This document shows, in pieces, positions 1 to 64,000 of a stretch of 64,000 bases of DNA. Origin of the DNA: Candidatus Levyibacteriota bacterium. GTDB taxonomy: Bacteria; Patescibacteriota; Microgenomatia; Levybacterales; UBA12049. Made by a program: the position numbers and the translations under genes. The notes under the pieces are model-generated. The model had not been told where the DNA came from, made no database searches, and worked only from the letters and a program-made list of their open reading frames with translations. Location of the stretch: contig JBDRBE010000004.1 in assembly GCA_043823085.1 (NCBI GenBank), positions 269,992 through 333,991 on the forward strand, given 5' to 3'. Numbering within the stretch: the first letter of the stretch is position 1; each line of letters starts with the position of its first letter.

Positions 1-64
1 AATGTGGTCAAGGCGCGTGTCTGAAGAACACGTTATTGGTGTTCGATTCACCACTTCGGCACCA
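1..64 (+). tRNA. tRNA-Phe(GAA), 5' end truncated by window edge
   Basis: Anticodon stem-loop cgtgt-ctGAAga-acacg, T arm ggtgttcgattcacc, acceptor 3' strand cttcggc followed by acca. Confidence 0.6.
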
Positions 65-157
65 CTGTCAAACTGAATTTATGGAAATTATCTAGTCGCT
101 TTTGTTTGTGCAGATTTTGATAAAACACATTAAGGCTTTGTTATAAGGTTGCATCAT

Positions 158-229
158 GCGGTGGTAGTTCAGTGGTAGAACGCTTCCTTGCCAAGGAAGA
201 GGTCGGGGGTTCGAATCCCCTCCGCCGCT
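158..229 (+). tRNA. tRNA-Gly(GCC)
   Basis: Acceptor gcggtgg/ccgccgc, D loop agtggtagaa, anticodon loop ttGCCaa, T loop ggttcgaatcc. Confidence 0.8.
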
Positions 230-266
230 CAAAACTTGACAACTTTTTAAAATTGTGTCAACATAA

Positions 267-848
267 TTGCAAATGAGGAAGCTAATCCTGCTCATAACTT
301 TCTTTATAATAACACCTATTTTCTTAATCCTAAGTAGTTATTTTCTTCTAAGATTTTCAAACGCAAATTCAACACAAATTCTTTTGGGAAAAAAGAACGA
401 AAACAAAGCTCCGGTTTACGCAGCGCTACCCTCTGTACAAGATGAATTTATAGCTGACATTATACAATCAGATATCAGAGTTGAAAATGTTAAACAGTTC
501 TTAGCAAGGTATAATTCACCGCTGGCTCCTTTTGCCCAAAACATTGTTTCATCGGCTGATTCAAACAACATTGACTACAGATTAATCCCTGCAATTGCCA
601 TGCAAGAATCAAATCTTTGCGCCAAAGTTCCAAAAAACTCCTACAACTGTTGGGGATTTGGAGTATATGGCAATAAAGTAAAAAGATTCGAAAATTATGG
701 GCAGGCGATAGAAGCAGTCACAAAAACGCTTGCACAAAATTATATTCAAGGCGGCCTCCAAACCCCGGAGGAAATAATGAAAAAATACACCCCTTCAAAC
801 GATGGCTCCTGGGCTAAAAGCGTCAACTTCTTCATGAACCAATTATAA
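267..848 (+). CDS. secreted protein with N-terminal TM/signal and a C-terminal domain carrying N-x-W-G-F/W-G-x-Y-G, resembling glucosaminidase/FlgJ-type peptidoglycan hydrolases; paralog of 1058..1618
   Basis: Long ORF with hydrophobic N-terminus. Shares NCWGFGVYG / NAWGWGIYG and NSPLA motifs with the next ORF. Functional call is weak. Confidence 0.55.
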   Translation: MQMRKLILLITFFIITPIFLILSSYFLLRFSNANSTQILLGKKNENKAPVYAALPSVQDEFIADIIQSDIRVENVKQFLARYNSPLAPFAQNIVSSADSNNIDYRLIPAIAMQESNLCAKVPKNSYNCWGFGVYGNKVKRFENYGQAIEAVTKTLAQNYIQGGLQTPEEIMKKYTPSNDGSWAKSVNFFMNQL

Positions 849-979
849 ATAGCCTATATATCAAGCACTTTATCTGCCAATGATTGTTTGTCAAAATTAA
901 ACATTTGTTGCTATATTAGACCAATTCATAATTCTTAATTCCTGATTCCTGATTCAACAAAGGTTCGCGGTGGGGGGAC

Positions 980-1008
980 TTGACAAACCTATAGTTATCT
1001 GTTATACT
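980..1008 (+). promoter_or_regulatory. sigma70-like promoter TTGACA-17-TATACT upstream of 1058..1618
   Basis: cttgacaaacctatagttatctgttatact read directly. Confidence 0.45.
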
Positions 1009-1057
1009 TCCAAACTAGATCCTAAGGTTAGGCTTTGCCTAACGTTAGGATTTTTTT

Positions 1058-1618
1058 ATGTCCAAAACAATTTTGTCTTTTGTATTTCTTGTTGTCTTTC
1101 TGGCACTAATTATGCCGGAAGCTTCTTATGCAAAAGACGAATACGATCAAAAAATTATCAAAGTTATTTCTTCAAGCACGACCCTTAAGACCGAAGATTC
1201 TCGCACTAATCTTCTCCGACATTTTTTGAATAACTATAATTCTCCTTTAGCCGCAAATGCAGACACTTTTGTTGAAGAAGCTGATAAGAACAATCTCGAT
1301 TGGAGATTTGTTGCGGCTATTTCGGGCGTTGAATCAACCTTTGGGCTAGAAATTCCTTACAAATCCTATAATGCCTGGGGATGGGGAATTTATGGAGACA
1401 ATATGATAAGATTCAACTCGTACGATGAAGGAATTAAAGTCATTTCCAAAAGCTTGAGAGAGAAATACATTAATGCATGGGGGGCTCAAGACATTCATCA
1501 AATTGGACGATTTTACGCCGCCTCGCCAACATGGTCGCAAAGAGTAGTCTATCTTATGGAAAAAGTCGACGAGTTCGCAATAAACAATCCAAAAAATTAT
1601 CTTTCACTTTCTCTTTAA
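1058..1618 (+). CDS. secreted paralog of 267..848 (glucosaminidase-like domain protein)
   Basis: Signal-peptide-like N-terminus (LVVFLALIMPEASYA). Conserved motifs shared with 267..848. Confidence 0.55.
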   Translation: MSKTILSFVFLVVFLALIMPEASYAKDEYDQKIIKVISSSTTLKTEDSRTNLLRHFLNNYNSPLAANADTFVEEADKNNLDWRFVAAISGVESTFGLEIPYKSYNAWGWGIYGDNMIRFNSYDEGIKVISKSLREKYINAWGAQDIHQIGRFYAASPTWSQRVVYLMEKVDEFAINNPKNYLSLSL

Positions 1619-1682
1619 ATTGTGTATAATTGTTTCGCCATTCCTGCGGACCACGTAAAACGTGGCAGGCGTGTCGAAAATT

Positions 1683-1765
1683 GGGTCGGTGGCGGAACTT
1701 GGTATACGCGTACGGTTTAGGACCGTATCCCGAAAGGGTTGGAGGTTCGATTCCTCTCCGACCCA
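1683..1765 (+). tRNA. tRNA-Leu(TAG) with long variable arm
   Basis: Acceptor gggtcgg/ccgaccc, anticodon loop ttTAGga, variable arm tcccgaaaggg, T loop ggttcgattcc. Confidence 0.75.
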
Positions 1766-1895
1766 CAGGATAAAGGGTTCACTTGCCCGCCCGAAGTGCA
1801 CCTTGAGCTGTATACAAATAGTATTGAAAAGGCGAAAGGGAAACGGAGCGGAGGGAGTCCCTTCGTCCGCACAGCATACTTTAGGAATTAAAATT

Positions 1896-2723
1896 ATGAT
1901 ATCTGCAATCGAAAAAATTGAAGACGGAACAATTAAGCTGACAATAACCGTACCTTTTCTTGAGGTTAAAAAAGCCAGAGAAAAGGTAATAGAGAATATT
2001 GCAAAAAACACCGATATTAAGGGATTTAGAAAAGGCAAAGCTCCTAAAAAATTGGTTGAAGAAAAAGTTGATGAAGAGAAAGTCAGAGAAGAAATTCTTA
2101 AAATTCTTCTTCCCGAAAGCTATTTAAATGCTGTTAAAGAACATGATTTAAAACCAATCATGAATCCTAAAATTCAGGTTACGTCGCTTGAAAAAGACAA
2201 AGATTGGCAATTTATCGCTTTTACTTGCGAGCTTCCAAATATTGACCTTGGAGAATATAAAGAGAATATCGGGAAAATTACAGCCAAAACAAAAATAATT
2301 ATTCCTGGAAAAGAAGCCCAAAAACCTCATTTTGAAGAGATAGTAACTGCACTTTTGAAAAGTGTTTCTGTTAAAATTCCAAAAATTCTTCTCGACGGAG
2401 AAGTCGAAAGATTGCTTTCACAAACGCTTGACGAAATAAAAAAACTCGGGCTTAATCTTGACCAATATTTAATGTCAACGGGTAAAACCGCTGAAACTTT
2501 ACGAGCCGAGTATGAAAAAAAAGCTGAAAATGATCTTAAGTTTGAATTTGCGCTTCAAAAAATCGCCGATATTGAAAAAATTACAGTCAGCGAAGAAGAG
2601 ATTAACGAGGCAATTCATAAAGCCAAGGACGAGAATGAAAGAAAGAACCTCGAAAAAAACCGTTATCTTTTGGCTGGAATTTTAAGACAGCAAAAAACCC
2701 TTGATTTTTTAAAAAACTTGTGA
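1896..2723 (+). CDS. tig: trigger factor, short form (N-terminal ribosome-binding domain with GFRKGKAP motif, plus C-terminal domain; PPIase domain apparently absent)
   Basis: MISAIEKIEDGTIKLTITVP...GFRKGKAPKKLVEEK is characteristic of the trigger factor N-domain. Start taken at the ATG after RBS-like aggaatta; the ORF track entry begins upstream inside the tRNA-Leu. Confidence 0.75.
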   Translation: MISAIEKIEDGTIKLTITVPFLEVKKAREKVIENIAKNTDIKGFRKGKAPKKLVEEKVDEEKVREEILKILLPESYLNAVKEHDLKPIMNPKIQVTSLEKDKDWQFIAFTCELPNIDLGEYKENIGKITAKTKIIIPGKEAQKPHFEEIVTALLKSVSVKIPKILLDGEVERLLSQTLDEIKKLGLNLDQYLMSTGKTAETLRAEYEKKAENDLKFEFALQKIADIEKITVSEEEINEAIHKAKDENERKNLEKNRYLLAGILRQQKTLDFLKNL

Positions 2724-2738
2724 TAAGGTGAGGCCTAT

Positions 2739-3383
2739 ATGGCAGATAAAAAAACAAAAAAACAAAAAAAACAATTTATTAATAAAAATGCCGTTGAGGC
2801 CTTACAGGATGTAGGCGGAGGAATTGCAACAGCTGTCAAAAATGATGTGGCCAAAGGCATGATGACTGATCTTTGGGATCAATTTTTGGGCGCTGATAAA
2901 TACAAACAAAGCACAAAAGAAAGCGGAGACCTACAAGAAGGAGAGGAATTAAACCTTAGCGCAAAAAAAGACCAAAAAGAAGAACCTGCGGAAAAAACGC
3001 TTCCCGGACTTGATTATCAAAGAGAAATTCTTCACGGAGAAAGAAGAGTAATTGAAGAAAACAAGCAAGCTATTGAAGTCAAAATACAGGAAATTATTAT
3101 TGAAATTAAAAAACTAACAGCACAGTCCAAAGAACTGCAAGCCCAGTTTAAAGAAATTACTGTAGAAATACTCCCTGTAAATCCTGGCCAATACCATTTG
3201 AACTTTTTTGAATGGATGATTTTAACTATACGACAAGCCCGCATGAAAGTCGAAGATTCGGCGAGTTGGCTAGCTTTGTTTACCAGTAAAAAAGGGAAAA
3301 AGGAATACTGGGCAATGTTCAAAAAACACGGAACAACATTTGGTCTCTCCAACGAACGCGTGGTAGCCACCCAAACCGGCTAA
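2739..3383 (+). CDS. hypothetical protein, Lys/Glu-rich N-terminus, predicted coiled coil
   Basis: 214-aa ORF with housekeeping-like codon usage. No recognisable motif. Confidence 0.5.
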   Translation: MADKKTKKQKKQFINKNAVEALQDVGGGIATAVKNDVAKGMMTDLWDQFLGADKYKQSTKESGDLQEGEELNLSAKKDQKEEPAEKTLPGLDYQREILHGERRVIEENKQAIEVKIQEIIIEIKKLTAQSKELQAQFKEITVEILPVNPGQYHLNFFEWMILTIRQARMKVEDSASWLALFTSKKGKKEYWAMFKKHGTTFGLSNERVVATQTG

Positions 3384-3390
3384 TTGCTTC

Positions 3391-3420
3391 TTGACAAACA
3401 ACTGATTCGAAGAATATAAT
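3391..3420 (+). promoter_or_regulatory. sigma70-like promoter TTGACA-18-TATAAT
   Basis: ttgacaaacaactgattcgaagaatataat. Confidence 0.5.
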
Positions 3421-3431
3421 TTCAATAGAGC

Positions 3432-3565
3432 ATGAAAAAATCTTTATTAACCCTTACCATTACTATGCTCCTTTAAGAGGAGTTGAAATGGTTTGGGAGA
3501 GTAAAGAAGTTTCAAAATAACCAAATCAGTAATGTTTAATCTCCCAAACTTGGGAGATTTTTTTA
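3432..3565 (+). promoter_or_regulatory. putative leader region: 14-codon ORF (MKKSLLTLTITMLL), 10-codon ORF (MVWESKEVSK), intrinsic terminator, and a mutually exclusive antiterminator pairing
   Basis: Terminator ctccc-aaactt-gggag followed by 7 T (3541..3564). gtttgggag (3491..3499) is the exact complement of ctcccaaac (3541..3549). Confidence 0.4.
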
Positions 3566-3575
3566 TGGAGGAGAT

Positions 3576-3815
3576 ATGGAATTTGAAGTTTGTCCTGTAT
3601 GTAAACCTTTAACTTGTGAACGTTCATGCGCGGTTAGAGACGGAATAAATGGGTCTTCCAGAGCATGCAATGATAAGTGTACATTAGAAATAGAGTTTCG
3701 TGGTGGCGTCGAAACTATCGTTTGGACATGTAAAAAAGCCGCGTGCCATGCAAGAAAAGAAGCAATAAAAGCCCATAAAGAACATATTGTTTTCTCACGC
3801 ACGGCCACCGCCTAA
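3576..3815 (+). CDS. small Cys-rich protein (8 Cys, CxxC...CxxxC...CxxxC pattern), possible zinc ribbon
   Basis: 79-aa ORF starting 4 nt after GGAGGAG. The overlapping antisense ORF 3563..3808 is the alternative reading. Confidence 0.4.
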   Translation: MEFEVCPVCKPLTCERSCAVRDGINGSSRACNDKCTLEIEFRGGVETIVWTCKKAACHARKEAIKAHKEHIVFSRTATA

Positions 3816-3876
3816 AAAAGACAATAAAAAATTCAAACTTGACAAATTAGGACAATTTAGATTAAAAATATAAAAT

Positions 3877-4653
3877 ATGCCAGAAACAGGAATCGGAGTC
3901 TTAGAAAAGCCTAAACTACCTCACCCGACCCATGAAATTGCCGCTTATTATACAGGGAAATATAACAGCGCGGAAAAATCAGATAGTCCAGAACTCGCGA
4001 GAATCAATCTTATAAAAATGGCTTTTCCTTATCTTTTGTCATTTAGACAAAGCGACAGAGTATTAGATATAGGAGCAGGAAAACAAATTTTAGAAAGGCA
4101 GCTTAGAAATTACTTTAAAAATAAGGCTGGAAGGCCACTTCAAATACCAATAGTAACTCTTGACGTAGCAAATATTAAGTATAGAAAGTTACTGGAAAAA
4201 AAACAAAAAAATATCCACCATGTATTAGCAAGGAGTGAAAAACTCCCAATTCCAGATGAAAGTATAGCCTTAGTAATTTCAAGCATGGCCTTGGATTTAA
4301 TGCCTGACGAAGCAATTGCTGAAGTTTTTCGAGTTTTGAAACCCTGCTCTCACGCTCTGATAACTCTCCATCATCCGGCGCTGATTCCAAATGATCTTGA
4401 AGAATTATTGAAGAAACAGAATGTTAGAGCAAGCGAAAGAAGAGTTTATGAAATTTGGGACTACCTTATCAAGAATCAGAAACTTTCAAGCGATATGAAT
4501 ACAATAGCAAACAGATTAAATAAATATGGCTTCAATATAGCAACTATTAATGAAGCACGCGACGAAAAAGATACATGGTGGGAGATAGATTTAATCAAAC
4601 CAGAAAAAGCTGATGAAAATAATCTGTGGGCTCAAGAGGAGTCGAACCTCTGA
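3877..4653 (+). CDS. class I SAM-dependent methyltransferase; the 3' end reads into a tRNA-Val fragment
   Basis: Motif I VLDIGAGKQ, motif post-I/II region DESIALVISSMALDL, motif III FRVLKP. The last ~9 codons are encoded by tRNA-like sequence (tgggctcaagaggagtcgaacc). Confidence 0.6.
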   Translation: MPETGIGVLEKPKLPHPTHEIAAYYTGKYNSAEKSDSPELARINLIKMAFPYLLSFRQSDRVLDIGAGKQILERQLRNYFKNKAGRPLQIPIVTLDVANIKYRKLLEKKQKNIHHVLARSEKLPIPDESIALVISSMALDLMPDEAIAEVFRVLKPCSHALITLHHPALIPNDLEELLKKQNVRASERRVYEIWDYLIKNQKLSSDMNTIANRLNKYGFNIATINEARDEKDTWWEIDLIKPEKADENNLWAQEESNL

Positions 4654-4677
4654 CCTTTACAATGTCAATGCAACGCC
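4627..4677 (-). pseudogene. tRNA-Val 3' fragment (anticodon arm through 3' end) duplicated next to the complete tRNA-Val
   Basis: Minus-strand sequence gcgttgcattgacattgtaaaggtcagaggttcgactcctcttgagccca parallels the 3' two-thirds of the adjacent tRNA-Val with several substitutions. Confidence 0.6.
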
Positions 4678-4692
4678 CCGCCTGCCTTGCTG

Positions 4693-4766
4693 TGGAGTTG
4701 ACAGGATTCGAACCTGTGACCTTTGCAATGTCAATGCAACGCTCTAACCAACTGAGCTACAACTCC
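4693..4766 (-). tRNA. tRNA-Val(GAC)
   Basis: Minus strand ggagttgtagctcagttggttagagcgttgcattGACattgcaaaggtcacaggttcgaatcctgtcaactcca. Full cloverleaf. Confidence 0.8.
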
Positions 4767-4780
4767 AAATACGGCGGGCA

Positions 4781-4806
4781 GGTCTAACCAACTGAGCTAT
4801 GAGCCC
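4781..4806 (-). pseudogene. tRNA 5' fragment (acceptor plus D arm: gggctcatagctcagttggttagacc) whose acceptor strand matches the 3' fragment at 4627..4677
   Basis: gggctca pairs with tgagccc of the 3' fragment. The complete tRNA-Val lies between the two fragments. Confidence 0.5.
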
Positions 4807-4869
4807 TAAAATAACATTTAAATTTTAACAGATAAGAGTAAATCGAGCAAGATTAAGAATTTAAACTTT

Positions 4870-4921
4870 ATGAAAAAGATAATTTTAGCCTCTGCCTCTC
4901 CCCGAAGAAAAGAATTGTTAA
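4870..4921 (+). repeat. 52-bp direct repeat, copy 1 (duplicate of the maf 5' end; copy 2 at 5881..5932; 3 mismatches)
   Basis: atgaaaaagataattttagcctctgcctctccccgaagaaaagaattgttaaa versus atgaaaaagataattttagcctctgcctctcctcgaagagaagaattgttaaa. Confidence 0.85.
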
Positions 4922-5748
4922 ACTCTCTGTGGTGTTGGTGGAGGAAATACACTTTCTCCGCGGGGTGAGTTTGCAACCTTTATAACCGCATTTTTATCCA
5001 GCCGAAGTGTAAGAGCATAAGAAACCTTAGGAATGCCATCCTGAGGTCTTGGCTTATATTCAACTATCGTGGCAGATACTCCTGAAAGATTAGTTGCAAG
5101 ATCACCTACCCAACCATTCTGTTCGCTACTTTCACTAACATGATGCCATTTTTGATTCCTTCTGGCAAGGTTGATTAACAAAGGTAATGTAGCTCTATCC
5201 GTAAGCAAACCAATTCTTTTAAGCACTGGTTCTAATACCGAAGGATCTGTATGATCAAGTAAATAAAGATAATCACGAGATTGAAATGAGCCTGGGGTCT
5301 TTAGTTCATCTTGAAAAACGTCTTCTACGCCTGCAGGTTTTCCTTCCAATTCTCTTTCCACCTGAATTTTTTCAACCATCTCATGTATGTCATCTGCCAT
5401 CTTACGCAAGTTTTGACTTTTTCCACATAACATCCTTCTACGCTCATCACCTTCAGGAAATCCTTCAGCAACTTCATATAAAATATTATCTAACACTTCT
5501 ACTGGACTTTCTGCCAATTTTTCTTCTACTTCTCGTCTTGCCCTTTCTCCTGCCATCCTAGCAACATCAGCAATTACCCTACGTTGTTCTCGAGGAATAT
5601 CTAGTCCTATTGTTGGGACTATAATCTGTGCTTTTGTTCGCAACTCTGCTCTACGGGCTGAATCGCCCTTGGTATGTCGATTTATACGAGATTCCACTTG
5701 TTGGAGAGATGGTCTTGATCCTACTTCAGATCTTGGCTCACCATTCAT
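4918..5748 (-). CDS. hypothetical protein (276 aa) on a GC-enriched insertion; distant paralog of 21776..22441
   Basis: Long ORF with visibly higher GC than flanks. Shares N-terminal M-N-E-P..GSR and C-terminal YAL...RGE..PPP segments with the 221-aa protein at 21776..22441. Confidence 0.6.
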   Translation of the reverse strand: MNGEPRSEVGSRPSLQQVESRINRHTKGDSARRAELRTKAQIIVPTIGLDIPREQRRVIADVARMAGERARREVEEKLAESPVEVLDNILYEVAEGFPEGDERRRMLCGKSQNLRKMADDIHEMVEKIQVERELEGKPAGVEDVFQDELKTPGSFQSRDYLYLLDHTDPSVLEPVLKRIGLLTDRATLPLLINLARRNQKWHHVSESSEQNGWVGDLATNLSGVSATIVEYKPRPQDGIPKVSYALTLRLDKNAVIKVANSPRGESVFPPPTPQRV

Positions 5749-5880
5749 ATAGTGTCTTTGATGCTAGCATAGTTTTTTTACAAATGCAAGTGGTTTTTTC
5801 TTAAATACCTGTTAAAATACAGAGAGTAAAAATTTGTTTCCCGTACACGGGAGGGGTAAGGAAAGCTTATCCCGCATTTT

Positions 5881-6462
5881 ATGAAAAAGATAATTTTAGC
5901 CTCTGCCTCTCCTCGAAGAGAAGAATTGTTAAAAAATATCGGATTGAAATTCAGCGTTGAGCCAAGCAACTTAGATGAGAACATGACGCTAAATCTAAAA
6001 CCAGCTAAACTTGCTGAATTTTTATCATTCCAAAAAGCTAAAACCGTGGCCAAAAAATATAAAAATTCGATTATTATTGCCGCCGACACAATCGTTGTAA
6101 TCGGAAATGATATTTTAGGAAAAGCGCATACTGACAAAGAGGCAAAACAGATGTTAAATAAACTGAATGGAAAATCTCACTTGGTAATTACCGGATTTAC
6201 AATTATCGATAGCAATACAAATAAAAAAGTAACCAAATCCGAAAAAACAAAAGTATTCTTTAAAAAACTCAATGCACATGAAATAGATAATTATATAGCA
6301 ACAGGCGAACCGGTAAAAAAAGGAGGGGCGGGATCGTATTGCATTCAGGGTTTTGCCTCGATGTTTATAAAAAAAATTAAAGGAGACTATTTTAATGTTG
6401 TCGGCCTGCCGATATATTCGCTTATGGAATCTCTAAAAAAATTTGGCATCAAAGTTTTGTAA
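5881..6462 (+). CDS. maf: Maf-like nucleotide pyrophosphatase (septum formation protein Maf)
   Basis: N-terminal IILASASPRR with downstream conserved Maf/Ham1 motifs; 193 aa. Confidence 0.8.
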   Translation: MKKIILASASPRREELLKNIGLKFSVEPSNLDENMTLNLKPAKLAEFLSFQKAKTVAKKYKNSIIIAADTIVVIGNDILGKAHTDKEAKQMLNKLNGKSHLVITGFTIIDSNTNKKVTKSEKTKVFFKKLNAHEIDNYIATGEPVKKGGAGSYCIQGFASMFIKKIKGDYFNVVGLPIYSLMESLKKFGIKVL

Positions 6463-6469
6463 AATCAGC

Positions 6470-6498
6470 TTGACATGATGGTTGCAAAGTGATAAAGT
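6470..6498 (+). promoter_or_regulatory. promoter TTGACA-17-TAAAGT upstream of the thrS leader
   Basis: cttgacatgatggttgcaaagtgataaagt. Confidence 0.4.
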
Positions 6499-6511
6499 TA
6501 AAATTATCAAT

Positions 6512-6559
6512 ATGAAAAAATTTGATTTAAAAAAAACTACTACTACCTTTTCCTTCTAG
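6512..6559 (+). promoter_or_regulatory. 15-codon leader ORF MKKFDLKKTTTTFSF with four consecutive Thr codons
   Basis: atg aaa aaa ttt gat tta aaa aaa act act act acc ttt tcc ttc tag, read directly. Confidence 0.5.
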
Positions 6560-6585
6560 TGGGGGGTGGTAAGTTTGTGAAATAA

Positions 6586-6610
6586 AACCTCCCAATAGGA
6601 GGTTTTTTTG
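6586..6610 (+). terminator. intrinsic terminator cctcc(c)-aata-ggagg followed by T7, within the thrS leader
   Basis: aacctcccaataggaggttttttt. The upstream G-run tggggggtgg can pair with cctccc instead, forming an antiterminator. Confidence 0.55.
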
Positions 6611-6732
6611 TGTACATTTGAAAATTTATGAATAGCACACAATCCGTCTAAAAGCGCTCTTCGAGACAAGTCTGACTTGCTCGAGAAGTAAGCTTAGATG
6701 GATGTGTTAAATTCTGATATAATATAAAAATT

Positions 6733-8463
6733 ATGAGAAGTAAACAAATAGACAATCGTCTACAAATAATGAGACACTCATGCGCTCATCTTTTGGCTGC
6801 AGCAGTTTTGAAACTGTATCCAGACGTAAAACTTGGAATGGGACCTGCAATTGACAATGGGTTTTATTATGATTTTGAGTTTAAAAATGTAATTTCAAAA
6901 GATGATCTTCTAAAAATCGAGGAAGAAATGTTAAAGATTAAAAAAAAATGGAAGAAATTTGAACACTTTACAAAATCAGTTAACGAAGCCAGGGAAATTG
7001 AAAAAAACCAGCCATACAAATTAGAATTAGTCAGAGAACTTGCAAAACAAAATAAAAATTTTTCTTTTTACAAATCCGGTGATTTTGTTGATCTTTGCCT
7101 TGGACCGCACGTAAAAAATGCTAAAGAAATCGGCGCTTTCAAACTTACTTCAATTGCCGGCGCCTACTGGAAAGGCAATGAAAAAAACCCAATGCTGACA
7201 AGAATATACGGCATATGTTTTAAAACTCAAGAAGAATTAAATAAATATCTTTCCCAAAAATTACTGGCCAGTAAAAACGACCATAAAAGAATAGGCAGCG
7301 AGCTTGATCTTTTTAGCTTTCATCCGGAAGCTCCCGGATTTGTTTTCTGGCATGCGAATGGACAAAGGATGCGAAAACCGCTGGTAAATTTCTGGCAGAA
7401 AATGCACGATAAAGCAGGGTATGAAGAGGTTTCGACCCCCATTCTTCTTTCCGAAGAGCTTTGGAAAAAATCAGGCCACTGGCAGAATTATAAAGATAAG
7501 ATGTACTTTACTAAAAAGGAGAACAAAACACTTGCCCTAAAACCGATGAATTGCCCCGGAATGATGTTAATTTATAAGAATAATCCGCATTCTTACAAAG
7601 AGTTACCTATCAGATGGAGAGAGCTTGGGCTAGTTCATCGTCATGAACCATCCGGAGTTTTAAACGGATTGCTTCGCGAAAGAGCTTTTCGCCAGGATGA
7701 CGCTCATATTTTCTGTCAGGAAAATCAAGTTGAAGAAGAAGTTAAAAAGATTGTAAAATTGGAGCTTGAAATTTATTCTGCTTTCCACTTTGAAAAAATT
7801 CGTATTGAATTATCCACTCGGCCAAAAAAATCTATAGGTACAAGCAAAATGTGGAATACGGCTGAAAAAATTCTAAAAAAAGTCTTAAAAGATTTAAAAT
7901 TAGATTATGATATAAGCGAAGGCGAAGGAGCGTTTTACGGTCCTAAAGTTGATTTTCACTTAACTGATTCTCTGGATCGACCCTGGCAGTGCGGAACGAT
8001 TCAGGTGGATTTTGCTATGCCAAGTCAATTTGATTTAATATATATTGATAAAGATGGAAGTAAAAAATGTCCGGTTATGATCCATCGGGCTGTTTTTGGT
8101 TCATTTCATAGATTTTTCGGCATACTTATTGAACACTACGGAGGAGTGTTCCCTTTATGGCTTGCTCCGGTGCAGGTAAAAATTATTCCGATTACAGATG
8201 GGCAAAAAGACTTTGGAGAAATTATTTTGGAGCTTTTCCGAGGAGAAGGTATTAATGTTGACTTTGACGATAGATCAGAAACAATGCAAGCCAAAATCAG
8301 AGATGCCACTTTACAAAAAGTACCTTATATGGCTATAATAGGGGATAAGGAAATTGCAACGAACAGTGTTTCGGTCCGAACCAGAGATGGAAAAAATCTC
8401 GGAGCGATGAGAGTTTCGGAATTTTTACAAAAGTTAAAAGAAGAAATTGATAAAAAGATTTAG
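6733..8463 (+). CDS. thrS: threonyl-tRNA synthetase (short form, N-terminal TGS domain absent)
   Basis: HSCAHLL zinc motif, DHKRIGSELDLF, class II core motifs, C-terminal anticodon-binding domain. Confidence 0.9.
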   Translation: MRSKQIDNRLQIMRHSCAHLLAAAVLKLYPDVKLGMGPAIDNGFYYDFEFKNVISKDDLLKIEEEMLKIKKKWKKFEHFTKSVNEAREIEKNQPYKLELVRELAKQNKNFSFYKSGDFVDLCLGPHVKNAKEIGAFKLTSIAGAYWKGNEKNPMLTRIYGICFKTQEELNKYLSQKLLASKNDHKRIGSELDLFSFHPEAPGFVFWHANGQRMRKPLVNFWQKMHDKAGYEEVSTPILLSEELWKKSGHWQNYKDKMYFTKKENKTLALKPMNCPGMMLIYKNNPHSYKELPIRWRELGLVHRHEPSGVLNGLLRERAFRQDDAHIFCQENQVEEEVKKIVKLELEIYSAFHFEKIRIELSTRPKKSIGTSKMWNTAEKILKKVLKDLKLDYDISEGEGAFYGPKVDFHLTDSLDRPWQCGTIQVDFAMPSQFDLIYIDKDGSKKCPVMIHRAVFGSFHRFFGILIEHYGGVFPLWLAPVQVKIIPITDGQKDFGEIILELFRGEGINVDFDDRSETMQAKIRDATLQKVPYMAIIGDKEIATNSVSVRTRDGKNLGAMRVSEFLQKLKEEIDKKI

Positions 8464-9088
8464 AAAAAATCAAGTAAGAGTTTTTTATCGGACAAACGAG
8501 CGAATATATGCTGTAACGCTTCGTGTTTTAGATAGCGAAGGTAAGCAAATTGGGGTTCTTAGCAAATTTGACGCTTTAAAAAAAGCAAGAGATTTAAATT
8601 TAGATCTAGTCGAAGTAGCTCCGATGGCAAAACCTCCTGTTGCCAAAATAATTGATTTTAAAAAATTTTTGTATCAACAGGCAAAGAAAAAAAAGGAAGA
8701 AAAGAAAAAAAACAAAGTTTCCGAAACAAAAGAGATTAGACTCGGGCCTTTTATGAACGACCATGACCTTCAAGTCATGATTCGAAGAGGAAAAGAGTTT
8801 TTGGAAGACGGCGATAAAGTAAGATTGGTTGTCAAATTTTTTGGACGCCAAATAGCGCATCCTGAATTTGGCAAAAACGTTTTAGATAAAGTTGTAACGT
8901 CCCTATCGGAAATTTCGAAACTGGAGAGAGATCCTCATTTTGAGGGGAAACAATTGATTGCGATTCTTTCTCCTGCCCGCCATGGCTCTGCCAAAGGCGT
9001 TGCAGGCGGGCCGCAAAAAGCAAAAAAGTTCGCCAAAGAAGGCGAGGGAGATATTAAAAATGAGAAAAATAAAGAAATCAGTCAGTAA
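8447..9088 (+). CDS. infC: translation initiation factor IF-3; probable non-AUG start (TTG/ATA) overlapping the thrS end
   Basis: RVLDSEGKQIGVL...LDLVEVAPMAKPPVAKIIDFKKF matches the IF3 N-domain and linker. Confidence 0.85.
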   Translation: MIKRFRKNQVRVFYRTNERIYAVTLRVLDSEGKQIGVLSKFDALKKARDLNLDLVEVAPMAKPPVAKIIDFKKFLYQQAKKKKEEKKKNKVSETKEIRLGPFMNDHDLQVMIRRGKEFLEDGDKVRLVVKFFGRQIAHPEFGKNVLDKVVTSLSEISKLERDPHFEGKQLIAILSPARHGSAKGVAGGPQKAKKFAKEGEGDIKNEKNKEISQ

Positions 9089-9251
9089 AAGATTTAAAGT
9101 TACCAAAAACGGTAAAGTTCTTTTTTCACATCAATATAAAGGACATAAAATGGTTAGTAAGTCTTCAAGGAGAAAAAGGAGGCAAAAAGAACCGGGAATC
9201 TTGAAGGGCAAATTCGCGAAAAAGATAAAAAAGATGTTGGGCAAAAGTTAA
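9060..9251 (+). CDS. rpmI: 50S ribosomal protein L35
   Basis: MRKIKKSVSKRFKVTKNGKVLF... is L35-like. ATG is in frame inside the larger ORF 8958..9251. Confidence 0.8.
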   Translation: MRKIKKSVSKRFKVTKNGKVLFSHQYKGHKMVSKSSRRKRRQKEPGILKGKFAKKIKKMLGKS

Positions 9252-9443
9252 ATTTGTCTCGCAAAGCGAGATCCTGCTATGCGGGACAAAAAAGTAAAAC
9301 AAATGTTAGGAAAAGCCTGATGGGAAAAAGAGCAAGAAAAAATATAAATTTTAGGGAGACTCATTCCGAGAGATCGGCAACAAACTCGTACCGAAATTTT
9401 GGAAAGTCTTTAAAAGAAAAGTTTAACATAAAATTCGGAAAAT

Positions 9444-9568
9444 CTTGAAGTTAGAAGTGAGATTTTTTTGAGCTTGAATATTTGATTTCTTGAATTCTAG
9501 ATATCAAGATTTCAATTCGTCAGCTGACGAATCAAGATCAAAGACATCAAGGATATCCAACTTCAAGA
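9444..9568 (+). promoter_or_regulatory. structured nested inverted-repeat region between rpmI and rplT (possible L20 autoregulatory leader or palindromic element)
   Basis: Outer arms cttgaagtt / aacttcaag. Inner near-perfect 18-nt palindrome attcgtcagctgacgaat. Triple atcaagat motif. Confidence 0.4.
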
Positions 9569-9581
9569 ATTCTAAACAATT

Positions 9582-9926
9582 ATGGCGAGAATTAAAAGGG
9601 GAGTAGTGTCCCGAAGAAAGCATAAAAAATTACTGGGCAAAACAAAAGGTTTTCGCGGAACAAAAAGCAAACTGACAAGAGTCGCTCACGAAGCGGCTTT
9701 ACACGCGGGGGCTTATGCGTATCATGGAAGAAAGATTAGAAAAAGAGATTTTCGCGCTCTTTGGATAACCAGAATTAGTGAAGCTGTAAAACCCCAAGGC
9801 ATTTCCTACAGTGTTTTTATGAATCAATTAAAAAAAGCAAACATTGAGCTGGATAGAAAAATTTTAAGCGATCTTGTTTTAAATGATCCGGCAACTTTTA
9901 AAAAACTTGTTGCATCTGTAAAGTAA
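9582..9926 (+). CDS. rplT: 50S ribosomal protein L20
   Basis: MARIKRGVVSRRKHKK...RDFRALWITRI, canonical L20. Confidence 0.9.
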   Translation: MARIKRGVVSRRKHKKLLGKTKGFRGTKSKLTRVAHEAALHAGAYAYHGRKIRKRDFRALWITRISEAVKPQGISYSVFMNQLKKANIELDRKILSDLVLNDPATFKKLVASVK

Positions 9927-9985
9927 ATCTGATATAATTATTTTTAATATGAAACAATCTAGCAATGTAATCATCTTTGGTTTCT

Positions 9986-10012
9986 TTTTTACTTCCCAGA
10001 CCGGGAGGTTTT
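9986..10012 (+). terminator. intrinsic terminator cttccc-agacc-gggagg + T5
   Basis: Read directly after rplT. Confidence 0.5.
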
Positions 10013-10042
10013 TAATGTCTTAAAAAAATAAAAGACAAAAAG

Positions 10043-10068
10043 AACAACCTCCCGAGAAGGGAGGTTTT
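10043..10068 (+). terminator. intrinsic terminator cctccc-gagaa-gggagg + T6
   Basis: aacctcccgagaagggaggtttttt. Same style as the terminator at 6586. Confidence 0.6.
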
Positions 10069-10092
10069 TTAATGGCAAAGGAGGTGAATTAT

Positions 10093-10278
10093 ATGAGTAA
10101 ATCAGAGTGTTTACAATTAAAAACTGGTAGCTGTATGGGATGTAGTGTCTTAGAGATAGTTTTACGAAAAGGAAGAGAAGGACAAGTTGACGATATTGCT
10201 AAAAGAGTTGGCAAAAGTCTTTGCCCTGAGGGAATGCGACCAAGGGCTATATCGAAACCGAAACGTAAAATGTGGTAG
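10093..10278 (+). CDS. small hypothetical protein (about 61 aa; CMGC motif); start 7 nt after AAGGAGGTG
   Basis: Strong Shine-Dalgarno sequence with good spacing. The ORF track begins at the in-frame upstream ATG 10072. Confidence 0.45.
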   Translation: MSKSECLQLKTGSCMGCSVLEIVLRKGREGQVDDIAKRVGKSLCPEGMRPRAISKPKRKMW

Positions 10279-10316
10279 GTTTTAAAAAAAATTATTAAAA
10301 AAGGAGGTGATAAATT

Positions 10317-10595
10317 ATGGCAATTGCTGAAAGAAGTGCAGAAATTGGAATAACCGAAGCACTGGAAAAACTTGACGAAGTATCACGTGTAGCAAGAATA
10401 GAAAGAGAGCATGGAACACTCTCGGGAAAAAACATAATACCCGACTTAACAAGAAAAGCTAGAGAAAAAAGAATCACAACTATAATTAATGGAAAACATC
10501 CAGATTTAGATAGTGTTCCAAACATATATCGAGATAGTGTTTTCTCTGGAAAAACTTTAATAGTAGATGGGTATGGTGTCCACGTAGTTTCGTAG
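10317..10595 (+). CDS. small hypothetical protein (92 aa); RBS AAGGAGGTG
   Basis: Strong Shine-Dalgarno sequence. No recognisable domain. Confidence 0.45.
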   Translation: MAIAERSAEIGITEALEKLDEVSRVARIEREHGTLSGKNIIPDLTRKAREKRITTIINGKHPDLDSVPNIYRDSVFSGKTLIVDGYGVHVVS

Positions 10596-10662
10596 TTTCA
10601 AACTATTAAAATCTTTTAGAAAGCATAATGAAAAAAAGCCTTCACTATGATATTCTTAGAAT

Positions 10663-11721
10663 ATGGAAGAAGAGTTGATTGGTATTAAAAATGCCGCGGT
10701 TTCGCTTATTTTTGACGCCAAAGATAAGAAAACACTTGAAGAAACTAAACTTCAGTTTTTAGGAAGAAGCGGAAAATTAACTTTGGCAATTAAAGAAATT
10801 ATCAAAGTTCCCCTTATTAAAAGAGCAGAAATAGGAAGACTTGCCAACGAGGTTAAACAAGCGATAGAAGACGCGCTTGTGAATCAAGAATTAAGAATTA
10901 AGAATCTAGAATCAACGAAGCGAAAAGAAAATGTTGATAAAACTGTGCCCGGCATAAAACCAAAAATAGGCCATCTTCACCCAATGACGCAAGTTTTAAA
11001 TGAGGTTATTGATATTTTTAAAGGCATTGGATTCCAAGCTGCGGACGGGCCGGAAATAGAAACGGATTACTATAACTTCACTGCCTTAAACATGCCACCA
11101 AACGCACCGTCACGCGATACGCAAGCGACTCTTTATTTGGACACCCGAAATAGCAAAGCTGAGCCAGGACAAATTTTGTTACGAACCCAAACCTCTAATA
11201 TGCAGGTTAGGGTTATGGAGAAAACTAAACCACCAATCAGAGTAATAGTTCCGGGAAAAACATACCGCGTTGATGACGTAGATGCTTCACATAGTTTTGA
11301 ATTCTGGCAACTTGAAGGATTTATGGTGGATAAAGACGTTAGAATGACAGATCTTCTTGGAACAATTGATTATGTTCTTAAGCGCTTTATGGGAAAAAAC
11401 ACAAAAACAAAATTTGCCACAACTAATTTTTCATTCGTAGAGCCGGGAATCGACACGTATATGGAATGCACTGTATGCAAAGGGAAAGCCCGCCTGCCGA
11501 ACGGGCAGGGCTGTAGTTTTTGCAAACAAAGTGGATGGAGCGAAATAATGCCCGCGGGCATGATTCACCCAAATGTTTTAAGAGCCGCAGGTTACGATAG
11601 CCAAAAAGTTTCAGGATTTGCTTTTGCAATTGGCCTTTCAAGACTGACAACTCTCCGCTACCAAATGGACGATTTAAGATTATTAACCAATCCGGATTTG
11701 AGAATCCTTGAACAATTTTAA
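10663..11721 (+). CDS. pheS: phenylalanyl-tRNA synthetase alpha subunit (with Cys4 zinc-ribbon insertion as in Firmicutes-type PheS)
   Basis: Class II motifs; FSFVEPGIDTYMECTVCKGK...CSFCKQSGWSEIMPAGMIHPNVL; C-terminal FAFAIGLSRL. Confidence 0.9.
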   Translation: MEEELIGIKNAAVSLIFDAKDKKTLEETKLQFLGRSGKLTLAIKEIIKVPLIKRAEIGRLANEVKQAIEDALVNQELRIKNLESTKRKENVDKTVPGIKPKIGHLHPMTQVLNEVIDIFKGIGFQAADGPEIETDYYNFTALNMPPNAPSRDTQATLYLDTRNSKAEPGQILLRTQTSNMQVRVMEKTKPPIRVIVPGKTYRVDDVDASHSFEFWQLEGFMVDKDVRMTDLLGTIDYVLKRFMGKNTKTKFATTNFSFVEPGIDTYMECTVCKGKARLPNGQGCSFCKQSGWSEIMPAGMIHPNVLRAAGYDSQKVSGFAFAIGLSRLTTLRYQMDDLRLLTNPDLRILEQF

Positions 11722-11724
11722 ATT

Positions 11725-13605
11725 ATGTTAGCACCTTTGTCTTGGTTAAAAGAATACGTAGACATTACACTCTCTCCAAAAGAGCTGGGAGAGAGATTAA
11801 CCGAAGTGGGTTTGGGGACGGAAAAAATTATAAAAACCGATGGTGATGTAATTTTTGAATTTGAAATAACTCCCAACCGCCCGGATCTTTTGTCAATTAT
11901 CGGAATTGCAAGAGAAATTGCCGCCGTTGAAAATAAATCAATAAAGTATCCGCGCTTAAAAACAAACCTCAAACCTAAAAAAATTCTGCCATTGATAATT
12001 AAAACCGATTCAAAAATTAATCCGCGGTTTACAGGAATAATTATTGACGGCATAAAAGTCAAAGAATCGCCGACTTTGTTAAAAGATAAACTAGTAAAAA
12101 TTAACCAGCGTCCGATTAATAATATTGTTGATATCACAAACTATGTAATGTTTGAGCTTGGTAATCCAATTCACGCTTTTGACTATGACAAAATCAAAGG
12201 ACATATCATGGAAGTAAAAAAAACAAAGGGCGGGGAGGAATTTAAAAGCGTTGACGGAATTTCATATCATTTACCAAAAGGGGCAGTAGTTATTTATGAT
12301 GACCAAAATTTAATTGACCTTTGCGGTATAAAAGGGGGATTTAACAGCGGGACTTTCGAAGATACTAAAACGATTTTTCTTCGTATCCCTGTTGAAGATG
12401 CAATACAAACCCGAAAAACTTCGCAGTCGCTTGGTCTCCGCTCTGAAGCGTCAAGCATTTTCGAAAGGGGAGTAAATACCGGCGGAACAGTTGACGCACT
12501 TATTAGATGCGTTGACATAATTCTTGAACTAGCGGGCGGACAAGTAGTAAGTGAACTTTATGATATTAAAGAAAAAAGTTTTTCTCCTTGGAGAGTGGAT
12601 TTAAGAATAGAAAGACTAAACAAAATTTTAGGAATCCAAATACCAATAAAAGAAGTTTTACAAATTTTAGAAAGTTTAAATTTCTTGCCAAAAATTATTA
12701 AAAAAAATATTATTCAAACTTTAATTCCAACTTATCGAAACGATTTAAAAATAGAAGAAGATTTAATTGAAGAAGTAGCCAGACTTTACGGTTATAATAA
12801 ATTTCCAAAAACCTTGCCTTTTGGTGAAATTCCAACCAAACAAATTCCATATTTTAAAGATTATCGAATTGACGAAAAAGTAAAAAGCATCCTTAATTCC
12901 TGCGGCTTTTCCGAAGTTTACACTTATAGTTTACTCGGTGAAAAAGATTTAATTGATTGGGAAATTAATCCGAACAATATCCTTCGAATAGATAATCCTG
13001 TGAGCAAAGAATTTGAGTATTTGCGACCAACGCTAAAGATTAATCTTCTTAAAGCTTTAAGGCAAAATCAAGCAAATTTTGAAGAAATTAATCTCTTTGA
13101 ATTAGGCAAAGCATATCTTGGAAAAACTGTCGACAAAAACACCGAAGATTATTATCTAAGTGCTGTTTCCAACAAAAAAAACTTCTCTGAAATTAAAGGA
13201 CTTGTCGAATATATTTTTGAAAGTTTGGGAATTAAAGACGACCCTGCAAAATATATCGAAATTATCGATGACGGCATTATTTTTGAAATAAATTATTCGC
13301 AGATTCTAGAAAAAATGAATCCTCAAAAAAAATTCTTGTCCATTCCAAAACATCCGCCGATTATTGAAGATTTGGCAATAGTTATTGGCAACAATATTGA
13401 AGTTGGAAAAATTATAGAGGAGATAAAAAAACAAAGCCCGCTAATTTCACATGTGTCATTACTTGATCAATATCAAAATTCAAAAACTTTCCACCTTGTC
13501 TATCAACATCGGGAAAAAAATTTGACAAACGAGGAAGTAGCAAAAATCCGCGAGAAAATTATAACTGCTCTAAAAGAAAAATTCCATGCAAAGATCAAGG
13601 AATAA
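11725..13605 (+). CDS. pheT: phenylalanyl-tRNA synthetase beta subunit (short, 626 aa)
   Basis: B3/B4 and B5 domain motifs. Gene order with pheS. The N-terminal tRNA-binding domain appears absent. Confidence 0.85.
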   Translation: MLAPLSWLKEYVDITLSPKELGERLTEVGLGTEKIIKTDGDVIFEFEITPNRPDLLSIIGIAREIAAVENKSIKYPRLKTNLKPKKILPLIIKTDSKINPRFTGIIIDGIKVKESPTLLKDKLVKINQRPINNIVDITNYVMFELGNPIHAFDYDKIKGHIMEVKKTKGGEEFKSVDGISYHLPKGAVVIYDDQNLIDLCGIKGGFNSGTFEDTKTIFLRIPVEDAIQTRKTSQSLGLRSEASSIFERGVNTGGTVDALIRCVDIILELAGGQVVSELYDIKEKSFSPWRVDLRIERLNKILGIQIPIKEVLQILESLNFLPKIIKKNIIQTLIPTYRNDLKIEEDLIEEVARLYGYNKFPKTLPFGEIPTKQIPYFKDYRIDEKVKSILNSCGFSEVYTYSLLGEKDLIDWEINPNNILRIDNPVSKEFEYLRPTLKINLLKALRQNQANFEEINLFELGKAYLGKTVDKNTEDYYLSAVSNKKNFSEIKGLVEYIFESLGIKDDPAKYIEIIDDGIIFEINYSQILEKMNPQKKFLSIPKHPPIIEDLAIVIGNNIEVGKIIEEIKKQSPLISHVSLLDQYQNSKTFHLVYQHREKNLTNEEVAKIREKIITALKEKFHAKIKE

Positions 13606-13631
13606 AAAAGGTTCTATTAAATTCCAGTCTG

Positions 13632-15995
13632 TTATGGCGATATTGTTGGAGTTAATGTTGGCGTTAAAGTTGGAGTAATTGATATTGTTGGAGTTGGAGT
13701 AACTTCGGGATATTTATAATCGGAGGTTTCTGTTGGGGGGTAGTATTGCGAATCCGCCGCCGAATGATTTTCCTTTATCCAATCATTGATTCCATCCTGC
13801 CAGCGGTTTCTTCCATCAGTTGAAACCGGATCGGTTTCGGAAAAAACAAGGTAATCTTTAACATCATAATCTCCATGGTCTATCTCATCCTGATTAGCCA
13901 ATTTTTTATCCTGATGTTTTGAAACCTTAAGTTTTTTATAAATAGGCGATATTGCCGTCGGTTCTGTCCCCTTGATAAAATACTCAGATCGCGTAGGACG
14001 TCCATCAACCGGCAAGCCTCCGCCAAAAGCATCAATCATTACCGCCGTTACACCATCTGGTTTTTCAAAATCTTCATCCGACTTTCCCTTTAACGCCTCC
14101 AAGATAATTCTTCGCCAAATAGGAGCCGCGCCTGTCACACCGGAAGCAACATTTCCCATAGGAGAATTGTCATTATTTCCAACCCAAGTCGCAACCAAAA
14201 TACTTGGCGTCCAACCAATTGTCCAGTTATCCCTTTTATCATCGGTTGTACCGGTTTTGACAGCAATTGTTTTACCACTTACATTTAAATAACTGTTCAC
14301 TCCAAAAGTAATAAGCCTAGCATTATTATCTAAAAGCATATGAGAAATGATAAAGGCGACTTCCGCACTTATTGCTCTTCTTTTGGAAATATCCTTATGC
14401 TCATATAAAACATTTCCTTTGGGATCGCTGACTTTTAGAATTGCTATTGGCTCAACCCTATTTCCGCCATTTGCAAAAACTGTATATGCGGCAGCCAAAT
14501 CAATCGGTTTTACATCGCCTCCACCAAGCGTTAATGACAAACCAAAACGCTTTGTATTCTCATCTGTTGGCGAAAGTGTGGTTAATCCCATATCACTAGC
14601 TGTAGTCAGCATATTTTTAATCCCGACAAGCGATAAAAGTTTTACAGCAGGGATATTAATGGACGATCCCAAAGCAAACCGCAATTGCAAAGGCCCATGA
14701 AACTTTCCATCGTAATTAACAGGAATATAATCTTTTTCCCCCTGGTTTGGAAAAACAGTTTTTGTATCCATAATAAGAGTTGCCGCCGTGTAGCCCTTTT
14801 CAAGAGCCGCAGCATAAGTTACAGGCTTAATGGATGATCCAGGCTGGCGAATACCTTGCGTAATAACATTGAACTGTCCTTGAAAATTATCTTTTTTACT
14901 GGCCGATTGCGTGGCAAAAAAATCTCTGCTTCCAACCATCGCCAAAATCTCGCCGTTTCTTGGATTAAGAACAATACTGGCGCCGTTTCCAACATTCAAA
15001 TTTCTTGCGGCTGTTACTTCCTCGTTAACAATTTTTTCCGCTTTTTCTTCGAGTTTATAATCAAGGGTCGTTGTCACCTGCAAACCTCCTTGTTCAACCG
15101 CATTTTCTCCAAATTGTTTTATCAAAAGATCTTTAACATAAAAAGAAAAATGAGGCGCTTTTATTGATTGTCCGCTTGACTCAAAAGTTACTTTATCCAA
15201 TTGTTTTACCGCGTCATTTTCTTGTTTACTTGTAATATATCCGTCTTCCCGCATTCTTCTTAAAACTTCCTGCGCGCGGCCAATATAGGCTTTTGGATCC
15301 GGTCCATAAGGGGAATAATAAGAAGGACTTTGAGGAAATCCGGCTAAAATTGCAGATTCAACTAAAGCTAAATCTTTGGCTTTTTTTCCAAAATATCGCT
15401 CTGATGCCGCTTCGATTCCGACAGCCGGTCCGCCATATGGCGCCACATTTAAGTAAAGTTCTAGAATTTGATCTTTTGTGTACTTTCTATCAACTTGAAT
15501 TGATAGCATTAACTCCTTTATTTTTCGGGGAATTGATTTTTCCGAAGTTAGAAGAGCATTCTTTACCAACTGCTGAGTTAGGGTCGAACCTCCTGTTACT
15601 CTTCTGAAAAGAACAAAATCTCTTATGGCCCTCAAATATCCTGCAACTGAAAATCCTTGATTGGTATAAAAATTTTTGTCTTCAATAGAAATTGTTGCTT
15701 CCTGCAGAGTTTTGGGAATTGCATCCAAGGTAACATAAGTTCTATTTTGCTCTTGGTAAACATCATATAAAACAATACCGTTTCTATCCATTATTTTTGT
15801 GGACTGGGGAAGATTAGTAGATGTTAGTTTCCCTGGTGTTGGCAAATCACGGCTATACCAGATAAAAAGAAAAACAGTCAAAACAATCAGTCCAATTAAT
15901 CCAAAAAATGTAAATTTTGCCAGACGGCTTAGGAAGAGAATATTTGTCAATCTTTGTTTTAATCCTCCTCTTCGTCTTCGATAAAAATCCGCCAT
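13632..15995 (-). CDS. class A penicillin-binding protein (glycosyltransferase + transpeptidase) with Thr/Pro-rich C-terminal tail
   Basis: N-terminal TM; GT51 motifs (EDKNFY, GGSTLTQQ); transpeptidase SSIKP, SxN, KTG(T). C-terminal tail TPTPTISITPTLTPTLTPTISP. Confidence 0.85.
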   Translation of the reverse strand: MADFYRRRRGGLKQRLTNILFLSRLAKFTFFGLIGLIVLTVFLFIWYSRDLPTPGKLTSTNLPQSTKIMDRNGIVLYDVYQEQNRTYVTLDAIPKTLQEATISIEDKNFYTNQGFSVAGYLRAIRDFVLFRRVTGGSTLTQQLVKNALLTSEKSIPRKIKELMLSIQVDRKYTKDQILELYLNVAPYGGPAVGIEAASERYFGKKAKDLALVESAILAGFPQSPSYYSPYGPDPKAYIGRAQEVLRRMREDGYITSKQENDAVKQLDKVTFESSGQSIKAPHFSFYVKDLLIKQFGENAVEQGGLQVTTTLDYKLEEKAEKIVNEEVTAARNLNVGNGASIVLNPRNGEILAMVGSRDFFATQSASKKDNFQGQFNVITQGIRQPGSSIKPVTYAAALEKGYTAATLIMDTKTVFPNQGEKDYIPVNYDGKFHGPLQLRFALGSSINIPAVKLLSLVGIKNMLTTASDMGLTTLSPTDENTKRFGLSLTLGGGDVKPIDLAAAYTVFANGGNRVEPIAILKVSDPKGNVLYEHKDISKRRAISAEVAFIISHMLLDNNARLITFGVNSYLNVSGKTIAVKTGTTDDKRDNWTIGWTPSILVATWVGNNDNSPMGNVASGVTGAAPIWRRIILEALKGKSDEDFEKPDGVTAVMIDAFGGGLPVDGRPTRSEYFIKGTEPTAISPIYKKLKVSKHQDKKLANQDEIDHGDYDVKDYLVFSETDPVSTDGRNRWQDGINDWIKENHSAADSQYYPPTETSDYKYPEVTPTPTISITPTLTPTLTPTISP

Positions 15996-16043
15996 AAAAT
16001 ATAGTATACCAAATTTATCGTTTTATTAAAAATATGCTATACT

Positions 16044-25445: not shown

Positions 25446-26141
25446 ATGAAAATTTCTATCCTGACGCTATTCCCTGAAATGTTCCAAGGTCCTTTTGACT
25501 GCTCTATTTTAAAACGAGCGAAATACAAAAAATTAATTAACATCAAATTTGTAAATATACGGGATTTTGGTATTGGAAAACACAAAATTGTCGATGATGC
25601 GCCTTACGGCGGCGGGGTAGGAATGGTTATGCGTGTAGATGTCATTAAAAAGGCGGTTGAAAAAACTAAATGCAAAGAAAAATGCAAAGAAAAAGTTTTT
25701 TTTCTTGATCCAAGGGGAAAAACTTTTAATCAAAAGAAGGCAGTTGAGATATCAAAACTTAATCATATAATTTTAATTTGCGGACACTATGAAGGCATCG
25801 ACGAAAGAGTCAGGAAATTTATTGATGAAGAAATTTCTATCGGGGACTACGTGCTAACCGGCGGAGAAATACCCGCCATGGTAATCGTTGACTGCATTTC
25901 CCGCCTTTTGCAAGGTGTTCTCAAAAAAGAAGAAGCTACTCGGTTTGAATCATTCTCTCAAATGGAAAACTTAGTCGAGTACCCTCAATACACAAGACCG
26001 CAAGATTTTAACGGACAAAAAGTTCCGAATATACTTCTTTCGGGAAATCATAAAGAGATCGCAAAGTGGCGAAAAAACATGTCTTTGACATTAACTAAAT
26101 CAAACAGGCCAGATCTTCTAAAAACTTCAGAGAGAACCTGA
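25446..26141 (+). CDS. trmD: tRNA (guanine37-N1)-methyltransferase
   Basis: SPOUT-family TrmD motifs (ILTLFPEMF, DDAPYGGGVGMVM, GHYEGIDERV, SIGDYVLTGGE). Confidence 0.9.
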   Translation: MKISILTLFPEMFQGPFDCSILKRAKYKKLINIKFVNIRDFGIGKHKIVDDAPYGGGVGMVMRVDVIKKAVEKTKCKEKCKEKVFFLDPRGKTFNQKKAVEISKLNHIILICGHYEGIDERVRKFIDEEISIGDYVLTGGEIPAMVIVDCISRLLQGVLKKEEATRFESFSQMENLVEYPQYTRPQDFNGQKVPNILLSGNHKEIAKWRKNMSLTLTKSNRPDLLKTSERT

Positions 26142-26846
26142 AGAATTTGCGAAAGGCAAAGACTCCTCAAGCATCCACGAAGAAACATCCTTAAAAGTCG
26201 CTTCTTGACCCTTGCTTAAAGGCTTGATCAAAGCTGTATAATCCACAGATATTGGAGGAATTGCGCGATAATAAAAGACTATTGTCATTTTTGACCTGTT
26301 TTCTGCCGAATCGACACCGTTGACTTCAGAAATAGGAATTATTTTTGCAAGCGAGTTTAAAAATCTTCTTACACCTTCAATTCCCCCATCTTTTAGCTCC
26401 AACGATAAGCTTAAAGAAGGAAAAGAACCAATATTCCCCGATGATTTTTCAGTCTCTTGAGAAAGGCTACCGACTTGAAAAACATAATCTCCAACTGAAA
26501 CACCTGATTTAACCGAAGCACTCCTAATCGCGTTCAAAACTCCAATAAAGTCTTTCTCTCCCGGAAGAGCGCCTGAAACAATCTGCAACTGAGAATCTAA
26601 ATCTATATCATCTAAAGAAGCCACAAATTCCAAATTTTTTTGTAAAGTGATAATCTTTTCTTTTGTTAAATCTTCCTGGGCTCTAATAACAAAAATCTCT
26701 TGTATTTGAGGCATAACAAAAAAAACAAAAAGCATAACCGAAGCAGTGATAATCAAAACAGAAATAAGATAAGGCTTGCATCGTATATATAATATTTTTA
26801 AGACGCTTTGATCTATTTTTAATCTCTTTGTATCAACAGTTTGCAT
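26127..26846 (-). CDS. type IV pilus assembly protein PilO-like
   Basis: Single N-terminal TM followed by a periplasmic domain. Position after pilM-pilN. Confidence 0.55.
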   Translation of the reverse strand: MQTVDTKRLKIDQSVLKILYIRCKPYLISVLIITASVMLFVFFVMPQIQEIFVIRAQEDLTKEKIITLQKNLEFVASLDDIDLDSQLQIVSGALPGEKDFIGVLNAIRSASVKSGVSVGDYVFQVGSLSQETEKSSGNIGSFPSLSLSLELKDGGIEGVRRFLNSLAKIIPISEVNGVDSAENRSKMTIVFYYRAIPPISVDYTALIKPLSKGQEATFKDVSSWMLEESLPFANSSGSL

Positions 26847-27379
26847 TACGGTAAATCAGCTTTAATTGAAAACACGTATTGGTTAGCTTCCGTATCTATA
26901 GAAAGATTTTCAAGCGTAATTTTATTAAACATTTTTTTATCCGCCGCAAAAACCACTAAACTATCCATAAAATTATTTATTGCCGTAAGAGACATAGAAG
27001 AAGCTTTTATTGAAACATTTTTTTTGTTAACAGTCAGCGAGGTCATCGAAAGATCGACGGGCTTCTGTTGGACAATGGCATTTATAGTTCCATTAAAATT
27101 TGCTCGCTTAGATAAGAGACTTTCTATATTTTGCAATCTATCATTTACAATAAATAATTTTGCAATCTTTTGCTTTGAAGAATCAATATTGGCAGAAAGA
27201 GTTTTTTCTTGGTTTTGAAGGGACAAAAGAGGAGAACTAAGTTTTATAAAAAATACAAAAATAGAAGAAGTACAAACAAAAATGAGACAAAAAAACGCAC
27301 TTATTCGCAACAATATAACTCTCTTTTTTAATTTTGTAATTCTTTCTTTCTGCTTTGAAACTAAATTTATTTCACTCAT
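26846..27379 (-). CDS. type IV pilus assembly protein PilN-like
   Basis: Short cytoplasmic N-terminus, TM, coiled-coil periplasmic region; follows pilM. Confidence 0.55.
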   Translation of the reverse strand: MSEINLVSKQKERITKLKKRVILLRISAFFCLIFVCTSSIFVFFIKLSSPLLSLQNQEKTLSANIDSSKQKIAKLFIVNDRLQNIESLLSKRANFNGTINAIVQQKPVDLSMTSLTVNKKNVSIKASSMSLTAINNFMDSLVVFAADKKMFNKITLENLSIDTEANQYVFSIKADLP

Positions 27380-28403
27380 AGTCTCTCATTGCAAGCCCAA
27401 CGGCTACCGTAAAGTTTGGCGCGTTATCAATCATCTCTTTTGGAACTTCCGAGTTTAATATCTTCCATGGATTTGAAATTACCGTTTCTAAACCGCAATT
27501 TTGAGCAAAAAACGTATCAATCCCGGGAAGTTTTGCTGTTCCTCCCGAAAGTAAAATTTGCTTAAGAGGGCCTTCTTCTTTGTATTTTTCGCTATAATAC
27601 ACCATGGATTTTTTAACTTCTGTGACTATTGACGCGACAATTGGCAATGTCGCTTTACCAATTTTTCCTCCAAAAACCGTTTCTGATATTCCATAAGTTT
27701 TTTTATACTCTTCCGCTTGATCAAAACTAAATCCTAAATCCGTCATAATCGCACGGCTAATAACCGCACCGCCTGTTGCCACTGAATAAGTAAAAACTAA
27801 AACTCCGTCTTTTATAATTGCCAGAAGCGTATTTACAGCACCGATATGAACAATAATCGTATTTGGAAAATTCTCTCCTCGAACACAAGACCTTATCACG
27901 GCCAATATTTCCGTTTCCAAAGAATTAATAGAAAATCCCGCCACCTGAACAATTTTTTGATATTTTTCTATTAACGCTGTGGGAGCCCCAACCAAAAGAA
28001 CATTCATTTTAGCGCTAGCTGCCAAAGAATCTGTTTTTTTCAGTATTTTCCAATCCAAAGTAACATTTGGAAGCGGCAAAGGTATATATTGTTCCGCCTC
28101 CCAGTAAATCGCCGATGAAAGTTCTTTATCCGACAAAAGAGGCATTTCCAAAACTTTTGTATAAACCTGGCTTTCTGGAAGTGCGATATTGACGTTCGTT
28201 GAATTAATTTTTGCGTTATTACAAACCGCCCTTATTGATCTGGCCATTTCTTCCTGATCGAAAGGAGACTCTGAAAGCATTCCTTTTTGCGGAGTCGGCA
28301 GAGTTGATGTTGCACGTAAAACAAAACTGTTATTTTGCTCGGAAAGCCAAACAGCTTTCATTATCATATCTCCAATATCAAGTCCAAAAGGTTTGTCTTT
28401 CAT
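27372..28403 (-). CDS. pilM: type IV pilus assembly protein PilM (actin-like ATPase fold)
   Basis: FGLDIGDMIMKAV...; ASKHA-like motifs (VHIGAVNT, SGGTAKLPG). Confidence 0.75.
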   Translation of the reverse strand: MKDKPFGLDIGDMIMKAVWLSEQNNSFVLRATSTLPTPQKGMLSESPFDQEEMARSIRAVCNNAKINSTNVNIALPESQVYTKVLEMPLLSDKELSSAIYWEAEQYIPLPLPNVTLDWKILKKTDSLAASAKMNVLLVGAPTALIEKYQKIVQVAGFSINSLETEILAVIRSCVRGENFPNTIIVHIGAVNTLLAIIKDGVLVFTYSVATGGAVISRAIMTDLGFSFDQAEEYKKTYGISETVFGGKIGKATLPIVASIVTEVKKSMVYYSEKYKEEGPLKQILLSGGTAKLPGIDTFFAQNCGLETVISNPWKILNSEVPKEMIDNAPNFTVAVGLAMRDYE

Positions 28404-29251
28404 TATGTTGGCGAAAATAAAACGTATTGAAAAAATTCAGACGGAAGCTTGGGATATCCTTGATAAAAAGATACCCTTCTGTTAGTCGTACCGGAAGTTC
28501 CAGTAGAATCTATTACAGTTCCTTGAGACGGAAGCGCAATATTTCCCGATACGCCTATGAAACTCGATTTGTAAAGAGGCACAACTCTGACAACCAAGCC
28601 CGACGAGATACTATTTACCTCTGCCTTATAAGCAAAAGTTTTACCAAGCAGATTTTCGCCCAGCTTATTAATATTAGTTGAAAAGTTGTTCTGTGTTGCA
28701 CGCGAGCCGCATGGATCAAATACAGAACGGAACGAGGAAGAGCTGGAAACACTATTCCCAAAAATTAAAATTACTTCAAGCGCAGCGTTGTCACAATCAC
28801 CTAGGGCATTACTTCCCCAATAAAAGGTTAGTGATGATCCGGTCCATGTCGTTGAATAATCAGGAGTATTATCCGCCTTATGAGGAACCAGCCAAACATC
28901 CGCTCCGTCATTTGCATTTACGAGATTACCGCCATTGATTAAAAAATCCGTCCCCGAAAGGGATGTAACCGTAGTCGAAAAAGATGCTTTGTTCTCGCCT
29001 GTAAAATTACCGGCAACAGAGGTATTCTCTTTAAGCGCCTTTTCTATTCCTGCTTCAGCGGCCGAAAAAGCTTTCTGTGAATTTTCTTCTTCTGTTGAAG
29101 TTCGAAGATTGGTTACAGATCTTGAAATAAGCGCCAACCCAACTGTCATTGAAACAACCATAACTAAAACAACAATTAAAAATGCCTGCCCGCTATTGCT
29201 TCGCATCAAGCGATGCGGGCGGACCTGTCCTCTTTGCCTTGCATTATCCAT
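28403..29251 (-). CDS. PilX-like minor pilin / pilus assembly protein
   Basis: N-terminal RSNSGQAFLIVVLVMVVSM hydrophobic segment. In operon with pilM. Confidence 0.5.
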   Translation of the reverse strand: MDNARQRGQVRPHRLMRSNSGQAFLIVVLVMVVSMTVGLALISRSVTNLRTSTEEENSQKAFSAAEAGIEKALKENTSVAGNFTGENKASFSTTVTSLSGTDFLINGGNLVNANDGADVWLVPHKADNTPDYSTTWTGSSLTFYWGSNALGDCDNAALEVILIFGNSVSSSSSFRSVFDPCGSRATQNNFSTNINKLGENLLGKTFAYKAEVNSISSGLVVRVVPLYKSSFIGVSGNIALPSQGTVIDSTGTSGTTNRRVSFYQGYPKLPSEFFQYVLFSPT

Positions 29252-29303
29252 GTACTCTTAGAATAACAATTATTTTACGCCTATGTCAACCAAGCCAAAA
29301 GAG

Positions 29304-29900
29304 CTATCTTGCTAAATTTCTCAATACAACCGATGTTTGAAATGGTATTAAGGCCGAATTCTCCTGTAACGACACTCCGCTATCTGCAGCATAATTTTTT
29401 AAAGTAAATTTAATCCCTACCGATGGAGAATCTATATTGCTATTCTGACTGCATGTAAACGAGGTAGATACAGATGAACACGACTCTAACGTCACGCTAC
29501 TGGTGTCAAAAAGCGAGATGCGCTCTGTCAAACTACATACGCCATCTGTGTAATCGCCGTTAATTGATATTAAAGTATTTGAATCACCAGTCGTGCTTGT
29601 ACAACAGGCGTAAGTAAGATAGTTGCCCTCTGCAGTTAAAATAGTAATATGGTTTTGTGAGGAAGTCACTATGCAAGAAATTGGGTCCACTATATTTTTT
29701 GCATTTCTTATAGTTTTTGACATTTGAGAAATAGCACCGTTGCCATTCTGTCTAACAACAGTTAAAGCATTGGTCTTATTTGTTCCGCGAAGCGTCGAAA
29801 AAAGAATGGAAACGACAAAACCCCCTATTGCAATAACAACAATAACAACTACTAGTAATTCTATTAATGTGAAGCCTTTGGAAGTTGAAAGTTTTTTCAT
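29304..29900 (-). CDS. type IV pilin-like protein (prepilin-type N-terminal cleavage/methylation domain)
   Basis: KGFTLIELLVVVIVV. Confidence 0.75.
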   Translation of the reverse strand: MKKLSTSKGFTLIELLVVVIVVIAIGGFVVSILFSTLRGTNKTNALTVVRQNGNGAISQMSKTIRNAKNIVDPISCIVTSSQNHITILTAEGNYLTYACCTSTTGDSNTLISINGDYTDGVCSLTERISLFDTSSVTLESCSSVSTSFTCSQNSNIDSPSVGIKFTLKNYAADSGVSLQENSALIPFQTSVVLRNLAR

Positions 29901-30367
29901 GGGTTTGCCACGGTATTGAAATTAGAAAAACAAGACGAAATTTTAACGCTATTGCAAAAACCGGGTCTTTGGACACATTTGGCGTCAGACCAGCTGACAG
30001 TAACCGTTGCTTTGGTTTGATTATTTACACATGGAGAAGGACCATCAGGAGACACACCTCTGTCCAAATCAACTTCGCGAATATAAATACCAATATTTTG
30101 TTGGCAACTTGAGGCTACCCGCATATCTTCACCTAAACAATAATGTTTAGATAAGATAAGTGTCGCCCAATCAGAACTCTTATTAATTCCTCTTAATAAT
30201 TCCATTCCTTCCTGCGCGTACTGCGCGGCAAGGCTTTGATTTTTACTATACTGCGCGTTATTAAGAGAAGCAATTACAGCAGCTGTTATGGCAGATATTA
30301 CAGCAACTGCCGCCGCCATTGCCACTAAAGCTTCTATTAATGTCTGACCATTTTGGAAATTTCTCAT
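29897..30367 (-). CDS. type IV minor pilin-like protein
   Basis: NGQTLIEALVAMAAAV class III signal-like N-terminus. Confidence 0.65.
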   Translation of the reverse strand: MRNFQNGQTLIEALVAMAAAVAVISAITAAVIASLNNAQYSKNQSLAAQYAQEGMELLRGINKSSDWATLILSKHYCLGEDMRVASSCQQNIGIYIREVDLDRGVSPDGPSPCVNNQTKATVTVSWSDAKCVQRPGFCNSVKISSCFSNFNTVANP

Positions 30368-30371
30368 TAAA

Positions 30372-30947
30372 TTATTGTACTATGTTAATGTTACCGGCAC
30401 TATCAACCTCTATGGTTTTTTCAATGTCGCCAAAACCCTGCAATGTAATATTGCCCCCGTTTTTTACTCCGCCGACGACACTTTTGAAAAGAAAAAAAGT
30501 TGAGGAGTTTTCCTTAAATTCAACTTCCGAAGGAACTTTTTTATTCTCAATAGGATTATTTGTATTTGCAATGCTATCGTTACCACCACAAACAATATCA
30601 AACTCATAATTTGCATTTGTCTTGTTTTCATCATTCCGATCTTGACATAGTGATCCTCCAAGACCACAAATAAGCACTGCAAAACCTTTGAACGAATCGT
30701 TACCGCACATATTATTTTCTCCTTTTTGAATTGCCTGCGACATGGCCATTGACTTTGCCTTATTCAGCATCGTAATAACATCATAGGCCGCGGTATTCAT
30801 TGTTTGCATCCGGCTATAATTAACGTAAGAAGCAAGACCAAAGGTCGCAAGCATAGCCATAATAGAAAAGGCGACAAGAAATTCAATAAGCGTAAAACCT
30901 TTTCTACTAAATGCCAAAAACTGAAAATTGGAGATTAATTTTTTCAT
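30372..30947 (-). CDS. type IV pilin-like protein
   Basis: RKGFTLIEFLVAFSIMAM. Confidence 0.75.
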   Translation of the reverse strand: MKKLISNFQFLAFSRKGFTLIEFLVAFSIMAMLATFGLASYVNYSRMQTMNTAAYDVITMLNKAKSMAMSQAIQKGENNMCGNDSFKGFAVLICGLGGSLCQDRNDENKTNANYEFDIVCGGNDSIANTNNPIENKKVPSEVEFKENSSTFFLFKSVVGGVKNGGNITLQGFGDIEKTIEVDSAGNINIVQ

Positions 30948-31423
30948 GGGTTTTGTTTAACATAATATAAATTACTAGAACAAATACCGCTTCCTCCAGG
31001 TGAGGTAACCACCCCCTGAGAATCGCTTTTATTCTCGAGACATGCCGCCAGGGTATAATTCAGGTTATTATTTAAACTTAAATAGTAATAATTACCGCCA
31101 TTATAACAATCCGTACAAGCCGACGGATCTTTTGGAATATTTTGCATATAAGTTGCACCTTCATTTAATACTGTTGTATTTAACGTATAATCAGTCGCTG
31201 GAGGATAATTTCCGTAATCCGCCCGGTACATTTCAAGAGCCGACTGAATTTGTCCGATATCGGACTTCCTTTGCGCATCCCGCGTTCTTTGCCTAATCGA
31301 AATATAGTTGATTATAGAAAAAGAAAGCAAAATGCCGATAATTGCAATAACAACCAAAAGCTCAATTAAAGTAAAGCCTCTTCGTGAATTTTGCATTTTG
31401 AATTTCAACTTTGAATTTTGCAT
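30944..31423 (-). CDS. GspG/pseudopilin-like type IV pilin
   Basis: RRGFTLIELLVVIAIIGIL; RDAQRKSDIGQIQSALEMY is typical of GspG-like pilins. N-terminal tandem duplication MQNSKLKFKMQNS. Confidence 0.75.
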   Translation of the reverse strand: MQNSKLKFKMQNSRRGFTLIELLVVIAIIGILLSFSIINYISIRQRTRDAQRKSDIGQIQSALEMYRADYGNYPPATDYTLNTTVLNEGATYMQNIPKDPSACTDCYNGGNYYYLSLNNNLNYTLAACLENKSDSQGVVTSPGGSGICSSNLYYVKQNP

Positions 31424-31440
31424 TTTGAATTTTGAACTGT

Positions 31441-31935
31441 TTAAGGATTTACGTTTGCACTTGACAAGCCGTAATTACAAACGCCGCCGCAACTGGCATT
31501 GCTTGGAACATTCCGGCATTTATAATCTTTTACACCGTTCTTATAAAAACAGAGCTCTTTATCCGTACTATTATCTAGGCTAGCATAAATATAATAACTC
31601 TGTCCAGCTTCTAAATCAGAATAGTAAATATAATTTTTTGCTTCACTAGGATCTTTTGGTAAAACAGTCAAATATGGAATCCACTGCTGTCCCCAATCGG
31701 CAACAGAATCATCCAGTCTAACAATTCTAAAAAGTGGATTTTTTTGCGATGATTTGGGATATCGGCCGTGATTTTGATAATAATTTTCAAGAGCTGTTTG
31801 CAGTGTCTTAAGATCCGACTTTCTTCTTAAGTCGTTTGTTTTTTTAAAATCCTCGAGATACTTTGTGTTTTGTAAAATATATGCTCCTATAATTGCCAGA
31901 ACGATAATTATAAACAGTGTTTGAATTTTCTTCAT
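31441..31935 (-). CDS. pilin-like protein, paralog of 30944..31423, without a canonical GFTLIE motif
   Basis: Hydrophobic N-terminus; DLKTLQTALENYY; Cys pair near the C-terminus. Confidence 0.5.
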   Translation of the reverse strand: MKKIQTLFIIIVLAIIGAYILQNTKYLEDFKKTNDLRRKSDLKTLQTALENYYQNHGRYPKSSQKNPLFRIVRLDDSVADWGQQWIPYLTVLPKDPSEAKNYIYYSDLEAGQSYYIYASLDNSTDKELCFYKNGVKDYKCRNVPSNASCGGVCNYGLSSANVNP

Positions 31936-32723
31936 AACAATCTCAAAAATGGTATCAACTCAATTATTTCATGACTATAAAAAAACGCAAGTAATGTTCC
32001 TAAAACTAGAAACGGGCCAAAAGGGATTGTGTCCTTGGAAAACTTTTTCCTGCCAGCTATGACAAGCGCTAGCGCCACGAAAGCGCCGATAATAAAAGCC
32101 ATATAAAGCGCGATAATAATTTTTGGAAATCCCAAAAAAAGACCGGCCAAAAAAACATATTCAACATCGCCAAAGCCCATTCCTTTTCCTTTGGTAATCA
32201 AAAAGATAAGAAGGAAAAAGAAAAAAGCGCCAAAACCTGCCAAAAGATGAATCAGGAATAAGGAATTAAGAATTAGGGATACGTAGGCAAATGTCGCAAC
32301 AACGGCGACAAGAAGAATTCGGTCGGGGATAATCCCATATTTTAAATCGATAAAAAAAATAACGATGAGAGAGGAAACTATAAAAAGATAATAAATTAAT
32401 TCAGCAAAATATTTGATATTTGATATTTGATATTTGATATTTTCATTGGGGAAAAAAAGAAAAACTAGAACAAAAGTGATTCCAGTCGTTAACTCAACAA
32501 CCGGATAATAAAATGAAATAGGGGAGTGACAATAGCGGCAACGGCCTTTAAGAATAATAAAAGAAACAAACGGAATTAAATCATACCAAGCCAATTTTTT
32601 TTTACAGGCTTCGCAATGCGACCGGCCTTTAAATACTGACTCACCGCGGGGAAGTCTATCGATTACAACATTAAGAAAACTTCCAATACCAAGACCTAAA
32701 AAAAAGAGCAAAAATATAACCAC
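31932..32723 (-). CDS. pilD: prepilin peptidase (A24 family)
   Basis: CxxC...CxxC zinc motif (GRSHCEACKK...CRYCHSPIS), multiple TM segments, acidic catalytic residues. Contains a heptanucleotide repeat. Confidence 0.85.
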   Translation of the reverse strand: MVIFLLFFLGLGIGSFLNVVIDRLPRGESVFKGRSHCEACKKKLAWYDLIPFVSFIILKGRCRYCHSPISFYYPVVELTTGITFVLVFLFFPNENIKYQISNIKYFAELIYYLFIVSSLIVIFFIDLKYGIIPDRILLVAVVATFAYVSLILNSLFLIHLLAGFGAFFFFLLIFLITKGKGMGFGDVEYVFLAGLFLGFPKIIIALYMAFIIGAFVALALVIAGRKKFSKDTIPFGPFLVLGTLLAFFYSHEIIELIPFLRLL

Positions 32724-32775
32724 CTATATAGATTACCACAAATTCTTGTTTTTCTGTAGAATATTTTTGCGGCTG

Positions 32776-33213
32776 TTATTGACACGCACCTGATGCTGTC
32801 TCGCTGGCTGTTCCTTTTGCAGAACTCCAACACCAAACACTTCCAGCTGTTACAGGCGCTTTAAGCGTAGCATAAATTGCTATGTCATTGCATTTATTGC
32901 TTATCGAGCAAGTTGCCGGAACAAAAATATAACTCCCACCGCCTGGCGGTGTTGGTACATTTTTAAGATCTCCGCTAGTTACCAAATCACCTATAGTCGA
33001 TGTAAAAGTATTATTGGTCGTATAATAAGCCAATTCTGCCTGTCCGATTTGTTGGATATCGCTCTTTATTTTTGTGTCTGTCGCTTGATTTATCCTTTTG
33101 ATTGGATTAATTAACGTCATTAAACCAGCCGCTAATATTCCAAGTATGGCAATCACTATAATTAGTTCGATGAGGGTGAAGCCTTTTTGAGAAGTTTTAA
33201 ACAATTTTTTCAT
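32776..33213 (-). CDS. pilA: type IV pilin (major pilin candidate)
   Basis: QKGFTLIELIIVIAILGILAAG; C-terminal Cys pair. Confidence 0.8.
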   Translation of the reverse strand: MKKLFKTSQKGFTLIELIIVIAILGILAAGLMTLINPIKRINQATDTKIKSDIQQIGQAELAYYTTNNTFTSTIGDLVTSGDLKNVPTPPGGGSYIFVPATCSISNKCNDIAIYATLKAPVTAGSVWCWSSAKGTASETASGACQ

Positions 33214-33267
33214 TTTCTAATTTAGTGTAATCATAATTAATGCTCTTTGTCAATAGGGATAAAATTA

Positions 33268-34473
33268 TTATTGTATTGCAGACATGAGGCTATAAATTGG
33301 TGTAATAATAGAAATGATTAAAAAAGCCACGCCTACTCCCAAAATTATCATAATCATTGGTTCCAGGGCAGTCATCAGAGTTTTAACAGTCTGATCAACC
33401 TCCTGCTCAAAATATTCTGACACCTTGAGGAAAGACTCATCAAGTTTTCCCGTCTGTTCGCCAATTTTTGCCATTTGAACAAGAATCGGAGGAAAAAGAT
33501 TTGAATACATCATTGAGTCTCCAACAGTCATTCCTTTTTCAACTCGTTTTGATAAATCAGTGACAGCATTTTTGTAAAGAATATTACCTGTTATCTCGGC
33601 TACTTGATTTAAGGCTTCAACCACTAAAATCCCAGCTCCGACAAGAAGCGAAAACGTTCTCGAAAATTCAGTTAGAATAATTTCTTTAGAAAGCTTTCCA
33701 AAAATCGGAATTTTTAATTTAAAAGAATCGATAATAAGTTTTCCCGATTCGGTTTTGTTCCACCGCCTGTAAACAAAAGTTAAAATTATTGCCAAACCTA
33801 TTATTAAAGGCCAAAATGTAACAAGAAAATTAGACATGCCGATAACAATCCGCGTTGGGAGAGGCATTTGAATATTCATGCTCTCATAAAGCGTAGAAAG
33901 CTGGGGAATAACAAAAATCATCATAATAAAAACAACCGCAACCATGCCAATAATTACTATCGCAGGATACAAAAGAGCAGATTTAATTGAATCTTTAAGT
34001 TTTTTTTCTTTTTCAAGATTGTCGGCTAAACGCAAAAGCACTTTTTCCAAAAGTCCTGAACTTTCGGCAGCTTTTATAAGAGAAATATAAATCGGAGGAA
34101 AAATTTCAGTATGCAACAAAAGAGCAAGGGAAAGAGATTTTCCCCCTTCAATATCGGTAAGAATTGTCGACACAACCTCTTGTGTCATATCACCTTTAAC
34201 TTGTTCTTTTAAAACATTCAGGGATTGCGTTAAAGTTAAACCGGAGGCAAGCATTAACGAAAGCTGCCTTGTAAAAAGCATTAAATTAAAACCTCCAAAT
34301 TTCTTAAAGAATGAAGAAAAAGGTAAGGCTAATTTTGCCTGGTAAGGCGAAATTCTAATCGGCAGAAAATTATTATTGCGAAGATAAGTTGCGGCTTCGT
34401 TTATATCTCTTGCGTCAATAAATCCATGCACTATTTTTCCATCGCGAGAAACCGCTTTATACGAAAGTTTCAT
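33268..34473 (-). CDS. pilC: type IV pilus platform protein PilC (GspF family)
   Basis: Two T2SS-F domains and three TM regions. Confidence 0.85.
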   Translation of the reverse strand: MKLSYKAVSRDGKIVHGFIDARDINEAATYLRNNNFLPIRISPYQAKLALPFSSFFKKFGGFNLMLFTRQLSLMLASGLTLTQSLNVLKEQVKGDMTQEVVSTILTDIEGGKSLSLALLLHTEIFPPIYISLIKAAESSGLLEKVLLRLADNLEKEKKLKDSIKSALLYPAIVIIGMVAVVFIMMIFVIPQLSTLYESMNIQMPLPTRIVIGMSNFLVTFWPLIIGLAIILTFVYRRWNKTESGKLIIDSFKLKIPIFGKLSKEIILTEFSRTFSLLVGAGILVVEALNQVAEITGNILYKNAVTDLSKRVEKGMTVGDSMMYSNLFPPILVQMAKIGEQTGKLDESFLKVSEYFEQEVDQTVKTLMTALEPMIMIILGVGVAFLIISIITPIYSLMSAIQ

Positions 34474-34523
34474 CTTTTATTTTTTAATCTTTTCACTATT
34501 CACCATACGCTATGCGCTATTTA

Positions 34524-35591
34524 CTATCCAATCAGCCTTATCAATTCTTCAGGATGAACAGAGTAACCCGTTGCAATTTCCAAACTTACCATTCCTGAGA
34601 GAACAAGACTTGCCAGAGAGGCTTCCAAACTAATCATTCCAACATCTTGCGAGGTCTGAATAATCGAATCCAAAAGATGCGACTTTCCATCTCTTATATT
34701 TGTTGCAACGGCCGGCGTGCCAATTAAAACTTCTGCGGCCGGAATTCTTCCTCCGGCAATTTGCGGAAGGAGTCTTTGCGAAACAATACCTTTTAGAGTT
34801 GCTGACAGCTGAATTCTTATCTGAGGCTGCTGATGAGAAGGAAACGAATCTACAATTCTATCCACGCTTTGCGAGGCTGAATTAGTATGCAATGTCGAAA
34901 AAACCAAATGTCCGGTTTCGGCGACGGTAATTGCCGCGGCAATGGTTTCGGGATCACGCATTTCACCAACTAAAACAACATCCGGATCTTCTCTTAAAGC
35001 CGAACGAAGAGACATTGCCCAAGAATGTGTATCCGATCCCAACTCTCTTTGAGAAATAATGCTTTTGCTGTTTGGATAAACATATTCAATTGGATCCTCA
35101 ATTGTTAAAATATGGCAAGCTCTATTGATATTTATTTCATTTATAATTGCCGCTAAAGTTGTCGATTTTCCATGACCGGTCGGACCGCAAAGCAAAACAA
35201 AGCCTTGTTTCAAGGTAGTAAACGAATGAAGGATTTTGGGAAGATGAAGTTCCTCAATCGTTTTTATATTTGGCGGCAAAAATCTAAAAGCCGCGGACAA
35301 ATATCCTCTTTGATAGTAAAGATTTGAACGAAACCGTCCCGCGTCGCCATAAATACCTCCGCCAAATCCAAGCGAAAAATCCAATTCTTTATTGGTGACT
35401 AAAAGCTCTTTTTGTTCCGGCGTTAAAAGAGAAAAAATCATTTCCTCAACGTCTTCGCGTGTCAAGACGTTATAACCGGATAAACTAGAAAGTGCTCCAT
35501 CAACGCGAATAGAAGGCGGAATGCCCGGTAAAAGATGCAAATCAGAAGCTCTATTCTTAATAGTCAAACTTAATAATTCCTGAATATTCAT
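34524..35591 (-). CDS. pilT: twitching motility ATPase PilT
   Basis: Walker A GPTGHGKSTTLAA, Asp box, His box; about 355 aa, typical PilT size. Confidence 0.85.
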   Translation of the reverse strand: MNIQELLSLTIKNRASDLHLLPGIPPSIRVDGALSSLSGYNVLTREDVEEMIFSLLTPEQKELLVTNKELDFSLGFGGGIYGDAGRFRSNLYYQRGYLSAAFRFLPPNIKTIEELHLPKILHSFTTLKQGFVLLCGPTGHGKSTTLAAIINEININRACHILTIEDPIEYVYPNSKSIISQRELGSDTHSWAMSLRSALREDPDVVLVGEMRDPETIAAAITVAETGHLVFSTLHTNSASQSVDRIVDSFPSHQQPQIRIQLSATLKGIVSQRLLPQIAGGRIPAAEVLIGTPAVATNIRDGKSHLLDSIIQTSQDVGMISLEASLASLVLSGMVSLEIATGYSVHPEELIRLIG

Positions 35592-35592
35592 A

Positions 35593-37374
35593 CTATTCTT
35601 GCGCTACTCTCAAAACTTCTTCAACCGATGTTACGCCTTCAATAACTTTAAAATATCCGTCTTGTTTCATTGTAATCATCCCCTCCACGATAGCCTGTTT
35701 TTCAATTGTCGCGCTGTCCGAATTTTCCAAAAGAAGATGAGCAATTTTATCCGAAACAATCATTACCTCAAAGATTCCAACTCTTCCTAAATACCCTGAA
35801 TTTGAGCATGCAGGACATCCTTTCCCCTTATAAAATTTAAATTCTCCCTGCGTTTTTGGTAAAAGGTTTCCCAATACATTTTTAATCTCATTTATTATTG
35901 GAGACGGGGGAGAATAAGACTCTTTGCAATTAGAACAAATTTTTCGAACAATTCTTTGTCCAACCAGTGCATTCATTGTGGAAGCAAGCAAAAAAGGTTC
36001 CGCTCCTAAATCCAAAAGTCGAGGAAGCACCCCCGCGGCATTTGAAGTATGCAACGTTGAAAAAACCAAATGTCCGGTTAAAGCCGCCTGCAAAGCCAAA
36101 TCGTTTGTTTCTTCATCTCTTATTTCTCCAACCAAAATTATGTTTGGATCCTGACGAAGAAAAGACCTCAATCCTGTGGCAAAAGTAAGCCCGACAGCTG
36201 GATTAATCTGCACTTGATTAATTCCTGCTATTTGATACTCAACCGGATCTTCCAAAGACATAATATTAACCCTTGCGGTGTTTAGTTTTGAAAGAATGGA
36301 ATAAAGCGTTGTTGTTTTTCCCGAACCTGTCGGACCGCAAACAATAATTATTCCATGCGGACGTAAAATTGCAGTTTCTAAATTCTTCAAAGTCATACCT
36401 GAAAGGCCAAGTTCGGGAAGCGTTGGTATGCCTCCTGATTTTCGCAAAAGTCTCATCACAATTTTTTCTCCATCAACGGTTGGCAGGACAGAAATACGCA
36501 AATCAACTTCTTCATTTCCTATTTTAAAATTAAAACGTCCGTCTTGAGGAGAACGGTGTTCATCGATTTTCATTTCCGATAAAATTTTAATTCTGGAAAC
36601 GACCGCTTCCTGAACGGTTTTTGGAAGACTCAACCTGTCATATAAAATTCCGTCAATTCTATAGCGAACCCTGACTCTATCACTTTGAGGCTCAATATGA
36701 ACATCCGAAGCTCGACTTGTAACAGCATATTCTAAAATAGTTGTGACAATTTTAGCAATTGGCGCCTCTTTAATAATTTGCGATATTTGATTGCTATCGA
36801 CAACTCGGGTTTTAGGCATTTCCTCAGTTTCTCTTAGAGCTTGTCCGACTTCTGTTACTAATTCTTGACGATATTGTTCTTCAATAACTTTTGATATTTC
36901 CGAAGGAGTGGCTGCAAACGATTTGACGTCAAGCCCTGTTTTTTGACGAATAAAGGAAATCGCTTCAAGATCTGCAGGATTACCCATGGCAACAGAAAGA
37001 GTTTTATTTTTCTCGTCGTATAAAAAAGGGATTACTTTAAAACGCTCGGCAACTGCCCGCGGAATTAAATTTATGGTTTGGGGAGAAAATGAAGTAGTTG
37101 CAAGCGATACGAAAGGGACTCCTAAAAGTTTTGCACGGGCTTCTGTAAATTTATCTTCGGGAACAAGATTTAAAGCTTCTATAATTTCTCCAATAGGTTT
37201 TCCCTCCGTCGCGCTTTTAACCTTAGCCTCTCTGTATTGGCTCTGTGTTATAAGGCGATCGGCAAATAAAATATCCGCTATATTTTTTGGCGTCTGACCG
37301 AAATCCTGCGGTATGCTAGCTTTTCCACTTAAATCCAAACCCGATGTTGCTTGATTGTAAAAATCATTGGGCAT
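35593..37374 (-). CDS. pilB: type IV pilus assembly ATPase PilB (GspE family)
   Basis: GPTGSGKTTTLY Walker A; C-terminal tetracysteine CSNC...CPAC; N-terminal GspE-N domain. Confidence 0.9.
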   Translation of the reverse strand: MPNDFYNQATSGLDLSGKASIPQDFGQTPKNIADILFADRLITQSQYREAKVKSATEGKPIGEIIEALNLVPEDKFTEARAKLLGVPFVSLATTSFSPQTINLIPRAVAERFKVIPFLYDEKNKTLSVAMGNPADLEAISFIRQKTGLDVKSFAATPSEISKVIEEQYRQELVTEVGQALRETEEMPKTRVVDSNQISQIIKEAPIAKIVTTILEYAVTSRASDVHIEPQSDRVRVRYRIDGILYDRLSLPKTVQEAVVSRIKILSEMKIDEHRSPQDGRFNFKIGNEEVDLRISVLPTVDGEKIVMRLLRKSGGIPTLPELGLSGMTLKNLETAILRPHGIIIVCGPTGSGKTTTLYSILSKLNTARVNIMSLEDPVEYQIAGINQVQINPAVGLTFATGLRSFLRQDPNIILVGEIRDEETNDLALQAALTGHLVFSTLHTSNAAGVLPRLLDLGAEPFLLASTMNALVGQRIVRKICSNCKESYSPPSPIINEIKNVLGNLLPKTQGEFKFYKGKGCPACSNSGYLGRVGIFEVMIVSDKIAHLLLENSDSATIEKQAIVEGMITMKQDGYFKVIEGVTSVEEVLRVAQE

Positions 37375-37414
37375 TACTTTAATAATAAGAAAAAATGTGC
37401 TAGCATGTCAATAC

Positions 37415-37460
37415 TCGCAAAGAGTTTCTCGGTTCTTTGTCATTCTGAACTTGTTTCAGA
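37415..37460 (+). promoter_or_regulatory. inverted repeat attctgaa-cttgt-ttcagaat in the divergent pilB/holB intergenic region
   Basis: 8-bp perfect stems read directly. Candidate operator or hairpin. Confidence 0.35.
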
Positions 37461-37484
37461 ATCTCATTAAATACTTTAAAGTCT

Positions 37485-38141
37485 ATGCAAACTTTTATTT
37501 TTGAATCCAACGACCAAACTAAAAGTATTGAAAAAGCGCTAAAACTTTGCCGTGAAGAAAAAATTGATGAGTTTGATATTAGCATTTTTGAACAAACCGA
37601 AGGCTCAATTGGAGTAGAAGATGTAAGAAACCTTCAGAAAAAAATTTTTCTAAAGCCGCTAAAAAGCCAAACAAAAGCAGTTATTATTAAAAATTCGCAA
37701 AATTTAACAATTGAAGCGCAAAACGCACTCCTCAAAGTCCTTGAGGAACCGCCGGAGAATACCGTTATAATACTGACTGTTGCAAACATTGATCTTTTGC
37801 TTTCGACGATTCTTTCGCGGGGCAAGATTATTCAGCTTAAAAAAGAAAGCCTTGAACTTTTACCGGGTGAAATAAAAAAATATAATGATCTTCTTTTGTC
37901 TTTGCCTTCTCTTGAAATAGGGGAGAGATTAAAACTTGCCGAAAGTTTTAGTAAAAATAAAGACGAAGCAATTCTTTGGCTTGAAAAAATGATAATTGTT
38001 GCGCGGAAAAATTTGATTGATGATTCTTCAAATAACCAATTGCTCAATTGCTTAATTTCTTTTCAAAAAGTTCACACCATTCTTTCCACCACTAACGTCA
38101 ATCTCCGCCTAACCCTGGAAAACCTGTTTATGAACTTGTAG
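37485..38141 (+). CDS. holB: DNA polymerase III delta-prime-like subunit (short, AAA+ lid/sensor region retained)
   Basis: AQNALLKVLEEPPENTVIILT...ILSRG. Confidence 0.65.
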   Translation: MQTFIFESNDQTKSIEKALKLCREEKIDEFDISIFEQTEGSIGVEDVRNLQKKIFLKPLKSQTKAVIIKNSQNLTIEAQNALLKVLEEPPENTVIILTVANIDLLLSTILSRGKIIQLKKESLELLPGEIKKYNDLLLSLPSLEIGERLKLAESFSKNKDEAILWLEKMIIVARKNLIDDSSNNQLLNCLISFQKVHTILSTTNVNLRLTLENLFMNL

Positions 38142-38178
38142 ATATCAAGACTCTACATATAGTATAATTAAACCCTGA

Positions 38179-39141
38179 ATGAAGAATGTTGTTGTTACAG
38201 GCTCTCTTGCTTTTGACCATATTATGGATTTCCGTGAGAGCTTTGAGGAAAACATTCTTCCCGATAAATTAAAAACGCTTTCCGTTTCTTTTTTAGTTGA
38301 TAAATTCGACAAAAACTTTGGCGGAGTCGCCGGAAATATCGCTTATAATTTAGGCTTATTAAATCATAAAGCAATTATTTTATCATCGTGTGGCCAAAAA
38401 GATTTTTCACCTTATAAAAAGCATCTGCAAAAAATTGGCGTTGACATAAATTTTATAAAGTCATTAAGAAATAAATATACCGCAAACTTCTTTGTAATTA
38501 CCGATAAGAATAATTGCCAAATCGCCGCATTCAATCCCGGAGTAATGAACAGTGATGCTGATTTGAACATTGACTCCGTTAATAAAAATAACCCGATTGA
38601 TTTTCTTGTTATTTCACCGACAATTCCAAGCGCTATGAATAGTTTTGTCAACCAAGCCAAGAAACTGAACATTCCATATCTCTACGATCCGGCTCAGCAA
38701 ATTCCAAGAATCGAAAAAGAAGAATTAAAAAATGCGATTGATACGGCAGAAATTTTAATCGGCAATGATTATGAAATCGCACTTATCATTAAAAAAACCG
38801 GCTTTTCCAAAAAACAGATTATTGATAAAGTAAAAGTTTTAATTACAACTCTTGGAAAGGAAGGGTCAATTATTGAAACGAGAAGTAAACAATTTAAAAT
38901 CGGTGTTGTAAAACCAAAAAATATTATTGATCCAACCGGAGCAGGTGATGCTTACATTGCGGGATTTTTAAAAGGTTATCTCAATGATCATCCGCTCGAT
39001 GTCTGCGGACAACTAGGTGCAACCCTAGGAACTTATGCCATTGAAAATTACGGAACCCAAAAACACAAATTTTCACTTACTCAATTTAGAAAAAGATACA
39101 CAGAAAATTTTGGAAAGACTTCAGAATCTCAAGTCCTTTAG
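38179..39141 (+). CDS. PfkB-family carbohydrate/nucleoside kinase (ribokinase/adenosine kinase-like)
   Basis: N-terminal GG motif (NFGGVAGN) and C-terminal DPTGAGDAYIAGFL. Confidence 0.75.
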   Translation: MKNVVVTGSLAFDHIMDFRESFEENILPDKLKTLSVSFLVDKFDKNFGGVAGNIAYNLGLLNHKAIILSSCGQKDFSPYKKHLQKIGVDINFIKSLRNKYTANFFVITDKNNCQIAAFNPGVMNSDADLNIDSVNKNNPIDFLVISPTIPSAMNSFVNQAKKLNIPYLYDPAQQIPRIEKEELKNAIDTAEILIGNDYEIALIIKKTGFSKKQIIDKVKVLITTLGKEGSIIETRSKQFKIGVVKPKNIIDPTGAGDAYIAGFLKGYLNDHPLDVCGQLGATLGTYAIENYGTQKHKFSLTQFRKRYTENFGKTSESQVL

Positions 39142-39211
39142 ACCAGGAGTTTTTAATTTTTGAACTGTATTTTTGATTTTTGAACTCAATGATGTTATCA
39201 TTACTTTTTAA

Positions 39212-40468
39212 ATGAAATACGATATCAAAGATATTAGTTTAGACAAGGAAGGTAAATTAAAAATTGAGTGGGCGAGTCAACAAATGCCGGTTTTAAGGCT
39301 TATTGAAAAAGAATTTCAAAAAGAAAAACCATTGGAAGGAATAACTATTGGCGCCTGTCTTCATGTCACAAGTGAAACCGCAAATTTAATGCTGACTTTA
39401 AAAGCAGGAGGTGCAAACGTAATTCTTTGCGCTTCCAATCCTTTATCGACTCAAGATTCTATTGCCGCATCGCTGGTTCATGATTACGAAATTCCAACTT
39501 TTGCCGTAAAAGGGGAAGACAACAAAACTTTTTATAAACATTTAAATATGGTTTTGGATTTTCATCCTCAAATCACTATGGATGATGGCGCAGATTTAGT
39601 TTCGCTTTTGCATAAAGAAAGGAAAAATCAAATTAAAGAAATCACCGGCTCAAGCGAAGAAACAACAACCGGAATTATAAGACTTAAAGCAATGGAAAAA
39701 GAAAAAGTGTTGAAGTTTCCGGTTATTGCGGTCAACGATAGCGATACGAAACACATGTTTGATAACAGATACGGCACAGGACAATCATCAATTGACGGAA
39801 TTTTGCGGGCGACAAATATTCTACTGGCCGGTAAAAATTTTGTAGTCTGCGGATATGGCTGGTGTTCAAGAGGAGTTGCAACAAGAGCAAAAGGCATGGG
39901 AGCAAACATTATAATTACAGAAGTTGATCCAATTAAAGCATTGGAGGCGGTTATGGACGGATTTAGAGTTATGAAAATTCAAAAAGCGGCAAAGATTGCG
40001 GATATAATGATAACTGCAACCGGCGACAAGAGTGTCATTGATAAAAAAGTTATTGATAATTTAAAAGACGGCGCAATAATTGCAAACACCGGCCATTTTA
40101 ATGTTGAAATTGATATTGAATATTTAGAATCTGCAAAGAAAACTAAAAGAAAAATGCGAGATAATCTGGAAGAATATGTTTTAAAAAATGGCAAAACAGT
40201 TTATCTTTTGGCAGAAGGAAGACTCGTAAATTTAGCATCTGCCGAAGGACATCCGGCAGAAGTTATGGATATGAGTTTTGCCAATCAAGCTTTGGCCGCT
40301 AAATTTATAGTTAAAAATAAAGGCAAATTAAAAAATAAAGTTTATGTTTTACCCAAAAATATTGACAGAACTATTGCGTTTCTAAAACTCAAAGGGATGG
40401 GAGTTAGCATTGACCACCTGACTAAAGTTCAAAGAAAATATCTTACAAGCTGGCAGGAAGGAACATAA
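39212..40468 (+). CDS. ahcY: adenosylhomocysteinase
   Basis: [10 protein letters not shown]; NAD-binding [10 protein letters not shown]; TEVDPI; about 418 aa. Confidence 0.9.
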
Positions 40469-40488
40469 CCTCACATCGATTACATATT

Positions 40489-41304
40489 ACCAAAGGTGGC
40501 ATACCTAATCCACCTCTAAGGTGGATTTCTATTGACACCTCTGGTTTTCGACACTAGAATAAATTATGCCCGGAAGAAATACTATTCTTGCGAACGGGGA
40601 AACATATCATATTTTTAATAGAGGAGTTGCCTCTCAACCAACATTTATAGACAAAAAAGATTATCAGAGAGTTATGGATAGTTTCTTCTATTACCAAAAC
40701 ATTACTCCTCCAATAAAGTATTCAAAATTTTTAATGATTTCCGCTAAAGAGAGAGACAATATTATAAATAATTTAAGAAAAAAGAAATTTTTCCATGCTG
40801 ATATCATTGCTTATTGTTTTATGCCTACTCATTTCCATTTATTGTTAAGACAAAATGAAGAAAATGGAATCTCAAAATTTGTAGGAAACTTCACCAACAG
40901 TTATACAAGATACTTTAATACAAAACGGGAAAGAAAAGGACCAATCTTTGAAGGCAAATTCGGTTCTGTAAGAATTGAAACAAGCGAACAACTACTTCAT
41001 GTTTCGAGATACATTCACCTTAATCCTTACTCGTCTTATCTTGTTAAAACAACTCAGGAGCTCGAGTCTTTTACCTATTCATCATTTAATGAATATATCG
41101 CAGGTAATAGTAATCTTTGTAATAAAGACTTCATTCTGGAAAATTTTAAGACCGCTAAGGAATATAAAAAATTCGTTTTTGATCAAGCAGACTACCAAAA
41201 AAAACTAAACAACATTAAACACCTTCTCTTGGAGAATTAGCGGAAATACCAAAGGTGGCATACCTAATCCACCTCTAAGGTGGATTTCTATTGACACCTC
41301 TGGT
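40489..41304 (+). mobile_element. IS200/IS605-like element: HUH (Y1) transposase gene flanked by identical 57-bp hairpin-containing ends in direct orientation
   Basis: accaaaggtggcatacctaatccacctctaaggtggatttctattgacacctctggt occurs at 40489..40545 and 41248..41304. Each copy holds the ccacc-tctaa-ggtgg hairpin. Confidence 0.7.
40566..41240 (+). CDS. IS200-like / REP-associated tyrosine (HUH Y1) transposase
   Basis: HUH motif PTHFHLLL; catalytic Tyr region LHVSRYIHLNP. Confidence 0.7.
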   Translation: MPGRNTILANGETYHIFNRGVASQPTFIDKKDYQRVMDSFFYYQNITPPIKYSKFLMISAKERDNIINNLRKKKFFHADIIAYCFMPTHFHLLLRQNEENGISKFVGNFTNSYTRYFNTKRERKGPIFEGKFGSVRIETSEQLLHVSRYIHLNPYSSYLVKTTQELESFTYSSFNEYIAGNSNLCNKDFILENFKTAKEYKKFVFDQADYQKKLNNIKHLLLEN

Positions 41305-41356
41305 AAAAATTCAAAAAAAATGCGGTGGAAATTTAGACATAGATTTGCTAAAATAG

Positions 41357-43312
<1,956 letters not shown>

Positions 43313-43370
43313 ACGAGCGCGGTCCTGAGATTTATCGAAGGACGAAACTTACTGCTTTTGATGTTTAATC

Positions 43371-43922
43371 TTATTTCGCAGGTTCCGCAAAATTTACAGG
43401 CATAATTTTTCCGCCAAGCTTTCCATTTAACGCATCTCTCACACGCTTAGCTAACGATAGAAAACCATTCAAATCACTCATGCCCTCATCTTCCAGATCG
43501 GGGTCTCTGTCTCTAACCCACAGATTCCAAACCTTGAAGCAACTAGATTGTTTTCCGACATCATCAACCTTTAATTCATATATTATACGAGCAGGAATAG
43601 GAAGAATTGAAAACTCCTGCTGTTCTTTAAAATTCAATTGCAATTTTAACGCAACTGACTGGCTCGTATCAGAAACATCGCAACCTAATTCTAATGACAT
43701 TAAATGAGGCAATTTAAACATTGGAATCACTCTTCCAAATTTCTTCCAATTGATACCCGTTAATTTACACCATCTCTCACGGCTATCTGTTTTTTCCTGA
43801 AGAACCTGCATCTTTTGATGATTGTAAATTCCTTTCACTAAGCCAACAAAAGCCTGCGACTTTTCTTTATCAGCAACTGGTTCACCGCGAAATCTTGCTA
43901 AAACCTCTCTTAAATTAGACAT
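43371..43922 (-). CDS. hypothetical protein (183 aa), moderately GC-enriched
   Basis: ORF directly downstream of gyrB on the opposite strand. No recognisable motif. Confidence 0.45.
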   Translation of the reverse strand: MSNLREVLARFRGEPVADKEKSQAFVGLVKGIYNHQKMQVLQEKTDSRERWCKLTGINWKKFGRVIPMFKLPHLMSLELGCDVSDTSQSVALKLQLNFKEQQEFSILPIPARIIYELKVDDVGKQSSCFKVWNLWVRDRDPDLEDEGMSDLNGFLSLAKRVRDALNGKLGGKIMPVNFAEPAK

Positions 43923-43996
43923 AATTTAATTAGATAGAAAGTATAATGCTTCAGTATTTTTTTATCAGTGCTCGCATCATCTGCTATAATCGAATC

Positions 43997-44326
43997 ATGA
44001 TTCTAATCATCAAAACTAAAGCGACACCCGAACAAATCGAAAAAATGGCGGAGGATTTTGATGGATACATTAAAGTTATTGTTGATGTTGAAAAAAATAT
44101 ACTAGCTGACGGTGGAGAGCGGCATTTTGATGCCGAACAAGAGATGCTTAAACTTGGATCAAAACAAGAAAATCTTTGGGGTGGGGGACTGGATTTAGAA
44201 ACAAAAGAAATTGATTATAATTCTATTATCAACCTTCGTTCTTCTCAAGATAACCCCAGCCGAGACATTCTTTCTTTAGAAATAAGAAAAAAATTTGATA
44301 AAATAATAAAATCACTGCTTTTATGA
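43997..44326 (+). CDS. hypothetical protein (about 109 aa); apparently leaderless start 6 nt after TATAAT
   Basis: gctataat-cgaatc-ATG. The ORF track extends upstream to 43946. Confidence 0.45.
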   Translation: MILIIKTKATPEQIEKMAEDFDGYIKVIVDVEKNILADGGERHFDAEQEMLKLGSKQENLWGGGLDLETKEIDYNSIINLRSSQDNPSRDILSLEIRKKFDKIIKSLLL

Positions 44327-44634
44327 ATAACGAAGCAAAAATTTTGGATATTGCAATGAATTTAAACAGAATCGGAAATTGGGCGGCTGATGGATATGCG
44401 GCGAGACAAAAAAGAATTCATTTATTTTTAGACCAAACGTCTAAATATCTTAATTCTCTTGATTCATCAAAATTTTCCGATTCTTTTAAAAAAACCTTTG
44501 AACTTTTCTTAAAGGAATTTCCAAAACTTGAAAAGTCTGGAAAAAACGGACCAAAAGACGAACTTTTGTGGGCCGAAAAAATAATGACATGGGGAAACAT
44601 ATTGACCCATCGAGCAAAACTTATTAGATCTTGA
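44323..44634 (+). CDS. hypothetical protein (103 aa)
   Basis: ORF overlaps the stop of the upstream gene (ATGA coupling). Confidence 0.45.
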   Translation: MNNEAKILDIAMNLNRIGNWAADGYAARQKRIHLFLDQTSKYLNSLDSSKFSDSFKKTFELFLKEFPKLEKSGKNGPKDELLWAEKIMTWGNILTHRAKLIRS

Positions 44635-45072
44635 ATGAATATTTTCTTAATCTTTACTTGGATTTATTTGGCAATGATTGCTATGTCTTTTTGGGAATCT
44701 GAAGTTGAAGGCCGCAAAGTATGGGATAAAGGAAAATTGGGTTTTAAAATTCACCTGGGCAAATACTGTTTACCCGCTTATCACATTTTTCTCTTCTGGG
44801 TAATGTGGCCGCTTCTTTTAAGCCTTCCGCTGATAATATATGGCTGGAATCTAAAACTTTTTGGTATTTTGGCAAGCGCTTATCTTTCGGGAATTGTCAT
44901 TGAAGATTTTATGTGGTTTATTGTTAATCCGGCAATTAAATTTAAGGATTCCTTTAATTCACAATTTGCCAGCTATTATCCATGGTTGAAACTTGGTAAA
45001 TTCGAAATCCCAGTCTTATATCTTGTCGGCCTCACCCTCTCTGTTCTCTCTTGGTATTTTATTTGGAAATAA
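44635..45072 (+). CDS. hypothetical integral membrane protein (4 predicted TM helices)
   Basis: Hydrophobic segments, Trp-rich. Confidence 0.5.
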   Translation: MNIFLIFTWIYLAMIAMSFWESEVEGRKVWDKGKLGFKIHLGKYCLPAYHIFLFWVMWPLLLSLPLIIYGWNLKLFGILASAYLSGIVIEDFMWFIVNPAIKFKDSFNSQFASYYPWLKLGKFEIPVLYLVGLTLSVLSWYFIWK

Positions 45073-45085
45073 AGTTTAGCTTTTC

Positions 45086-45114
45086 TTGACAAGCAAATCT
45101 ACCTCTGCTAAAAT
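45086..45114 (+). promoter_or_regulatory. sigma70-like promoter TTGACA-17-TAAAAT
   Basis: cttgacaagcaaatctacctctgctaaaat. Confidence 0.5.
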
Positions 45115-45125
45115 CTATTTCACTT

Positions 45126-45515
45126 ATGGGAATTTCCGAAGTTTTAAATAAAGGCAGAGACTCTATACAAATTTGTGTTAAAAATGGTGATCTGCTCAGG
45201 CGTGCTGCTATAAATGAGTTAAGAAAACATCACGAAGTAGTAACTGGAGCTAGTACTGTTATAACAACTGCTGTATTATCTTATCGCGAAGCGCGCGCCA
45301 AAACACTAGCTGAAGAACTAGATCCTGAACTCCAAACAGATCGCACACCAGGCCTTGGAGGCGTTATGAGCAGAATAGGAACGACTATTCGTAATGAAAC
45401 CGCCCTTTTTAAGGAAACGCCAAAAGGGCCAATTATTAAAGCTGCCGCAACAGCCGTAATAGTATTTTTGGCAAAAAAAGCATCAGAGGAAATCAATAAA
45501 CCGTCCTCCAAATAA
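45126..45515 (+). CDS. hypothetical protein (129 aa)
   Basis: ORF downstream of a clear promoter. Confidence 0.45.
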   Translation: MGISEVLNKGRDSIQICVKNGDLLRRAAINELRKHHEVVTGASTVITTAVLSYREARAKTLAEELDPELQTDRTPGLGGVMSRIGTTIRNETALFKETPKGPIIKAAATAVIVFLAKKASEEINKPSSK

Positions 45516-45631
45516 ACTGTTTTTGAAATTTAATCCCTGGGTTTAACGCGGGGAAAATTTTATCTCAACAACTTATAATTAATTCTTAAGTAGCCCTTGA
45601 AAATGGATTAGCCGATTAGTATAATGTATAT

Positions 45632-47686
45632 ATGGATTTATCGTTTTTGTTGGAAAAGCCCGTAACTCTAGCAATGGGTGCAGGAATTTTATCCATCCTC
45701 TACGGAATATTTTTAACCTTTCAAGTCTTGCAAAAACCCCGCGGCGATAAAAAAATGAACGACATTTCAGATGCCATTTCCGAAGGCGCAACTGCATATT
45801 TGAGCAAACAATATAAAGTAGTTGCCCTAATTGGCGTGGTAATTTTTGGAATCCTCCTTTATTTTTACAATTTTGAAACCGCAGCCGGCTTTGCCTTGGG
45901 CGCAATTTTTTCAGCTATTGCCGGAATTGTCGGAATGAATGTTGCAGTAAGAAGCAACATTCGAACGGCTCAAGCTGCAAAATCCGGTCTTGCACCAGCT
46001 TTTAATCTTGCCTTTCAAGGCGGAGCAGTCACCGGCCTTATGGTTGCCGGACTTGCACTTCTTTCTGTAAGCGGACTTTATTTTGTATTAGTACGTATGG
46101 GTCAGGGACATGTTGCCAATCTCCAACCTTTTATCGCTCTTGGTTTTGGCGGATCTTTAATTTCGGTTTTTGCAAGACTGGGCGGAGGAATTTACACAAA
46201 GAGCGCTGATGTTGGAACCGACATGGTAGGAAAAATCGAAAAGGGAATTCCCGAAGATGATCCAAGAAATCCGGGAGTTATTGCAGATTTAGTAGGGGAT
46301 AATGTCGGTGATGACGCAGGAATGGCCGCAGATCTTTTCGAAACTTATGTTATTACCGCAGTTGCGGCTATGATTTTAGGAAGTTTGGCTTTTGGAGGGA
46401 ATACAATTTTAACCTATCCAATGTTAATCGGCGCGGTTTCAATTATCGCAAGCATTATCGGAACCTGGTTTGTCAGGCTCAAAGGAAAAAATATTATGAC
46501 TGCGCTTTATCAAGGACTTGGAATTACAGCTGTTCTTTCCCTTGTTGGTTTTTATTTTATCACAACAACTTTATTTAAAGATATTCCAGGAATGGAAATT
46601 GTAGCAAGTCCTAAAGCAATGCCATTATTTTTGTCATCTGTCATTGGAATTGTTGTAACTATTGGCCTCGTAATAATTACTGAATTTTATACCTCCAAAA
46701 AATTCTCCTCGGTTAAAACAATTGCCCAAAGCTCCAGTACCGGACACGGTACAAATATTATTGCAGGACTTGCTATTTCGATGAAATCGACTTTTGCTCC
46801 GATTATTTTAATTTCGGCCGGAATTTTATTTGCTTATAATATGGCCGGACTCTATGGAATTGCAGTTGCGGCCATGAGCATGTTATCGCTAACCGGAATC
46901 ATTGTCGCCATTGATGCTTTTGGACCAATTACTGACAACGCGGGCGGAATAGCCGAAATGGCAGGACTAGATCAAAAGGTAAGGGATGTAACAGATCCTC
47001 TTGACGCGGTTGGAAATACAACTAAGGCAGTAACTAAAGCGTATGCTATCGGTTCTGCAGGACTGGCGGCTTTGGTTTTATTTGCAAGCTACACACAGGA
47101 ATTGGCACGTTCGCCAAAAGGAATAAATATCGCATTTTCGCTTTCCGATCCGCTAGTCATAGTAGGCCTTTTTATTGGCGGAGCATTGCCTTATCTTTTT
47201 GGCGCGCTTGCCATGGAAGCGGTTGGAAAAGCCAGTATGTCTATTGTTAATGAAGTCAGAAGACAATTTAGAGAAATAAAAGGAATCATGACAGGAAAGG
47301 CAAAACCGGAATACGGAAAAGCAGTTAATATTGTTACCAGTGCCGCAATAAAAGAAATGATTATTCCAACTCTTATTCCAATACTTGCGCCAATTATTAT
47401 CGGATTTACCCTTGGACCAAAAGCACTTGGAGGAATGCTGGTTGGTACAATTGTGACAGGGCTTTTTGTCGCAATTTCTATGACAACAGGCGGTGCGGCT
47501 TGGGATAATGCAAAAAAATATATTGAAGAAGGAAATTTTGGCGGCAAAGGAAGTTTTGCTCATCAAGCGGCTGTGACCGGCGATACTGTCGGGGATCCTT
47601 ACAAAGATACTGCAGGACCGGCAATCAACCCAATGATTAAGGTCATAAATATTGTCGCGCTTTTAATTGCAGCCTTCTTAATATAA
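45632..47686 (+). CDS. hppA: membrane-bound proton/sodium-translocating pyrophosphatase
   Basis: [47 protein letters not shown] motifs; 684 aa polytopic. Confidence 0.95.
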
Positions 47687-47691
47687 ATAAC

Positions 47692-47812
47692 ATGGACGAT
47701 GGAAAATAGAAAATAGATGCTGGAATTTGATGATGGAAAATAGAAAATAGAAATTCTACCCTCAAACATCCAACCTCAAAATCTATTTTCTAGCTTCCAC
47801 CATCTATCGTCA
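47692..47812 (+). repeat. complex repeat region: 19-bp direct repeat gatggaaaatagaaaatag x2 plus inverted partner ctattttctag, bracketed by gacgat / atcgtc
   Basis: Read directly in the hppA-gyrA intergenic region. Confidence 0.6.
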
Positions 47813-47818
47813 AATAGT

Positions 47819-50287
47819 ATGACTAATATCGGTAAAATTCAGCCCGTTGAAATCACAACGGAAATGAAGAAAAGTTATCTTGATTACGCCATGAGCGTAA
47901 TTGTTGCCCGTGCTTTACCTGATGTTAAAGACGGTCTAAAACCGGTCCACAGACGCATCCTCTACGCCATGCACGAAATGAATCTAACCCACAGCGCTAA
48001 ATACGCAAAAAGTGCAAAAATTGTCGGAGAAGTCATGGGGAAATATCATCCTCACGGAGATATGCCAATTTATGACGCTCTTGTCCGGCTTGCACAGAAT
48101 TTTTCCATGCGTTATCCGCTTATTGACGGTCAGGGTAACTTTGGTTCCATGGACGGCGATCCGCCGGCAGCAATGAGATACACAGAGGCCAGACTTGCCG
48201 CAATAACTTCCGAGATGCTTTACGATTTAGACAAAGAGACTGTCTTGTATACGCAAAATTTTGACGCGACTCTTAAAGAACCTCTATATCTGCCTGCAAA
48301 ACTGCCGAATTTACTTTTGATGGGATCTGAAGGCATTGCTGTTGGCATGGCAACCAAAATTCCTCCGCATAATCTTGGAGAAGTTATTGACGCGATTAAT
48401 TTTATGATCGAAAAAACAACTATTTCCAAAGATGAAAAACATACCTTTAACACATCGGGCATGACCATTGACGAACTTTTAGAATTTATTAAAGGCCCGG
48501 ATTTTCCAACATATGGCGTAATTTACGATATATCAGAAATAAAAAATGTATATTTAACAGGACGGGGACGAATAATTATTCGCGGAAAAGCGGATATTGA
48601 AGATATTGGCAATGGAAAATCCGCGATTATAATTACCGAACTTCCGTATCAAGTTAACAAAGCACTGCTTGTGGCGCGCATTGCCGATTTGGCAAAAGAG
48701 AAAAAGGTTGAAGGAATTTCAGATCTCCGCGACGAATCGGACAGACATGGAATAAGAGTTGTTGTCGAATTAAAAAGAGACACTACGCCAAAAAAAGTTT
48801 TGAATAATTTGTTTAAACACACCGCTCTTCAAACAATTTTTCCGGCAAACATTGTTGCTTTGGTAGACGGAACACCCCAAACATTAAACCTTAAAACAAT
48901 TTTGGAAGAATATTTAAAACATCGTTTTTCTGTGATTTTCAAACGGTCTGAATTTGAACTCGTCCAGTCAAAAGCAAGACTGCATATTTTAAAAGGGTTA
49001 AAAATTGCGGTTGATAATATTGACGCCGTTATAAAAACCATCCGCGCCTCAAAAACACAAGAAGAGGCAAAGCAAAATTTAATGGAAAAATTCAAGTTAT
49101 CGGATCTTCAGGCAACTGCAATTTTGGACATGCAACTCCGCCGTCTTGCAGCCCTTGAAAGACAAAAAATTGAAGACGAGTACGAAATGGTTAAAGAAAC
49201 AATTGAATATCTTGAGGATTTGCTTGCCAATCCGCCAAAAATTTTAAAAGTAATAAAAGGCGAGCTTTCAAATCTCAGAGAGAAATATCATGATGAGCGA
49301 AGAACCAGAGTTTTTAAAAGTAAAGTCGGCGAGTTTTCCGAAGAAGACCTCATTCCAAATGAACCAACAGTTATAACACTGACAACAACCGGCTATATTA
49401 AAAGACAATCGTTGAATAGTTTTAGAACCCAGCATCGTGGCGGCAAAGGCGTAAGAGGAATGACTACAAAAGATGAAGATGGAATTATGCATATTCAATA
49501 TGCCCAAACCCATGATAATATTCTTTTCTTTACCAACAAAGGAAAAGTTTATCAGCTTCGCGCTTTTGAAATTGCCGAAAGCTCCAGAACCAGTAAAGGC
49601 AGTGCCATTATAAATTTATTGAGCATAGAAGTTGGTGAAAAAGTCGAATCTTTTGTAGTTTATGGAAAAAACCAAGGAAAAAAATATGTCTTTTTAACGA
49701 CAAGAAAGGGTACGGTCAAAAAATCAGCTCTTTCGGAATTTGAAAATATCAGAAGAAGCGGAATTGCGTCCATTAAACTTGATAAAAACGACGAACTTGT
49801 TTGGTCCGATTTAACAAGCGGAGACAGTGATGTTTTAATCGTTACAAAAAACGGCAAGGCCATAAGATTTTCGGAAAAAACGGCAAGGCCATTGGGACGA
49901 AACACCATGGGCGTTCGAGGAATAAAAATTACAGGAGACGACGAAGTAATCGGAATGGATGTTATCGAAAAAGGACAAAACCCTGATCTTTTGACCATTA
50001 TGGAAAGAGGTCTTGGTAAAAAAACCCCGGTTAATCAATTTCACAAGCAAAGCAGAGGAGGACAGGGAGTAAAAGTAGCAAAAGTCACACAAAAAACCGG
50101 AAAAGTCGCTTTTGCCCAAGTAATTCCCCAAATTTGCGAAGAAATTATTGTCACATCCAAACGCGGACAAATTGTTAAACTTGAACTCTCGTCTATTCCA
50201 AAGCTTTCGCGGGCAACACAAGGCGTAATTTTAATGAGATTTTCAAATCAGGCAGACAGCGTAACCTCGGGAACTTGTCTTGGTTAA
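47819..50287 (+). CDS. gyrA: DNA gyrase subunit A
   Basis: Catalytic Tyr region ([10 protein letters not shown]), QRDR-like region, C-terminal beta-pinwheel repeats. Confidence 0.95.
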
Positions 50288-50295
50288 TAAAAAAC

Positions 50296-51336
50296 ATGAA
50301 AATTGATGGAAAAGAAATTGCTAAAAATATCCTCGAAGATCTCAAAATTAGAGTTGAAAAATTAAAAGAGAAAAATATAATCCCAGGACTTTCGATAATT
50401 TTAGTTGGAGATAACCCGGCTTCCAAAGCTTATGTTCGGCAAAAAGAATTAAAAGCAGAAAAAATAGGAGCAAATGCTGTCGTTTTGAATTTAGATTCTA
50501 AAACTTCAAATTCTGAATTACTAAAAACAATTGAGCAATGGAACAATGATAGCAATATTCATGGAATGATTGTTCAGCGACCTCTTCCTTCGCATATTGA
50601 TGAGAAAAAAATTGATCTTGCAACCGACCCCAAAAAAGATATTGACTCCTTCCATCCAAAGTCTCCTTATCCAATGCCTCTTGCCGCAGCAGTTTTGAAA
50701 ATTTTAGAGGAAATTTATTTATTTACAAATGGCGCGGGAAGACACAAAATTTTCGCAAAGCGAGGTACAACGCATCATAACAAAGATTTTTATCGCGGGG
50801 AGTCTTTTCATGAGGCGATGTCTTCACTAGAGTCGCCGAAGGTGACCGTATCCCGAGACGAGCCACTTGACGGCGAGTCGGAGGGACGCTTGTGTTTGAA
50901 GACTCGCCAAACTGAAAAGACGACCTCAGCGATAAACCCTATCAACTTTAAAGAGTGGTTAAAATCTAAAAGAATTGTCGTGATTGGTAAAGGGAAAACA
51001 GGCGGGGGCCCAACTATTCAAATGCTAAAAAAAATGGGGGTTGAACTTCAAATTATCGACAGCAAAACCCAAAATCCAAAAGATTTCACAAAATCTGCAG
51101 ACATAATTATTTCAACTGTCGGAAAACCAAATATTTTGAAGCCGGAAATGATTAAAAAGGGAATAATTTTAATAAGTGTGGGCCAGCATAAAGGAATTGA
51201 CGGAAAATTCCATGGAGATTATGAGGAAAATGAAATTAAAAATATCGCCTCTTTTTACACCCCAACTCCCGGGGGCATCGGCCCTGTCAACGTCGCCATG
51301 CTTCTTGAAAACCTCGTCACCGCCGCCCAAAATTGA
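50296..51336 (+). CDS. folD: methylenetetrahydrofolate dehydrogenase/cyclohydrolase with an in-frame insertion of about 76 aa and a recoded 3' end
   Basis: N-terminal MKIDGKEIA...YVRQKELK; C-terminal TPTPGGIGPVNVAMLLENL. GC-rich insert between ILEE and IVVIGKG. Confidence 0.8.
   Translation: MKIDGKEIAKNILEDLKIRVEKLKEKNIIPGLSIILVGDNPASKAYVRQKELKAEKIGANAVVLNLDSKTSNSELLKTIEQWNNDSNIHGMIVQRPLPSHIDEKKIDLATDPKKDIDSFHPKSPYPMPLAAAVLKILEEIYLFTNGAGRHKIFAKRGTTHHNKDFYRGESFHEAMSSLESPKVTVSRDEPLDGESEGRLCLKTRQTEKTTSAINPINFKEWLKSKRIVVIGKGKTGGGPTIQMLKKMGVELQIIDSKTQNPKDFTKSADIIISTVGKPNILKPEMIKKGIILISVGQHKGIDGKFHGDYEENEIKNIASFYTPTPGGIGPVNVAMLLENLVTAAQN
50712..50940 (+). repeat. GC-rich in-frame insertion in folD sharing motifs with the purH/carB palindromic elements
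   Basis: Contains tcatgaggcg...cctcagcg termini, atcccgagac core, and ggcgagtc/gactcgcc inverted repeats. About 50% GC against about 33% in flanks. Confidence 0.5.
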
Positions 51337-51370
51337 TTTTCATCTAGCCTTGTGTTAATATCACGCTAAT

Positions 51371-52033
51371 ATGAGCAAAGAAAAGAAAGCAGGAGAACTA
51401 GCAAGACGTATTGAAGAAAAGAGACAAGAATCAATACGAGAAGAGGTCACTAAATTATTAGAAAAGATAAATCAAAAAATTTGCAGAATGAAGCAGTGGC
51501 GAGTAGATATCGAGGAAGCAGGAGTAGAAAATGTCTCTGTGCCAGAAGTTATACTGGCAACTGATGAATTAACAAAAGAAGCATTTGAAGAACTTGAAGT
51601 TAAACATATTCCAATCGTTATTCTGTCAGCTCCCCAAGAAAGGCAACAAGGTCCGATAAAAGTGTTCGTTACCAATGATCATCCTATTGATCATTTTAGT
51701 GTCACAAATTTTGATTTATCTGCTCATCTTCCCTTAGTCACAAGCCCCATTTGCTTAACAACTGCATTTAAAGATTATCGATATCCAGAGAATAGATATT
51801 ATAGTTTTTTCCCAATAGAAGGACGGATGAATCCTTGTCTCCCTTATTTACCAGGAGTTGATGGAACTAACTCTGCAAGTTTTCAAGATCCACGAGATGA
51901 AGAAAGTATGACCATAATTGTAATTGATGCCCGTTTTCCAACATCAGAAAGAGATGTGACATTTTTTCCAGCTGAAGTTCCGAGAGATGCAATGGAAACA
52001 CTTAGCGGTGTGCAATTTTTTCGCGATCGATAA
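51371..52033 (+). CDS. hypothetical protein (220 aa), cargo of an insertion at the folD 3' end
   Basis: ORF lies between the two copies of the 24-bp core caacgtcgccatgcttcttgaaaa. Charged N-terminus. Confidence 0.55.
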   Translation: MSKEKKAGELARRIEEKRQESIREEVTKLLEKINQKICRMKQWRVDIEEAGVENVSVPEVILATDELTKEAFEELEVKHIPIVILSAPQERQQGPIKVFVTNDHPIDHFSVTNFDLSAHLPLVTSPICLTTAFKDYRYPENRYYSFFPIEGRMNPCLPYLPGVDGTNSASFQDPRDEESMTIIVIDARFPTSERDVTFFPAEVPRDAMETLSGVQFFRDR

Positions 52034-52203
52034 CAAAGTTTCGAATTCCCACATCCACTTCTTTCCACTTTAATGACATATATTATTAAAGTGATTTATA
52101 CTTATCTCAACTCTATGACTTCTAGCGTTCATTTTATAACTTCGTTGCTTTTGGATTATCACGGCAATCTTTCCGAGGACCGTCCCCATTATTTATCTCC
52201 CTT

Positions 52204-52261
52204 CAACGTCGCCATGCTTCTTGAAAATTTAGTCGTTGCAACAGAAACTAGCTCAACATAA
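52204..52261 (+). pseudogene. displaced native-like 3' end fragment of folD (encodes ...SPFNVAMLLENLVVATETSST*)
   Basis: 24-bp identity with folD 51288..51311 followed by AT-rich codons for the same C-terminal peptide. Confidence 0.6.
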
Positions 52262-52317
52262 AAATTCAGAATGAAGATTCTATCAGAATTATGCAGATGC
52301 GAAGAGAACTTCAGTTT

Positions 52318-52440
52318 CTAGTTCTTTTTTGCGTCTTTCCTCTTTTTCCTCCAACTTCCGTCTTTATTTCTGTCTCTCGGTTGTTTCCCTCCGTGTTCGT
52401 CCCTGACATAAGGACCTTTCCCCAATCTTCTATCTCCCAT
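52318..52440 (-). CDS. possible 40-aa highly basic small protein (MGDRRLGKGPYVRDEHGGKQPRDRNKDGSWRKKRKDAKKN)
   Basis: AAGGAGGTG 6 nt upstream of the ATG on the minus strand, inside a 360-bp CT-rich intergenic region. Below the ORF-track size cut-off. Confidence 0.3.
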   Translation of the reverse strand: MGDRRLGKGPYVRDEHGGKQPRDRNKDGSWRKKRKDAKKN

Positions 52441-52623
52441 TTGCTCCACCTCCTTTCATAAAAAAATCCTATTTTTCAAATATAATCGTCGCAACTTTAG
52501 TATACCACCACAACGAAGCGGAATCATCATTTTTTCCCAATTGACAACAAATACCCCTTCTGTTAAAGTAAAATCCCAGAGCGACCTGCCATCCGCGTAG
52601 CGCGAGCAAAAGCCCTGGTTTTT

Positions 52624-53580
52624 ATGGATAAAATTAACGGAAAGTTCAAAGGTAAAGATATTCTTTCCCTCGATCAATTCTCCCCAAAAGACATCAGTAT
52701 CCTCTTTAAATTAACTAAAAAAATGAAAAATATCGCGTATAATGCCAGACCATCAAAGGTACTCCATGGTAATATTGTTGTTCTTCTTTTTTATGAACCC
52801 TCCAGTCGTACATTTGGATCTTTTTCAGCTTCTGCTAAACAATTAGGAGGACAAACAGTTGAAATTCAAAACCCTCAAGAATTTTCATCGGTTTCAAAAG
52901 GAGAAACATTCGAAGATACCATGCGAGTTTTTGAAGCATATTGCGACGCAATCGTAATTCGCCACCCGGAAGTCGGCAGCGCAAAAAAAGCAGCCGATTT
53001 TGCAAAACGTGTTCCTGTTATTAATGCCGGTGACGGAGTAGGAGAACACCCAACGCAAACTCTTTTAGATCTCTATACTATTTATGAGAAATTTCAAAGA
53101 CTCGATAATTTAATAGGCGTTGCCGTAGGAGATATTCTTAATGGAAGAGCCGTTAAATCATTAATTCGAGGTCTTTCTTTGTTTCCGAAAAACAGGTTCT
53201 ATCTTCTTTCGCCAAATGAACTCAAACTTTCAAGAGAAGATTTTGATAATTTCAAAAAACTCAAAATAAAATTAATAGAAATAAAAAGCGAAAAAGAAAT
53301 TCCAAAAAACGCTAATTTTTGGTATTGGACAAGAACACAAAAAGAACGATTTAAAACTAAAAAGGCATACGAAAAAGTGAAAAATCGTTTTATTCTGACA
53401 AATGATCTACTAAAAAAATATGGGAATAAAAATTTGATTTTAATGCACCCATTGCCAAGAGTTGGAGAAATTGAAACAGATATTGATATTGACCCACGGG
53501 CAGTTTATTTAACTTCGCAAACAAGAAATGGAATGTATATTCGCATGGCGCTTTTAGCGCTAGTTTTAGGTAAAATATGA
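52624..53580 (+). CDS. pyrB: aspartate carbamoyltransferase catalytic subunit
   Basis: EPSSRTFGSF, HPTQ, HPLPRV motifs. Confidence 0.9.
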   Translation: MDKINGKFKGKDILSLDQFSPKDISILFKLTKKMKNIAYNARPSKVLHGNIVVLLFYEPSSRTFGSFSASAKQLGGQTVEIQNPQEFSSVSKGETFEDTMRVFEAYCDAIVIRHPEVGSAKKAADFAKRVPVINAGDGVGEHPTQTLLDLYTIYEKFQRLDNLIGVAVGDILNGRAVKSLIRGLSLFPKNRFYLLSPNELKLSREDFDNFKKLKIKLIEIKSEKEIPKNANFWYWTRTQKERFKTKKAYEKVKNRFILTNDLLKKYGNKNLILMHPLPRVGEIETDIDIDPRAVYLTSQTRNGMYIRMALLALVLGKI

Positions 53581-54632
53581 CTGGAAAATTAATTTTAGAA
53601 GATGGAACTACTCTAGAAGGCCAAAGTTTTGGAGCAGAAATTAGTGTTGCCGGCGAAGTAGTTTTTTCAACCGGCATGGTGGGATACCCCGAAAGCATTA
53701 CAGATCCCTCGTATCAAGGACAGATTTTAATCATGACCTACCCTTTAATTGGAAACTATGGCGTTCCCAAAAAATCCTATTGGGAGTCCGATAGTATAAA
53801 AGTTTCTGGACTTATAGTTTCAAGCTACATTGACACACCGTCGCATTTTCAAAACACAATGACTCTTTCCAGATGGCTTAAAAATGAAAATATTCCATCA
53901 CTTGAAATCGCAGATACCAGATTTTTAGCGCAAAAAATTAGAGAGAAGGGGACAATGCTTGGAAAAATTATTTTAAATAAAACCCTTGATTTTTACGATC
54001 CGAACAAAAGAAATCTTGTGGCTGATGTATCTTCTAAAAAAGTTGAAATTTTAGGAAATGGCAAAAAAACCATAGTTCTTATTGATTGCGGAGTTAAAAG
54101 AAATATTGTCAATAACCTTTTAAAAAAAGGGGTAAAAATTATTAAAGTCCCTTGGGACTTCGATCCCTTCAACTCCTTTTTACACCCCGGGGGTGTAAAG
54201 CTAAACTTTGATGGCATTGTCATTTCTAATGGTCCAGGCGACCCAAAGATGGCAAATAAAACTATTGAAACAATTAAAAAAGCATTGGAAAAGAAAATTC
54301 CTATTTTTGGAATTTGTCTTGGAAACCAAATTTTGGCATTGGCCGCCGGAGGAGACACATATAAACTAAAATTCGGACACAGAAGCCAAAACCAGCCTTG
54401 CGTAATGAGTGACTCCCAACGGTGTTTTATAACCGTCCAAAACCACGGTTTTGCGGTTGAAAAAATCCCTAAGGATTTTAAACCGTGGTTTATAAATGCC
54501 AACGACAAATCAAACGAAGGAATTATTCACAAAAATCTGCCTTTTATGTCGGTTCAATTCCACCCCGAAGCAACTCCAGGCCCACAAGACACAGAATGGA
54601 TATTTGATTATTTCTTGGAAAGGATACCTTAA
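53577..54632 (+). CDS. carA: carbamoyl-phosphate synthase small (glutamine amidotransferase) subunit
   Basis: CPSase small-chain N-domain plus GATase GICLGNQ, HGF. Confidence 0.9.
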   Translation: MTGKLILEDGTTLEGQSFGAEISVAGEVVFSTGMVGYPESITDPSYQGQILIMTYPLIGNYGVPKKSYWESDSIKVSGLIVSSYIDTPSHFQNTMTLSRWLKNENIPSLEIADTRFLAQKIREKGTMLGKIILNKTLDFYDPNKRNLVADVSSKKVEILGNGKKTIVLIDCGVKRNIVNNLLKKGVKIIKVPWDFDPFNSFLHPGGVKLNFDGIVISNGPGDPKMANKTIETIKKALEKKIPIFGICLGNQILALAAGGDTYKLKFGHRSQNQPCVMSDSQRCFITVQNHGFAVEKIPKDFKPWFINANDKSNEGIIHKNLPFMSVQFHPEATPGPQDTEWIFDYFLERIP

Positions 54633-54633
54633 T

Positions 54634-54717
54634 GTCATGCCGAAATCTTTAGGTGTCGTCCTGAATTTATTTCAGGACCTCGTTTTGCTCGAGATGCCGA
54701 AACAAGTTCGGCATGAC
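54634..54717 (+). repeat. 84-bp nested palindromic element (MITE/REP-like) between carA and carB
   Basis: Outer arms gtcatgccgaa / ttcggcatgac (11 bp perfect). Inner hairpin gtcctgaa-ttta-tttcaggac. Confidence 0.7.
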
Positions 54718-54731
54718 AAGGAGAAAATAAT

Positions 54732-57700
54732 ATGAAAATTAAAAAAGTACTAATTTTGGGCTCTGGAGCGTTGAAAATTGGCGAGGCGGGGGAGTTTGAC
54801 TACTCCGGTTCTCAAGCCATTAAAGCCCTTAAAGAGGAAGGGATAAAAACAGTTTTAGTTAATCCAAACATTGCCACTATTCAAACCTCAAAATTTTTAG
54901 CAGACACTGTTTACTTTCTTCCCATTGATGATTTTTTTGTCGAAAAAATAATTAAAAAAGAAAAGCCAGACGGGATCCTTCTCTCTTTTGGCGGCCAAAC
55001 AGCTCTCAATTGCGGAATAAATCTCTACAAAAAAGGGGTTCTTAAAAAGAATAATGTACAGATACTTGGCACTCCGATCTCGGCAATTCTTTTAACCGAA
55101 GATCGCAATAAATTCGCCAAACATCTTTTAAAAATAGGGGTTCCGATTCCAAAAAGCCAGACAGCAAATTCAGCAAAACAGGTAAAAATAATCGCTAAAG
55201 AAATTGGTTTTCCGGTGATGGTAAGAGCCGGTTTTACTCTAGGAGGACAAGGATCGGGAATTGCACAAAACGAGAAGGAATTAAATAAAATAGCGGAAGC
55301 GGCTTTTTCTTTTGCCCCGCAGGTTTTAATTGAAAAATATTTACATCACTACAAAGAAATTGAATACGAAGTTGTCCGCGACAAATTTGATAATTGTATT
55401 ACAGTCTGCAATATGGAAAACATGGACCCTATGGGAATTCACACCGGCGAATCTATTGTGGTTGCTCCTAGCCAAACTTTAAATAATTTTGAATATCAGG
55501 CTTTGCGAAACGCAGCCATAAAAATTGTCCGAAGTCTAAAAATCGTCGGCGAATGCAATGTCCAATTTGCATTAAACCCAAACCCTAATCGCAATGTCAT
55601 CCTGAGGAGCAAAGCGACGAAGGATCTCACCGACGTTCGAGATTCTTCGACTTCGCCTCAGAATGACAATAATGATATTGAATACTACGTTATCGAGGTC
55701 AACGCCCGGCTTTCCCGAAGTTCAGCTCTGGCATCAAAAGCAACCGGATATCCGCTTGCCTATGTCGCAGCAAAATTGGCACTCGAAAAAAATCTTACTT
55801 CTATCAAAAATAAAGTTACCAGCATTACCCAATCCTGTTTTGAACCGGCTCTTGATTATATTGTTGTCAAAATTCCCCGCTGGGATATAGAAAAATTCAA
55901 AGGCGCAGAAGAACAAATTGGAAGCAGTATGAAATCAGTCGGAGAAGTGATGGGAATTGGAAGGACTTTTGAAGAAACGTATCAAAAAGCCATCCGCATG
56001 CTTGATTTAGATTTTGAGGGCGCGGTAAATGAAAAAATAATAAAAAATGAAAAGTCATTAACTTATCAATTAAAAACACCAACCCCAAAACGCATTTTCG
56101 CAATTGCCAAAGCGATTTCGCAAAACTTTTCCATTAAAAGAATCAATCAATTAACTGGAATTGACCCGTGGTTTTTATATCATATTAAAAGCATCGTTGA
56201 TCAAGAAAAAAACCTCCGGAATAAAAAAATAAATGATTTATCCAAAGAAAAATTATTAGAATTAAAGAGATTAGGATTTTCCGACAAACGCATCGGGCAG
56301 CTTCTGGGAGTCTTGGGACTTGAAATTAGAAAAATTAGGAAGAAATGGAAAATTTTGCCAAACGTTTTTCAAATTGACACTCTGGCAGGCGAATTTCCCG
56401 CTAAAACCAATTATCTTTACACAACATACGGTAATAATCATGATGATGTTAAACCGGCCGGAAAAAGCGGAGTGATAGTTTTGGGCTCAGGCCCTTACAG
56501 AATTGGTTCGTCTGTTGAATTTGACTGGACAAGTGTTAATACTGTTTTGGCGCTAAAAGAACATAAAAAACAATCGATAATAATAAACTGCAATCCGGAA
56601 ACCGTTTCCACAGACTATGATATTTCCGACCGGCTTTATTTTGAAGAATTATCATTTGAAAGAATCGCAGATATTTATGAATTTGAAAATCCGTTGGGCG
56701 TTATTATTTCTGTGGGCGGACAAACGCCAAACAACAGAGCAAAATCGCTAAAAAGTTATGGCTTTCATATTCTTGGGACAGACCCCGCAAATATTGACAG
56801 GGCAGAGGATAGGAATAAATTTTCCAAACTTCTTGACCATCTTAAAATTTCACAGCCTCCCTGGAACAAATTTTCTAACATTAAAGATGCTTTAAGTTTT
56901 TGCGAAAAAGTAGGCTACCCTGTATTAATTCGTCCTTCTTATGTACTATCTGGAACAAGTATGAATATCTGTTATGACCAAAAAGAATTTCTTCATTATC
57001 TTAAAAAAGCTTCTTACATTTCCAAAGAATATCCCGTAACAGTTTCCAAATTTATTAAAGATGCAAAGGAAATTGAGTATGACGCGGTCGCCCAAAAAGG
57101 AAAAATCAAGACCTCGGTGATTTCCGAACACATAGAAAATGCCGGAATTCATTCGGGAGACGCAACAATTGTACTCCCGCCGCAAAAAATTTATCTTGAA
57201 ACGCAAAGAAAAATCCATAACGTTGCCAATAAATTAGCAGAGTCTCTTGTTATTTCCGGCCCTTTCAACATACAATTTTTAGCCAAAGATAATGATATTT
57301 CTGTAATCGAAATTAATCTTCGCTCATCGCGGACTTTTCCTTTTATTTCCAAGGTTACCGGCGTTGATTTTATCAAACTCTCTGTAGATTCTTTTTTTGG
57401 CAAACATATTCCGAAGATTTTCACCAATTCATTAAAATTTACAGCAGTAAAAGTTGCCCAGTTTTCTTTTGCAAGACTTACCGGCGCAGATCCGATAATT
57501 CGTGTCGAAATGGCATCAACCGGCGAGGTGGCTTGTTTTGGAGAAAATGTTGAGGAGGCGTTTTTAAAAGGAGAACTTGCTGTTGGTGGAAAAATTCCAA
57601 AAATCGGTGTCTTCCTAAGTTTAGGGGGAGAAGAAAATAAAATTAAATTTTTAGAAAACTTTCCTCATTTGAAATTTTTGAATCTTCCGATTTTTGCAAC

Positions 57701-64000: not shown

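Follow-up and report, generated by a model that had tools for sequence, protein, structure and literature searches.

Why are carA and carB separated by a short, symmetric sequence in a Candidatus Levyibacteriota bacterium, and to what class of element does that sequence belong? A first-pass annotation of the window (the whole 64-kb stretch of DNA analyzed here, taken from a contig that spans 431 kb or more) had proposed an 84-bp MITE- or REP-like element made of nested hairpins. Our analysis indicates that the element is very likely a small cluster of CGTC-tagged repetitive extragenic palindromes (REPs) of the family CGTC-2, in which a head-to-head heterodimer follows a truncated third unit.

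Results

Architecture of the carA/carB element

The symmetric sequence is as annotated, except that its start had been placed 2 nt past the carA stop, when it is in fact the very next base (54633). The terminal inverted repeats, annotated as 11 bp, GTCATGCCGAA (54634-54644) and TTCGGCATGAC (54707-54717), are perfectly complementary, and the full repeat is 12 nt (54633-54644 and 54707-54718). The inner hairpin was recovered at 54658-54678 as GTCCTGAA-TTTAT-TTCAGGAC, with an 8-bp stem and a 5-nt loop. A third perfect hairpin, ATGCCGAA-ACAAG-TTCGGCAT (54694-54714), was absent from the annotation; its 3' arm and the right terminal repeat share their bases, and ATGCCGAAA is a direct repeat present in two copies (at 54637 and 54694).

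These hairpins share a common anatomy, namely, a (T/C)GTC tag, an 8-bp stem arm, a 5-nt loop, the complementary arm, and CTC (27/28 nt). Positions 54633-54718 hold two full units, inverted relative to each other, and a truncated third. Because the truncated unit faces the inverted full unit, a 12-bp terminal inverted repeat results, with the half unit as its left arm and the tag-side end of the antisense unit (54691-54718) as its right arm. The nested hairpins are therefore real, and the arrangement is better described as a half unit followed by a unit on the + strand and a unit on the - strand (Table 1). As a separate observation, a Logan contig from the source organism terminates exactly at the carA/carB element.

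Table 1 Features of the carA/carB junction and related units in the window, with units named as assigned here
Feature	Position	Strand	Evidence or remark
carA coding sequence	53577-54629		Pfam CPSase_sm_chain and GATase
carA stop codon TAA	54630-54632	+	Element starts at the next base
Truncated (half) CGTC-2 unit: tag TGTC and 5' stem arm ATGCCGAA	54633-54644	+	Weak covariance model match, 54633-54649, 8.1 bits
9-nt linker ATCTTTAGG, half unit to next unit's tag	54645-54653	+	10 nt to GTC
Full unit, sense: TGTC / GTCCTGAA / TTTAT / TTCAGGAC / CTC	54654-54681	+	Covariance model, 39.9 bits, E = 4e-8
9-nt spacer GTTTTGCTC inside the head-to-head dimer	54682-54690	+	
Full unit, antisense; on the - strand TGTC / ATGCCGAA / CTTGT / TTCGGCAT / CTC	54691-54718	-	Covariance model, 47.4 bits, E = 4.5e-10
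carB ribosome-binding site AAGGAG, 8-nt spacer, ATG	54718-54723; ATG 54732-54734	+	Adjoins the element
Single short unit TGTC / ATTCTGAA / CTTGT / TTCAGAAT / CTC, divergent pilB/holB intergenic region	37438-37465	+	Covariance model, 48.4 bits, E = 2.3e-10; flanking genes by Pfam
Long-form head-to-head dimer, in frame in carB; ends GTCATCCTGAGG...GAAGGATCTC and CCTCAGAATGAC	55595-55668	+	
Long-form head-to-head dimer, in frame in purH (AICARFT/IMPCHase), encodes ...HAERSEASRDSSLAAQND...	17720-17776	-	Covariance model, 17747-17776, 10.6 bits

Proposed assignment to the CGTC-2 family

The CGTC-tagged REP families come from Di Nocera, De Gregorio & Rocco (2013, BMC Genomics 14:522; PMC3733652). 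The excerpts of that paper drawn on here describe tiny hairpin repeats in many bacterial phyla, 5 of which are listed. The tag is CGTC, changed in many repeats to TGTC; the stem is 8 bp, with A and T complementary pairs at positions 1-2 “almost invariably”; the loop is 5 nt in families 2-4 and is of a few major sequence types; and the short unpaired tail has the stated consensus CCA (PMC3733652). In the same excerpts, dimers mostly have their tags outside (HH), heterodimers predominate in CGTC-2, intragenic dimers encode 20-30 aa, and the repeats have no dedicated transposase and never flank Y1 transposase genes (PMC3733652).

All three full units in the window, as well as the half unit, begin with TGTC. 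The stem arms ATGCCGAA and ATTCTGAA begin with AT; in the remaining unit (54654-54681, GTCCTGAA/TTCAGGAC), the first pair is G-C rather than the usual A-T, a compensated change that altered both sides. The loop is 5 nt in each full unit, the tail is 3 nt and unpaired, reading CTC versus the stated consensus CCA, and the two units at 54654-54718 form a dimer with tags outside and different stems. The supplement of the same paper lists a Sulfurovum CGTC-2 peptide, RHSELVSGS (PMC3733652), which is what CGTCATTCTGAACTTGTTTCAGGATCT would encode; that DNA, back-translated from the peptide, matches the window unit. Literature searches with the unit sequence and with the peptides it encodes yielded nothing but primers and unrelated matches, and no paper uniting REPs with CPR/Patescibacteria was found among the 15 matches listed of 476. 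The CGTC-2 type is already known; what is new is Levyibacteriota, within the CPR, as a host lineage.

Related units in the window and elsewhere

A covariance model trained only on foreign copies was run on the window, which holds three full units, one half unit, and four long-form units. The kinship proposed for the hairpin between pilB and holB is real: between ATTCTGAA/TTCAGAAT and ATGCCGAA/TTCGGCAT, the stem changes are compensatory, and the loop, tag, and tail are identical. The short units in the window have three different stems, each internally complementary, and there is therefore no sign of a recent burst. The proposed kinship with the in-frame carB element also holds, at a greater distance. 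Both of its units score about 19 bits (18.9 for 55595-55628 on the + strand and 19.1 for 55639-55668 on the - strand; E ~0.01) in the expected head-to-head orientation, and the dimer amounts to a 26-aa insertion relative to the carB of relatives.

Beyond this genome, exact units occur in at least 120 metagenome contigs (23-61% GC among the matches listed by a scan that left four stem positions free), in 33 viral contigs, and in Treponema plasmids; those of Treponema saccharophilum include a cluster of 5 units and a half unit. N. aromaticivorans appears in the excerpted list of CGTC-2 hosts (PMC3733652). Partial matches, identical over 25 nt (25/25), were found in one plasmid each of Novosphingobium and Sphingobium. 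We take the N. aromaticivorans of the host list to be Novosphingobium aromaticivorans. The suggestion that the elements occupy both intergenic and coding sites is borne out by the metagenome copies listed, with 64 intergenic and 29 inside ORFs, 16 of the latter in ORFs of >300 aa.

Tags, loops, and tails are identical in hundreds of foreign copies. Of 130 copies, 126 keep Watson-Crick pairing in both pairs formed by the free stem positions, with 4 and 2 pair types, a covariation that shows, at the level of sequence, that the hairpin is preserved. Partner units, which the search pattern did not constrain, have GAG...GAC flanks and ACAAG or ATAAA loops; the two loop types of the window, CTTGT (twice) and TTTAT, also dominate these unconstrained units. 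The tails of foreign units outside the scan pattern are CTC (36), CTG (18), CTA (10), CTT (9), and CCA (5), and CCA-tailed units are present in the same contigs as foreign units. Immediately before GTC, foreign dimers have T in 28/47 and C in 13/47; 47 of the 49 head-to-head dimers are heterodimers, and spacers of 1-30 nt are typical. The layout of a half unit, ~10 nt, and a full unit recurs in 11 of 117 foreign copies (~9%; modal spacing, 10 nt) and is also present in Treponema pTS1, and one locus (L035) carries an alternating-orientation array with a 91-nt period.

History of the junction

The symmetry thus recurs, and the region is not a conserved spacer. The CarA relatives L145, L148, and L149 (73-76% identity) have a 4-nt carA/carB overlap (CTATGA). 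Since the closest relatives overlap in this way, the carA/carB element is, on comparison of these sequences, an insertion. In 16 of the 18 junctions listed (of 23 genome loci), protein alignments leave gaps of 0-30 nt, or there is a longer, unit-free spacer. L004 has an 83-nt spacer without a unit, and L008 carries an element of the same pair type (ATGCCGAA and RTCCTGAA) at the same carA/carB junction in the opposite orientation. The junction shared by the window and L008 could reflect inheritance and selection, hence function, rather than independent insertion. A simple inversion linking the two arrangements was rejected by reasoning, given that mismatched chimeric hairpins would be expected and are not seen. 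The ATGA-overlapping genes of the relatives and the 99-nt, REP-filled spacer here make a before/after pair usable for studying how a translationally coupled operon tolerates a palindromic insertion.

Alternative explanations

In the excerpted accounts of canonical systems, RAYTs mobilize REP doublets (PMC3116915, PMC3337134), and the window encodes a 224-aa Y1 (HUH) transposase 14 kb upstream (40566-41240). Its best NCBIfam match is “REP-associated tyrosine transposase,” translation by eye yields an HFH motif and RYIHLNP, and a PDB search with the protein gave no match. That the units are substrates of this enzyme in a canonical REPIN/RAYT system is nevertheless improbable. The hairpin that flanks the Y1 gene, CCACCT-CTA-AGGTGG, is unrelated to the units and lies within perfect 58-nt repeats, and hairpins of this type also border the Y1 homologs of four other CPR genomes; CGTC-2 (GTCAT) units are absent from 78 kb of these four homologous loci. 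The window Y1 transposase was rejected as the mobilizer on account of this conserved hairpin at loci lacking GTCAT units. Furthermore, there is no REPtron arrangement, as GTCAT units do not flank the Y1 gene, in keeping with the excerpted account of CGTC repeats (PMC3733652). The tag is (T/C)GTC and the tail CTC, with no GTAG (GTRG), and the dimers are heterodimers rather than hairpin-forming homodimers.

An operon-specific cis-regulatory RNA of pyrimidine or arginine metabolism would act as an attenuator, an intrinsic terminator, or a switch between partners of TTCGGCAT that sets the carA:carB ratio. TTCGGCAT (54707-54714) can indeed pair either with 54637-54644 or with 54694-54701, but not with both; CUCGUUUUG comes after the inner hairpin, which was flagged as terminator-like; and L008 has a related element at its carA/carB junction. 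We consider this explanation unlikely as well. The predicted fold of the element RNA (-41.3 kcal/mol versus -23.0 +/- 3.4 for shuffles; z = -5.5; 0/200 shuffles as good) is dominated by the long-range form: a fold of -39.3 kcal/mol changed to -32.3 with the half unit blocked, so that the long-range fold is ~7 kcal/mol more stable than the local one and the outer stem has a probability of ~1.0. The hairpin of unit 54654-54681, folded alone, reaches -12.0 kcal/mol, and the flagged hairpin with CUCGUUUUG sits inside the larger fold. The terminator role raised in the first-pass annotation was not upheld, the match being weak and statistically unremarkable (3 terminator-like sites versus 1.9 +/- 1.5 expected from shuffles). 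Intergenic termination is also unlikely to be favored because CarA and CarB form one enzyme. In 54300-55100, no Rfam family, PyrR included, reached its gathering score (best, RT-8 in carA, 23.4 bits versus 87), and none matched the element at permissive E-values (best score, freshwater-2, 54660-54734, 16 bits versus a 50-bit threshold). Finally, the closest relatives have no carA/carB spacer at all, and the same units are found on either strand in settings unrelated to this operon, among them divergent promoter regions and the interior of genes.

The same predictions bear on translation. The carB ribosome-binding site is mostly unpaired in the predicted ensemble (P[unpaired] of 0.35-0.91 at 54719-54734), except for A54718 (0.13), whose pairing with T54633 closes the 12-bp stem at its outer end. 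A model in which a ribosome terminating on carA unmasks the carB site was discarded: in the free mRNA, little of the site is paired to begin with, and its predicted pairing increases when the 5' arm is occluded.

Less probable still is a MITE, that is, a nonautonomous deletion derivative of a DDE-type insertion sequence moved via the 11-12-bp terminal inverted repeats and leaving a target-site duplication. Of the annotated label “MITE/REP-like,” only the second half stands. The perfect 12-bp inverted repeat, the small size, and the multiple related copies would all suit a MITE, but the flanks (TAA| and |AGGAG) have no direct repeat, and a target-site duplication is likewise absent from 36 of 43 foreign dimers, the other 7 having direct repeats of only 1-2 nt. 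The “terminal repeat” is itself built of family units that are palindromes in their own right, and lone units also exist (37438-37465). When 1,120 ORFs of the 120 listed metagenome contigs were clustered all against all, no recurrent neighbor gene or transposase emerged; none of the clusters near foreign copies (ABC transporters, histidine kinases, oxidoreductases, etc.) occurs in more than 6 contigs. Chance palindromes in an AT-rich spacer can be dismissed, since, although AT-rich DNA abounds in short hairpins (the window has 82 perfect configurations with stems of >=7 bp, nested parses counted separately), the foreign-trained covariance model gives E values of 1e-8 to 1e-10, the fold z score is -5.5, and tags, loops, and tails are the same in foreign copies.

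Discussion

Proposed origin and behavior

If the element is a CGTC-2 REP cluster, a preformed dimer would have inserted at the carA/carB boundary, with an enzyme acting in trans that would read the hairpin and the (T/C)GTC tag on single-stranded DNA. The element would be cotranscribed with pyrB-carA-carB and form a compact, very stable stem-loop (~-39 kcal/mol), the base of which would bring the carA stop codon beside the carB Shine-Dalgarno sequence. Since the ATGA overlap of the closest relatives is lost here, the ancestral overlap-based translational coupling would have given way to initiation at the separate AAGGAG site. REPs of E. coli are described as a barrier to 3'-exonucleases that also slows termination at the stop codon, and, by analogy, the hairpins here may block such nucleases or slow termination at the carA stop. 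We infer both the transposition and the RNA-level effects of the element; its net effect on the cell is probably near-neutral.

Nearly the same 27-nt hairpin is present in an ultra-small CPR genome, Treponema plasmids, metagenome contigs of 23-61% GC (those listed), and viral contigs, always without a cognate transposase, and probably also in alpha- and epsilonproteobacteria, judging by the partial plasmid matches and the back-translated peptide. A tentative and rather doubtful possibility is that copying or maintenance of the CGTC-2 family depends on recognition of the (T/C)GTC tag and hairpin, either by a function conserved among hosts or by a recombinase carried on phages; the layout of a half unit, 10 nt, and a full unit would then be a footprint of copying, for example, by template switching at the hairpin loop. 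On this reading, retention of the half unit at carA/carB could be owed to the modeled long-range stem, which would keep the carA stop close to the carB start and so restore coupling once the insertion had occurred. The cross-phylum copies, strict heterodimer pairing, and truncated-unit layout can serve as inputs for a phylogenetic-profiling hunt for the mobilizer. CGTC-type REPs persist in a streamlined, tightly packed CPR genome, some of them in frame within essential biosynthetic genes, and for annotation, they account for short ORFs that are spurious, for unusual insertions in proteins, and for breaks in assemblies.

Comparison with known systems

MITEs such as Correia/NEMIS, RUP, and ERIC are similarly small, repeated, cotranscribed, and RNA-foldable, with inverted-repeat ends; the window element differs in lacking a target-site duplication and a parent insertion sequence, and its building block is a 27-nt palindrome rather than transposon ends. 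The REPs, BIMEs, and REPINs of E. coli and Pseudomonas are closer. They, too, are short palindromes with an unpaired tag, form inverted doublets with variable spacers and alternating arrays (compare L035), and lie near the 3' ends of genes, where they are cotranscribed and form RNA hairpins. However, their tag is GTAG, compared to GTC here, and REPIN homodimers take the place of heterodimers; the window units do not flank the Y1 transposase gene; and the GTAG families are mostly lineage specific, whereas the CGTC-2 unit is nearly identical across distant taxa.

Neisseria dRS3 and Rickettsia RPE-4 and RPE-6 are assigned, in the excerpted text, to the CGTC superfamily (PMC3733652), in which the window units are placed here. 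dRS3 consists of 20-bp inverted repeats (ATTCCC-N8-GGGAAT) flanking variable spacers (PMC1797815); it belongs to family CGTC-1, with a 4-nt loop and a GC-rich stem, unlike the 5-nt loop here. Filamentous prophages integrate at dRS3 by means of a phage recombinase; neither such a phage nor such a recombinase was seen here. The Rickettsia RPEs resemble the long-form dimers of carB and purH in that they insert into protein genes and keep the reading frame. Elements of the RPE-1 type are larger, at 100-150 bp.

Compared with CGTC-2 as excerpted, the window units differ in the tail (CTC, and CTN in foreign copies, versus the consensus CCA), in the G-C first stem pair of one unit, and in the host, a member of the CPR/Levyibacteriota that lies outside the 5 phyla listed for CGTC repeats. 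The recurrent layout of a half unit, 10 nt, and a full unit does not appear in the excerpted text of the paper, and the long-form carB and purH units do not fit the 8-9-bp stems and 4-5-nt loops given there for the four CGTC families. In other respects the likeness to CGTC-2 is close: singles, dimers, and clusters all occur, most copies are intergenic with additional in-frame intragenic dimers, and the repeats stand without a flanking transposase.

Structure of the carA-carB element

Downstream of the carA stop codon, the sequence (in a window of 36.8% GC) reads T GTCATGCCGAA ATCTTTAGG TGTC GTCCTGAA TTTAT TTCAGGAC CTC GTTTTGCTC GAG ATGCCGAA ACAAG TTCGGCAT GAC A. The first-pass annotation had described an inner hairpin, which the hairpin search recovered with an 8-bp stem and a 5-nt loop, and a perfect 11-bp terminal inverted repeat, which is indeed perfect and, read from the sequence, extends to 12 nt (54633-54644 and 54707-54718). 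A third perfect hairpin, ATGCCGAA-ACAAG-TTCGGCAT at 54694-54714, had been missed; its 3' arm is common to the right terminal repeat. The predicted RNA fold of the region (-41.3 kcal/mol) is far more stable than those of shuffled sequences (-23.0 +/- 3.4; z = -5.5).

A repeat search over the whole window matched 54691-54722 to 37434-37465 in inverted orientation (84%). Read on the same strand, the two copies are TGTC ATGCCGAA CTTGT TTCGGCAT CTC and TGTC ATTCTGAA CTTGT TTCAGAAT CTC, respectively, sharing tag, loop, and tail and differing at two stem pairs, with both sides changed each time. The inner hairpin adds a third copy, this one in sense orientation (TGTC GTCCTGAA TTTAT TTCAGGAC CTC). From left to right, the 84 bp comprise a half unit made of the tag and the 5' arm (54633-54644), a short linker, and two full units, the first on + and the second on -, with 9 nt between them. 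Without the stem subtype ATGCCGAA that the half unit has in common with the inverted unit at the far end, there would be no terminal inverted repeat.

A 79-amino-acid ORF in another frame (54496-54735) spans the 3' end of carA and the entire element and ends at a TGA overlapping the carB ATG; it is probably spurious, of the type that such repeats create in annotations. An independent assembly of the same organism (Logan contig SRR27458547_3880) ends 3 nt past the element, which fits assembly breakage induced by repeats.

Related units in the window

A covariance model trained on 89 distinct foreign units was run unfiltered over the window. The proposed kinship of the element with the hairpin at 37.4 kb is solid (48.4 bits), and that with the in-frame carB element is reasonable but weaker (about 19 bits). 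The latter encodes a 26-amino-acid in-frame segment (the RNVILRSKATKDLTDVRDSSTSPQNDNN region) that is missing from the carB of relatives; its DNA (55595-55668) carries GTCATCCTGAGG...GAAGGATCTC and ...CCTCAGAATGAC ends. Another long-form dimer lies in frame in purH (17720-17776, - strand), where it replaces or extends about 12-18 amino acids of PurH ("HAERSEASRDSSLAAQND"); both dimers are of the GTCATYCTGAG...GAAGRATCTC type.

Coordinates of the genes, repeat units, and transposase features in the window
Feature	Position	Strand	Evidence or remark
pyrB	52624-53580		Pfam
carA	53577-54632		Pfam
carA stop TAA	54630-54632
carB ribosome-binding site AAGGAG	54718-54723		first base is the final A of the element
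carB start ATG	54732
carB	54732-58007		Pfam
Unit	37438-37465	+	covariance model, 48.4 bits, E = 2.3e-10
Unit	54691-54718	-	covariance model, 47.4 bits, E = 4.5e-10
Unit	54654-54681	+	covariance model, 39.9 bits, E = 4e-8
carB insertion unit	55595-55628	+	covariance model, 18.9 bits, E about 0.01
carB insertion unit	55639-55668	-	covariance model, 19.1 bits, E about 0.01
Match in purH long-form dimer	17747-17776	-	covariance model, 10.6 bits, E = 1.8
Half unit	54633-54649	+	covariance model, 8.1 bits, E = 8.1
Y1/HUH (IS200-like, RAYT-like) transposase, 224 aa	40566-41240		Pfam Y1_Tnp, E = 3.9e-9
Perfect 58-nt direct repeats around the Y1 gene	40488-40545 and 41247-41304		repeat search

Several other repeats were also recorded. 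A 40-nt double-hairpin repeat, TTTGTCTCGC-AAA-GCGAGATCCTGC-TAT-GCGGGACAAA, has two copies, one preceding rplT and the other where nusB meets rnc (9250-9289 and 24251-24290, inverted to each other), and, with its GTC...GAC ends, may represent a further REP family. A 51-nt inverted repeat pair (1794-1844 and 23803-23853; 78% complementary) follows a tRNA gene and precedes nusB, and an imperfect palindrome rich in ATGGAAAATAGAA motifs (47692-47807; 54-nt arms, 70% complementary, 8-nt gap) sits between two long genes. A 56-nt direct repeat (4867-4922 and 5878-5933; 96% identical) covers the starts of two ORFs about 1 kb apart, and two similar tRNA-like segments lie side by side at 4624-4742, where Rfam calls only one tRNA (4693-4766).

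Distribution outside this genome

A metagenome scan with the pattern GTCATNCNGAACTKGTTTCNGNATCTC, in which four stem positions were left free, retrieved copies from at least 120 contigs of many biomes, with GC contents of 23-61%. At each of the two pairs, the free positions were Watson-Crick in 126 of 130 copies, one pair occurring as CG, GC, TA, or AT and the other as TA or CG, demonstrating strong selection for the hairpin. In about half of the copies, a partner unit in inverted orientation follows 1-30 nt downstream; its flanks are GAG...GAC and its loop is ACAAG or ATAAA. Nearly all dimers (47/49) are heterodimers in which stem pairings recur, and in 41 of 47, T or C precedes GTC. These dimers are not flanked by a target-site duplication, and the only protein families recurring beside the copies were abundant housekeeping ones. 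Intergenic copies lie between unidirectional (41), convergent (11), or divergent (12) gene pairs, and 15 of 48 clusters in unidirectional contexts lie within 20 nt of the upstream stop codon; 29 copies are within ORFs, 16 of these in ORFs of more than 300 amino acids. The copies are found in both orientations relative to transcription.

Among cultured organisms, units are carried by megaplasmids of Treponema saccharophilum, including one intergenic cluster of five units and a half unit, and 25/25-nt matches were found in one Novosphingobium and one Sphingobium plasmid. Exact units are present in 33 IMG/VR viral or proviral contigs, which could mean that viruses spread the units horizontally or that the contigs include host DNA from prophage borders; a search of the phage GenBank collection gave no match. 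Three metagenome contigs (L035, L137, and L077) hold regular arrays, among them a BIME-2-like tandem array in L035 (2713-3012) with a 91-nt period and alternating + and - units, one array with a 46-nt period, and one TTTCAGAATCTC satellite arising from the 3' arm of a unit.

The half-unit layout recurs as well. Of 117 metagenome copies, 11 have a half unit preceding the full unit at about 10 nt (the modal spacing), control windows placed 200 nt off have none, and the Treponema cluster shows the same layout. In most foreign cases, the half unit repeats the stem of the adjacent unit, whereas at the carA-carB locus it repeats that of the inverted unit at the far end. The layout could have arisen by template switching at the hairpin loop when the DNA is replicated.

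History of the carA-carB junction

The CarA encoded here shares only 73-76% identity with its nearest relatives. Three relatives found by protein look-up (L145, L148, and L149) have carA and carB overlapping by ATGA, indicating a translationally coupled overlap as the ancestral state, into which the element was later inserted. Protein alignments placed the carA-carB gap at 0-30 nt, without units, in most of 23 genome loci. Among the 18 of these junctions listed, the only one with CGTC-2 units is that of L008 (65% CarA identity), where they lie exactly at the same junction (GTCATGCCGAACTGGTTTCGGCATCTC TAGATCCTGAAACAAGTTCAGGATGAC). The window dimer, GTCATGCCGAACTTGTTTCGGCATCTC-9 nt-GAGGTCCTGAAATAAATTCAGGACGAC on the minus strand, is of the same pair type but opposite in orientation relative to carA-carB. 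The shared junction can be read in two ways: the same dimer species may have inserted independently, or an old insertion may have been rearranged later, in which case the half unit is possibly a remnant of a unit like the first one of L008.

In two further relatives, the junction is occupied by a small PF05635 gene (23S rRNA intervening-sequence protein, bAvd-like; L146, 4148-4547, and L147, 1078-1498), with AT-rich inverted repeats of the GAATTAAGAATTAAGAAT type on either side. The window itself holds three repeats of this type (924-956, 10880-10912, and 32248-32280), and the gene with its repeats looks like a second kind of small cassette targeting gene junctions.

The Y1 transposase gene is flanked by its own hairpin

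The only HUH enzyme seen near the element is a Y1 transposase, whose top-scoring NCBIfam model, "REP-associated tyrosine transposase", reaches 46 bits where the cut-off is 80. Both 58-nt repeats around its gene contain the hairpin AATCCACCT-CTA-AGGTGGATT. Among more than 4,600 homologues, those named in the 120 listed are all from CPR bacteria (Levyibacteriota, Microgenomates, Gottesmanbacteria, and Shapirobacteria); homologues in four other genomes have the same hairpin type on their flanks, and no CGTC-2 unit was found in the 78 kb surrounding them. The enzyme thus probably has its own cognate hairpin, and nothing connects it as a mobilizer to the GTCAT units, in agreement with the published view that no dedicated transposase serves CGTC repeats (PMC3733652). 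In a homologous locus (L150), three Y1 copies lie within 20 kb, one at the same holB/gyrB position; because that homologue lies upstream of gyrB, the 650-amino-acid ORF just downstream of the Y1 gene here (41360-43312) is probably gyrB.

Possible mode of action

The element is a tag-bearing repeat under hairpin constraint, heterodimeric, without target duplication or a linked gene. The mobile entity would be the dimer, copied via recognition of a single-stranded hairpin by an enzyme acting in trans. Once inserted, the element would be transcribed as part of the pyrB-carA-carB message; a search inside it for promoter-like sites found none, and one for terminators gave a single weak match. In the predicted fold, the half unit is base-paired, at a probability of about 1.0, to the 3' arm at the far end; this fold encloses the inner hairpin and has -39.3 kcal/mol, versus -32.3 when the pairing is forbidden. 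Such long-range pairing would tuck the 84 nt away and bring the carA stop together with the carB AAGGAG at the foot of a single helix. Overlap-based coupling would plausibly be lost, with carB translation starting instead from its own strong Shine-Dalgarno site, and the upstream mRNA segment could plausibly be shielded from 3' exonucleases. Termination at the carA stop might also be slowed, because the structure begins 1 nt past it; Liang, Rudd, and Deutscher (2015) reportedly described this effect for REP structures. The idea that the ribosome terminating at carA unmasks the carB site is not supported by folding, the site and start codon already being mostly unpaired in the predicted ensemble.

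Affiliation with CGTC-2 REPs

REPs have been split into GTAG- and CGTC-tagged superfamilies (Di Nocera, De Gregorio, Rocco 2013, PMC3733652). As described there, CGTC repeats have a terminal CGTC, frequently TGTC; stems of 8 bp in families 1 and 2 and otherwise 9 bp, nearly always with complementary A and T at their start; 4-nt loops in family 1 and 5-nt loops in families 2-4; and short unpaired tails. Most dimers carry their tags on the outside, and heterodimers prevail in CGTC-2 and CGTC-3; repeats inserted within genes are usually dimers that code for 20-30 amino acids, no transposase flanks the repeats, and the hosts are Proteobacteria, Chlorobi, Bacteroidetes, Spirochaetes, and Thermotogae. 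The window unit matches this description feature by feature, the tail being the one imperfect fit, and its 8-bp stem and 5-nt loop point to CGTC-2. The Sulfurovum CGTC-2 intragenic peptide RHSELVSGS (PMC3733652, supplementary table) would be encoded by CGT CAT TCT GAA CTT GTT TCA GGA TCT, the same DNA as a window-type unit.

The element consists of CGTC-2 REPs, a described kind; we found no earlier report for the Levyibacteriota host lineage, and a literature search combining REP with CPR/Patescibacteria terms returned no paper with the REP phrase among the matches listed. The first-pass annotation was right in sensing a REP-like family, and its alternative label, MITE, has to be dropped. Specialists will not be surprised by the element, which is useful material on what mobilizes CGTC-type REPs and comes with a tidy empty-site comparison in the overlapping carA/carB of relatives. 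Neisseria dRS3 (for its properties and those of NIMEs, see PMC1797815) and Rickettsia RPE-4 and RPE-6 are placed in the same superfamily (PMC3733652). The tail is CTC/CTN in the window unit and foreign copies, whereas the consensus, as stated in that paper, has CCA; units with CCA tails occur in the same foreign contigs as the CTC/CTN units.

Follow-up and report, generated by a model that had tools for sequence, protein, structure and literature searches.

How two housekeeping genes of one bacterium come to carry related palindromes inside their reading frames, and what could have placed them there, is the question raised by a 64,000-nucleotide stretch of DNA (hereafter the window) from a Candidatus Levyibacteriota bacterium. 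To our knowledge, palindromes within coding sequence have mostly been viewed as a peculiarity of Rickettsia, and no enzyme is known to mobilise them.

In-frame palindromes in carB and purH

The carB gene (54732-58007, forward strand) encodes the 1091 amino acid large subunit of carbamoyl-phosphate synthase and contains an in-frame arm pair of 72 nt at 55596-55667 (forward strand), corresponding to CarB residues 289-312 approximately. The pair consists of a left arm (55596-55628; GTCATCCTGAGGAGCAAAGCGACGAAGGATCTC), a 10 nt spacer (55629-55638) and a right arm (55639-55667; GAGATTCTTCGACTTCGCCTCAGAATGAC). Its GC content is 0.53 compared to 0.38 in the flanks, and its in-frame translation reads VILRSKATKDLTDVRDSSTSPQND. 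Human CPS1 aligns to CarB residues 2-284 and again to 316-1077, only one residue lying between the two blocks. In an AlphaFold2 model, residues 286-314 had pLDDT values below 50 and were located between strands 273-281 and 318-324; the insert loop is modelled as the beta-hairpin turn ahead of the IEYYVIEVNAR strand of the N-terminal ATP-grasp domain. The predicted peptide across an insert junction reads, for example, ...DSSTSPQNDNNDIEYYVIEVNAR.

The purH gene (17239-18831, forward strand) encodes AICAR transformylase/IMP cyclohydrolase (530 amino acids from the ATG at 17239) and carries an in-frame arm pair of 56 nt (57 with the preceding T) at 17720-17775 on the forward strand. The first base of the left arm (17720-17744) is mutated from G to A, giving an ATCAT flank that is one nucleotide away from the GTCAT type, and a 2 nt spacer precedes the right arm (17747-17775). 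GC content is 0.55 in the element and 0.34 in its flanks, and the in-frame translation is (Y)HAERSEASRDSSLAAQND. About 10 PurH residues are absent from solved PurH structures, and residues 161-180 form the sole internal dip in the AlphaFold2 model (pLDDT 68-69 against a model mean of 91.5), where the insert is predicted to occupy a helix-turn-helix loop.

Both elements are genuine insertions. Many CarB orthologues lack the insert (the empty site of L005 reads 'aatccaaaagatactcttgaa'), empty sites being found in many orthologues at 65-77% identity, while L006 has a shortened remnant, 'gtccttcagaatgac'. Among PurH orthologues both empty sites and shortened remnants ('SAQND' and 'RHPERSD') were observed. 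The original prediction of in-frame, GC-rich, imperfect palindromes lying in loops of both proteins was therefore borne out by the sequence, the coordinates, the empty sites of orthologues and the low-confidence loop regions of the two models, and it was not the case that all orthologues carry the segment. In scattered orthologues the CarB and PurH loops are filled by arm pairs with GTCAY ends and also by other palindromic families.

Metagenome assemblies are frequently broken or wrongly joined at short dispersed repeats, and many contigs carrying the nuclease gene described below are very short, so that a repeat-induced chimeric join produced during assembly or binning might mimic an in-frame insert. 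This is hardly credible here: the carB insert recurs at the same site in independent JGI, NCBI, ENA and Logan assemblies, the frame is kept within highly conserved flanks, and every insert has a length divisible by three.

Further copies, distribution and conservation of the arms

The spacer between carA and carB was found to contain a composite element of a second ('type 2') architecture (54634-54717; termini GTCATGCCGAA...TTCGGCATGAC), made up of an inner mini-hairpin module (54655-54679) and a right module (54693-54717), with a folding z-score of -6.5; a type 2 element is also present in the same spacer of L004. A solo intergenic module, GTCATTCTGAACTTGTTTCAGAATCTC, was identified at 37439-37465 on the forward strand (dG -5.3, z -3.2). 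Of the three paired copies that the window contains, those in carB and purH are intragenic. The terminal 11-mer CTCAGAATGAC occurs four times in the window when up to one mismatch is allowed, compared to 0.74 expected, and none of 100 shuffled sequences reached four. Among relatives, further copies were found in spacers, downstream of genes and within carA of L003; the car operon region in particular holds several copies across relatives, within carA, within carB and in the spacer between them, and the architecture aat/GTCATyCTGAAC...CTCAGAATGAC/a (slashes marking the element ends) is seen in carB of L001, L003, L004, L007 and L008. The expectation that the two inserts belong to one family was upheld; extra copies exist in the window and in relatives, and the possibility that no further copies exist can be set aside.

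Each element end is formed by a module of 26-33 nt, comprising T-GTCAY, an imperfect stem-loop and ATCT, in which the stem-loop is built on GCGAAGC or is a simple stem of 8-9 bp. The 5' TGTCAT or TGTCAC and 3' ATCT around a stem are found at 37439, 54693-54717 (reverse strand) and 55639-55667 (reverse strand) in the window, and at no fewer than 120 loci. Element flanks read T/GTCAY...RTGAC/A, with bases that appear to belong to the element itself. When folded as single-stranded DNA hairpins, whole elements gave z-scores of -2.75 to -3.9; a single type 1 arm takes up a geometry like that of the Neisseria NTS repeats, but its energy of -1.9 kcal/mol is unremarkable (z about 0). The elements have terminal inverted repeats; no consistent target-site duplication was seen among the copies compared, a set without near-identical empty and filled strain pairs, and no parent insertion sequence was seen. 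At gathering thresholds, Rfam returned no family for the window, nor for 14 loci with arms from different phyla, and a permissive Rfam scan of the carB element gave noise only. Literature searches returned nothing relevant on the DNA 11-mers or translated signatures (HSERSEES, VILSEAKNL and others), nor on MITEs or intragenic repeats in Patescibacteria.

The exact 26-mer arm was found in no fewer than 120 genome stretches spread over many phyla (Acidobacteriota, Nitrospirota, Bacteroidota, Chloroflexota, Firmicutes, Planctomycetota, Omnitrophota, Proteobacteria, Saccharibacteria and Parcubacteria) and on 51 viral contigs. The suggestion that the family is peculiar to a reduced, low-GC genome was consequently abandoned. 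The Levybacteria loci were picked through carB, which biases any comparison of intragenic fractions between phyla, and such fractions were not counted as evidence of enrichment.

Arms within carB are near-identical (21-25 of 26 positions in left arms and 10-12 of 12 in right termini) while synonymous sites of the host gene are saturated, four-fold degenerate sites being only 25-39% identical, and the immediate flanks of the arms have diverged. The arms are thus conserved at the DNA level and have not drifted with the host gene. The distribution is patchy: on a rough neighbour-joining tree of CarB sequences at about 70% identity, the 13 carriers need at least 10 state changes, a pattern that many losses, in place of many gains, could also produce. 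Selection alone could account for recurrence at one codon.

At 52 nt, the perfect consensus is not divisible by three, and it gives TGA when read in the CarB frame. The genic copies observed have lengths of 54, 63, 72 or 78 nt, and a longer right arm removes this stop, which points to selection on frame. An originally proposed shared peptide held for the right arm, which is read in a common frame in CarB and PurH (RDSS..QND), but not for the left arms, which are read in different frames (CarB, VIL(R/N)..; PurH, (C)H(A/S/P)ERSE..); selection at the peptide level therefore cannot explain conservation of the left arm.

These observations bear on whether the insert is simply a variable loop that CarB and PurH inherited vertically from an ancestor, palindromic by chance and not mobile. 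Related inserts do occur at exactly one codon position in several orthologues, and the loops are intrinsically variable in length. Against this, the same 26 nt sequence recurs in spacers, in a pair of unrelated genes and across dozens of phyla, empty sites are common, arms are near-identical beside saturated synonymous sites, and the two proteins read the left arm in different frames. An ancestral loop is extremely improbable and is effectively refuted by the contexts of the copies, their spread across phyla, the conservation of the arms and their association with a GIY-YIG gene.

Association of the arms with a GIY-YIG nuclease gene

Flanks were counted at 80 metagenomic loci of a GIY-YIG family of approximately 93 amino acids. 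An arm was present within 120 nt upstream of the gene in 54 of 79 cases (68%) and within 120 nt downstream in 68 of 78 (87%), compared to 24 of 742 control windows (3%), and 48 of 77 genes had arms on both sides. A full cassette was found in L009, where an arm, a 93 amino acid GIY-YIG ORF and a second arm are directly followed by an empty arm pair, and a variant close to the carB left arm (29 of 33 nt) lies upstream of the GIY-YIG gene in L129. Many of the contigs bearing this gene are very short. Proteins of the family carry the Pfam domain PF01541; NCBIfam gave only a weak, sub-threshold match to GIY-YIG intron endonucleases, and the PDB only distant UPF0213 proteins.

Neither the 64-kb window, part of a 431-kb contig, nor the eight related Levybacteria loci L001-L008 yielded a homologue of the GIY-YIG protein. 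A weak tblastn match at 9257-9379 in the window (E 0.024) was treated as noise; the family consensus had no match there at E<1, and no intact GIY-YIG ORF was present in the three forward frames. Since the arms flank GIY-YIG genes elsewhere and none is present in the window, the carB and purH inserts are orphan arm pairs. Only about 4 of the 120 arm-bearing loci listed have a GIY-YIG gene within 8 kb, and any mobilisation must therefore act in trans. All-against-all clustering of ORFs lying no more than 700 nt from the same 120 listed loci gave no recurrent neighbour other than 2 GIY-YIG ORFs and translated-arm artefacts, the association having emerged only when the search was started from the gene.

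The arrangement matches in architecture one reported for Neisseria by Chenal et al. (Nat Commun 2025; PMC11893778), in which the ssnA nuclease gene lies between two NTS repeats (NTS-ssnA-NTS), Ssn binds the hairpin as single-stranded DNA and makes its cut a few nucleotides upstream, and SRMs flank 71% of ssn homologues. The arms share with the SRM/NTS-Ssn system (cd10448; PMC11893778) a hairpin set between (H)GTCAY on its 5' side and ATC(Y) on its 3' side, and the published SRM flanks HGTCWY (5') and RNCY (3') are present around them. The solo module at 37439-37465 has the NTS layout (GTCAT, stem, loop, stem, ATC), as can be seen when NTS, cGTCAT-TCCCGCG-mav-GCGGGAA-TCyrg, is set beside tGTCAT-TCTGAAC-ttg-TTTCAGAA-TCtc. 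Other likenesses are a broad phylum range, a majority of dispersed orphan copies and, for the repeat family though not locally in the window, a repeat-gene-repeat arrangement with a small single-domain GIY-YIG protein. On these grounds the GIY-YIG protein is a candidate Ssn-type single-stranded DNA nuclease.

Several differences were also evident. With the published SRM pattern, HGTCWYN(0-2)YYVSBRHN(0-5)WNVSBRGN(0-2)RNCYNB (PMC11893778), NTS matches with 0 substitutions, whereas the arms need 3-6 substitutions or fail within the 6 allowed; the window's sole exact match to the pattern, at 1093-1125, is unrelated. In place of a clean GC stem, the dominant arm contains a GCGAAGC core that includes G.A mismatches, and copies are mainly tail-to-tail inverted pairs. 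Coding-sequence or in-frame copies and CPR bacteria are not mentioned by Chenal et al. (PMC11893778).

Movement by a different enzyme, a RAYT-type Y1 tyrosine transposase acting on REP/REPIN-like repeats, was also considered, the gene at 40566-41240 of the window being one example. Y1_Tnp or REP-associated tyrosine transposase-like proteins are encoded in the window and in two relatives, and Y1 enzymes use single-stranded DNA hairpins without target duplication, which fits the lack of an obvious duplication here. However, the Y1 genes have hairpins of their own that are unrelated to the GTCAY arms (CTTCCCACTTGnCAAGTGGGAAG in L002 and TTCCACACCCGATGTGGAA in L004), and they were rejected as partners on that basis. 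The Y1 gene of the window is flanked by a perfect direct repeat of 58 nt, the NCBIfam RAYT score of 46 bits is under the curated cut-off of 80, and it is GIY-YIG genes that the GTCAY arms flank, at 68-87% occupancy. Mobilisation by Y1 enzymes is accordingly considered very unlikely. Genes of the PF05635 type (23S rRNA IVP or bAvd-like) beside carB in L001 and L003 were likewise rejected as cargo, their flanks being a different, ATTCGTAATTC-type repeat.

Proposed origin of the inserts and relation to known systems

The carB and purH inserts are, in our judgement, probably orphan, non-autonomous pairs of inverted hairpin modules from a cross-phylum mobile family linked to a GIY-YIG nuclease. In its full form the family carries the gene for a single-domain GIY-YIG nuclease of about 93 amino acids between two arms. 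By analogy with Ssn nucleases, the enzyme would recognise the module as a single-stranded DNA hairpin and may nick it in the conserved 5' GTCAY flank, which is where the element ends. It would then move or convert the arms, with nuclease-dependent transposition, homing or gene conversion spreading and homogenising arm pairs in trans. Genic copies would survive only where they are a multiple of three, free of stops and in structurally permissive loops, and the survivors are presumably translated as floppy, neutral loop extensions. A stronger version of this proposal is possible, though we hold it only tentatively: that the family is active across phyla, is driven by an Ssn-type GIY-YIG enzyme and has repeatedly and independently entered, or converted copies already present in, the same permissive loops of essential CPR enzymes, that continuing homing or gene conversion, and not descent, keeps the arms identical over deep divergence, and that RPE-like coding palindromes are one general outcome of this process.

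The repeats may alternatively be a domesticated signal through which a host Ssn-type nuclease restricts or shapes recombination of incoming single-stranded DNA, genic copies marking or protecting essential loci. Such a role was proposed for NTS in Neisseria, where NTS/SsnA lowers transformation of NTS-bearing DNA and NTS clusters around particular genes (PMC11893778), and it would agree with the conservation of arm DNA far beyond neutral expectation and with the several copies held by the car operon region in different relatives. The nuclease gene was not, however, seen in the window or in L001-L008, and many orthologues do well without any copy. Moreover, the same loops also hold unrelated palindromic families and, in L006 and PurH orthologues, remnants, and for this reason opportunistic insertion followed by decay fits better than a maintained signal. 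We regard domestication as unlikely, if less so than mobilisation by Y1 enzymes.

The orphan arm pairs share several features with the palindromic elements of Rickettsia (RPEs; Ogata et al. 2000, 2002, via PMC10969869): in-frame palindromes are found in unrelated housekeeping genes (here carB, purH and carA of L003), the added peptide lies at fold-compatible loops in predicted models, and no transposase is contained in the element. The RPE-like behaviour originally proposed, namely in-frame insertion into housekeeping genes at fold-compatible positions, was thus supported. Compared by description and not by sequence, the elements differ from RPEs in length (54-78 nt against about 100-150 bp); in addition, the family spans phyla and not one genus, has a candidate partner enzyme, and has entered the same protein loops repeatedly, in different lineages, alongside different families.

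REP/REPIN-RAYT systems are alike in having short hairpins, often as inverted pairs, that flank the gene of a presumed mover enzyme, in a presumed single-stranded DNA hairpin substrate and in the lack of an obvious target duplication; the partner here is GIY-YIG and not Y1, and REPs are extragenic by definition. Bacterial MITEs that can fuse in frame with ORFs (PMC10969869) are likewise small and non-autonomous, have inverted repeats, and in some cases lie within genes and are translated. The present elements are much shorter, are highly conserved across phyla and show no DDE-transposase parent or evident target-site duplication. In the mitochondrial genes of Nematomorpha (PMC6649704), coding palindromes are again inverted repeats with both arms translated; those are perfect, up to 284 bp long, found in an animal organelle and not a dispersed nuclease-linked family. 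Given these palindromes (PMC6649704) and the intragenic or in-frame copies of ERIC, BOX, QMITE1 (Coxiella) and Anabaena MITEs covered by a 2024 review (PMC10969869), the earlier premise that in-frame intragenic palindromes are confined to Rickettsia does not stand.

Rickettsia-style coding palindromes occur well outside Rickettsia, in this case in CPR bacteria (Levybacteria). CarB, PurH and other housekeeping proteins have specific loops that tolerate inserts of 18-70 residues, and such inserts add noise to the annotation and alignment of CPR proteomes in the form of spurious 'lineage-specific insertions' and short hypothetical ORFs like ..HSERSEES.. and ..AQND... The repeat family is very abundant and was missed by the published SRM search pattern. 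Because it flanks, in many phyla, a small GIY-YIG gene resembling those of Ssn nucleases, the encoded protein is a candidate partner enzyme, and offers a concrete, testable candidate for the spread of coding palindromes.

In-frame palindromes in carB and purH

The window is part of a 431-kb contig of a Candidatus Levybacteria (CPR/Patescibacteria) MAG, in which the carB element (55596-55667) and the purH element (17720-17775) were read directly as GTCATCCTGAGGAGCAAAGCGACGAAGGATCTC-ACCGACGTTC-GAGATTCTTCGACTTCGCCTCAGAATGAC and ATCATGCTGAGCGAAGCGAAGCATC-CC-GAGACTCTTCGCTTGCGGCTCAGAATGAC, respectively. Each is a GC island (0.53 versus 0.38 in the flanks for carB, 0.55 versus 0.34 for purH; window overall approximately 36%), and the reading frames of the 1091-amino acid CarB and 530-amino acid PurH proteins are preserved through both. 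As single-stranded DNA hairpins the whole elements folded better than shuffled sequences (z -2.75 to -3.9), and the terminal 11-mer was enriched in the window (4 matches, 0.74 expected). The original prediction of in-frame palindromes in both genes was borne out on all of these counts (sequence, GC content, frame and fold); the shared peptide that it proposed was upheld for the right arm, where RDSS..QND is the only frame common to the two copies, and failed for the left arm, which is translated as VILR.. in CarB and HAERSE.. in PurH.

Comparison with orthologues revealed that the extra residues are absent from many of the 120 closest CarB proteins, where the site is empty (NP-xP-Kxxx-IEYYVIEVNA; for example 'aatccaaaagatactcttgaa' in the related Levybacteria locus L005), and from most PurH orthologues, in which the loop is short and empty. 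Human CPS1 aligned to CarB residues 2-284 and 316-1077 with a single residue between, and approximately 10 residues at the PurH site are missing from solved PurH structures. AlphaFold2 models built with orthologue alignments, which are predictions rather than solved structures, place both insertions in loops, as had been suggested. The CarB insert (286-314) is the longest stretch with pLDDT below 50 and lies between strands 273-281 and 318-324, in a beta-hairpin turn immediately preceding the conserved IEYYVIEVNAR strand, while the PurH insert, modelled as a lengthening of two flanking helices, is the sole internal dip in confidence (68-69 at residues ~161-180; model mean 91.5). Separately, CarB (54732-58007) scored 1111 bits against human mitochondrial CPS1, above the 812 bits obtained with E. 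coli CarB.

Copies in relatives, other phyla and viral contigs

Further copies were present both in the window and in relatives. Filled carB sites of relatives read aat/GTCATyCTGAAC GAAGTGAAGGATCT ... AGATTCTTCG..CTCAGAATGAC/a, with a total insert length of 54, 63, 72 or 78 nt, and L006 retains only 'gtccttcagaatgac'. L002 holds the closest relative's copy of the carB element (10865-10960); a hairpin of ~32 nt (TCTACGAGCCTGAAGACTCTCAAAGTCGTAGG), read by eye, is nested in its left arm just after GTCATC, an apparent element-within-element insertion. Fuzzy searching located extra copies in spacers, within carA of L003 and downstream of genes. Two architectures were distinguished: type 1, with arms around GAGCGAAGCGAAG, and type 2, in which the arms are clean mini-hairpins (GTCATGCTGAA-nnnn-TTTCAGCATCTC). 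The window contains about eight modules in total, including a type-2 composite between carA and carB (54634-54717; single-stranded fold z -6.5) and a solo module (37439-37465; tGTCAT-TCTGAAC-ttg-TTTCAGAA-TCtc). The left arm of the window carB element is a longer variant (GAG-GAGCAAAGCGAC-GAAGG), and a closely similar arm (29/33 nt, by eye) lies upstream of a GIY-YIG gene in the comparison locus L129.

The idea of a family private to this reduced genome had to be abandoned, as the same 26-mer occurs in many phyla and on viral contigs. The exact 26-mer GTCATYCTGARCGAAGYGAAGRATCT was found in at least 120 genome stretches, the hosts among the matches listed including Acidobacteriota, Nitrospirota, Bacteroidota, Chloroflexota, Firmicutes, Gemmatimonadota, Planctomycetota, Verrucomicrobiota, Omnitrophota, Proteobacteria, Saccharibacteria and Parcubacteria. 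The exact arm was also present on 51 predicted viral contigs from IMG/VR (L212-L262), which are a possible vehicle between phyla or else prophage or misclassified host DNA. The general form of the element is T/GTCAYCTGAGCGAAGCGAAGRATCT, a variable core, and AGATYCTTCG(..)CTCAGRATGAC/A. No Rfam family was found for the repeat in the window, in 14 arm-bearing loci from different phyla or in a permissive scan of the carB element, and literature searches found no paper naming the 26-nt arm repeat. Of the paired elements in other phyla, about 5-10% at most fall within long open frames; no intragenic enrichment is claimed for Levybacteria, as the way in which those loci were gathered biases the sample.

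Inserts of this family (family A) are scattered on the CarB tree, a rough NJ tree on which parsimony requires at least 10 state changes for the 13 carriers, and the PurH loop holds type-1 inserts, type-2 inserts or remnants in different orthologues. Four-fold degenerate carB sites are saturated between carriers (25-39% identity) and the codons directly bordering the element differ, yet the left arms are identical at 21-25 of 26 positions among L001, L003, L004, L007 and L008, and the 12-nt right terminus at 10-12 of 12 in every pair. This conservation cannot be explained by selection on the peptide, since CarB and PurH translate the same DNA in different frames. The pattern fits repeated insertion or continuing conversion of resident copies; one old insertion drifting with its host gene does not fit. 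The length of the perfect 52-nt consensus is not divisible by three, and in the CarB frame the consensus contains a TGA. Genic copies show selection for reading frame: with a right arm extended by 1-2 nt or more, they are back in frame and lack the stop.

Association with a GIY-YIG gene

In a Saccharibacteria cassette (L009), a left arm, a 93-amino acid GIY-YIG ORF and a right arm are directly followed by an empty arm pair, and L014 resembles this arrangement. The GIY-YIG family (PF01541) comprises proteins of 90-104 amino acids with about 70-75% identity across phyla. The arms are associated with this gene, strongly so when viewed from the gene: among 80 metagenomic loci, an arm was present within 120 nt on the upstream side in 54/79 and on the downstream side in 68/78, with arms on both sides in 48/77, compared to 24/742 control windows taken at least 500 nt away. 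Viewed from the arm, the gene was within 700 nt in 2/120 loci and within 8 kb in about 4/120.

In the published NTS/SRM system, hairpins are paired with Ssn nucleases, which bind the hairpin only as single-stranded DNA and cut a few nucleotides upstream; an SRM lies close to 71% of ssn homologues, and 42% are flanked on both sides (Chenal et al., Nat Commun 2025, PMC11893778). Both the repeat-gene-repeat architecture and the occupancy statistics are reproduced here. The Neisseria NTS (cGTCAT-TCCCGCG-mav-GCGGGAA-TCyrg) is equal in layout to the solo module at 37439-37465, and the type-1 arm has the same geometry (ATTCT-GA-GC-GAA-GC-GA-AGAAT). A single type-1 arm has a computed energy of -1.9 kcal/mol (z about 0), which is unremarkable. 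The DNA mini-hairpin d(GCGAAGC) is well known for its unusual stability, which nearest-neighbour models under-rate. However, the published degenerate SRM pattern fits no arm here, 3-6 substitutions being needed. Given this mismatch, and with cd10448 membership of the GIY-YIG clade being putative, the repeat and its gene are described as working like SRM/Ssn, probably as a divergent branch rather than a demonstrated member.

By analogy, the GIY-YIG protein would be an Ssn-type nuclease nicking single-stranded DNA in the GTCAY flank and, given the inverted orientation of the arms, would leave one strand cut at either boundary of the element. Such nicking may drive transposition, homing or conversion in trans, with purifying selection sparing only in-frame, stop-free copies in permissive loops. 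Counting against nuclease-driven spread, no GIY-YIG gene was found in the window or in L001-L008. A benefit of the arm pairs to the host, for example through restriction of recombination as in Neisseria, is a less likely alternative. The window also encodes a RAYT-like Y1 transposase (40566-41240; PF01797, 37 bits; NCBIfam REP_Tyr_transpos, 46 bits, under the cut-off of 80), a less likely mobiliser than the GIY-YIG protein because Y1 genes here are bordered by other hairpins: its ORF is bracketed by 100% identical 58-nt direct repeats (40488-40545 and 41247-41304), each with a CCACCTCTAAGGTGG hairpin, and the Y1 genes of L002 and L004 have different flanking hairpins of their own.

Other hairpin-derived inserts

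The CarB beta-turn (equivalent to 55575-55682) is occupied across Microgenomates lineages by six or more insert families unrelated to one another. The three inserts read as DNA are imperfect palindromes: an AT-rich AAATTCCAAATTC type in L209 (3847-3987), and inserts in L210 (3844-3966) and L211 (3844-3990) with common termini (GGGGTGACrCGG...CCGAGGCAGGACCCC) and GAACGAAGTGAA or GAGCGAAGCGA cores. In an MgsA/RarA-like AAA+ gene (58050-59276), a GCCCGCC...GGCGGGGC hairpin (59171-59240) supplies a 10-amino acid in-frame insert, so that a third housekeeping gene holds a second palindromic family; at the same site a related insert ('GPASPAGRQGG') is present in L005 and none in L002. FolD (50275-51336) is 353 amino acids long versus 279-307 in relatives, with ~73 extra residues compared to L001 in a variable loop between two Pfam domains (roughly 50700-50920), overlapping a GC-rich stretch (50824-50910); the insert at this site is absent from L001 and measures about 10 residues in L002 and about 30 in L004.

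Further GC-rich hairpins, seen as hairpins only, lie in or at the ends of ORFs (8959-9024, 11466-11528, 29181-29249, 9250-9289 and 24251-24290), namely an IF3 C-terminal extension, the PheS core domain, an unassigned 282-amino acid ORF and the RNase III N-terminus; the last two of these stretches (9250-9289 and 24251-24290) show 80% reverse complementarity to one another (GTCTCGCAAAGCGAGATCC...). AT-rich ATTCATAATTCTTAATTCCTGATTC-type repeats occur at 924-956, 10880-10912 and 32248-32280, and similar repeats flank a PF05635 (23S rRNA IVP/bAvd-like) gene in the L003 carA-carB spacer (9590-10000); PF05635 genes recur near carB or xerC in L001, L003 and L209. Other duplications in the window are an 85% copy of part of tRNA-Val (4624-4676 versus 4690-4742), called by neither ARAGORN nor Rfam and lying just upstream of the called tRNA, a 96% identical 56-nt stretch with an ATG start about 1 kb apart (4867-4922 and 5878-5933), and a 94% identical 34-nt stretch common to two adjacent genes (34884-34917 and 36046-36079).

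The original finding is real and more general than had been supposed. The carB and purH elements are best filed as orphan arm pairs of an SRM-like, GIY-YIG-associated, cross-phylum hairpin repeat, predicted to be translated in loops and resembling in this the Rickettsia palindromic elements (RPEs). The inserts and hairpins of the MgsA/RarA-like, FolD, PheS, IF3 and RNase III genes suggest that this genome tolerates many hairpin-derived loop inserts.
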